From the NCBI GenBank assembly GCA_964016885.1, contig OZ024741.1, positions 162,874,001-162,938,000 on the forward strand: a stretch of 64,000 nucleotides of DNA, written 5' to 3'. Position numbers and translations under genes: made by a program. Positions within the stretch are counted from its first letter, which is position 1. Each line of letters starts with the position of its first letter. Under the pieces are notes generated by a model. It saw only the letters and a program-made list of their open reading frames with translations. It had not been told where the DNA came from and did not search any database. The DNA is from Eledone cirrhosa. Taxonomy: Eukaryota. Positions 1-64,000 of this stretch are shown here, piece by piece.

Positions 1-350
1 AGCTATTATTAGGAAGATTTTAATTAGCGAAGCGTTATAACTCGGTGCTGTTAAAATCAACTGAAGCTCGATGTAAAATCTCTGACAAGACAATTATTCA
101 AACTTTTGACTATGAATTCTTTATTACATTTTCACACATATCAGATTCAAGAAGCTTTAAGATATTATGGTCAGGTGAAATTTATATAAAACATGGTGTC
201 TATAAATGATTTTTAATGTCATTAATGCGTTTTAAACAACTGCCTTTTTATGATCTGTTCTTTTAAACTAGGATAAATTCTTCTAAACTAAAGTAAATTC
301 TTCTAAACCATAAATTAATGCTTATAATGAATAATTGTTAATTCTATTCC

Positions 351-352
351 TC

Positions 353-444
<92 letters not shown>
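351..444. repeat. (CT)n-(TA)n compound microsatellite
   Basis: Direct inspection. Confidence 0.95.
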
Positions 445-448
<4 letters not shown>

Positions 449-509
449 ATCTCTCCTGTCGTATGTCGACGTATGAGGGTTCAAAAGTCTTTCTAGTTAA
501 TATTTTTCA

Positions 510-1090
510 TGGTTATAACTTAAATGGTACTTGTCTAGCTTCTACCGATTTACACATCCGACCATATTTAGTGCAGCTGGCAGGATTTTGATCACCATAT
601 TTGAAAATTTTAGGAGATTTATTCGATGACACTTGCTTTATAGCGGCTTGTACTTCATTCAAGCTTGGTTTGAATGCTAATTCGGGCATCTCCAGCCTTT
701 GTCGAATAGACATCACATTTTCATCAATGTTTGACTCAGTATTTAGCACTTTGTTCCTTTCCTCGAGAGTGTATCAACTTAGACTGTGTACGATCAAAGG
801 ATAGAACTGGATTTGAACCTCTCTTCCACGAACCATATATCGCCTCTAGATCATTATAAAAGACCCTGGAGTCCTTTTTATCGACAGTTACATGTAGATC
901 TGCTGCTTTAGTAGCCCATTATGCATCCCTCAGTTTTCTAAGTCCGGATTGCCCCTGCTGCTTACAGTCTTTATAGGCTTTCCTTTTAGTTGTTGAGTTT
1001 TTATCTCCAATCCTAATCCTGTGTAGTTTATGGATCTAACTGATAAGTTTCTGGACACCTGACTTGCTTTCATGAAACCAGTCCTGATAT
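510..1090 (-). mobile_element. Degenerate RTE-clade LINE fragment (region between endonuclease and RT)
   Basis: Minus strand reads WFHE...LRKLRDA*WATKAADL...FYNDLEAIYG, then PSLNEVQAAIKQVSSNKSP. This is the RTE linker and RT start, with stops and frameshifts. Confidence 0.75.
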
Positions 1091-2097
1091 TTTCTCAAAG
1101 GAAATCCTAAGATTTTTACGGAATCCTTGGATCTGAGATGCATCCATCTTATCTTATAGTTGGCAGGTTGTTGAAAAAAATCTAACAGAGATGCTATGAT
1201 TAAATTCTTTGCAGAGTGATAGAAACCATTTTAAAATGCTGGATCGTGTAACAAAAAAATAAATCTTTCTGTTGGTATGATGTGTGTGATGAAACAAACA
1301 GCACAGATAGAAGGATGAAAGAAGACAAATGAAATAAAATAACGGGATAGTGGACACCAAGCTCTAGTGTCTGTCCTAAATACAAAGCTAATTACAGCTA
1401 GGATAGTCTCAATTAAATCGGGCGAAACCACTTTGCTGGTTTGAGAGTTGATGCGGGTGGAGATGTGTGTGTGTATCTGTATGTGTGTGTGCGTGTGTGT
1501 GTGCGTGCGAACTTGACTTGTATATCACATTGCTTTATTTCCTTCTTCCAGTCACTTCTATGTACCAACACACTTCTCCTTGTCCTCCTCCTCTTTCAAT
1601 CTTTTCTATATTTCATCTGCCTGTGACCCACCTCGGGAATAGTCTATCTGCCGATCACTGAATACTGGTCTCAGTCCTCTGAGGCATTTTTGGCCATGGC
1701 AGCCATTGACAGAAGTATGTGGTAGGGATGGCGTGGGGGAAAGTTTGGAGATAATTGATATAAAGAGGGGGATTGGGAGAGTGTTTTGTGTGTTAGATAT
1801 AGGGAGGGGTAGAATTTTGTGGTTGTAGATATAGAAAAAGGATAATGGGAGAGTGCTGTTCAGTAGACATAGAGAGGTTCGCAAATACTAGGAACGGTGG
1901 GAATAAGGGTGGAGGGCTTTGGGAATTCGTAACTGTAGAGTTGACGTAAATATGGGATTTCTTGTACTGTTCTTTTTTGTTGTATATAATCTTTTTTTAA
2001 CGTAAAATAAAATAATAAGACTTGAGAGTACGTGAATTATTGATAGACGTAAGAATGAAAACTCCATACCGAAGTAGAGTTTAAATATATAGTAGAG

Positions 2098-2163
<66 letters not shown>

Positions 2164-2166
<3 letters not shown>

Positions 2167-2501
2167 GGGCGGTGGAAGCACTTCTGAATTGGGGGATGGG
2201 GCGGCGGCAAATTTGCTCAATTTAGTTGTAGTGATTAGTTTAGCACGCTAAAATAGTTAGAAAATTTCGATATGCGATAAACATGACATGTGCATAAATT
2301 GTAGCGCATATCCAAATAGATGTGAGTTTTGGTAGTTTGAGGAGAAAAAATAGTTATTTGAGCAGTGTGACAAGGCTCATCACTTAGCCATATTGAATGA
2401 ATATTTAAACTCTATTTCGGTATGAAGTTTTCATTCTTACATCCGTCAATAATTCACGTACACTCAGGTCTAATTATTCAGAAGTACTTCCACCGCCCCT
2501 G
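2164..2501. mobile_element. hAT-like MITE inserted next to a (TA)n tract
   Basis: 26-bp TIRs with one mismatch (caggggcggtggaagcacttctgaat / attcagaagtacttccaccgcccctg); no ORF. Confidence 0.75.
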
Positions 2502-2511
2502 TTATATACAT

Positions 2512-2563
<52 letters not shown>

Positions 2564-2920
2564 TGAAAACACACACGTAGACAGCCTCTACATTAAGGAC
2601 CAACATATAACCACAAAAAAATCTACTGCCTTTTCGCTTAAAGGAGCTTGGCTTTCCAAAAGTAATGCACTGGGGTGAATTTAATCGACTTTTCTACTCT
2701 CTTTAAATTGCTGGCCTTGTGCCAACTGTAGAAACAATTATCTCTTAGTTGTCTTCGGAGAAAATAACTCCTGGTCAGCTTCGATTATATAAACATCGTG
2801 GCGTACCTGCTCGTTGATGAATGTAAATCTGGGCAGGTACCAATAGTGATACTTCTGGCTAGCCACATATTCGCCCACTGACTCATCTTGACTAATGAGA
2901 ATATATACATACACATACAT

Positions 2921-3925
2921 ACATGTCATAAGCAGCTGTCCCAAGATGTCAACGCGTTACTATCTACCTATGAGGCGTGATGTAGTGGCCAAAATACTGT
3001 ACAATGCAATCCGTAGAAAAGATAACCCCGATAATGAACACATTAAAAGCTACAGCAATGTAGAAGACATACTTACACATAATATGAAAGAGTATTGGTG
3101 GAATGTTCCAGTAAAAACCCAATAAAATGCAGGCATAACAGACTAGATATAATGATATGGGACAGGGAAAAGAAGGCATGCACAGTAGTGGAAATTAACT
3201 GCCCAGCAGATGCCAATATAATATCAAAGATTAGCGAAAAGGAGAATATTTATGCAGAACTGATGAGAAATCTGCAGATACTCCACCCGGATTACACCTT
3301 CAGATTTATGCTTGTGATTATTGGGGCACTGGAGTATGTTAGTAACTGCCTCAATACAAATCTTGAGAAGCTAGGCTTCACAGGAACAGAAAGAACACAA
3401 CTAGTTAGGAAATTACAAGTACAATCCATTAATGGAACAGTAAAAATATATAAAACATTCCAAAAATGTTGCATCTAATAACTGCATATACACTTGTACA
3501 GATACTAAGCATATACACATGCACGCATACAACTCAAAACATCCACATCCACACATACAACAACATCCATACCTGCACACACATGCATGCATGCAGACAT
3601 GAATACATATCTATCTAGTTGATGTGTAAATTCCAATGAGAAAGTCTTGTAACTATGTTAGAAACCGACTCTCTCTCTATTGGCAAAAAATTGGGAAATT
3701 ATAAAACCAGAAGAACATACATACATATACACATGGACACATACAACTAAAAACATACACATCCACACATACAATAACATCCATATCTACACATGCATGC
3801 AGACATGCAGGCATATCTACCTAGTTGATGATGTGTAAATTCCAATGAGAGAGTCTTGTGTCTATGTTAGAAAGGGACTCTCTCTCTATTGGTAAACATT
3901 TGTGAAATTATAAAACCAGAAGAAT
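2921..3925 (+). mobile_element. R4/Dong-clade LINE family B, 5'-truncated copy plus a second tandem 3'UTR fragment
   Basis: HVISSCP..YY..RRD, WWNVP, HNRLDIMIWD..VVEINCP..EKENIY (restriction-like endonuclease, RLE). 3' ends at about 3716 and 3925 run into (CATA)n; the 5' junction is also at (TACA)n. Confidence 0.85.
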
Positions 3926-4643
3926 ATACATACATAGCTACATACATGTATAGATACATACATACATACATACATACATACACTTACTGCGTGGAAGAGT
4001 TATACAAATGCACACAAGAACCGTTAAATTTATTTTATATTTATTATATATTTCCTGGTGTCAAACGTAATTTGTTTAACGCATGAGTGAGATGAAAAAG
4101 AAGTGTCTTCAACGAATTGGATGTTGATCCGTCATCAGGAAAGATATGAGAGTGGAAAAGAATTTAAGAAACACATAGAGGGGAAAATTAAAAAGAAAAA
4201 CAATAGGAAACGGAAGATTTGTGCAACACAAGAGCATTAAAAAAAACCCCAGCGTAATTCGAAAATATGGGGGCGTTCTTTTATGTAAAATATTAATATT
4301 TTTATTACTCTCATGTAATAATGGATGGGATGATAACAATATTGTTAAATGACCCTGAATGAATGTCCTGTAATTAGCCGTGCACAATTTCTAAGGACAA
4401 GAAACTGTTTAAACAACAGAGGTACATTACTGGAAGAACAATAGTGTTGAACGCTTCAAATTCAATTAAGGGTAAAGAAGCGCCATGTGTTTAGAAATGT
4501 TGAAAATAATATTACCAATCAATGTGCACATGCTTTCATTTCTTACGTAGCTTGTATTGCCTTTCCGAGTACGAAGCTTCCATCAATTGTTCGTGTACAA
4601 TGCTTGTATTGATTGCTCGTGTGAAAAAATTGCTTTGACGACC

Positions 4644-4645
<2 letters not shown>

Positions 4646-4683
<38 letters not shown>

Positions 4684-4698
4684 TAAATATGTACACAG

Positions 4699-4784
<86 letters not shown>

Positions 4785-4804
4785 ATAAGTAAATATGTAC
4801 ACAT

Positions 4805-4845
<41 letters not shown>

Positions 4846-4987
4846 TATTATATGTACGTATATATTATATGTACGTATATATATATTCATATATGTACAT
4901 ATAAAAATATGTATATGTGTATACATATATATGAATATATATGTGTGTGTATATATGTATATATATATATATGTATGTATATATGTA

Positions 4988-5080
<93 letters not shown>
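4646..5080. repeat. (TA)n/(CT)n compound microsatellite block
   Basis: Direct inspection; accounts for all ORFs called between 4536 and 5273. Confidence 0.95.
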
Positions 5081-5084
<4 letters not shown>

Positions 5085-6511
5085 TCACACTATTTTCCCT
5101 TTGTATCTTCACCGTTAATAGAAGGCATGATTTGTTTTAATCGATATTTGGTTTTTTCTTTTATACCATTTAAGAAGATCTCATTAATCACCACGCCTGA
5201 TACCTTGGCACACTTTTATTTAGATGTAGCATTGTATTTAATGAAGCTGATTATATCTGTCATTATGATTTGATAATAGATATCAACAATGTATTTTCTT
5301 TCACAAACAAAATGGTTTAGATTTCGCGTGACGAAAAAATAAAAGGTTGGTACGTCGATAATTTCCCCTAGGGTATTAGTAGTGTAATTGAAGCAAATGT
5401 TCTATTATAAAACTGAACTAAAATCTGTTGTAGCCTCCATGCTCCATGCTAGTGAAAATATATTTATTTATTTTCTCTAAGAATAACATCAATGTTTGCA
5501 TAGAATCAAGAAGGAATTTAACTTCCAGTCTCAGCTAAATTTATATCTCATTCCTTTTAACTTCACTGAAACCCGAAATAAAGATTATATTTAATTATAT
5601 ACATAAGAAACTTAATGTAAATGTACATGAATGCCCATCAAGTAGCGAACATATCTTATGGTTGGGATATGCTTATAAAGAAACTCCCACTAACTTAAAT
5701 TCTATTTTAGCAAGAAGTTAAGATTGGCAGCTAAATTTGTCCTAATGTATATGTATTTGCTGATTTCCCTTCCCAGAATGGCTTTTTTTTCTTCACAAGA
5801 AACAATATTTGAATGTTTAAGTCCATTTCGTTCTCTTTCTACAAATAGTTTTTTCGTGCATTGCATAACGAGAATGAAAAAATATATAAAATAGATGTTA
5901 GTTTTATACAATAAAATAGGAATCTATTTTATTGCACAATAGAAAAATTACAAGTATGTATCACAACATGCTGCTTGGCAGTGTTTCAATCTCTTTTCTT
6001 TGGTTCCTTAAACAGTTTTAGATATTTATTGCGTTGATTAAAATTTACTCACTTAAGTTAGTAAACTCTTTTGTTTTTCTTTCACATAACAACTGGAAAT
6101 ATATATAAAATAACATTAAAAATATCTTACTACTAAGAAATCTTTAGATAGAACATTTTATTTAAAATCAATAACATCTTTCCCAAAATTTCCAAGGCTT
6201 TTAGTTCAAATGATTTGTTTTATTTAAACATTTATTTACCTATGCATTTCCCCGGATACAAGAGTTCGTATGGAAAATTGAATTGAAAATAAATCTAAGT
6301 CAGAGCATAGACACAATTAAATACATTTAATAAAAATAGAATAGTGTGGTTTCGTTTTGAATTGGTATCAAAATAAAAATATCCCTGCTGATAAAATAAT
6401 GTTTTCCAAGTTGTTTCTAGTATCTACGCGGAAATACTAATTCTAACTTTTTCGGACAGAACTGATAAGTTTTAGAATCTTTGAAATATTGGATATTACA
6501 GTGGAACACAG

Positions 6512-6550
<39 letters not shown>

Positions 6551-6551
<1 letters not shown>

Positions 6552-7024
6552 CATGTAACCCAGTACAACCTGTCTCATGGTCGGGTCGTCAGCGACTAAC
6601 CCGGCAACCTCACCAAGTTTGCCTTGTGAGGAGGGTGATATTTAGACACCCTGCGGGATGAAATACAAGACCTGGCAAAGAGACTAGCAACGCAACAGAG
6701 TCAATAATCATCCCAATAGTACTTTTTTTTTTTACTTGGGGGTGAAAGGCCCTCAGTTGTTGTCACAACACCTTTCTAGGAGAGGGCAACTCCGAAAAAA
6801 AAAACCTGTGGCTTCGGTAGCATCCGATAATGTTGACCAGTTCTCCTTTTCGGGTAGTGTTTTCGATGCTCAGCGTGTGGGATTGGTCCTTAAAAAAACT
6901 CCAAAGCGCAGGCATTGCTTGTTCAGGATATGTTACGGGTTTGTGTGACTGGCCGTAGCCTAAAAGTGCACCAAACTCTATAATATGACAAATGATTGCA
7001 GTACTCTTAGCAGAGTTTGCAGCT

Positions 7025-7028
<4 letters not shown>
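6551..7028 (+). mobile_element. Non-autonomous RTE-derived element (5'UTR joined to 3' end), flanked by (TA)n
   Basis: Shares ctaggagagggcaactc..aaacctg..ccgataatgttgacc..gcaggcattgc and a 3' stem-loop plus cat end with the copies at 34776, 47770 and 53854. Confidence 0.65.
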
Positions 7029-7111
<83 letters not shown>

Positions 7112-7585
7112 CGTTTCATTCTTTTCCATTTATCGTTTTCGGTGCGCCCGGCCGACTAACTCACTCGATATGCAAATTAGGCTGCTCACTCGTTAATATG
7201 CATAAAGAAAGTATATACTTTCAAACGTTCAATCATCTGACAGGAAGGTAGACGATGCTGACGGTAGCTAATAAGCTTGCAACTAGTACATTGTTCCTGT
7301 GTCAGTGTTGAACAAAAAGGCGACGATGGTTGTGGAACACTGTACGGCGTAATTCGGGCTGTTTGTTTAGAAACAAACCGAACATTATAATAAATGTTCG
7401 CTAAACTCATACGTACATATATATATGTGTGCATGTATGCATATATATATACATACTACTGTACGTATGTATACATGTATGTATGTACGTATACATACAT
7501 ACTTACATTTAAGTAACAGCCGTACTATGAGTGAGAAATGAAATTTCGTTTCATTCTTTTCGTGAAACGAAATTCGCCCGAAACG

Positions 7586-8174
7586 AATGCAATAGGCATT
7601 TCAATAAGAAATTAGAATGGATGAATAAGAAAAAACTACAAGAAAGGAAAATAGAATATTCTCAAAAATACCCAGATAACATCAACAATATCTGTATGAC
7701 TGATGTAAAACTACCAGAAGAATTTACCAATGACCACACAGTAAATATTTATGGGAACACTTTAATCAGTGAACAAGAACAACAAATCCCGCAGCTACCA
7801 CCAAAATTTGCCATCTACAAAAAGATTAACCCTATTGAGTGCAAAACGGAGCTGGAAAAGTGTTTCACAAAAATACGTTGGAATGCAAAAGTAAACAACA
7901 ACAACAACAATAATAACGGTAGTAGTAATATAAACAATAACTCTGAGTATAGAAATAACAGCCATAACAATAACAATAGCAGGAGAGTGAGAAATAGTAA
8001 TAATGGTAATAATACTAACGATAGACAGAACAACAACAACAACCACAATAATAATAATAATAGAAACATTAACCATAGACACAGCAGCAGCGACCACAGT
8101 AGTAATAACGGTAACAATGCGAACAACAACAACAGCAACCACAGTGGTAATAATGGAAATAATACAATAGCAAT
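7586..8174 (+). pseudogene. N-terminal fragment of a Penelope-like element ORF with an Asn-rich tract
   Basis: ISEQEQQIPQLPPKFAIY..ELEKCFTKIRW resembles the PLE N-terminal domain; cut off at the start of the next element. Confidence 0.55.
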
Positions 8175-8434
8175 AGATCTTTGATTCTTATAACTTATAT
8201 ATAACTGCTCTGTAAAACATCTGATGTTATTACATTGAGCTATTTAACTTACTGGTAATAAGGTAGTAATATATTACTGCCTATCACTATTTAGGGTTTG
8301 TAAAAATATATATAACTACAAAAGGTCTTTGTATTTGCATAACCATAAATAGTATCCGTAATACTATTAACTGCTCCATACTGTTGAGCTGACATACAAT
8401 AAATTACCAATATGCTAATCAAAGACACATCCCC

Positions 8435-9859
8435 ATGTCAACCAAGAACATACCAATACCATCCAAGAATACATATGAGAAATTGTTGATCAACAGTGTA
8501 AATACCTTTATCAATAGAGTGAGATGGAGGACATTCCATTATGATAAAAACAAATCTAACAATGTTAATAATACTAAAAAATTTGACACCTTCGGCTTTA
8601 AAACCTTTAAAAGCCCCCCTCATAACACACTACTAAACTCCTTTGAAAATGACCTAATAAAACTAGTTAAGAACATTAAATACAATAAGCACCGTAATAG
8701 AAACAACACCTTCTTAAACAAACTTAACACCTCTATTAATGAATTCAAAACTAGTAATAAAATTATTGTACACGCGGATAAAACTAATAACGTATACAGC
8801 CTAGATTATAATACTTATAGAAAGTTTATATATAATGAACTACATAAAAGCTACAAGAAAACTACTATGAAAATCCTAGAGGATATTAATATAGAGGGAT
8901 ATAATATAGTGTTTAAACTAGGACTTCAGAGGCATACACAACCATACACCCCAAACCCCCCTAGATTCTCTCTGAAGGACCATAAGGAGGACTTCCTTAG
9001 CAACCCCTCGATTAGACTTATCTCCCCTTCCAAGTCTGACATTGGCATTATCAGTAAGAACATTTTAGATAAAATCATCCCACAGATTAAACACAAGATA
9101 CACCTTAAACAATGGAGAAATACGGGTGAAGTTATTGAATGGTTCAAAGATATCAAGAATAACAAGGACAACAAATTTATTCAATTTGATATCAATTCAT
9201 ACTACACCTCTATTTCCCCTATCCTATTAAATAAGGCACTAATCATGGCCATGAGCAATAGCGACCTGACTAGAACCCAGATTGATGTCATCCTTGCGGC
9301 CCGTAAAACCATAATCACCTTTGAAGACCAATTATGGACCCGCAAGGATACGCACAACAACTTCGACATAACCATGGGGTCTAGTGACTCGGCGCAGGTC
9401 ACTGATTTGGTCGGCCTATACTTACTTAATGAAATCCATAAGGACCTTCCATACCTCAACGGTGGTTTGTACCGCGATGATGCACTTCTACTTATAGAAT
9501 ATAAAAAATTCAATATAGAAAGAACTAGAAAACTATTGCACAGGACAATCAAAAACTATAACCTTAGTATCATCATGGACAAAAACACTAAAAATGTTAA
9601 CTTCCTAGACGCCACACTATACCTAGACTCAAAGATATATACACCTTTCCATAAGCCTAACGAAAAACCCATTTACGTGGATACCAAGTCTAATCACCCT
9701 AGATCAATATTAAACTCTATCTCTAAGGGGGTATCCAATAGAATCTCTAATCTACCCTATGACGCAAACATATTTAGCAAAAACTCGCAATATTATAATC
9801 AAGCATTAGCTAGATCCGGCCATAATATAGAGATTGAGTTTCTACCTACGAAAACATAG
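8435..9859 (+). CDS. PLE reverse transcriptase (N-terminal part of a frameshifted ORF)
   Basis: Motifs ADKTNN, FIQFDINSYY, MGSSDSAQVTDLVGLYLL, GLYRDD, VNFLDA, SNHP. Confidence 0.85.
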   Translation: MSTKNIPIPSKNTYEKLLINSVNTFINRVRWRTFHYDKNKSNNVNNTKKFDTFGFKTFKSPPHNTLLNSFENDLIKLVKNIKYNKHRNRNNTFLNKLNTSINEFKTSNKIIVHADKTNNVYSLDYNTYRKFIYNELHKSYKKTTMKILEDINIEGYNIVFKLGLQRHTQPYTPNPPRFSLKDHKEDFLSNPSIRLISPSKSDIGIISKNILDKIIPQIKHKIHLKQWRNTGEVIEWFKDIKNNKDNKFIQFDINSYYTSISPILLNKALIMAMSNSDLTRTQIDVILAARKTIITFEDQLWTRKDTHNNFDITMGSSDSAQVTDLVGLYLLNEIHKDLPYLNGGLYRDDALLLIEYKKFNIERTRKLLHRTIKNYNLSIIMDKNTKNVNFLDATLYLDSKIYTPFHKPNEKPIYVDTKSNHPRSILNSISKGVSNRISNLPYDANIFSKNSQYYNQALARSGHNIEIEFLPTKT

Positions 9860-10868
9860 CTACAGCATTATCTCGCACAATATGTCCATGAGGAAACCTA
9901 GTAATATGAATAGCAACCACACGCACACTAAAACAGCGGGTGCCATCAAAAGTAACCATTACCGCAGAAACTACCGTAGTACCTTAAGAGGAAACAACAC
10001 ACCAGACACTAAAAACAAAAATAGAAGAAGAAATAATATATTTTTCAACCCTCCTTTCAATCTAAACGTCTCTACCAACATACCTAGGGCTTTCTTCTCA
10101 CTACTATATAAAAACTTCCCTCTAGGACACAAGTACCATAACCTTTTAAACAAAAACACTATTAAAATCTCATACTCTACGACGCCTAACATAGCATACC
10201 ACATAGCTAGTAGCAATAAAAGAAAAATTAATTCTTACTTCCAACAAACAAAATCGCAACAGGGGGTAAACCTTCAAAATAACTCTGTAGCAAGTAACCC
10301 TAATAACGGCAGTAATAATAGTAATAGCACTAGTATAAGCAATAACACCGGGGACGACAACCCCCATATCCAAAATCCTATAGCTACCACCCGGACTTCT
10401 GCACAGCATTATAACCAGCAGACTACCACCCAGAATAATTGTAACTGTAGAGCAAATAGAACCTGCCCTTTAGATAAAAAATGCTTAATCAAGGATGTCA
10501 AATACTCATGCACCGTCACAACTAGCAACTCTTCAGAAATCTATGTAGGCTCCACTTCTAACTGCTTCAAAACCAGGTATAATTCGCACATCCACTTGTT
10601 CAAAAAACACAGTCTAGCCAACCCCACCTCACTATCTAGCTACATACACTATCTAAAAACTAAAAATAAATCTTACACACTCAAATGGGAAGTGATAGGT
10701 AGCGCGACTTCGTACAAACCACCTAATAAATTTTGTAACCTCTGTCTACTAGAGACCCACACTATTATCTTCTCTAACCATAACCTATTTAACAAAAAAT
10801 CTGAAGTGTTCGCGACTTGCCAGCACCGCTTCAGACATTCCTTCCAAAACTTTAAGCCCAATATATAG
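9834..10868 (+). CDS. PLE linker and GIY-YIG endonuclease (C-terminal part of the frameshifted ORF)
   Basis: FNPPF, CNCRANRTCPLDKKC (CxCx5Cx5C), YVGST..FKTRYNSH, CNLCLLE, CQH. Different frame from the RT ORF. Confidence 0.85.
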   Translation: MSFYLRKHSYSIISHNMSMRKPSNMNSNHTHTKTAGAIKSNHYRRNYRSTLRGNNTPDTKNKNRRRNNIFFNPPFNLNVSTNIPRAFFSLLYKNFPLGHKYHNLLNKNTIKISYSTTPNIAYHIASSNKRKINSYFQQTKSQQGVNLQNNSVASNPNNGSNNSNSTSISNNTGDDNPHIQNPIATTRTSAQHYNQQTTTQNNCNCRANRTCPLDKKCLIKDVKYSCTVTTSNSSEIYVGSTSNCFKTRYNSHIHLFKKHSLANPTSLSSYIHYLKTKNKSYTLKWEVIGSATSYKPPNKFCNLCLLETHTIIFSNHNLFNKKSEVFATCQHRFRHSFQNFKPNI

Positions 10869-12282
10869 CAATGTCAGACTTGAACCAGGCACCACCTCTA
10901 GCATCAAACACCAAGGGCACACCTTATACCACATCCCCACACTCATTGATCCAATATAACACTAATAGGGACATCCCTCTAGAACCCTTCACAGTATGAA
11001 TACCCCTTTGTACTTCTACTTTAGGTGTGACTGCATTCAGTTGCTTGAACTGCACTACACCACTTTATAATTAATGTAAAATTTAAGCATTGAATTGATT
11101 GTATTGTTGGTGCTCAGCGGGTGAAGTGCCATCGTTGGATAAATGGAAGACTAATTAATCTAGTAGCGTTGATGAGCTGTATAACCTATATGCTGAGTGC
11201 AGTGAATGTATTGCAAGTGGCGTATGAGTTGTACATATATGTATGAATTGATGGTCAGATTAGTGACATGATGAGTGTGGATTGAGCTCTGGTCTACCCT
11301 AGTGATAGTTAACTTTCGACATCCAATATAACATGCACTGACCCAGAGCTTACCAGGGATTATTATATATTGAAGTGATTCTATAATCACCCTGCCAGGT
11401 TCTATGAGTAGACTACAATCACAATGATCATTGATTTAGAAATCTCGCTCATCGTGTAAAATATTCAATTGTGGCACTCTATAATGGAGGAACACCTTTA
11501 ATACTGCTTGATAGACTACATTATAGTTAGGACACTTTAAATTTTTAGAAACTGTATATAACCATATTTTGAGACACCATTTAATATTTAGTCATAGAAA
11601 CCACTGAGTTACCTCCCCTCACGCATTAACTCCCCTTAGTCACACACAGACTTCCGGAAAATAATTCGATGTCGATTCTCGCAACTTAACAACCTGCTTT
11701 ATTGAGCTAAAGACCAACAAACTACGATTCTCTAACAGGATCGTCAAACGCCTAATATCGAATCGTCGTGGATTACGCGAGGGGCATATAATCTGAATAA
11801 TACGCTCCCCGGACTGTGAAAATGGTGCTGTGCATGAAATCCATATCATCGCTTTGCTACGCATTTCCAATATTTTTAATGCTTATATTATTTCTCCACG
11901 CACAGGCTATAACATTCATATAAAGGATTCATTACCAGTTCAACCCCCTTAACACTCTTGATCACCCGTTTAAGTGCTTATATTACATGTAACACTCTGC
12001 CACACTATAGCATTACATAAACAAGATACACGTGCTTGCCACACGTGTAACTATTGCACTCAATAACTGCTTATGACTATCCTATCGCATTAATTTCATG
12101 TTGTATTTTAACCTGTATTTTTGATTTTGTCCTCTTTTAATATGAATGTAATCTCTAAATGTGTACTGCCACACTAAATGCTGTAATGGATGTCGACCCA
12201 CCAAGCAACAATGTTAGCATATGTATCTGTATGTCTCTTGGGTTGAAAAGGAGGTCACATAAGTGTTCATTCATTAATAAAT

Positions 12283-12329
12283 TGCTCCGAAGAATTCAAA
12301 CCTCGGTTTGGAGGAAACAATTGTAAGCA
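12283..12329 (+). ncRNA. Minimal type I hammerhead ribozyme (U4C core variant)
   Basis: tgct CCGAAGA a ttcaaacc tc ggtttgga g GAAA caattg TA agca: stem I tgct/agca, 8-bp stem II, palindromic stem III. Confidence 0.75.
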
Positions 12330-12374
12330 TATAAATGTTTTTAACAGATCTTTGATTCTTATAACTTATATATA

Positions 12375-12678
<304 letters not shown>

Positions 12679-13207
12679 TTGGAGTTATATTGAAACTCTG
12701 TTGGTTCGATGTTGAATGTTTCAGTTATTCCACCAATGACACAGCCTGCTCACAGAAATTAGGTTCAAGTGACTGAGCATTCCACAAACACACATAGTGT
12801 CTGTGGAATTCCGAGTTACTGTCCACACAATTTCATCTACAAGTCTTTGGTTAACACTTGCTCAAAGCGCCAAGTAATGAAATCGAACTAAGGACCTTGT
12901 GATTGTGAATTGAACATTTTAACCTTTCGACTATGCTTCGTAAATTCTAATCTGATTCTGATACTTTCTTCTCTTGTGCATCTCATCTATGGAATTCTGT
13001 CACTGACCCTTGTTTACCTGACTACTACAATTTGGAAAAATTCAAAAGTAACATCAATCGTCATTTTCTCTCTCCTTGAATTATGTTCTCTCTGCTTGTC
13101 CGTTTCTCTACTCGGTAAACCCTTGCACTTTACTGGCTTGGGGCTAAACAAAAGTATATCATATAATACAAAATCGTGGTGTACCTGGTTGTGTGTGTAA
13201 GTACATG

Positions 13208-13383
13208 CAGACTTGTCAACTCTCGCCGTCCGATTTTGGGTTGGGTGAGAGATGTCTTCTCTTGTGAAAATGGTTATAGCTTTCATTTTGTAAAATCTCC
13301 CCATTTTGCCTCATTTCTCCCCGATTCGGGGCACTTTTTATCCTGGTATTCCCCGTTTGGGTTTTTAGAGGTTGGCAGGTCTG
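13208..13383. mobile_element. Short MITE with CAG...CTG ends; second copy at 17396-17587
   Basis: Imperfect TIRs cagacttgtcaactct / agaggttggcaggtctg; interior matches the 17396-17587 copy in the opposite orientation. Confidence 0.65.
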
Positions 13384-13774
13384 GTGCATGTATAACTATG
13401 TCACTGGAATGAAATAGCAAGGCAAAGAAAAGACAAATAGTTCGATCGATTAATTGATTAGAGAGATAAAGAGAATGATAAGGAGTGTACTGAGGAGAGG
13501 TGTCAGAATGAACAACGACATCGAGGAAGGGAGGATTAACCTTTACCTTTCGATCATTACATACTACTATTATTATACATTTTGGATTCCTAGTTTCTCT
13601 CTTACTATTTATTGCTTGCTATTTTTATGTCCATCGTATGTATTAGTCGTAATAACCTTCAGTTGTTATTTATCGACAGTCGATCGAATTTCGTCAAATC
13701 GAACCAAGGAAACAACGTTTCCATTGGGCTTTCCAATTGATAATACTATCTATCGATAGCAACTTCACGTAGAA

Positions 13775-13891
13775 GGAACAACGTGAAATAAAATGTCTTG
13801 CCCAAGGACATAACGCATCACCCGGTCCGGGAATCGAGCTCACAACCTCAAGATTGTAAATCCAATTCTCTAACCACTCAGCCACGCGCCT
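13775..13891 (-). mobile_element. tRNA-derived SINE head (second SINE family)
   Basis: Minus strand has A-box tggctgagtgg and B-box gctcgattcc, followed by tgtccttgggcaagac. A decayed relative lies near 12780-12935. Confidence 0.7.
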
Positions 13892-13942
13892 TTGCTTGTT
13901 ATTTATATATTGAACAATTATTAATGCATTTTAATATATACA

Positions 13943-14707
13943 CATATATAAAACTGAAGTTGTCTCTGTGTGTGTGTCTATGTGTGTGTCCTAATTTTGG
14001 CAAAGTCTATACAAATCAACATTTCTACTCCTATTGACTTCAAACTTGCATTTATATATTCCTTGTGGTCTAAAGATATTAACTACAGCTTTTACTTTTC
14101 AATTTTCTGTTGTTAAAGGCGTTTTTTTCACTAATACTTAAAGCCCTTTTTGTCGGAAATTTTGTCTACAATGTTCAAGAGAGACAACTCTTTAGTATTT
14201 TGAAAGAGTTACCTCTCTTTATAGACTATATTATCCCTACATACATCCCTTGAAATTGTTGATGGTGACCCCAATAGTAACTCCGAAGCGTTCGGCATCC
14301 GATATAACAGTTCGGTCTCTATCAGATTGTGTATATTTTTGTAACCTTAAAAGTATCCAACTAAATTCCTTCATGCTCTCCACGACTGCAGTCCCACATG
14401 CTTACTGCTCTGTAACTATGTAACTAGCTTTCATTGTACCACAGCACAACAAATACATGTTCGGTTTGTCGAATGCCTTTTTACTTAACCTTATCGTCTT
14501 GGCTTTCGTGGGTTGAATATTTTACTCTCAGGCACCCAGTTAAGTTAAACCCCTGGTAATCTACGACGAATTTCTTTTATAAGCACAAAATGTAGACACC
14601 ATCCACCGGTCGAGGTATTCCGTACTTCTCTGTACTGTTTCAGAAAGGAGGGATAAACATACCAATCTATGGTTAGAAGCCCCACCAACGCCGGGCCATT
14701 CTGCTAG
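13943..14707 (+). mobile_element. Putative non-autonomous Helitron-like element
   Basis: Starts atatataaaactgaagttgtct(gt)n; ends with a GC-rich imperfect hairpin (ccc..aacgccggg) then CTAG|T; no TIR or TSD seen. Confidence 0.5.
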
Positions 14708-15104
14708 TATTTCTATAAAATCAGCGCAGATGTTACATGTTCGGTGACATTTAAAAAAATAACCGATGATGATTGTTGTTGCTCTTTTGCTGTTTCTTTA
14801 TTTTTCTCTGTTTTAATATTCTTTTCGAAAAATATTGCATTTACACGCTTATATAGTTTAAAATTCATAAATGTGTTATAAAAATGCCGATTTAACGGTA
14901 TAAAATGAACACAGGAAAACAGGTAATAAATAAGAAAAAAAACATAATTATTACGCACCTTGGGGTGCATTGACATACGGTATTTTAGGGCATTTTAAAA
15001 CCTGGTGGAGCCCATCTTTTCCCCAGGTCTGAATACAGAAGATTTCTTCCAGAGAAGGATAGAGAGTGAGAGAGAGGAAGCGAGAAAGAGATATAGAGAA
15101 AGAA

Positions 15105-15250
15105 TCGCCCCCAGTACTAAACTGCTCCTTTTTTTATCGACCTGGAATGGATAAAAGGTAAAGTTGACCTTGGCGGGATTTGAATTCAGAGAGCCGAAAC
15201 GACTACTGCAAAGCATTTTATCCGACATTCTAACGACTCTGCCAATTCAC
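15105..15250 (-). mobile_element. tRNA-derived SINE (main family), diverged copy
   Basis: ttttatcgacc..aaagttgaccttggcgggatttgaa matches the copies at 18069-18915. Confidence 0.7.
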
Positions 15251-16379
15251 TGACTGTGTATGAATTACTACATTTATAAAATCATTTATATTTCTTACAT
15301 TAGACATTTATAAATGTTGAGTTTAGTGTCAGAGAAATTTGTTTTCCTAAGTGTTCAATACTTAAAAACTAATTAATATTTTAACGAAACACACTCTACA
15401 TGTATTTTATTAATATTTGAAAAAATCAAGAATTTGGAGGGGTTTTGTTAAATTATAACAAACGGTTCATTCACACAAGCATGATGGGCATTTCAAATTT
15501 AAATATGAACACTTCAAAGTGTTTGAGATGTTTTGTATCATGTAACCAAGGGCGTTTTCCAGTGATTCAGTATCAAAAGGTTAAACACCCCAACTGAGAT
15601 AGGGCAGAAATGGAATAACTCCGCATGACATAATGTAGATTCCTGGTCCAAATACAGTTGTGCGATAAATTTCTTCTTTCATCTCCCCGTATTCAATAAA
15701 ATAACTAGTAGTAATACAGAGTAGTCGATTCAGTTTATTTGAGCTTCCTCCAAAACTAACAAAATAAACAAAAAATATGAAACTTCTAAATCTGCAATAG
15801 GCACACAAAGAAGCTAAGGTGAAATATAATCTATAAAGTGTGATCAACCACTCAATGTGGGATGTTCCTAGATTTACTACTATCCGTTGTTCCCTTGTAA
15901 GACGACCGTGAAAAATTGTTTGTAATTGCATCGACGTGAAGGAAAATGATAAATTGTCAGTTTTATGCTTTTACTAAAAGCATTGGTGACGTAACTGGAG
16001 CAGCTTCAAATAGAAATAACAAACGAATTATAGATTCGGCTTGCTATTACATCCACTTTAGGGCAAAATATTGATTTCACACACATAAAAGAGGCCTTAC
16101 ATTATTGGGTGTTTGTTAATCTATTTTTCATATCTTCTGATTCATATCTTTCATTATTCGAAACTAAACAAGGGAGTCGCTGTATCTCCTTTAATAGTCA
16201 GGGCAAATCTCACCCTGCAATATTTGCATTGTTCTACAATGTTTTCTCCCTGTATTAACATATATGTTGGCAAATTGAAGGAACGGATAATCTGAATATA
16301 TATATAGATATCTACAAATGTGTACATTTCATGTTAAAATGTATATAATTAGTGATTGCGCTAACGTAGAGGGATTCAG

Positions 16380-16585
16380 AATAAAGGCGTGTATGAACCC
16401 CTATACAATATGTTTAAGTATAATAAACATGCGTTTATAAAGATGTCACACTGAAATGTAACTCACCTCTCTTACCGATGTTGTGGAGAAAGCTGTGGAA
16501 TGTTAACAGCTTAAATAGTCACAGCGTGACTACAATTATTTTTATTATATGTAAGCATGTATATTTGTTCATACACGCCTTTATT
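16380..16585. mobile_element. MITE-like element with a perfect 19-bp inverted repeat
   Basis: aataaaggcgtgtatgaac (16380-16398) / gttcatacacgcctttatt (16567-16585). Confidence 0.55.
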
Positions 16586-17395
16586 ATAAAACATATATAA
16601 GTAAAATTATATTTAAGAAATCACGCGCTGTCTGTATTAGTTAAAACCTGCCTATGTATTCTGCATTGGATATAATGTCTTGCAATATTTCTTCTAGCTC
16701 TCCGCGCTCTGAATTTAAATCTCACCATGGTCAGCTTTATCATTCATTCTTTAAGGGTCTAAAATAAATTACTAGTTCAGGACGGTGGGTTAACGGAATT
16801 GTTAGAGCGTCGGATGGGGTGCTCTGAATTATCTGTTCCTGCATTTTGATTTCAATTCAAATTCCGTCAATAGATCAAAGTCCTACTGACGGCCATAGCT
16901 GATCACCCGACTATGGGACCACAACTGATTTACGAAAACTGCAATGGCTTGAAAGAGGATTTTAGCCGTCTGCTAATTATCTCAAATGATAAGGAAAACG
17001 ATGACGTAAATACTTTCATCATCAACTGATTGCATTCAGGCAATGCTACTACACCTACTGCACTGAAGTACACAGAAAACGAGATTACAGTTTAATTCCT
17101 CTATTTCTAGTTATACATTTTGATATGCACCTGATGTTGCAAGTTTATATATTTACAATCAATGAATACTTCGTCTAATGAGCATAATATGAATAGAAAA
17201 TATATAATAATATGCGTATAAAAGTTTGTTTTGTTGCTCGGACAATCTGTAATAAGGTCTCGGAAAATATTGATGGTTTCTAATTTCAGCTGGAGCCACT
17301 TCGATTAGAATTGAAAATACTTTGAGAATTTCTTGGAGAATATTTAATATCTTCCCAGATATACTTTACCTCTCCTAAAAATCATATGATTTATG

Positions 17396-17587
17396 CAGAC
17401 TTGCCAACCTCTAAAAATCCAAAGGAGGAGTACTACGAGAAAAAGTCTCTCAAAACGGGGAGCAATGAGGCAAAATGGGGAGATTTTACATAAGGAAATC
17501 TATTATTTGCACAAGAGAAGATATCTCTGACCAACCCCAAAGTGGGTGGGAGATCTCCCCGTCGAACGGGGAGAGTTGGCTGGTCTG
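17396..17587. mobile_element. MITE, same family as 13208-13383
   Basis: Ends cagacttgccaacctct / gagagttggctggtctg; tttatg present on both flanks. Confidence 0.65.
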
Positions 17588-18068
17588 TTTATGTCTATGT
17601 ATGAACTGAATAGGGATTTTATGTATAAAGACACGGGGTTTTGTTGTTGTTTAGCGCCACACTAGAGCTGATAGAGAAAATATATCGTTAAAAGCAATCC
17701 AGCCATGACTATGCCATGTTTTCACAGACACGGTATTCTAGGATTATATCCTAAAACATGCCTGCCTTTCCTTTTTTTTAAAAGATTTACGAGTGTTATT
17801 TGGTGACGATTTGACTGCTAATTGCTAATTCTAGCAGATCGAAAAACACCGTGGAGGTTCCTCGCTGGTTCGTAACGATAGGGAATGAAAGAAATAGTAG
17901 GGAGTAATTCTTCCAGAAGTGATACATTGAGTGTTAGACGCATGCCAATCAGTAAGTTATAAATTACATGTCTTCTACTTAAACAAATAAACCCCGCTTG
18001 TATCTAATGAATGAAAACCAATATTAATTACATAAGAGATAATGATAATATTTCTCTTTGATGTAGCT

Positions 18069-18915
18069 AATAATGATTTCTATTATAGGCGCAAGGCCAG
18101 TAATTTGGAGGAGGGGAACGTCGATTAAATCGACCTCAGTGTATGACTGGTACTTTATTTTATCGACCCCGTAAGGATGAAAGACAAAGCTAAACTTAGT
18201 AGGATTTGATCTGAGAATGTAAAGGGCCATAACTCTATGCTGCAAAGCATGCTGTCTGACGCTCTAGCGATACTGCCAATAATAATAATAATTGTTTCTA
18301 CTTTTGGCACAAGGCCAGCAATTACCCAGTACATTACTGGTACTTTATTTTATCGACCCCGCAAGGATGAAAGGCAAAGTTAACCTTGGTGGGATTTGAA
18401 CTCAGATCATAAAGGGCTGTAACTCTATGCTGCAAAGCATGGCTTCAGACCCTCTACCGATACTGCCAATCCACATAATAATGGTTTCTTATATAGGCAC
18501 AAGGCCAGCAATTTTGATGGGAGGGGAAAGTCGATAAAATCGACCCCAGTGCGTGACTGGTACTTTATTTTATCGACCCCGTAACGATGAAAGGTAAAGT
18601 CAACCTCAGCGGGATTTGAACTCAGAATATAAAGGGCTGTAACTCTTTGCTGCAAAGCATGGCGTCCGACCCTCTACCGGTGCTGCCAATCCACCCCCTT
18701 CACATAATAATAATAATAATAATAATTGTTTCTACTTTAGGAACAAGGCCAGCAAATTACCCAGTGCATTACTGGTACTTTATTTTATCGACCCCGTAAG
18801 GATGAAAGGCAAAGTAAACCTCGGCGGGATTTGAATTCAGACCGTAAAGGGACGTAACTATGCTGGAAAGCATGGCGTCCGACCCTCTACCGATACTGCC
18901 AATCCACCGCCCTTC
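18069..18915 (-). mobile_element. Head-to-tail array of four tRNA-derived SINEs separated by (AAT)n
   Basis: Each unit has A-box-like tggcagtatcgg, B-box gttcaaatcc, core ctttcatccttacggggtcgataaaataaagtaccag and an (ATT)n tail. Confidence 0.9.
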
Positions 18916-18917
18916 AC

Positions 18918-18956
<39 letters not shown>

Positions 18957-18993
18957 GAGGGAGATCGGTGAGAAGGCACAACAACAGACTGAT

Positions 18994-21385
18994 TTGAGTA
19001 TCACAGTTGAAACTCTTAAGGGGCAAGCCAAAAAACTAACCAACTGGAAATCACCAGGCCCAGATGGTGTGCAGGGGTATTGGATTAAACATTTAACATC
19101 CCTCCACCCGAAGCTGACGGCCATGTTCAATGACTGCTTGGTGTCGGGTGAGGTGCCAGAGTGGTTGACAAAAGGTACCACAGTTCTGATAATGAAAGAC
19201 CGAATCAAGGGTAATGATGTTACCAACTATAGACCTATCACATGTCTGCCCGTAATGTGGAAACTGTTGACGAGCATTGTGTCTGAGGAAATCTACCATC
19301 ACCTCCACACAAACAACTTGTTACCGGACGAACAGAAAGGATGCCGAAAGAAGTCACGTGGTACAAAGGACCAGTTGCTTATTGATAAGATGGTAATGGG
19401 GAATTGCAGGAGGAGACACACTGATCTTGCCATGGGATGGATAGACTACAGAAAGGCATTTGACATGGTGCCTCATTCCTGGATCACCAAAAGCCTGGAG
19501 GTCTTCAGGGTGGCAGATAACATCAGACAGTTGCTGGGCAGGAGTATGGGGTCCTGGGAGACAGAGTTGACATCAACTGGAGTATCCTTGGGAAGCGTGA
19601 AGATCAAGAGAGGTATCTTCCAGGGAGATAGCCTGTCCCCTCTGTTGTTTGTCCTTGCCCTGATGCCCTTGACCATTATGCTGCGAAAAGTGAGAGCAGG
19701 ATACAAGTTGGGAAGGGGAGAGCTTACCATCAATCACCTCCTCTTCATGGACGATCTTAAGCTCTTCGGGAAAAGTGAGAAGGAGTTGGATGTGCTTGTT
19801 GACACTGTCCGTATTTTCAGCAGTGATATATGTATGCAGTTTGGTATTGGTAAATGTGGAGTCATTGTGATGAAGAGGGGTAGGTTGAGCAGAAGTAACG
19901 GGATCCAGATACCAACAGGTGAGATGATAAAGGAAATTGACTCTGAGGAAGGATACAAGTATTTGGGCGTTCTGGAGGCTGATGGCATAAAGAACAAAAA
20001 AATGAAGGAATTGTTAAGAACTGAATACATTCGGAGAGTAAGGAGCGTATTGAAGTCACATCTGAACAGCAGAAATGCCATAAGCGCAGTAAATTCCCGA
20101 GCTGTGTCTATTATTAGGTACAGTGCGGGAATTCTGAGATGGAATGTTGCTGAACAAAAAGAAATGGATAGGAAGACTAGGAAGCTATTAACTATCTACA
20201 ACATGTTCCACAAGAGGAGTGATGTCGATAGACTCTACCTAAGGAGATCTGAGGGTGGAAGAGGTCTTATCAGCATAGAGGACTGTGTTCAGATGGAGAA
20301 AAACAACCTATACAAATACGTGACCTATAGTAAGGAGCCAATGCTCAGAACTGTACTGAAGGAGGGGACAGTAGGCCAGGGGATGTCCAAGGAGGAAATA
20401 ACTGTTTCTACTTTTGGCACAAGGCCAGCAATTATCCAGTACATTACTGGTACTTTATTTTATCGACCCCATAAGGATGAAAGGCAAAGTTAACCTCGGC
20501 GGGATTTGAACTCAGAATGGCAAGGGCCGTAACTCTATGCGCCAAAGCATGGCGTCCAACCCTCTACCGATACTGCCAATTCACCATCCAAGGAGGAAAT
20601 AACATCAAGGAGGAAGAGCAGCCTTAAGGGAAAATCCCTTCATAGTACCTTCTTTGAGAAAACTGAATTTAGAGATCCACAGACATGGAACTGGTTGAGA
20701 AGAGGAGACCTCAAAAAGGCTACAGAAGGAATGCTAATGGCTGCGCAGGAGCAGGCCCTCAAAACGAAGTGGTTGAAGCACCATATCTACAAGGAGGAGG
20801 CTAGCCCACTGTGCAGGATCTGTGGAGAGAGAGAGGAGACTGTGGCTCACATTGTGTCCGAGTGTAAACACCTAGCCCAGACCCACTATAAGGGCTGGAG
20901 ACACGATGTGATGGGCAGGGTGATCCACTGGCACCTGTGCAAAGTAAACAATCTACCACATTCTGAGAAATGGTATGAGCATAGGCCAGAGGCGGTGATG
21001 GAGAACAGTCAGGTGAAGGTGCTGTGGGATTTTAGGATACAGACGGACAAAAAACTGGAACACAATAGACCTGACCTGGTGGTTGTGGACAAAGAAAAAA
21101 GATCGTGCCTGATTGTGGATGTGGCCTGCCCGTTCGACACGAGAGTGCAAGAGAAGGAGAGGGAGAAAATTAACCGATACCAGGACCTAAAGTGGGAGGT
21201 GAAAAGGATTTGGAACTGCCATGAAGTCAAAGTGATCCCGATTGTCATAGGCGCACTGGGGACTATCTCCAAAGGTTTCCAGGGATGGTTAAAGAAAATC
21301 GGCCCCTTCACACGCTTTTTGGAACGCTTCAAAAGGCATGCTTGCTTGGAACAGCAAGAACCCTCCGATACGTCCTGAATATCTG
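18994..21385 (+). pseudogene. Dong-A RT-RLE polyprotein, disrupted
   Basis: ORFs 18994-20493 and 20695-21378 are one reading frame broken by the SINE at 20403-20586, plus a 2-bp insertion near 21310 relative to copy 2. Confidence 0.9.
20403..20586 (-). mobile_element. tRNA-derived SINE inserted in Dong-A with a 17-bp TSD
   Basis: tccaaggaggaaataac at 20386-20402 and 20587-20603; the empty site is present in Dong-A copy 2 at 28246-28262. Confidence 0.95.
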
Positions 21386-21740
21386 AGGCTGCAGGTAGTG
21401 GCTTGATATTCAATCCAACGGACTTTCCAGTTAACCAACATCAATGACTGAGATTCAAGGAATAACAATAACAATAATAATAATAATAATGATTTCTTTA
21501 TTAACCACAAGGGTTTACATAAAGTAGACATTAAGGACAGTGCAGGACAATGCAGGACGGTACAAATGGGCATTTCTGCGTGTAAAAAACAAAAACAGAG
21601 GATGTAACAAAAAATAACAATGAAAAATTCCCCAATAGGGGGCAGACTTCGGAGGGACATTTGTGGAGAAAGCCCAGTAAAAAGCCACAATGACCCTGAC
21701 CACCAAGGCAAGTGCCCTCTCCCAGTTTTCCACCTTTAAT

Positions 21741-23915
21741 TTACAGATATATACTCAGAGTAGGCCCATTCACTCGGGCCATTCTTGCTTCTCTCACCCA
21801 TCTTTCAACAAAATGCTGGGAAGAGAGCACTTCCCTCTCTACTCTGATTTTCCTTTTCAAATGAAATTTGAAAAAGTCAATCAGAGCATCACCGAAGAGG
21901 TAAGTGCTCGTCTTCAGCCCTTTCAAACGTGTCCACCATACTATCTCTTTCACCATGTCCACCAGGCAGATAAAAACTGCCTGCCCTTCCCGGCTAAAGG
22001 AGGAGGGCGGGGCAATCCTCACGATGGACTCAGATGATAGCCGGATCCGTCCTAAACGCGACAGCAGGTGTTCGACATAAACCCACAAGTCAGCAATTTT
22101 CGGACACTGGACGAGTGCGTGCAGGACGGTTTCGTCGCCCTGCGCGCATCTCGGACATGCCCGGCTGACGGCACCTCCATGCCTGTAGAGTTTATCCCGA
22201 ACTGGCAAGGCTCCTCGGTAGCACTGCCAGGCCAGAGATTTCTGGAAGTTGTCCATAGGCCCTGGCCCGAAAGTTCTTCCGAAGAGATTGGCTAGTTGAT
22301 TTTCGTCGACGCCTAGAGTTTCCCCAAGTACGTCGTCGCTCTTCCCCTCCACTAATCCTCTATAGAACGCCGAGGTGGAGTTTCCACCGATCACATTGCC
22401 CGATTGGTCGAGGGCTGTGAGCGCCTGAAGACATTCCAGTCTCCAGGCGCTCCCTCTCGGTCTTCGCTTGACCCAGGACTGCAGCTCCGTCAAGGAAACG
22501 AGCTGGGGAAAAACGCGTCTAGCAAACGGCGGCCACACCTGATCACCGTCGAGGAAGAGGTGGAGATGTCGTAGCCTGAGCGCGTGCCTGCGCATCATCA
22601 GCCAAGGCATGCCCAGCCCTCCACGTAGCGGGTGTTGACAACAGATGGACCGCCTGACCATCGGAGCACGTCCCTTCCACAAAAAGCGAAAGAGCAAACG
22701 CTCCAGCGCAGTCAGGCGAGGCTTAGGACAAGGTACGACGGTTAGGCGGTAGCAAATGACAGACGCGATGTACGCGTTAGCCACCTCCGCTCGACCTTTC
22801 AGGGATAGCTTCCTCTCCGCCCATTTCTGGGTGAGAGAAGCCACCCTGCTCGTCATCTCGTCCCAGTTTTTGTCCGTCTGGAGGTCCGGACCGAACCAGA
22901 CCCCTAGCAATTTAACCGGTCCGTCCGTCCAGCGCCCGACGACGCTGTTGGACGGCATGGACCTGCCTCTCCAGGTGCCGAGCTGCAGGCCCACTGACTT
23001 TTCCTGGTTGATCATTGCTCCTGTCACCGCTTCGTATTCTCTTAGAGTAGTGCCGATCGCCTCGATGTGTTTGGCGTTCGACACCACTACGGTGACATCG
23101 TCCGCATATGCTGACACGGATCTTCCGCATCCTAGTTCGCGCGGGACTCCCCTCAACGTCTCCAGTTTGTGCAGTAATGGCTCGAGAGTCAATACGTACA
23201 AGAGGGACGAGAGGGGACATCCTTGGCGGACCGAGCGCATGATGTTGAACGGTTCCGACAGGTGACCGTTCACTCTCACCACAGAGCAGATGTCGCTGTG
23301 CATGGCAGCGATCCAGCCTCTGAAGACGGGCCCAAAGCCAGCCGCCCTCAGGACTGCCGCTAGGTAACGATGGTCGACCCTATCGAAAGCTTTCGACTGA
23401 TCTAAATTGATCAAGGACCCACCCGTGCCAGGTTCCTTAGCTACCCTCTCTATGATGTATCGCATGAGGTGGAGGTTGTCGTGGATGGATCTGTCGGGAA
23501 TGGCGCATGTCTGCGCCTCTCCCACCAGACCACCAACGACAAGCGACAACCTCTTTGCTAGCACCTTGGCCAAAATCTTGAACTCTGTGTTTAGCAGAGT
23601 TATGGGCCGGCAATTGTCTATGTTATCCCCCTTGTTCGGATCCTTTCTCAGCAGTGCCACCGCTCCTCGGCTCACAGAACTGGGAATTCTCCCGTTCTGT
23701 TGCCAGTTGCAGTAGACGTCCGCCAAGAGGCCTCCGAACAAGTCTGGCATCTGTACGTAAAGTTTATAGGGCAGACCATCCAAACCAGGCGATTTACCCC
23801 TTGTGCAGCCAGTCATTGCCTCCCTTACTTCAGCGGCTGTTATCGGCTTTTCGCAACACTTCGCCTCAGTGGCCGAGAGCCGCGGCAGTCCGTCGAGGTA
23901 GACACTAAAGTCCAT
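21741..23915 (-). CDS. Tx1 ORF2, RT and C-terminal zinc-finger part
   Basis: KSPGLDGLP, LDQSKAFDRVDH, SVRQGCPLS, AYADD, CPRC..ETVLHALVQC. Confidence 0.9.
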   Translation of the reverse strand: MDFSVYLDGLPRLSATEAKCCEKPITAAEVREAMTGCTRGKSPGLDGLPYKLYVQMPDLFGGLLADVYCNWQQNGRIPSSVSRGAVALLRKDPNKGDNIDNCRPITLLNTEFKILAKVLAKRLSLVVGGLVGEAQTCAIPDRSIHDNLHLMRYIIERVAKEPGTGGSLINLDQSKAFDRVDHRYLAAVLRAAGFGPVFRGWIAAMHSDICSVVRVNGHLSEPFNIMRSVRQGCPLSSLLYVLTLEPLLHKLETLRGVPRELGCGRSVSAYADDVTVVVSNAKHIEAIGTTLREYEAVTGAMINQEKSVGLQLGTWRGRSMPSNSVVGRWTDGPVKLLGVWFGPDLQTDKNWDEMTSRVASLTQKWAERKLSLKGRAEVANAYIASVICYRLTVVPCPKPRLTALERLLFRFLWKGRAPMVRRSICCQHPLRGGLGMPWLMMRRHALRLRHLHLFLDGDQVWPPFARRVFPQLVSLTELQSWVKRRPRGSAWRLECLQALTALDQSGNVIGGNSTSAFYRGLVEGKSDDVLGETLGVDENQLANLFGRTFGPGPMDNFQKSLAWQCYRGALPVRDKLYRHGGAVSRACPRCAQGDETVLHALVQCPKIADLWVYVEHLLSRLGRIRLSSESIVRIAPPSSFSREGQAVFICLVDMVKEIVWWTRLKGLKTSTYLFGDALIDFFKFHLKRKIRVEREVLSSQHFVERWVREARMARVNGPTLSIYL

Positions 23916-25159
23916 CCCTCTACCCGGCCCACCGCTGCCCCGAACAGCTGAGCGAAGTGTCGCTGAAAAGCTTCACACATTTGCCCGGGATCGAGTAGCA
24001 TGCGCCCGTCGTGGTCCACCAAAGACCGGATCGTGTCTTTGTTGCCACGACGCGCCTCCGCCACTCGGGCCCATTGGACGGCTTTCGTCCCCTCGTGTCT
24101 GAGAGCACGCACCCTTGCTCTGACAACGCAGCCTTCGTGCTTTGCATTGAAGAATTGGTCAAGGGCCAATTTCGCCGCAAGCACGTCGGTCGCAATGCCT
24201 TTGCTAAGCGCCTCGTCTAATTTTCTAACTAGTTCTCCCTCTGCTCTATTTTTCTCTATTGCTAAAGCCTTACTAAACCTAATCGATTCTATTCTAATCG
24301 CTCTTTTCAGAGCAAACCACCACTTGTTGTTGACGATGGCCCCCGTCAACGCCCGCTTAACTAGTTCGCTAATCCGGTCTCTGTAGGCCTTGCGCGCTGG
24401 TAAGGACGCGTTTAGCTTCCAGTAGCCGGGTCCTCGTCTATGAAGCCTATCTAAGTCAAGCACACAGATCACGAATTTGTGGTCCGTGTAGCTGACTATC
24501 TTGAATTGTGGACAGCCTATGCTAGACCTATCTATTTCCCTACAAAATACTCTATCTAGATATGATCTGGATGACCCTATGCGGTTTGTCCAAGTCCACA
24601 TTGGCACATTCGGGAAATCCAATCGGTACCTGTCAGACAGTTCAAAACGCCTGAGCAGGTTGGTGAGGCTCTTGCACCCTCCACCCCTATCCGCTAATCC
24701 CACACAGTCCCAGCGTGCATCTAAGATCCTGTTCCAGTCGCCCACTAACACTAAAGAGCGGGACGTTCCAAGAAAGGTCTCCAGACGCCGGAAGAAATCA
24801 GGCCGCCCTGCTCCTGTCGGGGCATAGACGGCCACTAGCCTGAAAGCTTGCCCGTCTCCGCTAGTCACGTCCAGCACCACCAGCTTACCCTCTGGGTCCA
24901 GGAAGATGGCCCGTATGGCGAGATCCAAACCTCTCCGAAAAAGCACAGCAACTCCTCCACCGGATCCCGGACGGCTGGGAGATGCGTACACATCGTAGCC
25001 GCCGAAGATCGGTGCGAAGGCCCGTGCTTCGAAGATTCTGGTCTCGCTGATGGCCACTACATCTATGTTTAGTGACCTGAGGTCGTTGAGCAGGTGACCC
25101 TGCTTCCATGACGACCCCAAGCCACGCGCATTGATGCTGCCTATTCTGAGTGAGGTCAT
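23840..25159 (-). CDS. Tx1 ORF2, APE endonuclease part (one frameshift near 23920 joins it to the RT)
   Basis: SINARG, ISET, VYAP, GDWN, LDRVF, TDH, GPGYWKLN. Confidence 0.9.
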   Translation of the reverse strand: MTSLRIGSINARGLGSSWKQGHLLNDLRSLNIDVVAISETRIFEARAFAPIFGGYDVYASPSRPGSGGGVAVLFRRGLDLAIRAIFLDPEGKLVVLDVTSGDGQAFRLVAVYAPTGAGRPDFFRRLETFLGTSRSLVLVGDWNRILDARWDCVGLADRGGGCKSLTNLLRRFELSDRYRLDFPNVPMWTWTNRIGSSRSYLDRVFCREIDRSSIGCPQFKIVSYTDHKFVICVLDLDRLHRRGPGYWKLNASLPARKAYRDRISELVKRALTGAIVNNKWWFALKRAIRIESIRFSKALAIEKNRAEGELVRKLDEALSKGIATDVLAAKLALDQFFNAKHEGCVVRARVRALRHEGTKAVQWARVAEARRGNKDTIRSLVDHDGRMLLDPGQMCEAFQRHFAQLFGAAVGRVEGWTLVSTSTDCRGSRPLRRSVAKSR

Positions 25160-25194
25160 GTTTAAAATAGAGTGGAAAAGATGGGAAAGACCAC

Positions 25195-26481
25195 TTACCG
25201 TACTTTTGGTAGAGGAGGGATGGTTTTTACATCCCTTTTCACTTGATCGTCTGGTGAAGGGACCGTTGAATCGTCCCTTCGGCTGGTCGTCGGCTCTTCT
25301 AAGAGAATGTCTGAGTATACTCTTCGATTGATGGTTCCTCCTAGGTCCCTGAAATCACCAACTGCGTTGGGGAATTTCGTTTTAATGTTTGTGTATTGTT
25401 TCTGTGCTATTTTTAGCAGTCTTATGTTAGTTGGCGTTTTGATTGGTGCTGGTATTATGTAGTCCTGTTGTGAAATGTCTGTGTGTTCAATTATGTAAGT
25501 CATTAGTTTCTTGTTGTGTGTGTTTATTGCCGTGCATTTGTTTTTCTGGGGGTGGGGTGTGGTTCTGCTATTTTCTTGTCGTTGTTGCTGGGTGTGTGTG
25601 TTTTGTTGTTGTGTTTGCGATGTTGGTGCTTGTGGTGGTGGTGTTGAAGGTGTTGTTGGCGGTGGGGTTGTCGCCAGTGGTGATGGTGGTGCTAGTGTGG
25701 GTGGTGATGGTGTTGGTGTTGTTGCTGCTGTGGGTCTCTTTGCAGTAGACTTTACCCTTTTTTCATTTCTTTCCTCCCTTTTCAAAGGCGACGATGCGCT
25801 GCTTCTGCGTTTGTGCCTTCTTACGACCTTTTGCCATCTCTCTCCCACCTCACACTCCATGTCTGATTCTGTGAGGTCGGGGAGGGGTACCAGCTCCACT
25901 CTTTCACTTGTTGTTGTTGGTGATGTTTGCACTGGAGTCTCTGTTGCAGCTGCATTTGGTATTGCTGTTGTTGTTGTTAGTATTTCCACTGCTGCTGCTG
26001 TTTTTGATTTCCGTGGAGTGGGTATGGGTGCCACGGGCCTATCGTTCCTGGTTGCCGCTTGTCCTGTTGCTGGTAGCTGTGGAGCCGGATTCGGAAGGAG
26101 GGGGGTTTTCTCCTTTCTCAGGGTCTTCTCGTTGCAGAAGGCCCTGAGGTGAGTCTTCGATCCACAGCGAAAGCATTTCGGGCGTTTGCCCTCAACACTT
26201 ATGGGCAGTTGAGTGCCGTTATCGAAGTCTATCACATCCGGGATAGCTTCGATGCACTCCTGGTTGGTTTGGATTAGCATCTCAATGGAGGAGCCGACCC
26301 AATCTTCTCTTACTTTTTTCTGTACTTGCAGTACAGTTGTTTTGTCCTCGATTCCGACGAGGACAGACGCGGCCAGCCAAGAAGGGGTCATTCCGGGGGG
26401 GACGTGGGTCAGTTTGACCCTCACAATTTTTTGCCCGCAGTAGGAGGGCACCAACACCATTTCCTCGCTCCTTAGGGTCAC
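25195..26481 (-). CDS. Tx1 ORF1, C-terminal part with CCHC zinc knuckle
   Basis: CFRCGSKTHLRAFC followed by a Pro/Thr-rich tail. Joins 26282-27337 if one base is removed from the T7 run at 26539-26545. Confidence 0.8.
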   Translation of the reverse strand: MTLRSEEMVLVPSYCGQKIVRVKLTHVPPGMTPSWLAASVLVGIEDKTTVLQVQKKVREDWVGSSIEMLIQTNQECIEAIPDVIDFDNGTQLPISVEGKRPKCFRCGSKTHLRAFCNEKTLRKEKTPLLPNPAPQLPATGQAATRNDRPVAPIPTPRKSKTAAAVEILTTTTAIPNAAATETPVQTSPTTTSERVELVPLPDLTESDMECEVGERWQKVVRRHKRRSSASSPLKREERNEKRVKSTAKRPTAATTPTPSPPTLAPPSPLATTPPPTTPSTPPPQAPTSQTQQQNTHTQQQRQENSRTTPHPQKNKCTAINTHNKKLMTYIIEHTDISQQDYIIPAPIKTPTNIRLLKIAQKQYTNIKTKFPNAVGDFRDLGGTINRRVYSDILLEEPTTSRRDDSTVPSPDDQVKRDVKTIPPLPKVR

Positions 26482-27337
26482 TACTGATTGGGCCTTTGCC
26501 TCCTGGGGTGTGGCAAAAAGTACGTCTACGGTGGCATATTTTTTTGCCTCGGGTGATGTGCGTTTTCCGCTGCCACACAGACCCCAAGGCTTTTTGTATT
26601 TGGGCCTCTGTGGCTCTTTCCACCCTACGGGATTTTGTACTTACTGTACGGTACGTGACCGTACAGTGCTCTTGGGTTTCGAAAAAATTTTCCGCTGCCT
26701 TGCAGATTGCTCGGTGTCCGTTCTTTGTCACCATCTTCTTCGCTTCCTCTAATTCCTCATTTGTTATGAGGATTGTTTCCAAGTTTTTCGCAATACCTGC
26801 AAATGAGATTGGTTTTTCTCTGCTGTTGTTGTTGTCGTCAGAGCTGCTGGTACTTTTGTTGTTGCTGCAGGTACTACGACTACTGCCTCCGCCGCTGTTG
26901 CTGTGGTTGTTGTTGGTGTTGCTGCTGCTAATGCTGTTGTTGTTTATGCTGCTGGTGATGCTGTTGCGGCTGCTACTGTTGTTTTCATTGTCACTGTTGC
27001 TGTTGTTATTACGGCTGCTACTGCTATTATTCCTGACGTCAGACGAATGAACTGGGTTTTCGTATTTCCCGCACACCTGTTTCGTCGCTGTCGTCGTCGT
27101 CGTGGAGAAACCTTGCACGCTTTGCACGAGACTTTTCTTATCTTTCGTCACTTGCGAAAGAGAAGGGAGGGAGAGAGACACATTTAAAGAAGGGAGGGAG
27201 AGAGACAATCTTCTCTCTGCTGTAGTGATGATTGAGGAAGAAGAAGACGGGAATGAGTGGGAGTGACGTATGAAATTTCTTTTTCGTAGCCATGTTGTTT
27301 TTTTGTTTAAAATGAAATTTTGGGTACAAAACCCCAA
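26282..27337 (-). CDS. Tx1 ORF1, N-terminal part (Ser/Asn-rich; true start uncertain)
   Basis: Contains SFAGIAK; lies upstream of the zinc-knuckle ORF; frameshift at RGKK|YATVDV. Confidence 0.65.
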   Translation of the reverse strand: MGFCTQNFILNKKTTWLRKRNFIRHSHSFPSSSSSIITTAERRLSLSLPSLNVSLSLPSLSQVTKDKKSLVQSVQGFSTTTTTATKQVCGKYENPVHSSDVRNNSSSSRNNNSNSDNENNSSSRNSITSSINNNSISSSNTNNNHSNSGGGSSRSTCSNNKSTSSSDDNNNSREKPISFAGIAKNLETILITNEELEEAKKMVTKNGHRAICKAAENFFETQEHCTVTYRTVSTKSRRVERATEAQIQKALGSVWQRKTHITRGKKICHRRRTFCHTPGGKGPISSDPKERGNGVGALLLRAKNCEGQTDPRPPRNDPFLAGRVCPRRNRGQNNCTASTEKSKRRLGRLLH

Positions 27338-27530
27338 TAACTGGTTATTTAACCCCGAAGGGCCAAATAACGGACAGAAAGACCCCTCTCACGAGGAGGA
27401 GGGTGTCTTTATCAACAATTTGGTTCAAGTTTTAAACAATTTACAATTGTTTTAACGGTTAAAAATTACTATACCTTACAGAGCCGAGCCTCCGTCAACC
27501 ATGGCATTCAATAATAATAATAATAATAAT

Positions 27531-29120
27531 ATTATGTGTACTGCAAAAAGTGAGAGCAGGATACGGGTTGGGAAAGGGAGGGCTTACCATCAATCACCTC
27601 CTCTTCATGGACGATCTTAAGCTCTTCGGGAAGAGTGAGAAGGAGTTGGATGTGCTTGTTGACACTGTCCGTATTTTCAGCAATGATATATGTATACAAT
27701 TTGGTATTAGTAAGTGTGGAGTCGTTGTGATGAGGAGGGGTAAGTTGAGCAGAAGTAACGGAATCCAGATACCAACAGGTGAGATGATAAAGGAAATTGT
27801 CTCTGAGGAAGGATACAAGTATTTGGGCGTTCTGGAGGCTGATGACATCAAGAACAAAAAAATGAAGGAATTGATAAGAACTGAATGCCTTCGGAGAGTA
27901 AGGAGCGTATTAAAGTCACATCTGAACAGTAGGAATGCCATAAGTGCAGTAAATTCCCGAGCTGTGTCTATTATTAGGTACAGTGCGGGAATTCTGAGAT
28001 GGAATGTTGCTGAACAAAAAGAAATGGATAGGAAGACTAGGAAGCTATTGACTATCTACAATATGTTCCACAAGAGGAGTGATGTCGATAGACTCTACTT
28101 AAGGAGATCTGAAGATGGAAGAGGTCTTATCAGCATAGAGGACTGTGTTCAGATGGAGAAAAACAACCTATACAAATACGTGACTGATAGTAAGGAGCCA
28201 ATGCTCAGAACTGTACTGAAGGAGGGGACAATAGGCCAGGGGATGTCCAAGGAGGAAATAACATCAAGGAGAAAGAGCAGCCTTCAGGAAAAATCCCTTC
28301 ATAGTACCTTCTTTGAGAAAACTGAATTTAGAGATCCACAGACATGGAACTGGTTGAAAAGAGGAGACCTTAAAAAGGCTACAGAAGGAATGTTAATGGC
28401 TGCGCAGGAGCAGGCCCTCAAAACGAAGTGGTTGAAACACCACATTTACAAGGAGGAGGCTAGCCCACTGTGCAGGATCTGTGGAGAGAGAGAGGAGACT
28501 GTGGCTCACATTGTATCCGAGTGTAAACACCTAGCCCAGACTCACTATAAGGGCTGGAGACATGATGTGATGGGCAGGGTGATCCACTGGCACCTATGCA
28601 AAGTAAACAATTTACCACATTCTGAGAAGTGGTATGAGCATAAGCCAGAGGCGGTGATAGAAAACGATCAGGTGAAGGTGCTGTGGGATTTTAGGATACA
28701 GACGGACAAGAAACTGGAACACAATAGACCTGACCTGGTGGTTTTGGACAAAGAAAAAAGATCGTGCCTGATTGTGGATGTGGCCTGCCCATTCGACACG
28801 AGAGTGCAAGAGAAGGAGAGGGAGAAAATTAACCGATACCAGGACTTAAAGTGGGAGGTAAAAAGGATTTGGAACTGCCATGAAGTCAAAGTGATCCCGA
28901 TTGTCATAGGCGCACTAGGGACTATCTCAAAAAGTTTCCAGGGATGGTTAAAGAAAATTGGCCCCTTCACGCTTTTTGGAACGCTTCAAAAGGCATGCTT
29001 GCTGGGAACAGCAAGAACCCTCCGATACGTCCTGAATATCTGAGGCTGCAGGTAGTGGCTTGATATTCATTTCAATAAACTTTCCAGTTAACTAAAATCA
29101 ATGACTGAGACTCAAAGAGT
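27531..29120 (+). mobile_element. R4/Dong-clade LINE family A, copy 2 (5'-truncated; ORF 27550-29043 open)
   Basis: Near-identical to copy 1 from about 19675 onward. (AAT)n at both ends; a SINE 3' stub at 29165-29182 faces its tail. Confidence 0.93.
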
Positions 29121-29126
29121 AATAAC

Positions 29127-29165
<39 letters not shown>

Positions 29166-29610
29166 TGTTTCTACGTTAGGCATTAATAATAATAATTGTT
29201 ATTCTTATAATAATATGCATAACATGTTTTAGCGTACAGAGATAATTATATAAAAAGTATGCATTAAATATTACGTAACTGACAGAATAATTGTCTAAAA
29301 GCTGATACTGTTATCGTAATAATAATCACTTACTTAAAGATTTCATTATGAATATCGTAGCCTATTCTACATGTATTAATATATATTCTAAATGCAAATG
29401 GATTCACAAATAACTTTATTGTGTACTAGGCTTACTTGTTGAAGATTGTATCATTAGTGAGAGAATGTTTGAAGTACAAAATCACACATATTTTAGAAAC
29501 CATACAAAGCAACATTAGATTTAATATCTTGAAATGTATCTTGAATAATCCTTAATATAGTTAAGCCAGCCTTTGAATCATTTAGTATTTCACAAGCATA
29601 AGACACACGT

Positions 29611-29612
29611 AT

Positions 29613-29684
<72 letters not shown>

Positions 29685-30066
29685 GAATACAAATATACTG
29701 ACAGTTACAGGTGCATACGAATAAACATACATACACGTACATACATTCATTCATACATACATACATACATACATACATACATTCATTCGTACATACATTC
29801 ATACATACATTCATTCATACATACATTCATTCATACATACATACATAGATACATCCACACATACATACATACATACATACACACACAAACCCACACATTA
29901 TTCGTTGTGATTCAGATTCGGCTTTGTATAAACTTTGACATATCTCATTCAGTCTCTCTCGCTTTCTCTATTGCTCGTCATGTATGTATGTATGTATGTA
30001 TGTATGTATGTATGTATGTATGTATGTATGTATGTATGTATGTATGTATGTATGTATGTATGTATG
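29611..30066. repeat. (CA)n, (TA)n, (CATA)n and (TATG)n microsatellite cluster
   Basis: Direct inspection. Confidence 0.9.
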
Positions 30067-30668
30067 TTCTTCTGGTTTTATAATTTCACAAATGTTTGCC
30101 AATAGAGAGAGAGAGTCGGTTTCTAACATAGACACAATACTCTCTCATTGGAATTTACACAACATCAACTAGGTAGATATGTATGCATCTCTGCATGCAT
30201 GTGTAGATATTGATGTTATTGTATGTGTGGATGTGTATGTTTTGAGTTGTATGTGTGGATGTGGATGTTTTGAGTTGTATGTGTGCATATGTATATGCTT
30301 TGTATCTGTACATGTGTATATGCAGTTATTAGATGCAAAATCTTAGGAATGTTTTACATATTTTTACTGTTCCATTAATGGATTGTACTTGTAATTTCCT
30401 AACTAGTTGTGTTCTTTCTGTTCCTGTGAAGCCTAGCTTCTCAAGATTTGTATTGAGGCAGTTACTAACATATCCCAGTGCCCCAATAATCACAGGCATA
30501 AATCTGAAGGTGTAATCAGGGTGGAGTATCTGCAGATTTCTCATCAGTTCTGCATAAATATTCTCCTTTTCGCTAATCTTTGATATTATATTGGCATCTG
30601 CTGGAGAGCTAACTTCCACTACTGTGCATGCCTTCTTTTCCCTGTCCCATATCATAATATCTGGTCTA
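30067..30668 (-). mobile_element. Dong-B 3' fragment embedded in (TATG)n
   Basis: ORF 30329-30655 nearly matches the C-terminal part of 3095-3478; (TATG)n on both sides. Confidence 0.9.
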
Positions 30669-30670
30669 CC

Positions 30671-30701
<31 letters not shown>

Positions 30702-30837
30702 TGTATGTATGTATGTATGTATGTATGTATGTATGTATGTGATTCATATATTTTCCCAGAGAAATCTTTATTTACATTTTACATTTTACATTTATTTACA
30801 TCCTAATGTAACATGGCTAAAAATTCACATGGCTAAA

Positions 30838-33800
30838 GGTTAGCTGGGGATGGTCACCTTACAGAATTCTGTGGAGAATATACATTCTTCTGGAAAGAGA
30901 TGAAGGAACCAGAAGAGAGGCTGGGGTAGCATTTGCTGTTAAGATTGCTCTTGTGGATAAATTAGAAGAATTCCCAGTGGGGATTAGTGAACGTCGTATG
31001 TCCATGAGAATTCGGCTAGAGAAAGGAAGATATGCGACCCTGGTGAGTGTGTATGCTCCAACTATGAATTCTGTCGATAGAGAAAAGGTGTCTTTTAACA
31101 TGCCTTGAAAGGTGTTTTAAGAAATATCCCTCAGGCAGACATGGTCATCGTGCTTGGTGACTTTAATGCTAGAGTGGGTAGGGATTTTAACATATGGAAT
31201 GTAATCGGAAGGCATGGCGTGGGAAGGTGTAACAAAAATGGTATGCTCCTGTCCTGCTGCAGATGTGTGAGGAGCTGGATCTGTGTGTTACCAACACCAT
31301 GTTCCAGCAAAAGAACAAATTTAAGACCACATGGATGCATCCTGCATCTAAAGAATGGCGTCGTTTGCACTACGTCCTTGTCAGGATGCGTGACAGACGG
31401 AATGTGCAGTGTATTCATGTTCTTCGTGGAGCTGAGTGCTGGACGGTCCACCGCCTGGTACGCGCAAAAGTTAAACCTATCACTAAACGTAAAATCCGGG
31501 CTCCTGCTGTTACCCTGCCCAGGAGATTGAATACTGCTCGTCTTAGAGATAAAAATGTGAAGAGGACATTGCGAGAAGAGATGCATGTTGCAGATCTTGG
31601 TGAGGATTGGCCGACCCTTAAAAAGTCGGTTTATGATGTAGGCAGGCGTGTTCTGGGATTGGTGCAGAGAAAACATCAAGACTGGTTTAATGAGAATGGT
31701 GAGCATATAGATGACTTGTTGGCTGATAATAGGCATGCTCAGTCACGCTACTTGACAGCAAACCCACAGGAGAAGAATATGTTGCATAAAGAACTCAAGG
31801 ATGTGAAATCTCAGATGAAGGATAAGTGGTGGAGTGAGGAGGCTGATGAGATACAAGCTGCATCAGATTCCAATAGCACAAAGCAGCTGCTGTACAGTCT
31901 CTTGTGTGAAATTTATGGACCCTCTTCTTCTCTGGTGACACCGCTTCGCAGCACAGATGGCAAGGAACTTCTTCTTGACTCAAAAGGAATTCTACGAAGG
32001 TGGCGAGGGCGCTTTGATGAACTTTTGAATCAGCCATCTGTAGTCAATGAAGATTCCTCAATCTCATTTCTGAAAAACCTGTGAAAGTAGTTCTCGCAGA
32101 ACCAACGACGCTTGTGGGGGTTGCAGTAGCTCTCTCGAAGCTGACCAGTGGAAGGTCTCCAGGTATGGATGGCATACATGCAGAGCTCCTACAATATGGT
32201 GGTGAGAGACTTCTACAACACCTTCACTCTTTGTTTGGCAGGATTTGGGCTAGTGAATCCGTACATGAGGAGTGGAGAGATGTAGTAATGGTGGTCTTGT
32301 ACAAGGGAAAGGGTAACAAGAATGATTGTCGAAACTACAGAGGTATATCATTGCTTTCTGTCGTAGGAAAAATGTTATGTAGGGTGCTTCTGGACCGTCT
32401 GCTGACACACATTGCAGATTGTGTTCTTCCTGAAAATCAATCTGGTTTTCGTGCTGGACGCGGCACTACTGATATGATCTTCTCAGCCAGACAGCTCCAT
32501 GAGGAAATGCATGGGTACAAGGTTTGGATCTGTAACAGGTTTTTGTCGATCAGACAAAAGCTTTCGATACTGTTAACAGAAATGCACTGTAGAAGGTTTT
32601 CCAGAAACTTGTTTGCCCTGATAAGTTCCTTGCTTTGGTTAGGTCTTTCCATGGCAACATGAAGACTTGGGTTAATGTCGGAGGTAACATGTTGCAGCCT
32701 ATCTCAGTAAACAATGGAGTGAAACAGTGGGATATTCTAGCACCGACCCTGTTTGCATATACTTTGCAATGTTTTCTATATTGCATTCAGGAATTGCGAG
32801 CATATCCAATATCGAACCTCAGGCAGCATATTTAACATCAAGCGCTTTGCTGCAAAAAGAAAAGTATTTACATCAATCATAAGAGACCTCTTGTATGCAG
32901 ATGATTGCGATCTTGTAGCGCACACAGAGAGTGATATGCAGCACATTTTGATTTTATTTTCTGATGCACTGCCCTAGGATTGAATGTAAGTCTAAAGAAA
33001 ACCGTCGTCATGTACCAACCTGCCCCTGGTAAGCAGTACAGTGAGCCAAATATCTGTGTGTGTGGTAAACGACTTGGAGTAGTTGATCAGTTTGTCTACC
33101 TGGGAAGCACTGTCAATCGATACAGCAACCTTGATAATGAAATTCCACTCAGGATTAGGAAAGCAAGTGATGCTTTCTGAAAGCTAGAAAGGCAACTCTG
33201 GGGTCGGCGAGACATATGCAAGAAGACAAAGGTAAAGGTGCACAAGACATGTGTGCTCTCTTCTCTTCTTTATGCCTGCGAGATCTTAAACAATTGGAGC
33301 ATTTTCATCAGATATGTCTCAGACAGATCCATGGCGTTCACTGGAGGGATCACATCAGTGATGTCGAGATTTTGGAAAGCCCTCTGTGTGACAGTATAGA
33401 AGCTCTTGTGCTTAAGCAAAGACTCCGTTGGAGTGGTCACCTTGCCAGGATGAAGGATTCTAGAATACCAAAACAACTCTTTTATGGAGAGTTGGTTAAA
33501 GGAAAACGGCCTCCACATAAACCAAAAAAGAGGCATAAGGATTCGTTGAAAACCTCTTTGAAAGACGCTAACATCTCTGCTGATACATGGGAAAATGTTG
33601 CTGCTGATCGTAATAAATGGAGAAAGACTCTATATGAGAGGAAAGTTGCCTTTGAGGCATCTCGAATCGCATACGAGAAAGTAAAGAGGGATGTGAGGAA
33701 AGGCACTACTGTTGCATTTCCACACGGTGAAGGTCCTCCTATGGCGCTGACATGTAGTGTCTGTGCGAGAGTCTGCTTCCTGCAAAGCTGGACTCGAAAG

Positions 33801-34101
33801 TCATCTTCGCAGTCATAAAGTGAGACCAGTGGTTGACTACAAGGCTGATGTTGGAGATGCTACTCATCATGCCTGCCAAGCATGTGGTAGAGAATGTAAA
33901 TAAGCAGGAGGGCTCAAACGACATGCAAAAATACATGAACTCCAACCACAGCAGGCTATTCCCAGTGAATGTTTTGGTTGCCAAATCTGTGTAAGACATT
34001 TTAGATCATTGGCTGGGCTAAAAAGCCACATTCGATCGCAGCACTGTTAAATGTTATCGTGTGTGTGTGTTTGTGTGTGTGTGTATGTGTGTATAGATAT
34101 G

Positions 34102-34168
<67 letters not shown>

Positions 34169-34690
34169 CGCGTCTCCCTTGCCGTCCTCCGGGGAAACGC
34201 CTTCTGTATTCTGTCCGCCGGGGCTGTGGGGAGGCCACCGATATGATTGACTGACTTGTCATTTCATCAGTCAGATGTTTTTAGACCCCAGTACTGGAAG
34301 TTCTGAATACCGTTTATTTTTTGATGTTACGCTTGTATATTTAATTAATCTTAATTGTAGTTTACATTCGAATGTATTATTATTATTGTTGTTATTAAGG
34401 GGCGGTGGATTGGTAGTATCGGTAGAGGGTCGGACGCCATGCTTTCCAGCATAGAGTTACGGCCCTTGCCATTCTGAGTTCAAATCCCGCCGAGGTTAAC
34501 TTTGCCTTTCATCCTTACGGGGGTCGATACAATAAAGTATCAGTCACGCACTGGGGTCGATTTAATCGTCTTTCCCCTCCCCCAAAATTGCTGGCCTTGT
34601 GCCTATATAAGAAACCATTATTATTGTCGTTATTATGTTGTTTTTCATTCGTGCTATGGCTATACTCGATAATGACGAGGCAGCCATCAT
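30838..34690 (+). mobile_element. RTE-clade LINE, degenerate (APE, RT and three C2H2 fingers); 3' end displaced by an insertion
   Basis: YTFFW, SVYAPT, LGDFNARVG, TTWMHP, NYRGISLLS, QSGFRAGRGT, LLYADD, RLRWSGH..RIPKQLFYGEL; many frameshifts. Confidence 0.92.
34399..34622 (+). mobile_element. tRNA-derived SINE (main family), full copy in ATT-rich sequence
   Basis: A and B boxes, core, gtcgatttaatcg segment, ends agaaaccattattatt. Confidence 0.9.
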
Positions 34691-34775
34691 GTATGTATGT
34701 ATGTATGTATGTATGTATGTATGTATGTATGTATGTATGTATGTATGTATGTATGTATGTATGTATGTATGTATG

Positions 34776-35191
34776 TCTGGGAGAGATGACCCCTTAGCCT
34801 TTGTCAAGGCAGAATTCTAGGAGAAGGAAAACTCTGATATAACACCTGCAACCCTGATGGTATCCAATGATGTTGACTTGTTCTTCTTTTTGGTAAATAT
34901 CATCTTGGTTAAGAGAGTGGGACTGGCTTTGTGCAGTGCCTTTGCTCACTATAAAAGCTTCACGGCACAGGCATTGCTTTATATCTGGAGATCTCTCTGC
35001 ACTTGTCGTCACATGGTACAATGGGCCCAGCACTATGTGTCAATAATTGTCACAAGTGTAGTGTTTGTACCAGAGTTTTCAAGTCGCTGGCTGGACTAAA
35101 AAGTCACACTCGTTCAGCGCATCGGTAGGGGTTCTCCTACATGGATATAAAGTAGTGGCCGTACTCGAAAACGAGTTGGCAGCCACCACCA
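34776..35191 (+). mobile_element. Non-autonomous RTE-derived element in (TATG)n
   Basis: ctaggagaaggaaaactctg 5'UTR motif; residual C2H2 finger CSVCTRVFKSLAGLKSHTRSAH; 3' stem-loop. Confidence 0.8.
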
Positions 35192-35254
35192 TGTATGTAT
35201 GTATGTATGTATGTATGTATGTATGTATGTATGTATTACCTACCTATCTATTTG

Positions 35255-35315
<61 letters not shown>

Positions 35316-35324
35316 ATATCTATA

Positions 35325-35355
<31 letters not shown>

Positions 35356-35759
35356 AATTACTCACTCCACTCTTTTTACTATCTAAATAGATATCATCTG
35401 CTCCTCACTTCCACTACTCTATTGAAGAATAGAGGTGATCGCCGTTTCAACACCTGCCGTATTATAAATACACTTTAGTTAGAGGAATAAACCCTAAGAA
35501 TATATTCCAGACACCCTCTAAATAACATTCTTTATGACTTCCTTTACAACTGCTAAAATAGTGTACATACCAAATTTATATGGGATTCCTTTGTCGTTAT
35601 GGTAAATGATATATTGCAAGAGGCTTGTATTTTCCCATTGCATAAGAGATAGTGACTTAAGAAAAGACGTTAAGGGTGGACGTTTCCCTAACTTATCATT
35701 CAATGCCTTCAAAAATTGAAAATTATTGATGTTGTTATAGAGTTTATTATTAGTCAAGT

Positions 35760-35960
35760 TAACTAATCCATTTATTGGTTGAGTTCTCGATGCCGCCGTC
35801 TTTCAGTTGCCAGACGCCCTTTGACAACGGTGATGAACTTTTCATACGTTTGTATCTAAAAGTATATATGTGCTGTGGAAAGCGGGCTTGAAAAGTCTTT
35901 TCTGTCACCCCAGTGTAGATTTTTGACTTGTTTCCGTTGCTCTTAGATCTTTTATACAAG
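35760..35960 (-). pseudogene. PLE GIY-YIG endonuclease remnant
   Basis: KIYTGVTEKTFQARFPQHIYTFR..SPLSKGVWQLK aligns with the 9834-10868 product. Confidence 0.7.
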
Positions 35961-36156
35961 TGTCTTGGAGATGCATTTGTTATAATGTCGGTATTGTGAT
36001 TTATGCCTGCAGTTGTCGTCTTGAAAAAAAAAGGAGTATAGAAGTGAAAGAGTCTACGGTAGACGAGGGATAATATACAGCTTGTGTGCAACAAAAACCC
36101 TAAATATTCTCGATGCAACAACCAAACACATTGAAGCGCACAAGACGAAACGTTAA

Positions 36157-36236
36157 CCCTTTGCTTTCCTTCATAAAAATTTAACATGCAAATCATGTAT
36201 GTACATGCTTATACCGGAAGAGTTAATGTAAAAGGG
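36157..36236. mobile_element. Possible tiny piggyBac-like MITE
   Basis: TTAA-cccttt...aaaggg-TTAA; the TIR is very short. Confidence 0.35.
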
Positions 36237-36254
36237 TTAACGATTGCATCAGTT

Positions 36255-36740
36255 CAGGGATTATGGACAATTTATAAAAATCCTTGCCATGGCACTTCTA
36301 CAGTGGGGCGCTACCATTTCGAAACAAGCTCTACAGACACGGAATTGCTAACAGCCGGTCCTGTTCGAGATGCACACAGGGCAACAAAGCCCGTGTACCG
36401 CAGACCTGTGGACTTGTGTCGATCAACTGCTATCACGTGTAGAATAAATACAGTTATCATATGGATCTATAGTGAGCATTGCGCTACCTACTCCGTTTAC
36501 AAGGAAGGTGCCATAAATCTAGTTTCTGTTAGCTGTGGTGAAGGAACTTTTATGGTGGACACGTCTAAAGGGTTTGAGGAAAGTAATCTTCCTCTTCCGC
36601 CAAGCCCCCATTAATCTTTTCAAGTGCAATACGGGGAAGAATATTAGGGTAGAGAGGGAAGAGCTGGCTTCTTGTGTTTTATGATAGTGTGAGAGCGGTG
36701 AGATTGATGATGCTGAATTGGTCTACTCAGATTACGTTTT
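36255..36740 (+). mobile_element. Old 3' fragment of a Tx1 related to the element at 21491-27509
   Basis: MDNL*KSLPWHFYSGALPFRNKLYRHG..CSRC and VKELLWWTRLKGL match the Tx1 ORF2 C-terminus. Confidence 0.8.
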
Positions 36741-36956
36741 TCTAAGCAGAAGCAAAGAAAGTGAGAATGGATGCTTTCAATGCTCGTGAGACGGCAGAGT
36801 AATCCGAGTTTCATGTGAATTAATTATTGTATTTTATTTTAATCATGAATAACTATTACAATTAATATTATTATTGTACCGACTGTTTTTCCTTTGACGT
36901 TGTCCTCTTTCCTTTACTCCATGTAAATGTCCCTCTGCTTTGTTTTTCTCCTTGTA

Positions 36957-37003
36957 TTGTCTGATGACTCATTATGTACTGAGGAAACATTCCAGAGTAA
37001 CAA
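36957..37003 (+). ncRNA. Minimal type I hammerhead ribozyme
   Basis: ttgt CTGATGA ctca ttatgtac tgag GAAA c attccaga g TA acaa. Confidence 0.8.
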
Positions 37004-39935
37004 AACTCAAACTTAGTCTTAATAAACAAAATATTAATCACTACTACAGTACTGAATACTCATTCTCGCGTTCGCCAATACAGTGGTTAAAAATAATGAT
37101 TTCTTACTTTGGCACCAGACCAGGTTTGTTGAAAGATGGAATTGATCTCTCTACTGAACTGTTATTTATATTATCGATCAATGTACGATGAACGGCAATG
37201 CACACACCGCGGGGTTTTGAATCAAAATAATCAATAAAAAAACACCTTTTGTCCAGCTGTCAACAGATTTACTATCTAACATATTTCGTACCATTTTTAT
37301 AATAATAGTGACGACAGAAAATGTCTGAGGGACGCCATAGATGTTTTATGAATTCTTAAAATACATCACTTTTCTTTTGAATAGAATAAATACTAAAATG
37401 AACAACAAGATGTTTTTCTTTACTGTCAACATTTTGTGAAGTATATCTAAATCCACAGGAAGCTCTGGAAAAGCCAACTAACCCAAGAATACACCAATTA
37501 AATTGTGAACGTTACATATATATAAAAAAAAAAACGAGTTAAAAATAATGCCAGGTTCTTAGGGGTAAATTTCTACATAATGATAACAAAGACAATTAAG
37601 AAAAAAATACGATGAATGCAATGACATTGATTAACGACAGTTCTTAGATATTACTAGTAATTTAAATATCAACCTTATAAATTTACCATGAATAAATCTT
37701 AAAGAAACATCGATCCCGTACTTGAAAATAAATTCAAAATAACGAGCGTAATCTGACTACAATTAATGGACATCTTCTAATTCGGTTTCTATCCGGAAGA
37801 CTAATGTAACCAATCAATTATTTTACGACGGCTTGGTTTCTGTATTCAGTGAACTTGTCCAATAAAAATTTAGTAAACAAATAGTGCATGTTAGAAATAC
37901 ATGTAAATATTGAACCATACCTCAATTTTATTACTTCTGTTATTACTTATTTCATTTTGACTAAGAAGGATGGTTGTAAGTCTTGCCTTATACTAGTGAC
38001 AAAAATGAAGCGGAATTGAATTCCCTGATGATCGAAGCAAAGTCGTAGTCTTTAATTGCTAGAGGCTTATACTATTTGTGTGATCATCGCAATAATTATG
38101 TACCTATGGAACCTGTATTTCCATTTGCAACACTGCGATCAGTATCATTGTATGCTTAGGAATTCATGCTTTTCTATCTTATAGTGTATCAAACATTTCT
38201 GTTACCGATCTTTTAATTTCTCTAAAGAAAATGTATTTCCTCTTGACATCGGATATTTATAGCGAAAAAGGGAAGATATGCTGGAAGAACAATAATTGCA
38301 TTCTTTAGGTAACCAGGAAGCTTAGTGAATTTGATGGGAGATAAAAGTCAAATTTATGGTATTCCTGCCTTTGCGAGTGAAGTAAAATGATTAAATCATG
38401 AATCAGAATTAGCATGCGGATTTGGTTTATCGGTAGCTCACTATAACTCTACAGCATTCGTCTTACTTACGAATAAAACAAGGAATATTTCAATTTGGCT
38501 GTTTTGTTAAGTCATCCGCCTAGTATAAGAGGAAGGGAAAATGTCTTTAATTGCACTTTCCATTTCATAATATGCAAAAAAAAAAAAAAAGAAGCCGGCA
38601 GAATGTGTTTTACAACTAGAAAGCCCAGATAAACGCAGCAGTAAGGAATCTTGTCCACGGCCATCCGACAACCCCTCTGAAATTCTGCATTGCTAAATTT
38701 CTAAAGGTTTGAGTTATGATCATGAAGAATAAAACATATTTGAGTCTGTAAGGAACCTTTTTTTTTTTGTTTCATTTCGTCAAATCGAAGCCGTACATCA
38801 TTTAACCCCTTTGATACGAACCCGCATCCAGCTCTACGATACAAAATTATTTGGTTTAAAAGTTTTCATATTTATAAAAAAAAATACCTTTCAAACTAAT
38901 TTAATATAAGAACACCACATTAATGAGAAAGTTATATTATTAAATTCCTCCAAATTCTTGATTACTTTCAGGATTATCTGAAAATTATATGTAATAACTT
39001 TCATAAGAAATACGGCAATGATAGAGTTGAAATCTAGTCGCTAAACAGAGAAAGTATATTTTGTAAATACTAACTACATACAAATCTACTTTCCTCCCAA
39101 AAAAGAAAGAAAAAAGAATAAAAAGTAACTGTCATGTGACTGAATAAATTTGAACTTTTATTATACTTTTATCAATTATATGTTAATAGTAGATGAAATA
39201 TATATATTTTATCTGCACACACATTAAAGATTGAACACAAAGACCATCTGCTTTTGGAACCAATACACATCAGAAGGATTAAAATATTAACAAAGTCTTA
39301 ACTCCTAATATTAAAACCATAACCGCACTCATCATCAACCACCACCAGCACCGTCATATACCAAGACCGACGCCTCACTACTACTACTACTACTGCTACT
39401 ACTACTACTACTACTACTTATAGTAATTTGCATTAATATTTTACAGTATAGTATTAATGATTTCTTATATCGGTGTAAGCGAGGGATGTAATCGATTGAA
39501 TATACTACAATATATTACTGGTATCTTTTTCACGCATTCTAAAGAGAAGAAATTTAAAGGCATGTAATCGATTGAATGCACCACTTTGTATTACTTGTAA
39601 CTAATTTATGCAATCTTAAGAGAACACATTTAAAGATGAGTTCATGAACTTTGAAACCAGACGGCATAGTTTCAAAACAAAACAAAATAATAGTGTGAAG
39701 CATTTATATTATAAATAATATAAATATGTGTGTGAGTGTTTAACATTTCTTCATCCTGGTTTCTATCCATTATCAGGTACATTTATACAAAACGTCGAAT
39801 GTTTTTTGGAAGTTTAATTTCTGATAGAGCTTTGATGAATCAATTCGGTTTCTTTGCTGATTTTGTAACTACATTGAGATTAAACCTTTGTTAATATATC
39901 TTTCTTTATCTAAATGTTTACCCTTGCTATATATA

Positions 39936-40400
39936 CGAGGTGTGTCAGAAAAGAAACAGGAGTGGGATCGCAATGAAACATTTCAAATCCAAACTAAGAA
40001 ATACAAGTTTTACCCGTCGAAATAATCCTTTACGAGTCTAACGCACCTTTTCATTCTTCTCCACTACGCGCCCCATGCACTCCTGGCTGGAAGGATTCTA
40101 CCAAGATTCTTTGCAGTTTCGATGTCATAGCTCCTTTGATGTCTTCCACGTCCGGAAAACTGGCCTCTTGATGGCCATCACCACTGATGATTTCCCCCAG
40201 CAAGTTCGGTTTGGTTTCATGACGTCCGAGGAGGTCCCGACACACCTACATGCATGCGCCTCTCCTTCTGGTCATCCTCCATCATCTTTGACACCATCTT
40301 CGCGCAAATCTTCAGCGTGCTCAAGTCTTCTGTGATAATCTTCCAAATGCTGTTGCGGTTCATGCCCATCTCACCTGCATGTACTCATACTTTCTTACAT
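39936..40400 (-). mobile_element. Internally deleted mariner transposon remnant
   Basis: TA|cgagg end; minus strand reads KIITEDL..KICAKMV..DQKERR and FPDVEDIKGAMTSKL. Confidence 0.7.
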
Positions 40401-40779
40401 GGGTTGCGTGTTATTAGACGGTGGTTTGACAGCTATCGCTAGCAGATCTGGGAATTGCGTAAAACATCACCTCTATGGCTCCTATACACCATTTATTGGT
40501 TTTGATTTTATTTTAGTTGCGTTGCATATTAGATACCACACCAAAACCTGTTAACTCCTCATGGAGTTGTAGGGGCGGGTGCTCTCATGACATTTAAATT
40601 TAAGTATTTAACCTGTTAGATCCCATTTCTCTAGGACTGAACACAATTGATTTCTCCCAGAGAAAAATGAGAGAATGAGGTAAAGAGAAAGAGAAGGAAA
40701 GGGTGAGAGAGTAAGGAGCGGGGCGAGAATGAAGAATCGCCTCTCAATTTTGAACTGGTTTATTATTTATCGACCTTAG

Positions 40780-41070
40780 GACGGTTGATTGGCAGAATCG
40801 GTAGAGCGTCGGACAACATGCTTAGTGGCATAGAGTCCCGCCAAAGTTAACTTTGCCTTTCGTTCTTTCATTCTAAAATAAAGCACCAGTAACGTACTGG
40901 GGTCGATCTAATCGACTTTCCCCTCCTCCCACCAATTAATGGCATTGTGCCTATACTAGAAATCATTATTTCTCGACCTTGAAAAGATAGAAAGTAAATT
41001 TGACTATAACGAAATTTGAAATCAGTGCTCAGAGACAGAACGAATACCGCCTCTGCTAAATCACCGCCTA
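40780..41070. mobile_element. Main-family SINE (+, about 40780-40970) followed by a decayed opposite-strand fragment
   Basis: Homology to the other SINE copies; ends agaaatcattatt. Confidence 0.75.
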
Positions 41071-41673
41071 TGTCATATTAGAAATGTCCATATAATTATA
41101 CAGATACTAGATTTCAGCTTAACTTGAAATTAAGCCAAGAAACGAGAACATATTTGATTTTTTAACCGTTTTGAAATAACGAACCTCGTATTAAATCTTA
41201 CTAGGTTACGGATCTATTTAAATCGCAATTATGAATTGCATCAGCAGAAGTGTATAATATCTTTACAAATAACAAATTACATTTTAAATATAAGATAAAT
41301 GCACAACAGTGTGTAAACTGGATTTGTTTGTGTTTTTGGTCCTTTTCCACTAAATATCCATATATAACGATGTTCTATTCGAATACGATACTCATGAAGC
41401 TAAAGTTAATAAGCACACACATACACGCAAATATATATATATATATACGAATGTACATACAGGTATGTGTGTGTGTGTATGTGTCTGTGTGTGTGTGTGC
41501 TTCTGTAAATATTTAGAAGTCATATATCATGTCACGTAATGTGTGATTGTAAATTTAATTTTTGTATATGTGTAATTATACATACATACGTATATATGAA
41601 AAATACATACACATACACACGCACACACATATATATGCACACACATATACACACGTATAAACCCCCCCCCCCC

Positions 41674-41707
<34 letters not shown>

Positions 41708-42974
41708 AATTTATCTGGCATGATATATGACTAAACTTTCGAATCTATAAAGAAGAAAAATAACAAAAAGCAAAACAAACAAAAAAAAAAAGAAACTTTA
41801 CAACTAATTAGAATACTACGCTGCAAAGTGATTTAGAAATGGTTTATTTAATATTTTTCCCACCCGTGCTGATTTTGTCGTTTTATTCTGTGATTCAATC
41901 TACTGCTTTGCGTTAGCATGTTAGATTACAATTATGATTTGTTACATTTTTACAAGGTTTCATGTAGTGTTATAAGATCATAGGTTCGTAATGTGACGGT
42001 GCATAGTCGATGATAGTGGTGAATGGAATAAATACACGCCGTCTAGAAAATGTATTGACGGCTCGAAATGCGCCCCATTGTGGTAAATATGTTTTTGATG
42101 TAGTATGAAATATAATTTATTTTAGCTAGATATGTTCCTAGAATCACACAAAATATTTTATATCCCTGTTAATTATAAAGGTCAATTTTTCTTGTTCAAC
42201 ATCTATTATGTCGAATAAAGTTGTGAACATACGATTTTCATTAAAATAGATACACAACCACCTAGTTCACCCGATTTGTAAGATATTAAACTGGGTGTTA
42301 GTTCTGTTGTGTTTCGATTAATAGAGGCATGGGCATACTTAGTATTGTAATATACAGATAAAATTCGTTGCGCAAACTTATTGTCGACGACAAGCTTTTC
42401 ATGCTGATAAACAGGTTTTCCTGACGTAAAACCTGACATTCTTGCCACAAAAATGGAGAGAAAGGATCTCCTACACCAGTTCAAAATTTGTCAACATAAT
42501 CTATTATCTGAGCCATAGAGAGCTTATTGCGATTTAGTTGTTCTTAAATACCCTAAAGGCTTTCTTATCAAGTCAAATTCCGTTTCACAACCATCTGTAA
42601 AAGCATTTCAGAACTCATCTATGGTATCTGGTCAGCGGGTATTTAATTCTAGTGGGATTAAAATCATATTATTTGATTGCCATCATTTTGAAAATCCAAA
42701 CAATTTATTCTATTTACCCTACTTACAAATGACTATACCTCCCTGGTTTATTTGAATTGAATTTATTATATACCATTTTATATAAACGGGCATGCTGTGA
42801 TACTCATATCATACGCTAACGTTAGTCGAAGCTTCTCGTCATGGTGCAACTCAGAAAAACAAAAACAAAACGAAAAGAGAAATATAACATAGAAACAGAG
42901 AGATCTGCAATGTTTTGTTGAACGCATCTTACATAGATGGAAAAATATAATATTTCATTTGTGTATTATATACA

Positions 42975-43164
42975 GGCGTTGGATTGGCAGTATCGGTAGA
43001 GGGTCTGACGCCATGCTTTTCAGCTTAGAGTTACGGCCCTTTATGATCTGAGTTCAAATCGCGCCGAGGTTAACTTTGCCTTTCATCCTTACGGAGTCGA
43101 TAAAATAAAGTACCAGTAATACACTGGTATAATTGCTGGCCTTGTGCCAAAAGTAGAAACAATT
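42975..43164 (+). mobile_element. tRNA-derived SINE (main family)
   Basis: A box, B box, core and 3' end present. Confidence 0.88.
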
Positions 43165-43169
43165 ATATA

Positions 43170-43268
43170 TAGGTGTCCCCCCAAAATGTATACACAATTT
43201 GATTACCTGTACAGGCAATATTTATTAGAAAGTTATTGAAGTGTGTATACATTTTTTTGAACACCCTG
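43170..43268. mobile_element. Tc1/mariner-type MITE
   Basis: Imperfect TIRs of about 25 bp (aggtgtcc..aaaatgtatacac / gtgtatacatttt..acaccctg) with TA flanks. Confidence 0.6.
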
Positions 43269-43397
43269 TATCTATCTATATATATATATATATATCAACA
43301 GTCGATCGACTTTCGTCAAATCGGACCAAGGAAACAATGTTTCCGTTTCTCTTTTCAATTAGCTGGCGATGTGTATGCATGTATGTATGTATGTATG

Positions 43398-46300
43398 TTC
43401 TTCTGGTTTTATAATTTCACAAATTTTTTCCCAAAAGAGAGAGAGTCGGTTTCTAACATAGACACAAGACTCTCTCATTGGAATTTACACAATCACAACT
43501 AGGTAGATTATGTATGCATGCATGTGTAGATATGGTTGTTATTGTATGTGTGGATGTGTATGTTTTAAGTTGTATGTGTGCATGTGTATATGCTTTGTAT
43601 CTATACATGTATATATGCAGTTATTATATGCAACAGTTTTGGAATGTTTTACATATTTTTACTGTTCCATTAATGGATTGTACTTGTAATTTCCTAAGTA
43701 GATGTGTTCTTTCTGTTCATGTGAAGCCTAGCTTCTCAAGATTTGTATTGAGGCAGTTACTAACATACCCCAGTGCCCCAATAACCACAGGCATAAATCT
43801 AAATGTGTAATCAGGAGGGAGTATCTGTAGATTTTTCATCAGTTCTGCATAATATTCTCCCTTTCGCTAATCTTTGATATTATATTGGCACCTGCTGGGC
43901 AGCTAATTTCCACTACTGTGCATGTTTTCTTCTCCCTGTCCCATATCATAATATCTGGTCTGTTATGCCTGGATTTTATTGGGGTTTTTACTGGAACATT
44001 CCACGAGTACTCTTTCATATTATGTACATGGATGTCTTCCACATTGCTGTAGCTTTTAATGTGTTTATTATCGGGGCTATCTTTTTTACGAACTGCATTG
44101 TACAGTGTTTTGGCCACTACATTATGCCTAATAGGTAGATAGTACCGCGATGACATCTTTGGGCAGCTGCTGATGACATGGGTGATATCCTCGATGTTAG
44201 TTCTGCAGAGCCTGCACTTGTTATCACATCTAGGTGTTTTGCCTGCATCCCTATCTCTTTTGTGAATCAGGTATCTCGTGTTAATCTGCTGTTCTTGGAT
44301 GGCAAAAGCGTATCCTTCAAAGTGGGAGCCAATATAGCGGTTGTTGGTTCAAGATAAACTACTTACGTTATCTATATTACTCTCTCTCTCTCTGGAGCTT
44401 CCTGGCAACAGATCCATGCATGATGTTTTGCTGATAAGCATGCAGCTTTTAAGCCATGGATTCACTGTGATACTGCTGAGCGACTTCCCTGGGTGTGAGT
44501 TTTTGATTATCACACAGGGAATAACTCTCGAGGAGTTCCTTCCCAACTCTCATGATCTTATCTGTTTCATGCAGATAGACTTGCTCTAGAGACGGGCTCC
44601 TACGCTTCGAGTTTCGTAGATGTTGTCGGAGAGATATGATGCTACATTCAAAAATTGTCTGGACTGATGTTAGGCCGCTGCCTCCCTGCTTACGTTTCAA
44701 GTAAAGGCGGTCTATGTTACTGTTGATGTGGAGGTCTCCAGTGTTGTTTAGTATTTTTCGAGTTCCAACATCAACTGCTCAGATTTCGTCTATCGTCCAA
44801 TTGAGTATTCCAAACGTTGGTGTTAGGACAGGCACAGCAACCAGATTGTGAGCCATTGTTTTGTTTTGAGCAGAGAGTTCCGCTGACCAAATCATTCTTA
44901 TTCCGGTGTAGTATTCCCTGGTTACGCGTTTCTTATTACAGATACCATTATAGGATATGTTCTCATCTATCCCCAGGTATATGTAGTAGTCCTCATCAGA
45001 TATCGGAGAAACAGTTAGGCCATTGATGACAATGTTGCTAGATTGGGTTGTTGTTTTTCCTCGCTTTACAGTCATATATGAGCATTTATCTTGGCCAAAC
45101 TCCATTCCTATTCCCAGGTATCTGTAGCAGTCCTCATCAGATATCTGTGAAACAGTTAGGCTATTGATGACAATGTTGCTAGATTGGGTTGTTGTTTTTC
45201 TCCGCTTTACAGTCATATATGAACATTTATCTTGGCCAAACTCCATTCCCATATCCTTTGAGAACGTTGTTACCAGGTCAAGATTTTTCTTCATCCCATC
45301 CATGTTCTTGTCATAGAGTTTCAGATCGTCCACAAAGAAATTATGGGTTAGGTTCGTATTTCTGTCCTCCTGTTAGCTAATGATGTATCCCTCACATTTC
45401 TTGAGCAGAAAGGTCAAGGGGTTTAATGACAAGATGAATAATATCACAGAGAGACTGTGCACCCTCTCTGTCTTTAACCTTAGGATAGTAGCCCAAGAAG
45501 AAGACAGCCTCTCTATGGCTCTGACAATAATGTCTGGGACTTTAGCAAGTTGGAGGGCCTCTATCATCCAAGAGTGGGGAACAGAATCGAAAGCTTTCTT
45601 GTAGTCCAGCCAAACTGTAGCCATATTCCTCCTAAGTTGTCGCACCTCCGACATCGCAGTTTTGTTGATTAGGAGTTGTTCAGCACATTCCAAAACCCCT
45701 TTCTTTCTAGCTGCTTGTTCAACTGTGATGATGTTATTATTTTCACAGTGATCTTGGAGGAATATGTTCAGGCAGGCTGTATACATCTTATACATCAGGT
45801 TCTGGCATGCAATGGGTCGGTAGTTTTTTGCCAAGTGGGTGTCTTTGTTCTTGGGGACCAGTAATGTTTGTGCTAATGTCAACCATTCTGGTATAAGTGT
45901 ATCGCCCTTAAGAACTTGTTGGTAGATGTCAGTAAGATACCTCCAATAGAATATCAGTTTTTTGTACCAGTAGCCGACAATCATGTCTCTTCCTGGTGTT
46001 TTCTTATCTTGGAGTTTTCCTATCACAGTCTACCCTCACTTATTTCGTATGTTTTTGTTGTAGTGTAGGAGCAATAGTTCTTTCGGATTTCTCTTAGCCA
46101 CACTGCATCATGGTTGAAATTCTTCTTTTCACCCCATATTTTGCTCCAAAAGGAATCTATGTCTCTCTGGAATGGGGCCTGAGTGACACTTATTATTTTT
46201 TTCTTCATATCTCTATAGACTGATGTTTGGTTTCGTCTGAATCTTTTATTAGGCACTTTTCTCTCATCTACTTTCTTCAGGTATCGGCGTTTTTCGCTGA

Positions 46301-47580
46301 CAGCTCTCACTTCTTATTTGAGGGTGATCAGCTTATATTGAAGAGTTCTGGTTCTACTGTTACCAAACATCGTCTCTATTTTATTTTTCACTTTTTGTTG
46401 GTGAGGAGTGAGGTTTTTTTTGTGTTTGTTTGCATGTAAGGAACATTGTCACATATCCTATGGTTTTTCGTAGGTCAGCAATCTTTTTTTCTATTTTAGT
46501 TATATATGATGGTATTTTTGGTGGTGTTCTGTTCTTGTTAATATCTCTGCTATCACCAAGATAAAGCTTCACTGTCGTTGCTAAGGCATATAAACAGGCG
46601 TTGATTTGCCAAAATGTTGGGGTTTTTATCCGTCGTAAATATTCATCCCTATTTCGCCAATAACACGTAATATTTCATTAGATGTTTTTTTTATTTATTA
46701 AACATTGTCGTTTTAATACGTTCAGCAAGAGAGATATTTATACATGAATTAATTTCTCTCTGGAAGATTTCGTTGAGGGAAATTTTCAATTGTTTATACT
46801 TTTGATTATTATCATTATCGATAGTATTTTCCACAACAGTCGAGGTAGACTCGGATGGTACACGTGGTGTCAAATTTCTTCGATCATTATTATTATTTCT
46901 TCGATTATTATTATTATCGATAGTGTTTTCCCCAGCATTCGAGGTAGTCTTAGATGGTACAGGTGGTGTCAAGTTTCTTACAGGCATAGTTGTTTCAAGG
47001 CGCTGTTCGACCTGGTTGTTAGGAAGTCTAGTAGCATGGCGACCTGTAGCTCATGTTGTTGATCCCATATTTGTTGTTAGCGACTTATAATTAATACTAT
47101 TTATCTTATTTTTACGTTCAACAAACGTCGCTTGTTGGCGTAAATGTTTCGCTGTGAAATAATTTAGCCCTGGGTGCATTTCGTCCCAGTGTAGCTTCAT
47201 TCTATTCATATAGCCAATGTAGGGATTGTTTTTTGCCATTTTATAACAATTAAATAAATCATTATTAAGTTCACAACTCCAAGAGAAATGCAATTTATAA
47301 TTTCGGTTTCTTCTGTAGCTACAACTGAATAAAGTTTGTTAACCTTTCTTGTTTGTCTTCCTTAATTTTGTTGTTAATGTTGTGTTCAGCTATGCTGTTT
47401 GTAGCAAATACTTGTAAAATGAATTATGTATTTAGTCTGATATCTCTACGAATTCGAATAAAAAGTGTCTTCAGAAGATATAGTTGACTATAGTTGTGGC
47501 ATTTACTGTCGGTGATAGTATTCATCTTAAGTTTAATAAATAGTCTCCCACGCCAAAATAGGCGACTCATCGCGTTGACT
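43398..47580 (-). mobile_element. Dong-B, near full-length but degenerate, in (TATG)n
   Basis: N-terminal domain WS..LN.DL..CY..GYMNRM..W, RT, CCHC and RLE pieces in order; (TATG)n on both sides. Confidence 0.9.
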
Positions 47581-47769
47581 GTATGTATGTATGTATGTAT
47601 GTATGTATGTATGTATGTATGTATGTATGTATGTATGTATGTATGCATGTATGTATGCGGAAGAACTCATAAGGGTCAACGGCTATCCAAAAGTGTGTAA
47701 ATATGTCTATACACGTGTACATGTGTGTGTGTGTATGTGTATATGCATGAGTGCATGTGTATTTATATG

Positions 47770-48125
47770 CGCGGGGACATAGAAATAGTCGGGCTGGACA
47801 CCCGATCGCGCGGTTAAACCACTGGGAGTGAAGGACCCCTAGACTTTCTCAGGGCATTCTTCTAGGTGAAGGCAACTCAGGAAACTGGGATAACTCCGAT
47901 ATAAAACCTGCGGCTCAGTAGTTACCGATGATGTTGGTCTTTTCTTCTTTTCGTGTTATAGCTACTGTCGCTCAGAGAGAGGGATTGGCTCAGTGCACAG
48001 TCTTTCGTCACTTTAAAAATAATCTCCACGCACAGGCATTGCACGATAGAATTAATTAATTATTATTAATAATGGTATATCGTGCAATGGCCATACTCGA
48101 TAACGAGGGGGGCAACCATCATCAT
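47770..48125 (+). mobile_element. Non-autonomous RTE-derived element
   Basis: Same 5'UTR motifs as 6551 and 34776; 3' end ggccatactcgataacgag..catcatcat runs into (TATG)n. Confidence 0.7.
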
Positions 48126-48182
48126 GTATGCATGTATGTATGTATGTATGTATGTATGTATGTATGTATGTATGTATGTATG

Positions 48183-48410
48183 TTCTCATTTTCTTCTTCT
48201 TTTTTTTATTTTTTTGACCGGCCACCTTCCTGGTGGCAAGGTTGTAAAAGAAAAGAAATTGTCATCCCTTGAATCGCAAGAATGTTTTGCAAATTTTGAA
48301 GGTGCCAGCTGTCGCAGCCATTTGTAGACTATGAATTAGGGAGCTGCGCTTTTTGTCCGCAAATCCAAGTTCAGTCATACTTTGGTCCAAGCGGGTTGGT
48401 ATATAACCCG

Positions 48411-48411
<1 letters not shown>
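48183..48411 (-). mobile_element. Dong-C 3' fragment in (TATG)n
   Basis: Matches 50192-50422; (TATG)n on both sides. Confidence 0.85.
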
Positions 48412-48442
<31 letters not shown>

Positions 48443-48690
48443 TGTATGTATGTATGTATGTATGTATGTATGCATGTATGTATTTATGTGTGTATGCATG
48501 GATGTATGCATGGATGTATGCATGATTTATGCATGGATGTATGTATGTAAATATGTATGTATGAAACATGTGTGTATGTATGTATACATGTATTTATGTA
48601 TGTATGCATGTAGGTATGCATGGCTGTATGTCTGTGTGTAAATATGTATGTATGCATGGATGTATGTATGTGTGTAAATATGTATGTATG

Positions 48691-50180
48691 TTCGTCTGGT
48701 TTTGTAATTTCACAAATGTTTACCAAGAGAGAGAGAGAGTCGGTTTCTAACATAGACACAAGACTCTCTCATTGGAATTTACACGACATCAACTAGGTAG
48801 GTATGTATGCATGCATGCCTGCATGCATGTGTAGGTATGGATGTTTTGTATGTGTGCATCTGTATACGCTTTGTATCTGTACATGTGTATATGCAGTTAC
48901 TAGATGCAACATTTTTGGAATGTTTTACATATTATAACTGTTCCATTAATGGATTGTACTTGTAATTTCCTACATTCCACCAGTACTCTTTCATATTATG
49001 TGCATGGATGTCTTCCACATTGCTGTAGCTTTTAATGTGTTTATTATCAGGGCTATCTTTTTTACGGATTGCATTGTACAGTGTTTTGGCCACTACATCA
49101 TGCCTCATAGGTAGATAGTACCTGCGAGGATATCTTTGGACACCTGCTGATGACATGGGTGATATCTTTGATGTTAATTCTGCAGAGTCTGCACTTGTTA
49201 TCACATCTAGGTGTTTTGCCTGCATCCCTATCTCTTTTGTGAATCAGGTATTTCGTGTTAATTTCCTGTTCTTGGATTGCAAAAGCGTATCCTTCAAAGT
49301 GGGAGCCAATATAGCGGTTGTTGGTCCAAGATAGACTACTTTGCTTTTCTATATTACTCTCACTCTGGAGCTTCCTGGCAACATATCCATGCATGATTTT
49401 TTGCTGATAAGCATGCAGTTTTTCATCCATGGATTCACTGCGATACTGCTGAGCGACTTCCCTGGGTGTGAGTCTTTGATTATCACACAGGGAATATCTC
49501 TCGAGGAGTTCCTTCCCAACTCTCATTATCTTATCTGTTTCATGCAGATAGACTTGCTCGAGAGACGGGCTCCTACGCTTCGAGGTTCGTAGATGTTGTC
49601 GGAGGGATTATATGGGACATTCAAATGCTGTCTGGACTGATGTTAGGCCTCTGCCTCCCTGCTTACGTTTCAAGTAAAGGCGGTCTATGTCACTGTTCAT
49701 GTGGAAGTGTCCGGTGTTGTTTAGTATTTTTCCAGTTCCAACATCAACTGCTCGGATTTCGTCTATCGTCCAATTGAGTATTCCAAACGTTGGTGTTAGG
49801 ACAGGCACAGCAAACACATTGTGAGCCATTGTTTTATTGTGTGCAGAGAGTTCCGATGACCAAATCTTTCTTAATCGGGTGTAGTATTCCCTGGTTACAC
49901 GTTCCTTATTACAGATACCATTATAGGATATTTTCTCATCTATACCCAGGTATCTGTAGCAGTCCTCATCAGATATCGGTGAAACAGTTAGGCCATTGAT
50001 GACACTGTTGCTAGATTGGGTTGTTGTTTTACCCCACTTTACAGTCATATATGAGCATTTATCTTGGCCAAACTCCATTCCCATATCCTTTGAGAACGTT
50101 GTAACCAGGACAAGATTTTCTTCATCCCATCCTTGTTCTTAGCATAGAGTTTCAGATCATCCACAAAGAAATTATGGGTT
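48691..50180 (-). mobile_element. Dong-B, 5'-truncated, RLE core deleted near 48970
   Basis: Matches the 43398 copy; YWWNV is fused directly to the C-terminal segment; TATG flanks. Confidence 0.9.
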
Positions 50181-50191
50181 ATGTATGTATG

Positions 50192-53100
50192 TTATCTCTT
50201 TCTCTTAATTTCGAGTATATTTTTTTGACCGGCCACCTTCCTGGTGGCAAGGTTGTAAAAGAAAAGAAATTGTCATCCCTTGAATCGCAAGAATGTTTTG
50301 CAAATTTTGAAGGTGCCAGCTATCGCAGCCATTTGTGAACTATGAATTAGGGAGCTGCGCTCTTTGTCCGCAAATCCAAGTTCAGTCATACTTTGGTCCA
50401 AGCGGGTTGGTATATAACCCGTAGTTCCAATAATGATGGGTATGAAGATAAAAGTGTATCTTGGATACTGGATTTGTAAACTCCTCATCAATGGTCCGTA
50501 GATGTCCTCTTTCTCCTGTATTTTTCTGACAACGTTTACATCAAGTGGGCAGCTGATCTCCACAAAAGAACACGTTTTCAATGTGTGGTCCCAAACAACA
50601 ATATCAGGCCGGTTGTGCTGTGCTTTAATTTGGTGGCAGTTTTTATTTTCAGGTTCCACTAGTATTCCTTATTGCCATCTGTCTCAATATATTCTTCCTC
50701 GTTTGTTGTTAATTTTGTTTTCCGAAGTGCGTTCCAGATGGTTCTAGCTATCCCATCGTGTCTTCTGGGGAGGTAGTAGCGAGATGACATTCTTTCGCAG
50801 CTGGCAACAATGTGGCTTACATCCTCGATCTTTGTTTTACAAAGCCTACATTTATTGTCAGCTGATGGCCCTCCCCTTTTGTGCAGCAGATATTTGGTAG
50901 GGATTTCTTGTTCCTGTATTGCATAGAGATATCCCTCAAGGTGTGATCTCATAAACTTGTCGGAACTCCATGCCAGGATTTTTGAGTGGTTTATCCTCTC
51001 TATAGTCTTTGTTTTACGTCTCAAGTATCCATGCACAACTTTTTCTGTAAATTGGTCAATTTTTTCATCTTGTTTGAACATTGAATAGGATCTTCCGATT
51101 TCTCTGGGTGAGAGATTTATATCAGGCTTTATTCCATATCTCTCCTCCAGATCAGTGGCTATTCTAATGATATTTTTTTTTTCATGCTCATAAACCTGGG
51201 CAAGATGGTTGGCAACCTTTTTCCTCTGTTGAAGATGTTGCTTCAGTGTTACTATCCGGGTCTCATATGATGTTAATATGGATTTTAGACCCCGGCCACC
51301 TTCCTTGCGTGAGAAGTATAGCCTATCCACATCAGAATTGATGTTAAAGTTCCCAGTAACACTGAGAAGTTTGCGAGTTCTAACATCCATCTCACTTACT
51401 TCTTGCAATGACCAGTTCAGCAGGGCAAATGTTGACGTTAGAATTGGCACAGCATAAGTATTGTGGGCATAAGTGTTGTACGCTGACAGTTCTGATGACC
51501 ATATTTTCTTTACTCTTCTGAGGTATTCAGTTCTGGTTCTCTCCTTATTTATGGGTCCATCATATCTGACATTCTCATCCTGTCCAAGATATCTGTAGTT
51601 GTCAACTGACTGTAGAGGTTGTATTGTTAGGCCGTTCTTCCCTAGATTTCTAGAGGAGGGCACAGCTCTTCCACGTTTTACTGCCAAATATGCACACTTG
51701 GACTCACCAAATTTCATTTTGATGTCTGTTGAAAATTGTGTAATGAGGTCCAATTGTTTCTTGATGTCATTGATATTTGGCCCATACAACTTCAGGTCAT
51801 CAACAAAGAAAAGATGGGAGATACTTCTGGACCCACTTCTTTGTCTACCTTGTTTCCTGAGTAGGTAAGATAGTGGATTTAGTGAGAGAACAAAGAGTAG
51901 CACTGACAAGCTATCACCCTGAAATATGCCCTTCTGATAATGTATCTAATCAGTCTTAACTTGCTCCTTCTCACCTCTAAGGATCAAATTGGTGTACCAG
52001 TTCTTGGTCAGACGTTCAACAGAAGCTACCAGTGGTTGTGGGACTTTGGCTAACTGTAAAGCCTTAACAATCCACCCATGAGGTACACTATCAAATGCTT
52101 TTTGATAGTCCAGCCACACCACAGTCATGTTTCTGCGATTCTTTGTTGTTTTTTCTTGAATCATTTTATAAGTTAATAGGTTATCTATGCAACCCCACAC
52201 CTCCCTCTTTCCACCAGCTTGCTCAGGTGTTATGATGTTGTTGGTAGCACAGTGATCCTCTAAGAACAGGTTAAGGCACCCAGTATATAATTTATACATG
52301 ATGTTTTGGCAGGCTATTGGGCGGTAATTTTTAGCAAGGGTCGTTTGGCTATTTTGGGGAATGAGGAGAGTAGTGGCAGTTGATAACCATCTGGGCAGTT
52401 CTTGGGTGCCTTTAATGGTTTCTGTAAACAGCCGTATGAGATCTTGCCGATAGAAAGTGAAATTCTTCAACCAGTATCCTGTAATGAGGTCTGGGCCTGG
52501 TGATTTCCTATTCGACATTTTATGTAGAGCTGTTTCCAGTATTGACCCATTTATGTCATATTGTTTTGTCTCGACATGTTGGCAGTAGTCCTGTTCCAGT
52601 TCTTTTAGCCAATTAGTTTGTCTGTTGAATCCGTCAATCGTTTCCCATACAGATCTCCAGTAGCCCTCAACCTGTTCTTTTGAAGGGGTGTCATTTACAG
52701 GGATTGAGCTTTTGCCACTGAAGCTGCGATAAACTGATTTAGGATCTCTGGCAAACAATCTATTTAGCACTTGTCGTTTATGTGCGGTTGACTTATATTT
52801 TAGTCTTTCTGTTGTAGCTGTGAGTTGTTGTTTCAACTGGTGTAATTTGGAGTTTAAAGTTTTAAATTTTGTATCTCCAAATCGTCTCTCTAACTTTTTT
52901 TTTTAGGTCTTCCTGGTGTCGTGTGAAGTTGCTCTCTATGTTGAATTTCATAACGATTGCGATGTGTGAGATACTCCATCTCAGGGACAAAACTTTGCTT
53001 TTTAAATTTCGCATCCACGCTGGTTCAGGATTTTTGTTTGTATCTTGATTGCGTGGTTTTAGATGTTTGTTATATGATAGTAATGTGACAGCTGAAACAT

Positions 53101-53793
53101 ATCACAAAATGTTAAGCGTTTCAAATGTTTCTACACTCTTAGATCGTATAGCCTTCAGATAATTGTCAGCTATTTCGTTCACCGCTTCCAATTCCAATTT
53201 AGTGGGTTCTTTACTGATTCTTGGGTTGTATAGTCTGTCACTCACATTAAGGCTGTGTATCTCTTGAAACATATCGTCCCATATCACTTGTAAGGTGCCC
53301 ACAAGTTTTTGGTGTTCTGTTTGTACAGTAGAGTCATGAATTTCAGCCTCGTTGTTGATGTGGTGACAATTACTACTAGAGTTAGCTGACCATTCTCACT
53401 GTTCTTCAGTGGAAGTGTGATGGATTTCAGCAAAATTGTTGGTGAGCTGTTCACTGTTAGATTTAGCTGGCCATTCTCTTTATCTGTCAGTGGAGGTGGG
53501 GTGGTTGTCTACAAGGGCTGTATTTGTAGTATGATACGTTTTGCCTGTTCATTTAAATGCTTTCGAGAAAAGTCTAATTCTGGGTGTTTGGAGTTCCATA
53601 AAGTTTTTAGCCTTTGCATAAAAAACCGAACTTTTGGGGTTCAAAGTGTTTGTATGCTTCATATAATTCTTTGTTAAGCTCGTAGCTCCACTGTATACAA
53701 CGGTTGTAGTTGCGATTTGGTCGAAGGAGACTTGTACGTTTTGCCATGATGAGTTCGTCTATTCACTAATATTTTGTATTTATTTTTCAATTT
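50192..53793 (-). mobile_element. R4/Dong-clade LINE family C, near full-length with frameshifts, in (TATG)n
   Basis: ATG at 53747 (MAKRTSLLRP..QWSYELN), NYRPIAC, WLDYQKAFDSVPH, HLFFVDDLKLY, CRLC..HIVASC, RHD, RPD..VEISCP. Confidence 0.92.
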
Positions 53794-53853
53794 GTATGTA
53801 TGTATGTATGTATGTATGTATGTATGTATGTATGTATGTATGTATGTATGTAT

Positions 53854-54116
53854 GGTTAAGAGAGTGGGACTGGCTTTGTGCAGTGCCTTTGGTCACTATA
53901 AAAGCTTCACGGCACAGGCATTGCTTTATATCTGGAGATCTCTCTGCACTTGTCGTCACATGGTACTATGGGCCCAGCACTATGTGTCAATAATTGTCAC
54001 AAGTGTAGTGTTTGTACCAGAGTTTTCAGGTCACACTCGTTCAGCGCATCGGTAGGGGTTCTCCTACATGGATATAAAGTAGTAGCCGTACTCGAAAACG
54101 AGTTGGCAGCCACCAT
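53854..54116 (+). mobile_element. Non-autonomous RTE-derived element, 5'-truncated, in (TATG)n
   Basis: Nearly identical to 34908-35191 apart from a short deletion. Confidence 0.85.
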
Positions 54117-54237
54117 GTATGTATGTATGTATGTATGTATGTATGTATGTATGTATGTATGTATGTATGTATGTATGTATGTATGTATGTATGCATGCAT
54201 GTATGCATGCATATATGTATGTATGCATGCATGCATG

Positions 54238-55338
54238 TTTTTCTTTCTCTTAATTTCGAGTACATCTTTGACTGGCCACCTTCATGGTGACAACGTTGTA
54301 AAAGAAATGAAATAGTCATCCTTGAATCACAAGAATGTTTTTCAAATTTTAGAGGTGCCAGCTTTCGCAGCCGTTTGTCGTCTATGTATTAGGGAGCTGG
54401 GTTCTTTGTGCACAGATCCAAGTTCAGTTATACTTTGGTCCAAGCGGGCTGGTATATAACCTGTAGCTCCAACAATGATGGGTATGAAGCTGGAGGTGTA
54501 TCTTGGATACTGGATCTGCAAACTCCTCATCAATGGTCCGTAGATGTCCTCCCTCTCCTGTATTTGTCTTACAACTTTTACATCAAGTGGGCAGCTGATC
54601 TCTACAGCAGAGCGCGTTTTCAATGTGTGGCCCCAAACAACAATATCAGGCCGGTTGTGCTTTAATTTGGTGGCAGTTTTTATATTCAGGTTCCACCAGT
54701 ATTCTTTAGTACCATCTATCTTAACATATTCCTTATCGTTTGTTTTTAATTTTGTTTTCCTAAGTGCGCTTCAGATGGTTCTAGCTATCACATCATGTCT
54801 CATGGGGAAGTAGTAGCGATACGACATTCTTTCACAGTTGGCAACAATGTGGTTAACATCTTCGATCTTTGTTTTACAAAGCCTACATTTATTGTCGACT
54901 GATGGCCCTCCTCTTTTGTGTAGCAGATATTTGGTAGGGATTTCTTGTTCCTGTACTGGATAGAGAAATCCTTCAAGGTTGGATGTCATAAACTTGTCGG
55001 AATTCTATGCCAGGCTCTTTGTAGGATTTATTCCCTCTATGGTCTGTGTGTTTCGTTTCAGACACCCATACACAACTTTCTCTGTAAATTGGTCTATGTT
55101 TTTATCCTGTTCGAATATTGAATAGGATCTTCCAATTTCCCTGGGTGAGAAATCTATATAAGGCCTTATTCCATATCTCTCCTCCAGATCAGTGACTATC
55201 CTAATGATATTATTTCCTTCATGTTCATAGACCTGGGCAAGATGGTTGCTGATCTTTCTCTTTTGCTGAAAATGTGGTTTCAGTGTTACTATTCAGGTCT
55301 CGTATGATGTTAATATGGATCTTAGACCCCGGCCACCC
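54238..55338 (-). mobile_element. Dong-C subfamily, 5'-truncated copy
   Basis: Homologous to 50192-51300 but clearly diverged; 3' end in a TATG/CATG tract. Confidence 0.88.
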
Positions 55339-55344
55339 ATATAT

Positions 55345-55591
55345 AAACGAGGATGTTTCGTTTACATATGAAACATATTTATTGCGTATCGATTTGTTAC
55401 GCGCGTTTCGCAGAGGATTGACTCAAGGTGACCCATAGGAGTTACGGATCTAACTCAGGTATCGATATACTCGTTAGGCTGGTGATGTGACAAAAATATA
55501 TCTTTTGTCACATCATTTTGTCACGTGAAATACGCGTAACAGGTCGATACACAATAAATATTTTTCATATGTAAGCCAAACTTCCTCGTTT
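55345..55591. mobile_element. MITE or foldback element with long imperfect TIRs
   Basis: TIRs of about 65 bp starting aaacgagga..ttacatatgaaa..tatcga..gttacgcg; internal 12-bp hairpin gatgtgacaaaa/ttttgtcacatc. Confidence 0.75.
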
Positions 55592-55708
55592 TTTTCCTAT
55601 TATATACACTCTGCCTGTGCATAGAGTGTTTGATGTGGTACCTACGCCAGTATTTCACCTTACTACCCACACACTATACACACGCACACACACATATATC
55701 TATATATA

Positions 55709-55788
<80 letters not shown>

Positions 55789-56290
55789 ATATATAAATAT
55801 ATATATATAAATGTATATATAAATAAATATATATATATATCTATGTATATATATATGCATATGTAAGTATGTATATATATAATTCGTCTTCTAAATATGC
55901 TTACCCCTTCGGGTGAATTCTTATAAAATCTACTTCGATTGCAATAATATTTAAAATAGTTTTGTGTATCGGTTAGAGAAATTGTACTATTGAAATTCAT
56001 ATTTAGAAAACTGTACTTGAACATTAAATTACTCTTAAGAGAAATAGTATTATATTCCTGAGAAATATTATTGAAATATTAAATATAAAATGTAGGTTTA
56101 GTTTGAAGCTATTCTTCATCAGGTCGATAATAAGATTATCTCTCTCATTCTTGAAACAATCCCGCTTTGGTTTTTCTTTCTAGCTTTCAGCATTCCTTGT
56201 TGTGGACCAGTTCTCTAATCCATTTCCCTTTCAATGAAAACATTGTGCTTCTCGCGATTTAATGAAATGATTTCGTTAAAGAAATATTAA

Positions 56291-56471
56291 TTGTTTCTAC
56301 TTTAGGCACAAGGCCAGCAATTACCCAGTACATTACTGATACTTTATTTTATCGAACCCGTAAGGATGAAAAGCAAAGTCAACCTCGGCGGGATTTGAAC
56401 TCAGATCGTAAAGGGACGTAACTATGCTGGAAAGTATGGCGTCCGACCCTCTACTGATACTGCCAATCCAC
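56291..56471 (-). mobile_element. tRNA-derived SINE (main family)
   Basis: Full copy; agaaatattaat occurs on both flanks (likely TSD). Confidence 0.88.
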
Positions 56472-58728
56472 AGAAATATTAATGCTTGACAGCCACGAGG
56501 AGATTTTAATATTTTACAATATTTAGTATATTAAAATCTAAAGTAATCCCAGTGTAATGCAGAATTTAGTGAATTACGGTATTGTTTACAAGTTTACAAT
56601 GTTTTGTAGCCTGTCTGTGAAATACCGAATCGTTTAAATATCTGCCAGATTGAAGTAATGTTAAATTCTGCATTAAACTTAGGAACTTCCGTCACTATTA
56701 TCTATTTGAATTGTTTTGTCCGCTGGGAGTGAGGTGGTCTTGTTACAACAAGTATATCAAACTATAGATAATGGCTGTCAACATAGTAGTTTTCCATAGC
56801 TGTATTTCATAGATGTGTAGAAGTGTTATGTATGTAGACAATTTAGGGGAATAGTATCAAGTTTAGTTGCTTAGAAATGTATGTGAGGCCAAATACAATT
56901 ACTTTTAATGCAACTTTACTCCCATAAAATATCATTACGTTTCTACTGTACATCGATGGCGGGAGACAACAAAAGAGACACTTTGGTAAATTGTTGCCTT
57001 GTTTTACTTTCGAAGTTCAAATCCCACCCTAGTTCACTTTGCCTTTCATCCATTCGAGGCTTATGAAATAAGGATCCACCATTTAAAAACCATTGAAGTC
57101 AAACTTATAGAATGTTCTTTAGAAGGCAGTTTCCTGATATGACTGCAGCCCAACAACGAAAACAATAAAATAATATAAGAATACAGTATATATATATATA
57201 AACATAAATATGAGTTTATTTTAGAGTTTCAGAATATAAGCTTTTAATGTTCATAATTTTCTTAAAGACTGCATCAAGTTAAGGGAAATAGCTGCACACG
57301 GGATTAATATAAAAAGGATGCAAGTTAAGCTCTCCCAGGATATGAGATGTATTCTATTATAATTTCAATAGAGAATAAAAAGTTAGTTACGACGTCATCA
57401 CTGTTTGAGCTGCCTACCAATCCTAGCAATATATATTTATTAAAACATTAGTAAAGTGGGAACCTGATCAGGCTCTATTCAAACGGAAAAAATGGTTCTT
57501 TAATTTACAAGTTCAATTTTACCACTGAACACATTAAGCGTTGTAAAGAAAAACAACAGAGCTTTTGTATTTTGTGGAAATGAAATATTTTAAGATGATT
57601 TATTACTGCAGTATATTTTTACTTGTCGCTTTTTCCTTCGTTTTTTTTTTTGTATGTTTTCTTCAATACTACAACCTTTATTTCAAAGGAACGTTTTCGT
57701 TATTATTAATTGTTAAGCTTCAATTGATATAACTATCTATCAACATTTTGTGATGTATCAAAGAGATATATTTATAATCCATTTAACTGTCCATATTCCC
57801 TTGTGTTTTTCTTTCTATACCGAAGACTTCATTTAGACTACCTACATTCGTGACTTTCATCAACCTCTTAAAATTCACATTTCTTTTCTTATATTCTATA
57901 TTTAAGGATTATTTCGTTCACGCTATGTTATATTTACCAAGGATGCATAACATATTTAATTATTACAAATACTTCATTTAGATGAGGGAATATTTGCAAG
58001 AGGATAATTTTACTCTTTAATACTGGTCTGATGTTATATTATTTGCAGATTCTTTGTATCTTAGCACTGCAATATTTGTAGGAATTCAGTCTATGTGTAC
58101 ATGACTTAATATGGTAAATAATTGATTGTAAAAAATGTTATTTGTGTATAAGGTCCTTTGTTTGTGCAGTCAGAGTACTTATGCATTTAATTGTCTCTTT
58201 CTTGACATTGTAAGAAAAGTTAAGGCTCATTAGCTTAGTAAAGCCCAGTGACTGTTGGTCTTGTATAGACAAAGAACCGAACACTAGTTTGCTTCAGATG
58301 CACTTGTTCGTTAATGAAGGTGTGAGCCTCGCGAGCTGGAATGGCTCTTCCAGCGCATCTCCCTCACCATCTTCCGGAGAAATGCCTTCTCTATTCTGTC
58401 CGCCGGGGCCGCGGGACGGCCAGCGCGTGGGACCCCATTTGTTCATTATAGTGAGAGATGGGGACGGCGGGAGAGACGGAGGCAGTGACAGTGGGAGTTT
58501 GGTTCCTCTGTATTCGGACCTGGTGTATATGTGTGTGTAATTTTATTCTTATTTTCGGCTTTTACAACTATTGAATGGATCAGACGACCAACTTATTTAA
58601 TATGTCACCGATTTAAGAGCCTAAATATTCCTGACAGAAATTAAAAGAAAAAAAAAAACGCAATTTTAAGTGAAGAAGACAAAGAATGAAAAACAAGAGA
58701 ACATGCAGGTGAATGGAAGTTAGAACTT

Positions 58729-58865
<137 letters not shown>

Positions 58866-58970
58866 GTATATATATATATGTATGTAAAAGGTAAACAGAA
58901 ATAACAACACAATCGGTACAGTATATGGAAGGTATATATTAGGTTAACGCTTGATATAGCAGGAAGGGGG

Positions 58971-59006
58971 TCTTAACGTTTCGGACGCTAGTCCTTCATC
59001 AGAAGA
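58971..59006 (-). ncRNA. Minimal type I hammerhead ribozyme
   Basis: Minus strand: tctt CTGATGA a ggac tagc gtcc GAAA cg TT aaga. Confidence 0.85.
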
Positions 59007-59211
59007 AAGAATGAGAAACAAAATAGGGGACGGGCGGGATGGAATTGGAAAAAAATGTCTTTAGATAAAAATAATAGGTCCATTCATGTTGACATCTCTT
59101 GCAAAACTATATATATTCTTTAGTGGCTAATTGATAAGTCTTGTTATTCTGTGAAGACAGACTTATTGAATGACCATGTGAGTACACAGGTGAAACTCAA
59201 GAGTAACATGA

Positions 59212-59376
59212 CTTAGAGTTACGGCCCTTTATGTTCAAATCCCGCCGAGGTTAGCTTTGCCTTTCATCTTTGAGGAGTCGATAAAATAAAGTACCAGTAT
59301 TACACTGAGGACGATTTAATCGACTTTCCCTTTCTCCCAAAATTGTTGACCCTGTGCCTAAAGTAGAAACAATTAT
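59212..59376 (+). mobile_element. tRNA-derived SINE (main family), 5'-truncated
   Basis: B box, core and 3' end agaaacaattatt. Confidence 0.85.
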
Positions 59377-59521
59377 TAAACTCTGCTTCGGCATTGAGTA
59401 GTTATTCTGTAATAAATAAACACTTTCATTGTGTATATCGAGAACTCTCTCTTCTTCGTAATATATTTGTTACACATACGCCCACTTGTACACACAAACA
59501 CACACACACACATATATATAT

Positions 59522-59574
<53 letters not shown>

Positions 59575-60290
59575 CAAACAAAGAAACCAGTCATAGGATT
59601 TCACGTAGACAATTTATCTACATACATAAATATATACAGATTACATACCTCTTTAGCATTTACACAACGTATTTTTTGCCTGCATCCGTGTGGTATGTTG
59701 AGTGTTTATATTATATTTCATTAGGCGTAATTTGATGGATTTGCTTTGAAGAAGGCAAATTAAAAATAAATTGTGTTTTAAGTATTTATTCTGAGATATA
59801 TGTATTTTATTTTTCATCTGTTCTTTTCTCTCGTTCATCAATAGGATTCACTAATCGCTATCTATATTTCCCCCAGTATGAATTTCAAATAATCTCATTT
59901 TTACTCTGCCTATTGTAAATCAAAAGAACAGTTTTGTCTGTGAAATGACACAGACGTTTTCAAGGAATGTACGGCTAAAGGAGACGAGCAACCTTATATC
60001 TCAAGATTTAAGGATGAGTTTGTTCCTGATTTAATATTAAACGCCTTTTTATGTTCTTTAAACTTTATTTGATTATTCATTGATGGTTAACTGCTATATT
60101 ATTAGTTTTGAAGTTCCGCTATACCTTCATGAATATTCTCTCCATTTTGAAACATAAAATGTTTTACTTTAATTGTCTATCTGATGAAATAAACTGATAT
60201 ATCTTTTAAATTGCCTGATCATTTATTCACACACAAAACCACAAAGCAGATATACAAACATATACATACACACAAGCACACACACACACA

Positions 60291-60399
<109 letters not shown>

Positions 60400-60642
60400 G
60401 TACACTTATATATCTTTGGAAAATTGAAAATGTGACAGTCCCAAAGAAAGAAAATAACTATAATAATAGTCGATCACTATAGATAAAAGTTGAAAAGATT
60501 CTGAAACAAATGGACAGAGATGTCTATATATATATTTTATCTGGTGATTCTATAGACATGTTTTATGATATATAGCTCTGATTATTTAATTTATTAACTT
60601 TTCATTGAGCCTCAATGTGACCCGTTGCAAAACACGTACATG

Positions 60643-60687
<45 letters not shown>

Positions 60688-60887
60688 CTTTATATGTAAT
60701 AATCTCCCATTAGGTTGAGATACAAATTTGGCTGTATTGTGCTGTTCTTTCTAGCAAATAGCCACCAGCCGTAAGCAACTACCACACCCCTTCCAACCTG
60801 ACCGCTCCTACGTCACGATTCTTAGCCATTTTGAATGTATTCTCGGCGCGATCACTTTGGAAAATTTAATGTCTAGATTAGAGCAAA

Positions 60888-60960
60888 CTCCTGAAGAGTC
60901 CGATGCTCGAAATTCCGAATATATTGGAAATCTCAAAATGCGGACGAAACCATGGTAGAG
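60888..60960 (+). ncRNA. Type I hammerhead ribozyme with extended stem II loop
   Basis: ctc CTGAAGA gtccg (38-nt loop) cggac GAAA ccatgg TA gag. Confidence 0.8.
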
Positions 60961-61230
60961 GTAAATAAATGTATTCTCTTTTCTCCTAGTTTATTTTACA
61001 CCTAATTCTGTTTAATTAACTGTATATCTGGGCGATTACGCTGTCGAAATATTCGATAAATATTCCGTCGCAGCCGACGCGAAGGGCTAGTTTCGGTTAT
61101 TTGTTGGGGATTTCTTCATAGAAGCCTTATTCTTATAGCCTGGTCTATTCGATTTTTTATATAGTTGATTATGCTAATTGGGAGAAGAAATGGTATATAT
61201 TTTATCTGGTTATTCTATAGACATGTTTTA

Positions 61231-61310
<80 letters not shown>

Positions 61311-61352
61311 ATATTAAATAAATGGAAACTATATTTATAACACCATATTTAT

Positions 61353-61405
61353 TTTATTATATTTCAAGGGTACCAAGACACATTGGTACGCTTTCATCAG
61401 ATAAA
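61353..61405 (-). ncRNA. Minimal type I hammerhead ribozyme
   Basis: Minus strand: tttat CTGATGA aag c gtaccaa tgtgtc ttggtac c ctt GAAA ta TA ataaa. Confidence 0.8.
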
Positions 61406-61583
61406 TTACAAAGTTTGATTTATAAATAGAGACATACCCATGAAAATCATACCTTATCGGTTGGAAATTCACTGGATAGTGGAAATATATTAGGGATTTT
61501 TCAAACTTATGTGTGAATATGCAAATAAATATGTAAATAATTGAAAAACCACCGTTTATCTATGGAGAGAGAGAGAGAGAGAG

Positions 61584-61658
<75 letters not shown>

Positions 61659-61914
61659 AGAGATAAGAGGAGGAGGATAAAATAGTGCGAGAGAGAGAAG
61701 AAAGAAACAAGAGAAGATGAATAAAAACTCATATAACGTTAATATAAAATAAATAAATAGATGGGTATATCATGTTATAGATAATTGTTCTAATGAGTTA
61801 TGAGGGATATTGGTTTTGTATTTAATGTAAATAAATATTAAGTTAAATTAAATTAAATTAACTGAGTTAATAAGAATATTTATATTTATATGATTTAAAA
61901 TGGGAAGATACGGA

Positions 61915-62150
61915 AAAGCTTCATTATAATATTCTGCCTTATCGTCAAACATGTTTTTATTAGCGGAGATGCGTGAAATCCGTTGTTGGACAGAATTGAC
62001 AATAGTGTTCTTGATAGATCTAGGATGATTACAGTTAAAACTTACATAGTTTAGATTCTCATTAATTTTATGGAATGGATAGTAGAGCCCTGTTATAAAA
62101 TTGTTATGAAATTGTTATAAAATTGTTAACTTTTTAGACGTAACATTTGC
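61915..62150 (-). pseudogene. PLE RT thumb remnant (Hydra-like)
   Basis: TGLYYPFHKINENLNYV..NHPRSIKN..RISRIS..YYNEA aligns with the C-terminus of the 8435-9859 product. Confidence 0.75.
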
Positions 62151-62994
62151 TGTAATTCCACTGCTTAAAGTTTCATAAAATATATACGTATATAATTCTA
62201 ATTTTTTTTAAATTTTTATTTTAATTTTAATAATTTTTATTTCTTTATTTTTGTTTCTTTAATTTTTATTTCTTTAAAAATTACTTACCTCTTATAAATT
62301 ATTTTTTTAAAATTTTCTCAAATTTTCAATGTTTTTTCAATACTTTTTCAATATTTTTTCAATACTTTATCAATATATTTTCAATATTTTTCAATAGATT
62401 TATAACCACTAACTGATTCTGGCTAAACGTGTCTTTCAACATCTATACTTATTTTGACTAAATAGTCTCACACTAACGAATAAATAAATTAAACCGGAGT
62501 TTTTTCGCAATGTTTAGACAATGTTTAGACAAATCACAAAGGCAATAAACGTAAATGAATTTCAAACAAAATTAAATAGAAAACATGAATAGAATAGCAA
62601 CATCACAACTTACAATTAAGGACAAAATGAAAACACACACACATTGAACAAACAACCAACCAGTAATATGTAAATAAACAAATAAATAAACAAATAAAAA
62701 CACACACAGACCCGGATGTAACACATGCGCAAGCTAAGCACACAACACACACAAAAACAAGATGGCGTAGGACAGAACAAAGGAGAGGCACAAAACAAAG
62801 ACAAGAATCCCCAGTCACCGAAGAGGTCACAGAATGTGTGACGAAAGAACTTTGACAATATATGAACAACCGTCCCTCCCACCGCTTGCTACTACTGGAC
62901 TTGAAAACAGTCGAGAATATATAGTTTTCTCGTCTGTGTAAATGAGGTGATTAATCTCATTTGCATATGAAGCTGCATAAGTTGGCATAAGAGG

Positions 62995-63040
62995 GATCGT
63001 CCTGACGATGGTCAGTCAAGCCTAAAATGCATAGACGGTT
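62995..63040 (+). ncRNA. Degenerate hammerhead ribozyme (GAAA changed to AAAA)
   Basis: gatcgtc CTGACGA tgg..cct AAAA tgca TA gacggtt; 7-bp stem I including GU pairs. Confidence 0.5.
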
Positions 63041-63105
63041 CTGCCCCTAGCTACGAAATTTCTATACATATTTGTATAAAACTATGCTTGAAGCGAAATC
63101 TTATT

Positions 63106-63148
<43 letters not shown>

Positions 63149-63579
63149 TGTGTGTGTATGTGTGTGTGCATGTGTGTTATAACATTTCTGTTATAAATTA
63201 TTTCATTAAACTTTGCTTATTAAGTGGCGGTTGATTCAACCTTTGTTTAACTCTATTAACTCCTTTGTAGAATAATAAAATTTGTTTTATCAAACGTTGT
63301 ATAGAAAAGGGAAGACAGTATTAACTGACCTAAAACTCATTAAGTATTAAACCATATGATACAATGAAATAAGTGTCTAGTTTGGTTTCGCTTCATTTTC
63401 TATCATTCACTACTTTAAGAACATTTTCACACACACACACACACACGTATATATATATATGTGTGTGTGTGTAGGAATCTGTAGATGAAAGATCAAGGAA
63501 AACAGTGTTCAATCTGAGAGAGCGTATTTAGTATAAACAAATCCTCCCTGCATACTGACAGCCGGCGGTTTGTGAGTAT

Positions 63580-64000
63580 CCTATGCAGTCATTTCTGGCC
63601 CCACACCGAAATAGTGGATGATAATTCGAGATTTTACGGCTAATGTTGGACACTAGATTCTTAAAAACCGTAGGTGCGTAGCAGGGCCCTCTGTTGAAGT
63701 ATTTTAGCATCTCATTCGGTTTATAACAGGATTTGTATGTACATGTTGGTAGGTCTAGGTTGACGTCGAGAAAGTTTACGCTAGTGAGGTTCGAGACGAC
63801 TGTGATTTTAAGTCCTATGGTGTTAAGGGTGTCTATCAGATCTTTACAGAACTTGTCCATATCGTTCCCCTTGCTGTCGTGGGTTAGAGAAAGACCGTCG
63901 TCACGGTATAGACCGATAGTGTGGTCGATGAATTTCTGCTTAAGCGTACGGAGGATGTATAATCCAACAATATTACATGTATCTGCGCTGTCATATGACC
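63580..64000 (-). pseudogene. PLE RT fragment running off the window edge
   Basis: SYDSADTCNIVGLYIL..GLYRDDGL..VNFLDVNLDL. Confidence 0.85.

What the first reader, a model, noticed from the sequence alone, without database searches (positions are those of the whole stretch)
18069..29182. An 11-kb stack built on (AAT)n: four SINEs, Dong-A, Tx1, Dong-A, SINE stub
Seen: the junctions between neighbouring elements are (AAT)n tracts (about 18280, 18476, 18706, 18918, 21461, 27510, 29121). Both Dong-A copies face +, while all SINEs and the Tx1 face -. Known: Dong elements target (TAA)n. Inference: each insertion leaves or duplicates a repeat tract that the next element uses, so the stack keeps growing.
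Basis: partly seen in the sequence, partly recalled or inferred. Interest (0 to 1): 0.75.

Follow-up and report, generated by a model that had tools for sequence, protein, structure and literature searches.

The report
Retrotransposon pile-up in an AAT repeat
An 11-kb stretch of this animal genome is a pile of eight jumping-gene copies joined by AAT repeats, and across the genome two unrelated LINE families sit in this repeat in fixed, opposite directions, so each landing likely recreates the landing site; it is a clean example of a known kind of behaviour.

Summary
Window 18064-29196 is eight retroelements joined end to end by (AAT)n tracts that all read AAT on the + strand. They are four SINEs (-), a 5'-truncated Dong-like LINE (+), a full-length 6.0-kb L1/Tx1-like LINE (-), a second truncated Dong-like copy (+) and a 17-nt SINE stub (-). 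A fifth SINE is nested in the first Dong copy.

Genome-wide samples show strict strand-specific targeting by both LINEs:
- 30 of 30 full-length Dong-like 5' ends follow (AAT)n.
- 29 of 29 full-length Tx1-like 5' ends follow (ATT)n.
- 67 of 67 annotated neighbours across a tract obey the orientation rule.
- In a random 1 Mb, 21 of 32 (AAT)>=5 tracts touch one of these elements.
- LINE 3' ends are clustered: 21 ends fall in 9 of 100 random loci, against 19 expected.

The SINE is looser. Its target is ATTAT, and only 12 of 160 copies have three or more repeat units 5' of them.

Growth by reuse of tails and target-site duplications is inferred, because no empty site could be found. Assignment to the Tx1 clade was not tested by phylogeny. 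I rate this a new variant of a known kind, of moderate interest.

The parts
18069..18277 (-). SINE1 (long subtype). Body is about 18075-18277, 5'-truncated by about 18 nt. Its short 3' tail reads AATAAT on + (18069-18074) and abuts the unique left flank.
   Evidence: 83.5% identical to SINE3 over 206 nt
18278..18292 (.). (AAT)5 tract. It is the 3' tail of SINE2 and the 5' flank of SINE1.
18293..18475 (-). SINE2 (short subtype)
   Evidence: 90.2% identical to SINE4
18476..18703 (-). SINE3 (long subtype), including its very short tail TAATAAT (18476-18482).
18704..18726 (.). (ATA)7.7 tract. It is the 3' tail of SINE4 and the 5' flank of SINE3.
18727..18917 (-). SINE4 (short subtype), full length. 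Its head begins GTGAAGGGCGGTGGATTGGCAG.
18918..18954 (.). (ATA)12 tract between the head of SINE4 and the 5' junction of Dong copy 1.
18955..21460 (+). Dong-like LINE copy 1 (A1), 5'-truncated. It holds the reverse transcriptase, a CCHC motif and the C-terminal restriction-like endonuclease. It is interrupted by SINE5.
   Evidence: Pfam RVT_1 E 7.5e-24 and a sub-threshold zf-RVT match. Other genomic copies run on upstream of this start point. Up to 99.8% identical to copies elsewhere.
20403..20587 (-). SINE5 nested in Dong copy 1. It is flanked by the 16-bp target-site duplication CCAAGGAGGAAATAAC (20387-20402 and 20588-20603). It is absent from all other Dong copies compared.
21461..21490 (.). 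Shared tail tract AATAACAATAAC(AAT)6. It is the 3' tail of Dong copy 1 read on + and the 3' tail of the Tx1-like element read on -, so the two lie tail to tail.
21491..27509 (-). Full-length L1/Tx1-like LINE, 6019 bp. It has an ORF1 region with a CCHC knuckle, and an ORF2 with APE endonuclease, reverse transcriptase and zf-RVT. In this copy ORF2 is split over two reading frames near 23840-23972, and the ORF1 region also spans two frames.
   Evidence: The 3' 406 nt are 100% identical to 12 other loci. The 5' end is confirmed by 29 other full-length copies.
27510..27530 (.). (AAT)7 tract between the 5' end of the Tx1-like element and the 5' junction of Dong copy 2, which lie head to head.
27531..29119 (+). 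Dong-like LINE copy 2 (A2). It is 5'-truncated about 720 nt further in than copy 1, is 95.4% identical to copy 1 and has no SINE5.
29120..29165 (.). (TAA)15 tail of Dong copy 2, which is also the tail of the SINE stub.
29166..29182 (-). SINE stub: the last 17 nt of a SINE (reverse complement TGCCTAACGTAGAAACA), so extremely 5'-truncated.
29183..29196 (.). TTAATAATAATAAT, the right-hand remnant of the tract, followed by unique flank.
   Evidence: A short-read contig spans 29176-29599 (record 8).

Best explanation
The region is a pile-up of eight separately inserted non-LTR retroelements in one (AAT)n tract, and it likely grew because each insertion, through its repeat tail and its target-site duplication, would leave fresh (AAT)n for the next.

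Shown:
- A Dong-like LINE with a C-terminal restriction-like endonuclease always lies so that its sense strand reads (AAT)n at both ends.
- An L1/Tx1-like LINE with an APE endonuclease, and a SINE, always lie so that their sense strand reads (ATT)n.
- The two groups therefore face opposite ways in any one tract.
- Both LINEs are found almost only at such tracts genome-wide, and they are clustered.
- The copies in the stack are not each other's closest relatives, so they came in separately.

Inferred:
- Integration is by target-primed reverse transcription. The Dong-like enzyme would nick the TTA-reading strand and the Tx1-like enzyme the AAT-reading strand. The RNA's repeat tail would anneal to the nicked repeat.
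- The order of arrival was SINEs first, then Dong copy 2, then Dong copy 1, and last the Tx1-like element, which landed in the tract between the two Dong copies.
- The SINE is mobilised by the Tx1-like LINE.
- Tails longer than the original site make the locus a progressively better target.
For: Architecture:
- The Dong-like ORF (L098:3050-6472, 1141 aa) has RVT_1 and no APE.
- Its best solved relatives are R2 proteins (E 1.5e-29). A second aligned stretch covers the C-terminal nuclease region.
- The motifs CRICGEREETVAHIVSEC and RPDLVVVD...DVACPFD are visible.
- The Tx1-like ORF2 aligns colinearly with human L1 ORF2p over APE plus RT (E 2.1e-51).

Targeting:
- 30 of 30 full-length Dong-like 5' ends show (AAT)n in the 100 nt printed upstream. 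One of the 30 is the query's own locus. 29 of the 30 have 3 or more units within 25 nt.
- 29 of 29 non-window full-length Tx1-like 5' ends abut (ATT)>=4.
- 5'-truncated copies with a 5' tract: Dong-like 22 of 29, Tx1-like 7 of 14. The random expectation is about 0.2%.
- L265 is a clean solo Tx1-like insertion: unique DNA, (ATT)10, element, (ATT)20, unique DNA.

Orientation:
- 67 of 67 annotated neighbours across a tract obey the rule. A further 46 neighbours were unannotated or unique.
- 28 of 29 element-tract contacts in a random 1 Mb obey it.

Reuse and clustering:
- 21 of 32 (AAT)>=5 tracts in the random 1 Mb touch one of the three families, 8 of them on both sides.
- 21 LINE 3' ends fall in 9 of 100 random 10-kb loci against 19.0 expected. 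0 of 20000 simulations were as clustered.
- L204:7123-7719 holds four tandem SINEs, each followed by the same ATTATTATCATC. This shows re-insertion into a regenerated target-site duplication.
- L092 has the same Dong / reversed Tx1-like / Dong arrangement as the window.

Independence and age:
- Dong copies 1 and 2 are 95.4% alike. Copy 1 is 99.4-99.8% identical to copies elsewhere, and copy 2 is 97.9% identical to L060.
- SINE3 is 83.5% identical to SINE1 but 90.2% to an unlinked copy. SINE4 is 90.2% identical to SINE2 but 93.9% to an unlinked copy.
- The Tx1-like 3' 406 nt are 100% identical to 12 other loci, and the whole element is 98.3-98.7% identical to five other full-length copies.
Against: - No empty or polymorphic site was recovered, so order and growth are inferred.
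- SINEs mostly do not sit in microsatellites. 148 of 160 lack (ATT)>=3 in the 25 nt 5' of them. 113 of 131 copies with a complete 3' end have tails shorter than 3 perfect units.
- 7 of 14 truncated Tx1-like copies and 7 of 29 truncated Dong-like copies show no 5' tract of 3 or more units.
- One of 29 contacts in the random sample breaks the orientation rule.
- A few Dong-like 5' junctions switch to ATT units just before the element: L162, and L167 and L236.
- Stacks this large are not typical. In the random 1 Mb, 176 chains comprised 162 singletons, 11 pairs and 3 triples, though 10-kb sampling truncates chains.
- The targeted loci are the best-scoring, hence youngest, copies. A few junctions may have been sampled from both sides (for example L072 and L133).
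- Similarity between the SINE and Tx1-like 3' ends is significant only for the long SINE subtype (P 0.007, against 0.33 for the short one).
Confidence: 0.85

Rival explanations
1. The stack was built by tandem or segmental duplication, or unequal crossing-over between microsatellites, of a smaller composite unit rather than by separate insertions.
For: - TRF reports periods of 190 and 220 bp across the SINE block.
- The SINE subtypes alternate long, short, long, short.
- The same Dong / reversed Tx1-like tail-to-tail junction, with 4-6 AAT units, recurs in L035, L080, L085 and L087.
Against: - Adjacent copies are not each other's closest relatives. SINE3 is 83.5% identical to SINE1 but 90.2% to an unlinked copy. 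SINE4 is 90.2% identical to SINE2 but 93.9% to an unlinked copy. The two Dong copies are 95.4% alike, yet copy 1 is up to 99.8% identical to copies elsewhere.
- The two Dong copies have different truncation points.
- In the loci with the recurring junction, the Dong copy runs on beyond the window copy's truncation point and lacks SINE5.
Confidence: 0.04
2. The tracts are only element-borne. They would be 3' tails plus repeat units carried at the 5' end of transcripts. The elements would land in each other's tails, and no genuine pre-existing microsatellite is targeted. The stack would then reflect element-on-element nesting.
For: - In the random 1 Mb, 19 of the 29 element contacts with the 32 tracts are element 3' tails.
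- About half of the neighbours across a tract are other elements.
- The 5' tract phase at Tx1-like starts is constant...ATT|GAATGCC.
Against: - 5'-truncated copies, which cannot carry a 5' leader, still have 5' tracts: Dong-like 22 of 29, Tx1-like 7 of 14.
- 46 of 113 tract-bearing junctions lead into unannotated or unique DNA.
- L265 has unique DNA on both sides.
- 11 of 32 tracts in the random sample touch none of the three families.
Confidence: 0.07
3. Passive accumulation: the elements insert anywhere and merely survive in AT-rich, repeat-rich, gene-poor DNA, so the link with (AAT)n is indirect.
For: - The window is AT-rich, with G+C of 0.28-0.45 outside the LINEs.
- It holds many other simple repeats just to the right of the stack.
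Against: - The association is precise to the nucleotide at both ends of the elements.
- Orientation follows the rule in 67 of 67 neighbours.
- The SINE target profile is ATTAT in 57-59 of 59 sites.
Confidence: 0.02
4. Assembly artefact: repeats were joined wrongly at microsatellites, so the stack does not exist as one molecule.
For: - No read or contig spanning an internal junction was seen. Short-read unitigs break at the tracts.
Against: - Both outer junctions are covered by contigs of the same sample: 17569-18135 and 29176-29599 (records 2 and 8).
- The same kinds of junction recur at dozens of loci on many contigs.
- The target-site duplication of the nested SINE5 is intact.
Confidence: 0.02

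Closest known systems
Dong (R4/Dong group of restriction-like-endonuclease LINEs), reported to target (TAA)n in Bombyx mori, Anopheles gambiae and the snail Biomphalaria glabrata (passages of PMC3812793, which cites Xiong & Eickbush 1993 and Kojima & Fujiwara 2004)
   Same: - Single ORF with reverse transcriptase followed by a CCHC motif and a PD...D-type nuclease.
- (AAT)n/(TAA)n tail and target.
- Frequent head-to-tail tandems.
   Different: - Clade membership was not tested by RT phylogeny.
- Here the element shares its target tract with an unrelated APE-type LINE and a SINE.
- On the order of a thousand 5' ends were flagged (1316 first-look candidates, a rough lower-bound indicator and not a count).
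Microsatellite-specific Tx1-clade LINEs: Kibi on (TC)n, Koshi on (TTC)n, and crocodilian Tx1 families on (TTCC)n/(TTTC)n (sections and passages of PMC4494074)
   Same: - APE-type, L1-group LINE with strict microsatellite specificity.
- A SINE with the same target preference, as with SINEU and Tx1-Mar in that paper.
   Different: - The target is (ATT)n. I found this target for an APE-type LINE in none of five searches. Kojima & Fujiwara 2004 and Repbase were not readable here.
- Tx1-clade membership rests only on architecture, behaviour and an automatically named 31%-identical homologue.
Keno (APE, Tx1 clade) and Utopia (RLE), which evolved specificity for the same site of U2 snRNA genes in parallel (passage of PMC4640811); also R1 and R2 in 28S rDNA (recalled)
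   Same: An APE-type and an RLE-type LINE converge on one repeated target in a genome.
   Different: - The shared target here is a microsatellite, so the target is regenerated and lengthened by each element's own tail.
- The two LINEs use opposite strands, which gives strictly oriented mixed arrays.
Recently active Dong-R4 and L1-Tx1 families annotated in Octopus vulgaris: 1129 and 421 recent insertions (Table 1 of PMC13282606, read as a passage)
   Same: - The same two LINE superfamilies are young and abundant.
- One partial homologue here is labelled Octopus sinensis, covering 6% of the query.
   Different: - The passages I read from that paper say nothing on target sites, orientation or arrays.
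- The organism behind this window is not known to me.

Membership tests
R2-superfamily / R4-Dong group (restriction-like-endonuclease LINEs) | Single ORF with reverse transcriptase, then a CCHC motif and a PD-(D/E)xK-type endonuclease at the C-terminus, and no APE domain | tested here: met
   - Pfam finds RVT_1 and a sub-threshold zf-RVT match, and no Exo_endo_phos.
- R2 proteins are the best solved relatives. A second aligned stretch covers query 1030-1102, but it is weak on its own (i-Evalue 0.065).
- The motifs were read.
R2-superfamily / R4-Dong group (restriction-like-endonuclease LINEs) | Insertion into (TAA)n, with a (TAA)n tail | tested here: met
   - 27 of 29 3' ends are followed by a tract of 3 or more units.
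- 29 of 30 5' ends have 3 or more units within 25 nt.
R2-superfamily / R4-Dong group (restriction-like-endonuclease LINEs) | RT phylogeny places it with Dong/R4 rather than R2, NeSL, CRE or HERO | not testable with these tools
   No named reference sequences of these clades could be obtained. Only solved R2 proteins were available for comparison.
Tx1 clade (L1 group, APE-type LINEs) | N-terminal APE endonuclease, reverse transcriptase, C-terminal zinc-binding region, and a separate upstream ORF1 | tested here: met
   - Pfam finds Exo_endo_phos, RVT_1 and zf-RVT.
- ORF2 is colinear with human L1 ORF2p (E 2.1e-51).
- The ORF1 region has a CCHC knuckle, CFRCGSKTHLRAFC.
- These features are shared by the whole L1 group.
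Tx1 clade (L1 group, APE-type LINEs) | Sequence-specific insertion | tested here: met
   - 29 of 29 full-length 5' ends abut (ATT)>=4.
- 28 of 29 3' ends carry an (ATT)n tail of 3 or more units.
Tx1 clade (L1 group, APE-type LINEs) | RT phylogeny with Tx1 rather than L1 proper | tested here: inconclusive
   - The best named homologue is 'Transposon TX1 uncharacterized 149 kDa protein' of a coral, at 31% identity. That is an automatic name.
- The atlas search gave only generic RT/APE clusters.
tRNA-derived SINE with a LINE-matched 3' end | tRNA-like head with Pol III boxes | tested here: inconclusive
   - ARAGORN found no tRNA.
- Rfam found no tRNA match at E <= 0.1.
- A B-box-like GAGTTCAAATCC and GGTAGAG are visible by eye.
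tRNA-derived SINE with a LINE-matched 3' end | 3' end shared with the partner LINE | tested here: inconclusive
   - Both have the same (ATT)n tail and the same orientation rule.
- Comparing the last 40 nt with the Tx1-like element, the long subtype gives P 0.007 and the short subtype P 0.33.
- There is no similarity to the Dong-like 3' end.
tRNA-derived SINE with a LINE-matched 3' end | Target-site duplications | tested here: met
   - An exact duplication of 6 nt or more in 66 of 115 copies.
- It begins ATTAT in 57-59 of 59 sites with a duplication of 8 nt or more.

The most novel reading that the evidence does not exclude
In this genome the AAT microsatellite is a shared, self-renewing landing pad. 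An RLE-type Dong-like LINE and an APE-type L1/Tx1-like LINE with its SINE have converged on the two strands of the same repeat. Each element's tail builds target for the other lineage. Most long AAT tracts in the genome would then be products of this cycle rather than of ordinary slippage. This would be niche construction between unrelated retrotransposons.
Probability: 0.45. Interest if true: 0.6.

Novelty: new variant of a known kind. Interest (0 to 1): 0.45.

Why it matters
Site-specific LINEs are models for how retrotransposons choose targets, and they are starting points for programmable insertion tools. Here two enzymes of different origin, restriction-like and APE-like, read the two strands of one 3-bp repeat in the same genome. 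That gives a natural paired comparison of how strand and sequence are chosen.

It also has practical consequences:
- In this genome most long AAT microsatellites are parts of retroelements, which affects marker design and repeat annotation.
- New insertions of these young families hide inside repeat arrays. Short-read insertion callers would likely miss them there.

Tried and rejected
1. 3' transduction or a composite element. The same Dong/Tx1-like tail-to-tail junction in L035, L080, L085 and L087 suggested that a Tx1-like transcript might have carried a Dong piece along. I rejected this. In those loci the Dong copy continues upstream of the window copy's truncation point and lacks SINE5.

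2. Empty site or polymorphism from public reads. The only holders were three runs of one sample, kept as short unitigs that break at the tracts, plus RAD-seq runs. No informative joint was found, so there is no evidence either way. Summed depths were not used as copy numbers.

3. RNA families.
- A search for an HDV-like ribozyme or any Rfam family at the Dong-like 5' end (L098:1600-3200) gave nothing credible.
- Rfam on the stack gave only sub-threshold mir-297 hits on the (ACAT)n block at 29585-29882.
- ARAGORN found no tRNA in the SINE block.

4. Clade naming. A word-based homologue search and the protein atlas gave no decisive clade label for the Tx1-like ORF2.

5. Literature. Searches found no paper on an APE-type LINE specific for ATT/TAA repeats or on mixed Dong/Tx1 arrays. 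Kojima & Fujiwara 2004, Xiong & Eickbush 1993 and Repbase entries were not read, so prior description cannot be excluded. Search 68 and passages of PMC4824008 did not identify the SINE family.

Full report
**What is there.** Window 18064-29196 lies between unique flanks and consists only of retroelement copies and AAT-type tracts. From left to right the order is:
- SINE1 (-), then (AAT)5
- SINE2 (-), then TAATAAT
- SINE3 (-), then (ATA)7.7
- SINE4 (-), then (ATA)12
- Dong-like copy 1 (+, 18955-21460), then AATAACAATAAC(AAT)6
- Tx1-like LINE (-, 21491-27509), then (AAT)7
- Dong-like copy 2 (+, 27531-29119), then (TAA)15
- a 17-nt SINE stub (-), then TTAATAATAATAAT

A fifth SINE (20403-20587, -) sits inside Dong copy 1 with a 16-bp target-site duplication. 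All seven perfect tracts in the stack read AAT on the + strand. The window's five tracts of 6 or more units are all in the stack. The one weak point is that the junction near 18476 has only about two units.

**What the elements are.** The Dong-like element has a reverse transcriptase, a CCHC motif and a C-terminal PD...D nuclease motif, and no APE domain.
- A full-length copy (L098:1697-6582, about 4.9 kb) carries one 1141-codon open frame.
- Its best solved relatives are R2 retrotransposon proteins (E 1.5e-29). A second, weak aligned stretch covers the nuclease region.

The 6.0-kb element on the minus strand has APE, reverse transcriptase and zf-RVT domains.
- It aligns colinearly with human L1 ORF2p (E 2.1e-51).
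- Its ORF1 region carries a CCHC knuckle.
- In this copy ORF2 is split over two frames near 23840-23972, and the ORF1 region also spans two frames. This copy is therefore not coding-competent.

I could not run an RT phylogeny with named references. 'Dong' and 'Tx1' are therefore supported at the level of architecture and behaviour only. The best named homologue of the APE-type ORF2 is an automatically named 'Transposon TX1' protein at 31% identity.

The SINEs come in a long and a short subtype and end ...GAAAC(A/C) followed by ATT units on their own strand. Neither ARAGORN nor Rfam recognises a tRNA in them.

**Why the orientations are opposite.** On its own strand the Dong-like element ends in (AAT)n. 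On their own strands the Tx1-like element and the SINE end in (ATT)n. In a tract that reads AAT on +, the first must face + and the others must face -. The rule follows from the tails and needs no extra mechanism.

**Genome-wide tests.** The window lies in a 3.0-Gb assembly. I took the 30 best loci for each of four 400-nt probes that excluded the tracts: Dong-like 3' and 5' ends, and Tx1-like 3' and 5' ends.

Junction counts were as follows:
- 5' ends: 30 of 30 full-length Dong-like copies show (AAT)n in the 100 nt printed upstream. One of the 30 is the probe's own locus. 29 of 30 have 3 or more units within 25 nt.
- 5' ends: 29 of 29 non-window full-length Tx1-like copies abut (ATT)>=4.
- 3' ends: 27 of 29 Dong-like and 28 of 29 Tx1-like copies have tails of 3 or more units.
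- 5'-truncated copies, like the two Dong copies here: 22 of 29 Dong-like and 7 of 14 Tx1-like have a 5' tract. 61 copies ran off their locus and were not evaluable.
- The random expectation for such a tract in a 25-nt window is about 0.2% (40 of 20000).

Looking across the tract, 67 neighbours could be annotated as Dong-like, Tx1-like or SINE, and all 67 obey the orientation rule. Another 46 neighbours were unannotated or unique. A few junctions may be sampled from both sides, for example L072 and L133.

**Unbiased sample.** I drew 100 random 10-kb stretches, 1 Mb in all.
- They hold 32 perfect (AAT)>=5 tracts. 21 touch one of the three families, 8 of them on both sides. 28 of 29 contacts obey the rule.
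- 21 LINE 3' ends lie in only 9 of the 100 stretches, against 19.0 expected. None of 20000 simulations was as clustered.
- Linked chains are mostly small: 162 singletons (mainly SINEs), 11 pairs and 3 triples. The eight-member stack in the window is therefore at the large end, although 10-kb sampling truncates chains.

**The SINE is different.**
- Of 160 random copies, only 12 have (ATT)>=3 within 25 nt 5' of them, and none has the opposite reading.
- 113 of 131 copies with a complete 3' end have tails under 3 perfect units.
- However, 99 of 115 3' junctions start ATTA, against a null of 0.66%.
- In 59 sites with an exact duplication of 8 nt or more, the first five duplicated bases are ATTAT in 57-59 of 59. 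Position -1 is C in 28 and G in 1.

The SINE therefore needs about two repeat units, and microsatellites are a minority of its targets, though an enriched one. L204:7123-7719 shows four tandem SINEs each followed by the same ATTATTATCATC. A regenerated duplication was hit again and again. This is the same process that the four SINEs of the window suggest.

**Separate insertions and their likely order.** Neighbours in the stack are not each other's closest relatives.
- The two Dong copies are 95.4% alike and have different truncation points.
- Dong copy 1 is 99.4-99.8% identical to copies elsewhere. Dong copy 2 is 97.9% identical to L060.
- SINE3 and SINE4 each match unlinked copies better than their neighbours.
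- The Tx1-like copy is the youngest. Its 3' 406 nt are identical to 12 other loci, and the whole element is 98.3-98.7% identical to other full-length copies.

The likely history, which is inferred, starts from a short AAT site. It received SINEs and two Dong-like copies in tandem, and the Tx1-like element then landed in the tract between them. L092 has the same Dong / reversed Tx1-like / Dong arrangement. L265 is a clean solo Tx1-like insertion inside an (ATT)n tract with unique DNA on both sides.

**Mechanism.** What is shown is strand-specific association with the repeat at both ends, target-site duplications, clustering, and re-use of regenerated sites. What is inferred is the following:
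- Integration is by target-primed reverse transcription. The restriction-like enzyme would nick the TTA-reading strand and the APE enzyme the AAT-reading strand.
- The repeat tail of the RNA would pair with the nicked repeat.
- New tails (median 8-12.5 units), together with duplications made of repeat units, would enlarge the target and favour further hits.
- The SINE would be mobilised by the Tx1-like LINE. Both have the same tail and the same orientation rule. The last 40 nt are similar for the long subtype (P 0.007) but not the short one (P 0.33), and there is no similarity to the Dong-like end.

**Comparison with the literature.**
- Dong elements are reported to target TAA repeats in a moth, a mosquito and a snail (passages of PMC3812793).
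- Many Tx1-clade LINEs are target-specific, including for (TC)n, (TTC)n and (TTCC)n, and can share targets with SINEs (PMC4494074, section 15 and passages).
- An APE-type Tx1-clade family (Keno) and an RLE-type family (Utopia) evolved specificity for the same U2 site in parallel, and tandem insertions occur there (passages of PMC4640811).
- Dong-R4 and L1-Tx1 families are listed as recently active in Octopus vulgaris (Table 1 of PMC13282606, read as a passage). The passages I read say nothing about targets.

Five searches found no description of an APE-type LINE specific for ATT/TAA repeats or of mixed, oriented Dong/Tx1/SINE arrays. Kojima & Fujiwara 2004 and Repbase could not be read, so earlier description cannot be excluded.

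**Verdict.** This is a real and well-defined feature, explained by known principles. What seems new is the pairing of two unrelated LINE lineages and a SINE on opposite strands of one microsatellite, on a scale that accounts for most long AAT tracts sampled. I rate it a new variant of a known kind, with interest 0.45.

Noticed in passing
L141, L161, L136 and about 20 other loci; L098:1865-2420: The 5' UTR of full-length Dong-like copies holds an internal direct duplication. Probe positions 161-396 match a second time about 80 nt downstream in many loci.
   Followed up: no
L149, L151, L152, L154: Some full-length Dong-like 5' junctions carry one or two extra partial copies of the first about 20 nt of the element (AAGGGAAGAAGACGCACGG...), separated by AATAA. 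This looks like template jumping at the 5' end.
   Followed up: no
L162; L167:3269 and L236:1237: Just upstream of some Dong-like 5' ends the tract switches from AAT units to ATT units. This local inversion of the repeat reading is unexplained, and it matches the one rule-breaking contact in the random sample.
   Followed up: no
L142, L145, L151, L268; L147, L164, L081: Two further recurrent sequences end at (AAT)n...AAGCAAGATAAATGCAACTGT(AAT)n and ...TACTACGTAGGTCG[GC]C(AAT)n. They are probably additional repeat families that use or carry the same tract.
   Followed up: no
L106, L119, L126; L111, L128, L131; L043, L052: At least two further variants of the Tx1-like 3' end (...CCCTTGTGGCCAATAAAGAAATC and ...GGCTAATAAATGAAATC) also end in (ATT)n. 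Several related LINE subfamilies therefore share the target.
   Followed up: partly
L204:7123-7719: Four SINE copies lie in tandem outside any microsatellite, each followed by the same 12-nt ATTATTATCATC.
   Followed up: partly
window 29613-30793: A dense block of other simple repeats, (AC)n, (AT)n, (ACAT)n, (ATGT)n and (TATG)n, lies directly right of the stack. The sub-threshold Rfam mir-297 hits at 29585-29882 are artefacts of (ACAT)n.
   Followed up: partly
window 22001-24000: The Tx1-like ORF2 is far more G+C-rich (0.57) than the surrounding genome (about 0.35).
   Followed up: no
window 36255-36671: An old fragment is 64% similar to positions 5246-5690 of the Tx1-like element, so it is a diverged relative of the same LINE group.
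   Followed up: no
window 34401-34614, 40778-40962, 42974-43161, 56292-56471: Solo SINE copies elsewhere in the window show duplications beginning ATTAT (8-20 nt). One of them (34401) sits in an imperfect ATT-rich site.
   Followed up: yes

What the first reader, a model, noticed from the sequence alone, without database searches (positions are those of the whole stretch)
18476..21512. The main SINE shares its 3' terminus with the Tx1 LINE: candidate Tx1-SINE partnership
Seen on the + strand: Tx1 end ataatgatttctttattaaccacaagg (21486-21512) versus SINE end ataatggtttcttatataggcacaagg (18478-18504). They match at 21 of 27 positions ungapped, or 16 of 22 excluding the tail. Other SINE copies carry the exact gatttct. 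Both have (ATT)n tails and the same polarity in (AAT)n. Known: SINEs often borrow the 3' end of their partner LINE. Inference: this abundant SINE is mobilised by this Tx1 family or a relative. The match is short, so it needs consensus-level testing.
Basis: partly seen in the sequence, partly recalled or inferred. Interest (0 to 1): 0.8.

Follow-up and report, generated by a model that had tools for sequence, protein, structure and literature searches.

The report
Tx1 retrotransposon likely drives abundant SINE
A very abundant short repeat in this animal genome ends in the same predicted small RNA hairpin and inserts at the same ATT sites as a family of Tx1 retrotransposons, so it likely borrows their enzyme to spread, a kind of pairing rarely described for this group.

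Summary
The match is real (21/27) and holds up genome-wide. The tRNA-headed SINE (at least 162,122 exact ends) and the genome's Tx1-type LINE subfamilies (about 22,000 exact ends) finish alike. Both have a short predicted stem with a C-U-U-G-U-type loop, an A-rich spacer of about 11-14 nt and AGAAA(N)C. The stem shows compensatory changes (54/60 cells paired, 0/500 shuffles). All 8 Tx1 ends outscore all 12 CR1, RTE, Vingi/I-like and Dong ends. The SINE has almost no tail of its own. Its ATT is mostly the start of a 10-22 bp target duplication at Y|ATTATT (37/61 copies; null 2.7), the ATT-group Tx1 target. A CR1 family also ends in (ATT)n, so the tail alone proves nothing, but its end and junctions differ. 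Caveats: only about 28 nt are shared, no Tx1 has the SINE's exact stem, folding energy is not above shuffles, young Tx1 copies sit in longer ATT runs, and nothing was assayed. The window's own subfamily is the weakest or joint-weakest ATT-group match, so a GC-stem relative or ancestor is likelier. The LINE between the finding's coordinates is Dong/R4-like; the Tx1 lies at 21491-27509 (minus).

The parts
21491..27509 (-). Full-length Tx1-type non-LTR retrotransposon (ORF1 region; ORF2 = AP endonuclease + RT + zinc finger; this copy has frameshifts), between (ATT)n runs
   Evidence: young family, 40 of 40 scored genome hits about 100% identical over its last 413 nt
21503..21515 (-). Tx1 3' predicted hairpin: 4-bp stem, CTTGT loop
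21491..21502 (-). Tx1 terminal spacer: AATAAA followed by GAAATC
   Evidence: conserved in 10 of 12 Tx1 copies found by ORF2 alone
27510..27530 (-). (ATT)n run at the Tx1 5' junction (target / left duplication)
18483..18699 (-).
18075..18279 (-). SINE, long type, ending AGAAATC like the Tx1
18293..18475 (-). SINE, short subfamily, in the tandem array
18727..18912 (-). SINE, short subfamily, first in the tandem array
20403..20586 (-). SINE, short subfamily, nested in the Dong-like ORF; 17-bp duplication at 20386-20402 and 20587-20603
18955..21460 (+). 5'-truncated Dong/R4-like LINE (RT, CCHC finger, PD-(D/E)xK nuclease) followed by (TAA)n; not the partner, opposite polarity
27531..29110 (+). 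Second truncated copy of the same Dong/R4-like family (92% aa), into whose flanking ATT run the Tx1 5' end abuts
34400..34615 (+). SINE, long subfamily, 19-bp duplication starting ATTATT
40778..40963 (+). SINE, long type, ending AGAAATC, 16-bp duplication
42974..43161 (+). SINE, short subfamily
56292..56471 (-). SINE, short subfamily

Best explanation
The SINE is likely a non-autonomous partner of the genome's ATT-targeting Tx1 lineage, and its last ~28 nt are likely an old Tx1-derived end that keeps the predicted hairpin. Shown: SINE and Tx1 share the loop, the spacer length and the AGAAA(N)C terminus; both stop at that terminus with ATTAT(T) directly behind; both read ATT on the sense strand. 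Inferred: Pol III transcribes the SINE. Tx1 ORF2p binds the hairpin (loop read by sequence, stem by shape, as shown for L2 elements) and its endonuclease nicks the AAT strand at Y|ATTATT. The AUUAU(U) behind the RNA terminus pairs with the freed primer, reverse transcription starts at a fixed distance from the hairpin, and a second nick 10-20 bp away makes the duplication. The SINE end lacks AATAAA, which a Pol III transcript would not need. The mobiliser was probably a GC-stem subfamily or an ancestor rather than the window's AU-stem subfamily.
For: (1) The lowest Tx1 score beats the highest non-Tx1 score for each of three SINE end types (17 v 14, 24 v 12, 20 v 11; 8 Tx1 and 12 other ends). 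(2) The Tx1 terminus is conserved independently of my patterns: 10 of 12 copies found by ORF2 keep it, 6 with loop CTTGT, 2 CCTGT, 2 decayed. In a divergent family found with a query lacking the end, 19 of 20 copies have an intact 4-bp stem. (3) Covariation: 54 of 60 cells paired, 10 double-sided changes, score 0.543, 0/500 shuffles; slid controls pair at most 56%. The SINE swaps C-G to G-C at the second pair. (4) SINE duplications: 37 of 61 full-length copies (null mean 2.7, max 6), 35 of them 10-22 bp, starting at the element end; ATTAT follows 104 of 135 ends. Tx1: 17 of 29 non-internal 5' junctions end in ATT repeats; duplications readable at 16 bp (L026) and 13-19 bp in four sister-group copies (one read by eye). 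(5) Mutual nesting: a SINE duplication at L228 includes bases of a Tx1 copy, so the SINE came later, while Tx1 copies sit directly behind SINE ends elsewhere. (6) Stem swappable and loop specific in ZfL2 (PMC4176376, passages); among APE-type clades only Tx1 and R1 hold site-specific members (PMC6007223, passages).
Against: Only about 28 nt are shared and nothing upstream aligns. No Tx1 family has the SINE's exact stem: 15 hits, 14 with a SINE body and none with Tx1 sequence. The 15 covariation rows were hand-picked and related, only 2 are SINE, and two of the five measures were not significant (81/500, 55/500). Every LINE type sampled except three of the Dong ends has some 3' hairpin. Young Tx1 ends are followed by four or more ATT units in 24 of 30 loci, against 8 of 135 SINE ends. 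SINE copies are older (median 93% and 86% to consensus) than most sampled ATT-group Tx1 copies (6 of 7 at 92-97% pairwise). The CTTGT loop also occurs in the TATC-targeting Tx1 group (8 of 12 loci), so the loop does not single out the ATT group. 24 of 61 SINEs had no scored duplication. No binding, expression or transposition data.
Confidence: 0.75

Rival explanations
1. Tx1 is the mobiliser, but recognition is relaxed. It relies only on AUUAU(U) pairing with the nicked target, and the SINE hairpin is a relic.
For: Folding energy is not above shuffles; the SINE stem differs from every Tx1 stem found; L1-clade elements are generally relaxed (PMC3747384, section 1.4).
Against: The Tx1 stem covaries across subfamilies. 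Both SINE subfamilies keep the loop and three G-C pairs. Tx1 copies carry AATAAA yet none of the 30 ends has poly(A), which implies a defined start.
Confidence: 0.1
2. An unsampled or extinct LINE of another clade was the true partner, and the Tx1 likeness is convergence or an older tail swap.
For: LINE sampling was 1.06 Mb plus targeted searches, not a full library. L2, Hero and R2 ends were not seen. The SINE peak predates most sampled Tx1 copies. An older sibling SINE has another tail.
Against: No background 40-mer before ATTATT formed another high-scoring family. Sequence-specific targeting with 10-20 bp duplications fits Tx1.
Confidence: 0.07
3. The young (ATT)n-tailed CR1 family mobilises the SINE.
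For: Same tail and polarity in 29 of 30 loci (28 with the full end motif). CR1 is a common SINE partner (PMC3747384, Table 1).
Against: End scores 6-12 are at background. It has a different hairpin (5-bp stem, 6-nt loop). Only 2 of 16 truncated copies give a duplication score of 10 or more, both in tandem or simple repeats, and 1 of 16 left flanks is ATT-like.
Confidence: 0.04
4. The Dong/R4-like element, which uses the same microsatellite, mobilises the SINE.
For: Shares the (AAT)n arrays and neighbours the SINEs in the window.
Against: Dong reads TAA on its sense strand while the SINE reads ATT, so priming would be on the opposite strand. Dong A end scores 0-1.
Confidence: 0.02
5. The match is chance in AT-rich DNA, or the 'Tx1 end' is a SINE remnant into which the Tx1 inserted.
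For: Short match; the window pair against the commonest SINE end is reached by 22 of 1,467 background sites.
Against: The terminus is part of the element: 14,084 exact ATT-group ends with control 0, found behind ORF2. No SINE head lies at the window Tx1's 5' junction.
Confidence: 0.02

Closest known systems
SINEU / Tx1-Mar of crocodilians (Kojima 2015, PMC4494074; passages seen)
   Same: SINE inferred to be mobilised by a Tx1 group from shared target; tandem insertions around a duplication
   Different: SINEU has snRNA heads and poly(A) tails, and the paper found no LINE sharing the SINEU-1 3' end. Here the head is tRNA-like, there is no poly(A), and the 3' end is shared.
ZmSINE2/3 with LINE1-1_ZM, and SINEX-3_CR with L1-1_CR (Ohshima 2013, PMC3747384; section 1.4, Table 1 and passages seen)
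   Same: L1-group LINE and tRNA-SINE sharing a 3' hairpin with compensatory stem changes and conserved loop
   Different: Plant and algal L1, about 50-80 nt shared, homopolymer tails; not Tx1 and not microsatellite-targeted. No Tx1 or cephalopod pair is among the 58 pairs listed.
UnaL2/UnaSINE and ZfL2-1/ZfL2-2 stringent recognition (Hayashi 2014, PMC4176376; passages seen)
   Same: Loop specific, stem interchangeable: the pattern seen here across Tx1 subfamilies and the SINE
   Different: L2 clade and shown by experiment; here only inferred from sequence
Kibi and Koshi, microsatellite-specific Tx1 elements (as described in PMC4494074)
   Same: Tx1-group elements targeting microsatellites
   Different: Targets (TC)n and (TTC)n in fish; here (ATT)n and a derived TATC-type group
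Octopus tRNA-SINEs OR1, OR2, OK (Ohshima and Okada 1994; OR1/OR2 seen only as cited in PMC4824008 and PMC4758252, OK recalled)
   Same: Abundant tRNA-derived SINEs of octopods; the SINE here may be one of them

Membership tests
Tx1 clade | ORF1 plus ORF2 with AP endonuclease, RT and C-terminal zinc finger | tested here: met
   PF03372, PF00078, PF13966; intact ORF2 frames of 1,161-1,204 codons in sister copies
Tx1 clade | ORF2 closer to Xenopus Tx1 than to mammalian L1 | tested here: met
   Xenopus Tx1 ORF2 247 bits, E 8.6e-68 against human L1 ORF2p 143 bits (a different search); top Atlas cluster named TX1, score 0.97
Tx1 clade | One clade with reference Tx1 in an RT tree | tested here: inconclusive
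   Quick tree only: the genome's families form one clade with the Argonauta protein and two unnamed proteins (100), but the link to Xenopus Tx1 is unresolved among long branches
Tx1 clade | Target specificity | tested here: met
   (ATT)n at both ends of the window copy; 17 of 29 junctions; sister group in TATC repeats
tRNA-derived SINE | Short, non-coding, A and B boxes, target duplications, high copy number | tested here: met
   187 and 216 nt; A box found by script, B box read by eye (my regex missed it); duplications; 162,122 exact ends; ARAGORN calls no intact tRNA
tRNA-derived SINE | Pol III transcription | not testable with these tools
   No RNA holder was listed for the Tx1 end that was searched; the SINE itself was not searched
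Stringent SINE-LINE pair | Shared 3' sequence | tested here: met
   About 28 nt, above background and above all other clades sampled
Stringent SINE-LINE pair | Conserved stem-loop with compensatory changes | tested here: met
   Covariation; energy not supportive
Stringent SINE-LINE pair | Same target, duplication length and polarity | tested here: met
   the SINE accepts shorter ATT runs
Stringent SINE-LINE pair | Overlapping activity | tested here: inconclusive
   Mutual nesting, but the SINE peak is older than most Tx1 copies sampled
Stringent SINE-LINE pair | Trans-mobilisation depending on the loop | not testable with these tools
   Needs a cell assay
CR1-mobilised SINE | Shares the CR1 3' end and junction type | tested here: not met
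RTE-mobilised SINE | Shares the RTE 3' end; duplications mostly 7-15 bp (PMC6007223) | tested here: not met
   Three RTE families end in a different hairpin plus (GAT)n and a fourth differs too; 20 of 37 SINE duplications are 16-22 bp
CORE-SINE OR1/OR2 | CORE domain in the body | not testable with these tools
   No reference consensus at hand; supplement searches found no match to body motifs (one file of each not searched)

The most novel reading that the evidence does not exclude
This is the first tRNA-SINE paired with a Tx1-clade LINE through a shared 3' stem-loop. It would show that an animal L1/Tx1-group element uses stringent, loop-specific RNA recognition and starts upstream of its poly(A), and that a microsatellite-targeting Tx1 lineage drove a major octopod SINE expansion.
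Probability: 0.55. Interest if true: 0.75.

Novelty: new variant of a known kind. Interest (0 to 1): 0.62.

Why it matters
The L1 group is the stated exception to SINE-LINE tail sharing: 3 SINEs with L1 tails among more than 800 families, all plant or algal (PMC3747384). The one Tx1-driven SINE I found in print shares no 3' end with its driver (PMC4494074). A Tx1-SINE pair with a covarying hairpin would give an animal test case for whether stringent recognition is ancestral in this group. It would also name a likely engine for a SINE of several hundred thousand copies, in a lineage where SINEs are a main repeat class (PMC8967140, PMC13282606; passages). The ATT- and TATC-targeting sister groups offer a natural comparison of endonuclease specificity on a nearly constant RNA signal.

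Tried and rejected
Rfam scan of 17900-29200: two weak miRNA-family hits far below threshold. Folding energy as support for the hairpin: not above shuffles. Four SINE copies with exact Tx1 termini: not counted as evidence, because 24-32 nt Tx1 insertions exist and a microhomology join at the shared loop explains them equally well. Co-insertion of Tx1 and SINE by template jumping: the 13 tandem cases listed look like sequential insertion into ATT runs. A Tx1 family with the SINE's exact stem: none. Tx1 duplication lengths from twenty 7-kb loci: mostly unreadable in pure ATT runs or nested copies. Expression: no RNA holder listed; the laid contigs say nothing on RNA ends. The careful tree did not finish. 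Earlier findings of this scan: none returned. Literature searches for a prior report gave only SINEU as a Tx1 partner; Repbase, Dfam and subscription papers, including Ohshima and Okada 1994, were not searchable.

Full report
Setting. The window lies at G000:C2:162874001-162938000 in a 3.0 Gb genome. The closest named relative of the LINE protein is from Argonauta (68%), with another from a cuttlefish (49%), so the host is likely an octopod (inference).

What is at the coordinates. The two strings are present and match 21/27. The Tx1-type element runs 21491-27509 on the minus strand and has AP endonuclease, RT and zinc finger. Xenopus Tx1 ORF2 scores 247 bits against it and human L1 ORF2p 143 bits in a different search; a quick tree left the deeper link open. 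The LINE at 18955-21460 is a different, plus-strand element with RT closest to R2 among solved structures, a CCHC finger and a PD-(D/E)xK nuclease. I call it Dong/R4-like from its (TAA)n ends; that family label is recalled. The SINE is 187 or 216 nt with A and B boxes and has 162,122 exact ends, control 0. 135 ends in 1.064 Mb extrapolate to roughly 380,000.

The shared end belongs to the Tx1 lineage. Exact patterns give 11,587, 2,497 and 7,980 Tx1-type termini with controls of 0. Those patterns fix the loop, so I also took copies found by ORF2 alone: 10 of 12 keep the terminus (6 loop CTTGT, 2 CCTGT, 2 decayed) and 2 lost their end. A divergent family found with a query lacking the end has an intact stem in 19 of 20 copies. 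Stems vary between subfamilies (AACC/GGTT, GGCC/GGCC, GGCC/GGCT, AGCC/GGCC, TGCC/GGCA) and the SINE has TGGC/GCCA or TGGC/GCCT. On 15 hand-picked rows (13 Tx1, 2 SINE), 54 of 60 cells pair and the covariation score exceeds all 500 shuffles; two other measures do not (81/500, 55/500), and slid controls pair at most 56%. Relatedness can inflate this test. Folding energy gives no support.

Other LINEs. I fetched 100 evenly spaced 10-kb stretches and ran a genome-wide RT search. These gave RTE families, three ending (GAT)n; a Vingi/I-like element ending (AAC)n; Dong-like families ending (TAA)n or (CATA)n; two minor CR1-like ends; and a young CR1 family ending (ATT)n in the SINE's polarity. Clade labels rest on motifs I recognise. 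In an end-anchored alignment of one representative each, the 8 Tx1 ends score 17-36 and the 12 others -2 to 14, with no overlap for any of three SINE end types; background means are 4-6. The window's subfamily is the weakest or joint-weakest of the six ATT-group ends. No Tx1 carries the SINE's exact stem.

Target and duplication. 37 of 61 full-length SINEs show a duplication, against 2.7 (max 6) when left and right flanks are shuffled between copies. 35 are 10-22 bp, and they begin at the element's last base with the consensus (T/C)|ATTATT. The SINE therefore has almost no tail of its own. For ATT-group Tx1, 17 of 29 junctions not flagged as internal deletions end in ATT repeats; 14 further junctions were set aside as internal. 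One interrupted repeat gives 16 bp and four TATC-group copies give 13-19 bp. CR1 differs: 2 of 16 score, both in repeats, and 1 of 16 left flanks is ATT-like. Dong reads TAA on its sense strand, the opposite polarity. Against the model, young Tx1 ends have four or more ATT units in 24 of 30 loci (counted by eye) and SINE ends in 8 of 135. My inferred reason is that Tx1 RNA carries more AUU repeats behind the hairpin than SINE RNA does; this is untested.

Timing. SINE copies are a median 93% (n=50) and 86% (n=10) identical to consensus. Seven ATT-group Tx1 copies in the random sample are 92-97% (six) and 81% (one) identical to a single representative. At L228 the SINE's duplication includes Tx1 bases, so that SINE moved after that Tx1 copy; elsewhere Tx1 copies sit behind SINE ends (those loci were chosen around Tx1). 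Activity overlapped, but the SINE peak looks older than the window's subfamily.

Mechanism. Shown: shared terminus, covarying stem, shared target, polarity and duplication range. Inferred: ORF2p binds the hairpin, nicks the AAT strand, the RNA's AUUAU(U) pairs with the primer, and synthesis starts at a fixed distance. The loop-specific, stem-tolerant pattern matches ZfL2 experiments (PMC4176376, passages). The hairpin occurs across the Tx1 clade, and the TATC group nests inside the ATT group in the quick tree, so LINE-to-SINE is the likelier direction.

Comparison and novelty. SINEU is the only Tx1-driven SINE my nine searches returned, and for SINEU-1 no shared 3' end was found (PMC4494074, passages). 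The 58-pair table holds no Tx1 pair and only plant or algal L1 pairs (PMC3747384, section 1.4 and Table 1). Octopus repeat papers list L1-Tx1 and abundant SINEs without pairing them in the passages seen (PMC13282606, PMC8967140, PMC9115989). MetaSINE, mollusc-SINE, SINEBase and conserved-domain papers were seen as passages only. Repbase and Dfam could not be checked, and one supplement file each of PMC4824008 and PMC4758252 was not searched, so a prior annotation is possible.

Verdict. Real, and well supported as a Tx1-lineage partnership (about 0.85 including the relaxed variant; 0.75 for hairpin-dependent recognition). It is a new variant of a known kind; interest 0.62.

Noticed in passing
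L161, L179, L196-L214, L280-L291 (7,980 exact ends): A derived sister group of the same Tx1 clade targets TATC/TATATC-type repeats while keeping the hairpin (loops CTTGT, CCTGT, CTGGT): a target switch on a nearly constant RNA signal.
   Followed up: partly
window 15103-15250 (-) and downstream; L100:2729-2818, L032, L043, L045: An older sibling SINE with the same head and central domain but a different, longer CT-rich tail; partner unknown.
   Followed up: partly
L131-L134, L274: Four SINE copies end in exact Tx1 termini of several subfamily types, joined at the shared loop, and a fifth has a Tx1-like spacer; template switch or tiny Tx1 insertions.
   Followed up: partly
window 18068-21490 and 27510-29165: (AAT)n runs act as shared landing sites: Dong-like elements on one strand, Tx1 and SINE on the other, building nested arrays. 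Dong ends lie behind the Tx1 end in 8 of 30 loci.
   Followed up: partly
L235-L264: Young CR1 family (945-codon frames, about 99% identical) with a self-made (ATT)n tail and apparently 4-6 bp duplications.
   Followed up: partly
L176, L146, L184, L187: Short non-coding elements share the RTE 3' hairpin and (GAT)n tail: a probable second SINE or non-autonomous family with an RTE partner.
   Followed up: no
window 7531-10868 (+): Repeated element with an RT-like ORF and a GIY-YIG-like motif, no Pfam hit; likely Penelope-like, with relatives in several sampled stretches.
   Followed up: no
window 31233-34250 (+); 43500-46400, 48970-52900, 54200-55400 (-): A decayed RTE element and several Dong-like fragments with (CATA)n ends.
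   Followed up: partly
L031: A 10-kb tandem array of roughly 27-30 nt units matching part of the CR1 3' region.
   Followed up: no
window 27419-27483 (-): The Tx1 5' UTR holds an inverted repeat that drew a weak Rfam hairpin hit (E 0.41).
   Followed up: no

Follow-up and report, generated by a model that had tools for sequence, protein, structure and literature searches.

What does the stack of retrotransposons and short repeats at this locus say about how its elements choose their target? Within the 64,000-nucleotide stretch of DNA analysed here (the window), seven element pieces lie head to tail over about 12 kb (43,398-55,338), interleaved with (TACA)n. The initial annotation proposed that two families in this stack, B and C, belong to R4/Dong and have changed their target to (TACA)n. 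The background on which it drew, i.e. that Dong targets (TAA)n and Waldo targets ACAY, agrees with the accessible text of PMC3812793. We mapped the element copies by self-BLAST, and the TGTA/ATGT arrays were placed by Tandem Repeats Finder (TRF) together with direct reading. The elements of the stack lie on the minus strand, so that the repeat reads (ACAT)n, equivalent to (TACA)n, in element sense. The features, including copies elsewhere in the window and the contrast family A, are given below.

2922..3714 and 3717..3923, plus strand: two family B 3' fragments (self-BLAST); the flanking repeat is ACAT on the plus strand
18955..21459, plus strand: family A, 5'-truncated, with (ATA)n upstream and a (TAA)n-type tail; contrast family
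27532..29119, plus strand: family A, 5'-truncated, with (AAT)n at either end
30068..30667, minus strand: family B 3' fragment flanked by (ATGT)22 and (TATG)17
43372..43398, minus strand: (ACAT)n that flanks B copy 1 on its 3' side and closes the stack downstream (TRF)
43399..47579, minus strand: B copy 1, 4181 bp, reaching the family 5' end; ORF decayed (self-BLAST)
47051..47293, minus strand: what remains of the coding sequence for the N-terminal Myb/SANT-like domain of B copy 1, aligning with the conserved N-terminal block
47580..47657, minus strand: (ACAT)n separating D1 from B copy 1 (TRF)
47658..48123, strand unassigned: D1, a decayed D-type piece of 466 bp with an internal microsatellite; likeness to D judged by eye
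48124..48183, minus strand: (ACAT)n (TRF)
48184..48412, minus strand: C 3' fragment, 229 bp, 98% identical to C copy 2 (self-BLAST)
48413..48691, minus strand: decayed (ACAT)n, about 70 units with 76% matches (TRF)
48692..50182, minus strand: B copy 2, truncated at its 5' end and, compared with copy 1, internally deleted (self-BLAST)
50183..50193, minus strand: about three ACAT units that link B copy 2 (5' end) to C copy 2 (3' end) (direct reading)
50194..53792, minus strand: C copy 2, 3599 bp, its ORF in pieces that bear RT, CCHC and restriction-like endonuclease (RLE)
50273..50668, minus strand: region of C copy 2 with NRPDIVVWD ... VEISCPLD ... KEDIY, which we take, after the R2/R4 literature, to be the restriction-like endonuclease
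53520..53747, minus strand: N-terminal Myb/SANT-like coding region of C copy 2, carrying a frameshift
53793..53854, minus strand: (ACAT)n separating D2 from C copy 2 (TRF)
53855..54114, strand unassigned: D2, the first 260 bp of a D element of about 599 bp
54115..54238, minus strand: (ACAT)n, 31 units (TRF)
54239..55338, minus strand: C copy 3, older (87% identity to copy 2), 5'-truncated, its 5' end away from the repeat

When the sequence is read in the sense of the element, all eight B and C copies of the window meet (ACAT)n at the 3' junction, and seven of them at the 5' junction; the exception is C copy 3, whose 5' end at 55338 adjoins a roughly 260-bp inverted-repeat element. The earlier observation that TACA stands at both junctions, including arbitrary 5' truncation points, thus holds for nearly every copy. 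When an element lies on the other strand, so does its repeat, which the plus-strand B copies at 2922-3923 illustrate; the polarity of B and C is therefore constant, as had been stated.

The segments 47658-48123 and 53855-54114, which the initial annotation had not reported as elements, are not spacer; both turned out to be additional repeat-flanked elements, namely two pieces of a non-coding element of about 600 bp (D). The idea that D is a LINE leader was rejected, as seven of eight further copies are a discrete element of about 599 bp with the repeat at its end; one D copy (L164) continues into a decayed ORF with three zinc fingers. Likewise, the locus L051, at one point considered a separate 'family E' with a D-type leader, proved to be a 5'-truncated C copy (99% identical) that is preceded by a D element, the frame staying open across the repeat. 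At the 5' end of D-type elements a stem with G-U pairs can be drawn by eye, and the fold is more stable than those of shuffled sequences (z -3.25). HDV-like ribozymes are hard to detect by sequence models. In Rfam, no HDV family matched the 5' end of C, B or D2 at E up to 10, the Rfam scan of the region yielded microsatellite-like miRNA matches and weak chance matches only, with no HDV family, and a search by eye for an HDV-like double pseudoknot in D-type elements gave no convincing fit.

Family B is the older one, with a longest frame of 1134-1223 aa. Its 5' end, GTCAACG, is present in B copy 1, which contains a 141-bp tandem duplication (44967-45249), and likewise in the genomic copies L023 and L026. 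ACAT-like low-complexity sequence occurs within the family B 3' UTR. Many C copies retain intact frames of 1174 aa, and all seven C copies reaching the 5' end start at ATGGCGACC, a few bases past (ACAT)n. C copy 2 falls short of full length and lacks about 427 bp of 5' UTR relative to the 4026-bp full-length form.

Each family encodes one ORF, about 1150 aa long, in which RT, a CCHC motif and a restriction-like endonuclease follow a predicted Myb/SANT-like N-terminus. In a 1169-aa ORF, Pfam placed RVT_1 at 475-726 and zf-RVT at 934-999 and found no APE-type endonuclease domain. By reading, CRLCK...H...C (CCHC) and NRPDIVVWD...VVEISCPLD...K (PD-(D/E)xK-like) lie C-terminal to the RT, and the N-terminus of the ORF shows no CCHH pattern (C2H2 finger). 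Among solved structures, R2 proteins are the closest relatives (E 2e-29); a search of the ESM Atlas returned unnamed RT clusters only. The N-terminal domain was modelled as three helices (pLDDT 81), for which the top VIA-align rows were mostly Myb/SANT (Zeste, DMAP1, TRF1, Myb) at middling Z scores of 5-6.5 (<8); Foldseek gave no match in the PDB at E up to 0.001, and Pfam nothing meaningful. This domain is homologous to the N-terminus of family A (hhalign probability 93%, E 3.5e-7). The two N-terminal coding segments that had been offered for comparison (47051-47293 and 53520-53747) are both real; they are, however, both decayed.

Junctions were then scored genome-wide on 20 copies per family, chosen by their 3' ends from first-look candidates (164 for C and 2054 for B), and a 5' flank was counted as positive if its 24 nt were at least 80% (ACAT)n. 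This was the case for 29 of 39 scorable flanks (C 16/19, B 13/20), with the 5' truncation points of the sampled copies spread from 1 to 3911. The background, determined in the window itself, which is repeat-enriched, was 239 of 15994 24-nt windows (1.5%), corresponding to a binomial P of ~6e-45. Enrichment of TACA at 5' junctions elsewhere, on which the initial annotation had made its proposal depend, was found in this sample. Of the ten remaining flanks, some but not all reflect an internal deletion or a broken alignment chain. Past the 3' end, the first 12 nt agreed with (ACAT)n at 11 or more positions in 14/20 C and 17/20 B copies, and flanks with (ACAT)n in antisense only were absent (0/79). 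Flank duplications of 20-33 bp were seen in only about 3 of 18 informative copies, i.e. target-site duplications are inconsistent. Several sampled copies appear solitary with long (ACAT)n upstream. Family A, with frames of 1141 aa and many intact copies, carries (TAA)n at 23/23 3' ends and (ACAT)n at 0/35 flanks, in line with its earlier description as an (AAT)n inserter in the same window.

Identity between B and C is 49%; to A and to a multi-copy protein of Bombyx mori, either family shows about 30%. A tree of 66 rows was calculated by a quick LG+G4 search, which flagged composition heterogeneity and the joining of two long outgroup branches; the (TAA)n-flanked rows and the B. mori multi-copy protein (not R2Bm) served as anchors for R4/Dong. 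A 17-row clade (SH-aLRT 100) united B and C with an Argonauta protein and two elements flanked by (ACTT)n. Family A, the B. mori protein and all (AAT)n-flanked rows except L104 formed a 46-row clade (SH-aLRT 98); L104 branches just outside both clades. The B/C clade is the sister of this (TAA)n-rich clade within a 63-row branch (SH-aLRT 97). Flanks were surveyed at those 44 of 79 fetched metagenome loci that have an ORF of at least 700 aa: AAT was found at 24, ATT at 4, ACTT at 2, AT at 2 and none at 12, and one locus (L083) has (ACTT)n at either end. The placement of B and C in R4/Dong suggested by these sequences is indirect, because the tree holds no named Dong, R4, Rex6 or HERO sequence. 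The proposed target change within R4/Dong is supported, as B and C differ in target from family A and their relatives include (TAA)n-flanked elements, and it extends beyond the proposal to the (ACTT)n-flanked elements from other sources in the B/C clade.

Could the repeats be a product of the elements rather than their target? If (ACAT)n were solely an element-borne 3' tail, with landing near older copies due to chance or regional bias and no recognition, one would expect the 3' run in fixed phase that the copies indeed show, as in tailed LINEs, and many upstream runs in stacks would be tails of earlier copies. We consider this very improbable, given that 29 of 39 5' flanks are repeat against a background of 1.5%, that none of 79 flanks has reversed polarity and that the equally abundant family A has no (ACAT)n at its 35 flanks; moreover, insertion into earlier tails would still amount to recognition of the repeat. 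It is harder still to believe that short ACAT-like seeds at the element ends expanded into the repeats once the elements had inserted, with no need for a pre-existing repeat. The 3' UTR of family B does hold ACAT-like sequence, and LINE tails are known sources of microsatellites according to the available part of PMC3812793, but the 5' junctions fall at arbitrary internal positions that offer no seed, and yet long repeat precedes them.

More serious, if still unlikely, is the possibility that B and C target the repeat as members of a different RLE clade, for example HERO, so that no switch within R4/Dong took place. Some HERO families target microsatellites, as the accessible text of PMC4640811 describes, the identity of B and C to the B. 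mori protein is merely about 30%, and named reference sequences were absent from the comparison. Against this, the N-terminal domain is homologous to that of the (TAA)n-specific family A, N-terminal C2H2 fingers are lacking in B and C, and the B/C clade is sister to nearly all (TAA)n-flanked rows in the 63-row branch. If the host is an octopod, the abundance seen here also fits the numbers for Octopus vulgaris, for which Table 1 of PMC13282606 lists 1129 recent Dong-R4 insertions versus 13 Hero.

Taken together, B and C are single-ORF RLE LINEs whose copies lie within (TACA)n in fixed polarity; they probably insert there by cutting a strand of the repeat and starting reverse transcription of their RNA at the nick. 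By analogy with R2, the endonuclease would nick the TGTA strand, and the (ACAU)n tail at the 3' end of the RNA would pair with the nicked DNA for target-primed reverse transcription (TPRT). The repeat may be read by the N-terminal Myb/SANT-like domain, perhaps jointly with the endonuclease. Each insertion would keep repeat on either side and thus leave two fresh landing sites per copy, which would explain the 12-kb stack of seven pieces. Because insertion would regenerate its own target, microsatellite and elements could amplify each other into multi-kb stacks, a process that may account for part of the genome structure here. With regard to history, we lean slightly towards the reading that a deep, widespread branch of Dong/R4 left the ancestral (TAA)n for TACN repeats ((TACA)n here, (TACT)n in relatives) and kept a homologous Myb-like N-terminus.

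Site-specific RLE retrotransposons such as R2 are under study for gene insertion at safe sites, and how their targets change is poorly understood. Here, a single genome holds active-looking sister lineages of the same architecture, A on (TAA)n and B/C on (TACA)n; with further relatives on (ACTT)n, domain-swap and binding experiments are straightforward. If the proposed history is true, these lineages and the (ATT)n- and (AT)n-flanked branches would constitute a natural specificity-swap series, and this might allow the code by which RLE retrotransposons read DNA to be derived.

Among known systems, B and C share with the R4 clade, Dong of Bombyx mori, DongAg, DongBg and ostracod Dong1/2 the single ORF with RT, CCHC and RLE, insertion into microsatellites with fixed polarity and 5'-truncated copies. 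A divergent Myb/SANT-like N-terminus that lacks C2H2 zinc fingers is described for R4/Dong in the accessible part of PMC7998251; for B and C, in which no CCHH pattern was seen there, a Myb/SANT-like N-terminus is predicted. An HDV-like ribozyme at the 5' end is reported for Dong and R4 in the available text of PMC3774820; for B and C, the Rfam scans gave no HDV-family match. Unlike family A, B and C differ from Dong in that their target is the tetranucleotide (TACA)n instead of (TAA)n, and from Dong/R4 in that they and their (ACTT)n-flanked relatives form a deep clade of their own. Our searches of the open-access literature brought up no R4/Dong element that targets ACAT, TACA or CATA.

Waldo elements (R1 clade; WaldoAg1/2, WaldoFs1) have a two-ORF architecture and an APE-type endonuclease and belong to an unrelated clade, whereas the restriction-like motif of B and C lies C-terminal to the RT. 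The ACAY targets of Waldo include (ACAT)n, as for B and C, according to the accessible text of PMC3812793; use of the same repeat would be convergence. The nearest solved relatives are R2 structures (8gh6, 9nl3, 9dou), with similarity confined to the RT region (E 2e-29 to 1e-14). R2 has one target, a 28S rDNA site, and N-terminal C2H2 fingers, in contrast to the microsatellite target and fingerless N-terminus of B and C, and is the source of the mechanism suggested for them, in which the nick made by the RLE primes TPRT and N-terminal Myb and zinc-finger domains recognise the target. Togen, a NeSL-related and (TG)n-specific element, and the microsatellite-specific HERO families are RLE LINEs that switched to microsatellites, as described in the available part of PMC4640811; going by these descriptions, they belong to other clades and use other repeats than B and C. 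Target change in microsatellite-specific LINEs is thus a known principle, and (TACA)n in B and C is an extension of it rather than a new kind of system.

The two families of Dong-like LINEs designated B and C are stacked head-to-tail over ~12 kb of the window (43372-55338). All stack elements lie on the minus strand, and the flanking repeat in element sense is (ACAT)n, the same as (TACA)n. The stack order given here is that of the minus strand read downwards from 55338; D1 and D2 are pieces of a non-coding element (D), and family A is a contrast family found in (TAA)n.

Stack elements and further element copies in the window
54239-55338, minus: C copy 3, 5'-truncated, 87% identical to C copy 2
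between C copy 3 and D2: (ACAT)31
53855-54114: D2
between D2 and C copy 2: (ACAT)15
50194-53792, minus: C copy 2
between C copy 2 and B copy 2: ~3 ACAT units
48692-50182, minus: B copy 2, 5'-truncated
between B copy 2 and the C 3' fragment: decayed repeat run, ~70 units
48184-48412, minus: C 3' fragment, 229 bp
between the C 3' fragment and D1: (ACAT)15
47658-48123: D1
between D1 and B copy 1: (ACAT)19
43399-47579, minus: B copy 1, extending to the family's 5' end
below B copy 1: (ACAT)7, with unique DNA beyond
30068-30667, minus: B fragment outside the stack
2922-3714 and 3717-3923, plus: B fragments outside the stack, repeat ACAT on the plus strand
34908-35187: further D-element location
18955-21459 and 27532-29119, plus: family A

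In the window, the repeat was present at the 3' junction of 8/8 B and C copies and at the 5' junction of 7/8, and its polarity relative to the elements was constant because the plus-strand B copies carry ACAT on the plus strand. C copy 3 is adjoined at its 5' end by a putative MITE of ~260 bp (55339-55600) with terminal inverted repeats (AAACGAGGA.GTTT...TATCGA) and TATA-rich flanks.

Junctions across the 3.0-Gb genome were investigated in 20 copies per family picked by a 3'-end search (164 first-look candidates for C and 2054 for B), a sample skewed towards young copies. In each copy, the 24 nt preceding the 5' end were scored in sense orientation with a threshold of at least 80% (ACAT)n. By this score the 5' flank was (ACAT)n in 16/19 scorable C and 13/20 B copies (29/39 altogether), with truncation points scattered from position 1 to 3911. 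Compared with the background in the repeat-rich window (239/15994 24-nt windows), this enrichment corresponds to a binomial P of ~6e-45. Antisense-only repeat was seen at 0/79 flanks. The initial annotation had claimed (TACA)n at both junctions of B and C, including arbitrary 5' truncation points, always in the same polarity, and had proposed genome-wide flanks as a check; the window and this genome sample bear out its observation. Several of the ten 5'-flank misses were internal deletions or alignment-chain breaks, B sequence was found immediately upstream of the apparent start in L025 and L030, and the misses at L005, L032, L038 and L039 are without explanation. In a separate set of ten intact C copies, the full-length start ATGGCGACC followed a few bases after (ACAT)n in 7/7 copies reaching the 5' end. 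C copies often lie in tandem clusters in the genome.

At the 3' end, the first 12 nt matched (ACAT)n at 11/12 positions or more in 14/20 C and 17/20 B copies of the genome sample, the repeat tails being often short. The phase of this junction was fixed (...AGAAGA|ACAT in B and ...GAGAAA|ACAT in C); it may have been copied from the parent and therefore carries little information on the cut site. Flank duplications were inconsistent among copies in a systematic flank comparison and so give no uniform spacing of the two cuts.

Family A served as a control. Its 3' ends carried (TAA)n in 23/23 cases and its 5' ends in 6/12 scorable cases under the strict score, two further copies having (TAA)n 10-15 nt from the 5' end, and (ACAT)n was found at 0/35 flanks, so that the distinct target assigned to Dong-A at the outset stands. 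Other repeats begin directly after family A (TAA)n tails (window 18146-18940 and 21491-21620, and the 3' flank of locus L061), including a 190-220-bp tandem unit starting with TGTTTCTAC; a repeat starting with TTTCTTTATTAACCACAAGGG lies behind two independent family A copies. (TAA)n is probably a target of further elements as well. Between the family A copies of the window, the minus strand holds a series of long open frames (21741-27388; 743, 504, 481 and 368 aa).

Full-length C measures 4026 bp and contains a single ORF of 1169 aa with RVT_1 and zf-RVT (Pfam), followed, as read by eye, by a CCHC motif and by NRPDIVVWD...VVEISCPLD...K, which we take to be the pattern of the R2/R4 restriction-like endonuclease (RLE). 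The nearest solved proteins were R2 proteins (E 2e-29 to 1e-14), matching in the reverse transcriptase domain (RT) only. Open frames of 1174 aa and 1141 aa are preserved in many copies of C and A, respectively, the latter at 99-100% identity; B is older than both (88-94% identity, few long frames). The C 5' end (L041) shows a GC-rich hairpin, GTCCGA-TAA-TCGGAC, followed by GTG, and the first 60 nt of the (ACTT)n relatives L081 and L083 likewise contain a short GC-rich hairpin and then GTG, which may represent a conserved 5' RNA structure. At another locus (L051:720-4352), a D element supplies the ATG of a 1211-aa open frame that crosses (ACAT)n, translated there as YIHT repeats, and continues into a C ORF truncated at its 5' end; on the sense strand, (ACAT)n is free of stop codons in every frame.

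The first ~80 residues are conserved in the B/C clade, with invariant R12, Y14, W20, G41, K47, W50 and L64. An AlphaFold2 model of this domain comprises three helices (mean pLDDT 81) and gave no significant structural match in Foldseek. The top VIA-align rows were mostly Myb/SANT-type DNA-binding domains with middling Z values (Zeste 6.5, TRF1 5.4, DMAP1 SANT 5.2, several Myb proteins ~5), which could stem from a common three-helix arrangement. By profile comparison, family A, which is specific for (TAA)n, has a homologous N-terminus (26% identity over 65 columns, hhalign probability 93%, E 3.5e-7). This homology fits the Myb/SANT-like domain reported for R4/Dong, whose best HHpred match is a DMAP1-type SANT family (PMC7998251).

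B shares 49% identity with C, and each of the two is ~30% identical to A and to a multi-copy protein of Bombyx mori (XP_037866951 and cluster mates), which is distinct from R2Bm. Among named proteins, the best relatives belong to the octopod Argonauta hians. Metagenome contigs searched with a profile yielded 79 loci, 44 of them with an ORF of at least 700 aa; among these 44, the flanking repeat on the sense strand was (AAT)n in 24, (ATT)n in 4, (ACTT)n in 2 and (AT)n in 2, with none seen in 12. Among the tree rows, B and C have their closest relatives in the two (ACTT)n loci (42-44% identity), of which L083 is a complete element with (ACTT)n on both sides; L084, outside the tree, reaches 47% identity on a contig that ends without a repeat.

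In a quick 66-row IQ-TREE analysis (LG+G4, SH-aLRT; composition heterogeneity flagged), with two long-branched outgroup rows that joined each other, B, C, the (ACTT)n elements and the Argonauta protein formed a 10-row clade (100) nested in a 17-row clade (100), without an exclusive B-C sister pair. A 46-row clade (98) comprised family A, the B. mori protein and every (AAT)n-flanked row except L104, which branches just outside both larger clades. The initial reading of B and C as having switched target relative to the (TAA)n type agrees with this separate clade of RLE LINEs with (ACTT)n relatives. Next to family A, within the (TAA)n-type clade, lies a sub-branch made up of the (ATT)n and (AT)n elements. 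In it, L098, L122, L128 and L131 have (ATT)n, which is the (TAA)n microsatellite in opposite polarity, at their 3' ends in sense orientation; L098 has it at its 5' end as well, and the neighbouring rows L134 and L148 carry (AT)n. One outgroup row, L154, is an RLE element on a metagenome contig, 25% identical to C; both its contig ends resemble what we take to be 28S rRNA sequence, which would make it a possible rDNA-specific relative of R4 or R2 type.

The D element (~599 bp, at least 1300 first-look candidates; loci L160-L187) shares the repeat. Among 20 fetched copies, ~16 had the constant end GGTGGCTGCC directly after (ACAT)n, the rest starting 1-2 nt in or with a substitution, and in some copies this end follows an (AT)n-rich repeat. 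The other end is constant, ...GGTGACCTGAC, and is followed by (ATAC)n. D1 and D2 retain the GGTGGCTGCC end and lack the GGTGACCTGAC end, and several genomic copies likewise break off, at positions 260, ~305-312, 401 and 507; the D copy of L164 extends into a decayed ORF that encodes three C2H2 fingers. Should D be copied in the sense of B and C, the broken-off pieces would lack their 3' ends, an outcome unusual for target-primed reverse transcription; in the opposite sense they would be ordinary 5' truncations and the other repeat strand would be used. G-U pairs in the terminal stem, identified by eye, favour the same sense as B/C.

B and C, which encode RT and RLE, insert into the repeat specifically and with polarity, and 5' truncation of their copies falls at scattered points. 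If the process resembles that of R2, the RLE would nick the TGTA strand, and the freed 3' end would anneal to the RNA's (ACAU)n tail and prime cDNA synthesis; the Myb-like domain, possibly together with the endonuclease, would read the repeat. As each insertion leaves repeat on both sides, stacks are expected.

Octopus vulgaris has numerous, recently active Dong-R4 LINEs (5 families, 1129 insertions; PMC13282606, Table 1), and such elements are also reported from other coleoids (PMC8967140). The available text of these two papers describes no insertion target for them, the word 'target' being absent from that of PMC13282606. In the open-access literature searched, no ACAT, TACA or CATA target was found for R4/Dong; one may already have been described in Kojima & Fujiwara 2004, Repbase or Dfam. 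The 5' HDV-like ribozyme reported for Dong and R4 (PMC3774820) was not detected in Rfam scans of the 5' ends of C, B and D2. The observation that B and C copies lie in (TACA)n is confirmed and its interpretation as a target switch is supported; B/C, A and their relatives may be regarded as a naturally occurring series of target changes among RLE retrotransposons. The targets named as known in the initial annotation match PMC3812793, in which Dong has (TAA)n and Waldo, of the R1 clade, has ACAY.

What the first reader, a model, noticed from the sequence alone, without database searches (positions are those of the whole stretch)
47770..54300. Mirror-image niche sharing: APE and RLE elements use opposite strands of the same microsatellite
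Seen: RTE-derived elements end in (TATG)n and Dong-B/C end in its complement (CATA)n; they meet tail to tail at 48124-48182 and 54114-54237. Tx1 and the SINE end in (ATT)n and Dong-A ends in (AAT)n; they meet tail to tail at 21461-21490 and 29121-29165. The same arrangement therefore occurs with two repeats and different clades, and PLEs end in (TA)n. Inference: a retroelement-microsatellite system in which families renew each other's landing sites. Cause is unresolved, since RTE derivatives may simply enter pre-existing repeats.
Basis: inference. Interest (0 to 1): 0.8.

Follow-up and report, generated by a model that had tools for sequence, protein, structure and literature searches.

The report
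Retrotransposons share microsatellites in opposite orientation
In this animal genome, unrelated jumping-gene families sit in the same two simple DNA repeats and consistently face opposite ways, likely because each cuts a different strand of an already existing repeat rather than because they feed one another.

Summary
The four tail-to-tail junctions are real (one is a 17-base SINE stub), and the strand polarity holds beyond the window. RTE and its derivatives sit in (TATG)n and Dong-like RLE elements B/C/D in (CATA)n. Tx1 sits in (ATT)n and Dong-A in (AAT)n. All 41 classed RTE-Dong and 26 Dong-Tx1 neighbours are opposite.

The interpretation mostly fails. Both 5' and 3' ends are flanked by the repeat. 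In the TATG system head-to-head is as common as tail-to-tail (15/49 vs 10/28; 8/56 vs 8/56), neighbours show no cross-family preference (p 0.72, 0.76), and adjacency does not exceed the rate at long tracts in 1.2 Mb of evenly spaced genome (p 0.17; AAT p 0.51). Interrupted target-site duplications (14/81 vs about 3.5 expected), including one at 47639-47656/48124-48141, show that readable 'tails' are copies of a pre-existing tract.

Renewal survives only in family-blind form: each insertion splits a tract and duplicates about 10-25 bp, and RTE-1 carries a (TTA)n that a SINE and a Tx1-type end have used. The SINE is mostly not tract-bound. Closest precedent: TRAS1/SART1 in telomeric repeats.

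The parts
47580..47656 (.). (TATG)n tract; last 18 bp (47639-47656, with a GCAT interruption) is the left target-site duplication
47657..48123 (+). RA: 5'-truncated non-coding RTE-derived element; last 40 bp match the 3' end of autonomous RTE-1 (87.5%, E 3e-9)
48124..48183 (.). (TATG)n; begins with the right copy of the 18-bp duplication (48124-48141); tail-to-tail junction RA/Dong-B
48184..48412 (-). 3' fragment of Dong-B (RLE element)
48413..48691 (.). degenerate (TATG)n; Dong-Dong head-to-tail junction
48692..50180 (-). Dong-D, 5'-truncated, internally deleted, broken ORF
50193..53790 (-). Dong-B lacking about 590 bp of its 5' end; RT, CCHC and RPD..D RLE motifs, broken by stops and frameshifts; preceded by a short TATG tract at 50180-50192
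53793..53854 (.).
53855..54114 (+). RB: 5'-truncated RTE-derived element; family 3' 179 bp match RTE-2 (90.5%, E 4e-70)
54115..54237 (.). (TATG)n; tail-to-tail junction RB/Dong-C
54238..55337 (-). Dong-C, 5'-truncated, 87% identical to Dong-B
18077..18917 (-). four tandem tRNA-like SINE copies separated by (AAT)n; 18918-18954 (AAT)n is a head-to-head junction with Dong-A1
18955..21460 (+). Dong-A1, 5'-truncated RLE element, interrupted by a SINE (20403-20585, -) with a 17-bp duplication (20386-20402/20587-20603) and no repeat tract
21461..21490 (.). (AAT)n; tail-to-tail junction Dong-A1/Tx1
21491..27509 (-). Tx1-like APE element (ORF1, APE, RT, zf-RVT), apparently full length; 3' ends of the 30 loci are 99.7-100% identical
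27510..27531 (.). (AAT)n; head-to-head junction Tx1/Dong-A2
27541..29120 (+). Dong-A2, 5'-truncated, 95% identical to A1; followed by (AAT)n 29121-29165 and a 17-base SINE 3' stub
30790..34688 (+). RTE-1, broken autonomous-type copy (APE motifs, RT, zinc fingers); microsatellite-rich 3' UTR whose internal (TTA)n holds a SINE (about 34398-34620, +)
34777..35190 (+). RB copy flanked on both sides by (TATG)n (34689-34776, 35191-35236); RTE-RTE head-to-tail
43399..46400 (-). Dong-D copy ending at (TATG)n 43372-43398; further copies at 30068-30667 (-) and 2922-3923 (+, followed by ATAC repeats) keep the same polarity

Best explanation
Four non-LTR retrotransposon lineages sit in two microsatellites with fixed, opposite polarity, likely because each independently targets a pre-existing tract and nicks a different strand of it. 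Shown: RTE-1/-2 and their non-coding derivatives read (TATG)n, or (TA)n, on both flanks; Dong-B/C/D read (CATA)n; Tx1 reads (ATT)n; Dong-A reads (AAT)n; insertions carry target-site duplications of about 10-25 bp where an interruption lets them be read. Inferred from standard target-primed reverse transcription: the APE families would nick the A-rich strand and prime through a short CAT/ATT overlap with their RNA end, and the RLE families would nick the T-rich strand. It follows logically that any mixed pair on one tract is tail-to-tail or head-to-head and any same-family pair head-to-tail. Each insertion leaves two tracts where there was one, so nests grow, but blind to family.
For: Polarity at both ends: RTE derivatives TATG at 50/60 3' and 51/60 5' ends, with one CATA call; Dong-B CATA at 27/30 and 46/51, never TATG; Dong-A AAT at 56/60 and 23/28, never ATT; Tx1 ATT at 27/30 3' ends. 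After dropping 7 window-derived and 4 near-duplicate loci: RTE-Dong neighbours opposite 41/41, Dong-Tx1 26/26, same-family neighbours same-strand 37/38 (TATG). Tail-to-tail vs head-to-head: 10/28 vs 15/49 (p 0.80) and 8/56 vs 8/56. No cross-family preference: p 0.72 and 0.76. In 120 evenly spaced 10-kb stretches, RTE-tail/Dong-tail pairs number 3 of 131 tracts vs 2.1 expected (p 0.44). Against long tracts there is no excess (p 0.17 and 0.51). Interrupted duplications ending at the 5' junction: 14/81 in TATG families vs mismatched-pair null (p 8e-6). The 3' repeat follows the 5' flank (TA vs TATG; rho 0.45, p 3e-4, n 60). Tx1 L258 has a 51-bp duplication and no tract; the SINE at 20403-20585 has a 17-bp duplication and no tract.
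Against: No true empty allele was obtained. Duplications are readable in only 16 of 115 two-ended insertions, and in 1/28 Dong-A and 1/6 Tx1, no better than the null, so target origin of the AAT tails is not shown by this test. Against all tracts, adjacency is enriched 2.7-4.2-fold in 4 of 5 comparisons (p 0.004-0.02); it vanishes only when long tracts are the null, and long tracts may be long because elements made them so. Element-bordered tracts are longer than free ones (median 20 vs 12, p 1e-5 and 3e-4). Tx1 3' tracts may exceed 5' tracts (33 vs 13.5, n 30 and 6, p 0.07). Head-to-head symmetry was not shown for the AAT system (Tx1 at 18/57 Dong-A 3' ends but 1/26 5' ends, with unidentified neighbours; Tx1 5' search empty). 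About half of all neighbours stayed unclassed. Focal loci are the closest relatives of the window copies, not a random draw, and the tests have modest power.
Confidence: 0.7

Rival explanations
1. APE elements (RTE, Tx1) write new repeat units from their RNA tails, and Dong adds repeats at its 5' junction, so insertions lengthen tracts well beyond the duplication and thereby supply long targets to all families.
For: Long tracts are mostly element-bordered (31/45 TATG, 27/40 ATT). Dong-B 5' tracts are longer than 3' tracts (median 40 vs 14, p 0.004). L018 has about 20 extra repeat-like bases between the duplication and the 5' junction, and L008 and L016 have tandem duplications in the 5' flank. 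RA adds 1-3 CAT units of its own. TATG tracts are occupied on both sides more often than chance (16 vs 8 expected, p 7e-4). RTEs are reported as microsatellite sources in Lepidoptera (PMC2887409, abstract).
Against: Readable duplications start within 0-7 bases of the element end. RB in (TA)n ends in (AT)n rather than TATG (7 of 8 TA-flanked copies). Tx1 L258 and L270 and the SINE at 20403 made no tract. A preference for long tracts and post-insertion slippage explain the same length patterns. ATT tracts show no two-sided excess (9 vs 7.4, p 0.46).
Confidence: 0.18
2. Cross-family mutualism: RTE tails are preferred sites for Dong and vice versa, giving a tail-to-tail system.
For: 10/28 Dong-B tails meet RTE tails and 18/57 Dong-A tails meet Tx1 tails, above the all-tract rate (p 0.03, 0.004). 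RTE-1's 3' UTR carries a (TTA)n used by a SINE (window) and a Tx1-type end (L005), 2 of 7 such UTRs seen.
Against: Head-to-head is equally frequent and neighbour identity is independent of the focal family in the TATG system. There is no excess over long tracts, and both families are flanked by the repeat at their 5' ends.
Confidence: 0.08
3. No active targeting: elements insert broadly and survive in repeat-rich regions, or the pairs are copies of one composite or duplicated locus.
For: The SINE does behave largely this way (6/33 with a tract). One RTE-3/RA composite is amplified as a unit (L209-L218), and a few locus pairs are duplicates (L014/L015, L062/L063).
Against: Survival cannot give strict strand polarity or fixed junction phase. 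Very young Tx1 copies are already in ATT (27/30). Tail-to-tail partners belong to several subfamilies (three Tx1, four RTE-derived) with different truncation points.
Confidence: 0.04

Closest known systems
TRAS1 and SART1 of Bombyx mori
   Same: [quoted passage not shown]
   Different: Those are telomeric and both are APE elements (R1 clade, recalled). Here the repeats are interstitial microsatellites and the split runs between APE and RLE elements, on two repeats.
Dong / R4 clade
   Same: RLE elements inserting into (TAA)n in insects, molluscs, cnidarians and an ostracod (PMC7998251 and PMC3812793, passages). Dong-A matches this target and polarity.
   Different: Dong-B/C/D, related to Dong-A (32-44% identity), use (CATA)n, a target I did not find in print in the searches run.
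Microsatellite-targeting Tx1 families (Kibi, Koshi, crocodilian Tx1)
   Same: Tx1-clade APE elements preferring (TC)n, (TTC)n, (TTCC)n or (TTTC)n (PMC4494074, passages).
   Different: The target here is (ATT)n, shared with a Dong on the other strand.
RTE clade and bipartite non-autonomous RTEs
   Same: Microsatellite-like 3' ends that correlate with the duplication start and may prime by base-pairing (PMC6007223, passages); internally deleted derivatives (PMC5786205, passages); microsatellite-rich 3' UTR as described for octopus RTE-2_OV (PMC9115989, passages; sequences not compared).
   Different: RTEs are described as dispersed and as makers of microsatellites (PMC2887409, abstract). Here the derivatives are flanked on both sides by (TATG)n or (TA)n, so they behave as tract-targeted.
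Waldo and Mino (R1 clade)
   Same: APE elements targeting ACAY and AC repeats (PMC3812793, passages); ACAY includes the ACAT repeat used here.
   Different: Different clade; no RLE partner on the other strand was mentioned in the passages seen.

Membership tests
R4/Dong clade (Dong-A, -B, -C, -D) | RT followed by CCHC finger and PD..D restriction-like endonuclease, no APE | tested here: met
   RVT_1 and zf-RVT hits; CxxC..HxxxxC and RPD..D motifs read in translations; the motif reading is from my own knowledge.
R4/Dong clade (Dong-A, -B, -C, -D) | No N-terminal zinc fingers (unlike R2 and NeSL) | tested here: met
   Dong-B only: 531-aa open N-terminal frame of L054 shows none by eye or Pfam. 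Dong-A, -C and -D N-termini were not fetched.
R4/Dong clade (Dong-A, -B, -C, -D) | Divergent N-terminal Myb/SANT domain (PMC7998251) | tested here: inconclusive
   Three-helix model, pLDDT 70; Atlas Myb clusters score only 0.77-0.84, lead level; Pfam none; fold search best Z 6.1, rmsd 3.6, 69 aligned, generic helices.
R4/Dong clade (Dong-A, -B, -C, -D) | RT phylogeny groups with named R4/Dong elements rather than NeSL/Togen or HERO | not testable with these tools
   No named references were obtained (120 listed hits essentially unnamed; no PDB match). A, B and D are closer to each other than to RTE or Tx1. The label 'Dong' rests on structure, target and recalled motifs.
R4/Dong clade (Dong-A, -B, -C, -D) | Site-specific insertion into rDNA or (TAA)n | tested here: met
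   Dong-A: AAT at 56/60 3' and 23/28 5' ends. Dong-B is site-specific but for (CATA)n, a variant target.
RTE clade (RTE-1, -2) | Single APE-RT frame with short or microsatellite-rich 3' UTR | tested here: met
   APE motifs, RVT_1 and C-terminal fingers in the broken copy 30790-34058; clade name from recalled features, no tree with references.
Bipartite non-autonomous RTE (RA, RB) | 3' end shared with an autonomous RTE | tested here: met
   RA/RTE-1 40 bp at 87.5%; RB/RTE-2 179 bp at 90.5%.
Bipartite non-autonomous RTE (RA, RB) | 5' part derived from the RTE 5' end | not tested
   No full-length RTE 5' end was fetched; RA and RB share about 180 bp of 5' sequence at 89%.
Tx1 clade | ORF1 plus APE-RT-zinc finger ORF2; target preference | tested here: met
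   Exo_endo_phos, RVT_1 and zf-RVT; ATT at 27/30 3' ends; clade name by recalled resemblance, no reference tree.
TRAS/SART-type opposite-strand target sharing | Two families flanked by the same repeat in fixed opposite orientation | tested here: met
   41/41 and 26/26 opposite neighbours.
TRAS/SART-type opposite-strand target sharing | Endonuclease-determined nicking of opposite strands | not testable with these tools
   Needs a cleavage or retrotransposition assay; RNA-tail annealing could set the RTE and Tx1 polarity instead.
SINE mobilised by an APE element and targeted to (ATT)n | Tract-bound insertion and an identified partner LINE | tested here: not met
   6/33 random 3' ends and 1/33 5' ends have 9 or more perfect ATT bases nearby; partner not identified, only a loose 3'-end likeness to Tx1 subfamilies.

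The most novel reading that the evidence does not exclude
A self-feeding target economy: most long TATG and AAT tracts of this 3-Gb genome are retroelement-grown (duplication, Dong 5' additions, and TTA repeats exported inside RTE 3' UTRs), and the APE/RLE split across strands on two different repeats is selected rather than accidental, for example because read-through into an oppositely oriented neighbour gives antisense RNA against the competitor.
Probability: 0.15. Interest if true: 0.72.

Novelty: new variant of a known kind. Interest (0 to 1): 0.42.

Why it matters
It extends TRAS/SART-style opposite-strand sharing to interstitial microsatellites and across endonuclease types. It adds three apparently unlisted targets: a Dong-like lineage on (CATA)n, Tx1 on (ATT)n, and RTE derivatives bound to (TATG)n/(TA)n. 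It also reverses the usual reading of RTE 'tails' as element-made. About two thirds of long tracts of both repeats are element-bordered, so these families shape the microsatellite landscape and would confound microsatellite markers. Very young Tx1 copies make the birth-versus-entry question testable with polymorphic insertions. The APE/RLE split rests on only two APE lineages and one RLE lineage, so it is not yet a rule.

Tried and rejected
Empty alleles from public runs: three contig sets of one sample and one RAD run were laid on 46600-56200. Multi-copy reads swamped the stretch and no record bridged a site, so it was uninformative. Empty sites from paralogous repeats (109 two-ended insertions): matches were other nested junctions, with only L270 (Tx1 in a SINE, short overlap, no tract) and L148/L243 as partial cases. 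The search for Tx1 5' ends found nothing, which shows nothing. The idea that Tx1-Dong-A pairs are one transduced composite was tested and rejected: partners come from three Tx1 subfamilies, and only 8 of 30 Dong-A1 ends have a Tx1 tail. RTE-3 loci L201-L220 were left out of the counts because about ten are one amplified RTE-3/RA composite. Clade naming by homologue search and PDB gave no named references. A Myb fold for the Dong-B N-terminus was not recovered by fold search. Earlier findings: none for this genome. A planned third extra batch of 20 random stretches could not be fetched, so the null is 120 stretches, weighted to the four largest contigs. The organism was not determined.
Full report
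Setting. The window is G000:C2:162874001-162938000 of a 3.0-Gb genome in 1796 contigs. The organism was not determined.

Observation. The cluster 47580-55337 is a nest of six insertions separated by TATG tracts: RA(+), Dong-B fragment(-), Dong-D(-), Dong-B(-), RB(+), Dong-C(-). It has two tail-to-tail, one head-to-head (53793-53854) and two Dong head-to-tail junctions. The AAT nest 18077-29182 has one clear tail-to-tail junction (21461-21490), one with a 17-base SINE stub (29121-29165), and two head-to-head junctions (18918-18954, 27510-27531).

Identity of the parts. RA ends like autonomous RTE-1 (40 bp, 87.5%) and RB like RTE-2 (179 bp, 90.5%), so 'RTE-derived' holds for the 3' ends. Dong-A, -B and -D share 26-53% identity in pairwise matches and score far above Tx1 and RTE on a profile of Dong-A homologues. 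They carry CCHC and RPD..D motifs. Dong-B has no N-terminal zinc finger; a Myb domain was inconclusive. No named reference was available, so the clade labels rest on structure and recalled features.

Genome-wide ends. Seven own-genome searches each gave 30 loci of the 40 best-scored matches; they are the nearest relatives of the window copies, not a random draw. Flank polarity: RTE derivatives TATG at 50/60 3' and 51/60 5' ends (13 TA or mixed, 5 none, 1 CATA); Dong-B CATA at 27/30 and 46/51; Dong-A AAT at 56/60 and 23/28; Tx1 ATT at 27/30 and 3/6. Full-length RA, RB and Dong-B begin directly after the repeat. The repeat is therefore a target, not only a tail.

Neighbours. After dropping 7 window-derived and 4 near-duplicate loci: Dong-B 3' ends have RTE opposite 10, Dong same 4, other 14 of 28; Dong-B 5' ends 15, 12, 22 of 49. 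RTE-derivative 3' ends have Dong opposite 8, RTE same 8, other 40 of 56; their 5' ends Dong opposite 8, RTE same 13, RTE opposite 1, SINE 1, other 33 of 56. All 41 mixed pairs are opposite. Tail-to-tail equals head-to-head (p 0.80), and neighbour identity does not depend on the focal family (p 0.72, 0.76). AAT system: Dong-A 3' ends have Tx1 opposite 18, Dong same 15, SINE 2, RTE 1, other 21 of 57; Dong-A 5' ends Dong 9, SINE 2, Tx1 1, other 14 of 26; Tx1 3' ends Dong opposite 7, SINE same 7, Tx1 same 3, other 12 of 29. Head-to-head symmetry is thus not shown for AAT; several 'other' flanks are recurrent unidentified families. About half of all neighbours are unclassed.

Null. In 120 evenly spaced 10-kb stretches there are 131 TATG tracts, 21 with an RTE tail on the left and 13 with a Dong tail on the right, both in 3 (2.1 expected; p 0.44). 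There are 113 ATT tracts, 14 with a Tx1 tail and 9 with a Dong tail. Against plain element density the focal adjacency is extreme (p 2e-20). Against all tracts it is 2.7-4.2-fold in 4 of 5 tests (p 0.004-0.02). Against tracts with 20 or more perfect bases it is absent in all 5 (p 0.12-1.0). This last null is partly circular if elements lengthen tracts: 31/45 long TATG and 27/40 long ATT tracts are element-bordered, and bordered tracts are longer (median about 20 vs 12). TATG tracts are occupied on both sides more than chance (16 vs 8, p 7e-4); ATT tracts are not (p 0.46). Rough scaling of 26 RA/RB 3' ends in 1.2 Mb gives some 65,000 copies.

Origin of the 'tails'. Where a tract is interrupted, a duplication can be read: 16 of 115 two-ended insertions vs 5.9 expected from mismatched pairs, and 14 of 81 in TATG families (p 8e-6). 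Dong-A (1/28) and Tx1 (1/6) are no better than the null by count. In the window, RA is bounded by an 18-bp duplication with a GCAT interruption (47639-47656, 48124-48141), so the start of that 'tail' existed before insertion. Others are L113 (23 bp), L119 (22), Dong-B L021 (19) and Tx1 L258 (51 bp, no tract). The 3' repeat follows the 5' flank: 7 of 8 RB copies with a TA-rich 5' flank end in AT repeats (rho 0.45, p 3e-4). The SINE inside Dong-A1 has a 17-bp duplication and no tract, and only 6 of 33 random SINE ends have a tract. Against this reading: Dong-B 5' tracts are longer than 3' tracts (40 vs 14, p 0.004), some Dong-B 5' flanks carry extra or tandemly duplicated repeat (L018, L008, L016), and RA adds 1-3 CAT units. 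No true empty allele was obtained.

Mechanism. Shown: two-sided flanking, fixed polarity, duplications, and family-independent neighbours in the TATG system. Inferred from target-primed reverse transcription: APE families nick the A-rich strand and prime through a short overlap with their RNA end; RLE families nick the T-rich strand, and the long 5' tract of Dong-B may reflect an upstream binding need (by analogy with R2, recalled). The mirror pattern then follows from polarity alone. Real but family-blind renewal: each insertion yields two tracts and duplicates about 10-25 bp, and RTE-1's 3' UTR exports a (TTA)n found occupied in 2 of 7 copies seen. The APE/RLE split has only two APE lineages behind it, so a chance match (1 in 4) is not excluded.

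Literature. Passages seen: PMC7265360 (TRAS1/SART1 in opposite directions), PMC3812793 (Dong TAA, Waldo ACAY, Kibi, Koshi), PMC7998251 (Dong TAA target and Myb), PMC4494074 (Tx1 microsatellite targets), PMC6007223 (RTE 3' repeats and priming), PMC5786205 (bipartite RTEs), PMC4640811 (Togen on TG, HERO), PMC9115989 (octopus RTE 3' UTR). Abstract and outline only: PMC2887409. No supplements were read; target tables in them, Kojima and Fujiwara 2004 and Repbase Reports (not seen) may already list these targets. Searches showed no listing that describes APE/RLE opposite-strand sharing of a microsatellite or a Dong on (CATA)n; most listed papers were seen only as listings.

Verdict. Real and genome-wide polarity; a new variant of known target sharing; the mutual-renewal system is not supported beyond a family-blind effect. 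Interest 0.42.

Noticed in passing
window 30790-34688; L005, L038, L115, L116, L141, L154: RTE-1's 3' UTR is built of (TG)n, (TA)n and (TTA)n; the (TTA)n holds a SINE in the window and a Tx1-type 3' end in L005, so one family spreads another's target.
   Followed up: partly
L032-L060, L002-L029 (5' flanks of Dong-B); L018, L008, L016: Dong-B 5' tracts are much longer than 3' tracts (median 40 vs 14) and some carry extra or tandemly duplicated repeat at the junction; upstream binding need or repeat addition by template jumps.
   Followed up: partly
L251-L280; window 21491-27509: Tx1 family is very young (3' 306 bp 99.7-100% identical across the 30 loci); L258 has an unusually long 51-bp target-site duplication.
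   Followed up: partly
L209-L218: An RTE-3 fragment plus RA head appears amplified as one composite unit at about ten loci.
   Followed up: no
L282, L286, L291, L295, L304, L308, L249 (3' flanks of Dong-A); L224, L243, L248, L246; L294, L249, L280; L021, L053: Recurrent unidentified families border the AAT or CATA tracts; likely further members of the same target guilds.
   Followed up: no
window 7028-12651: Penelope-like element (GIY-YIG, weak Pfam hit) with (TA)n at both ends; an RTE-type 3' end sits in the same (TA)n at about 7027.
   Followed up: no
window 55345-55591: Inverted repeats of 65 bp (86%) directly at the 5' end of Dong-C, probably a small DNA transposon in a TA site.
   Followed up: no
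window 36257-36672: Degraded piece with similarity to the Tx1 C-terminal region (tblastn E 4e-13).
   Followed up: no
window 34167-34240 and 58354-58425: Short repeat (82% identical) inserted after the (TG)n of RTE-1's 3' UTR; family not identified.
   Followed up: no
L099, L109, L117: RA copies whose 3' repeat is (CAT)n, (CA)n or (CATT)n instead of TATG, suggesting loose priming on related repeats.
   Followed up: partly
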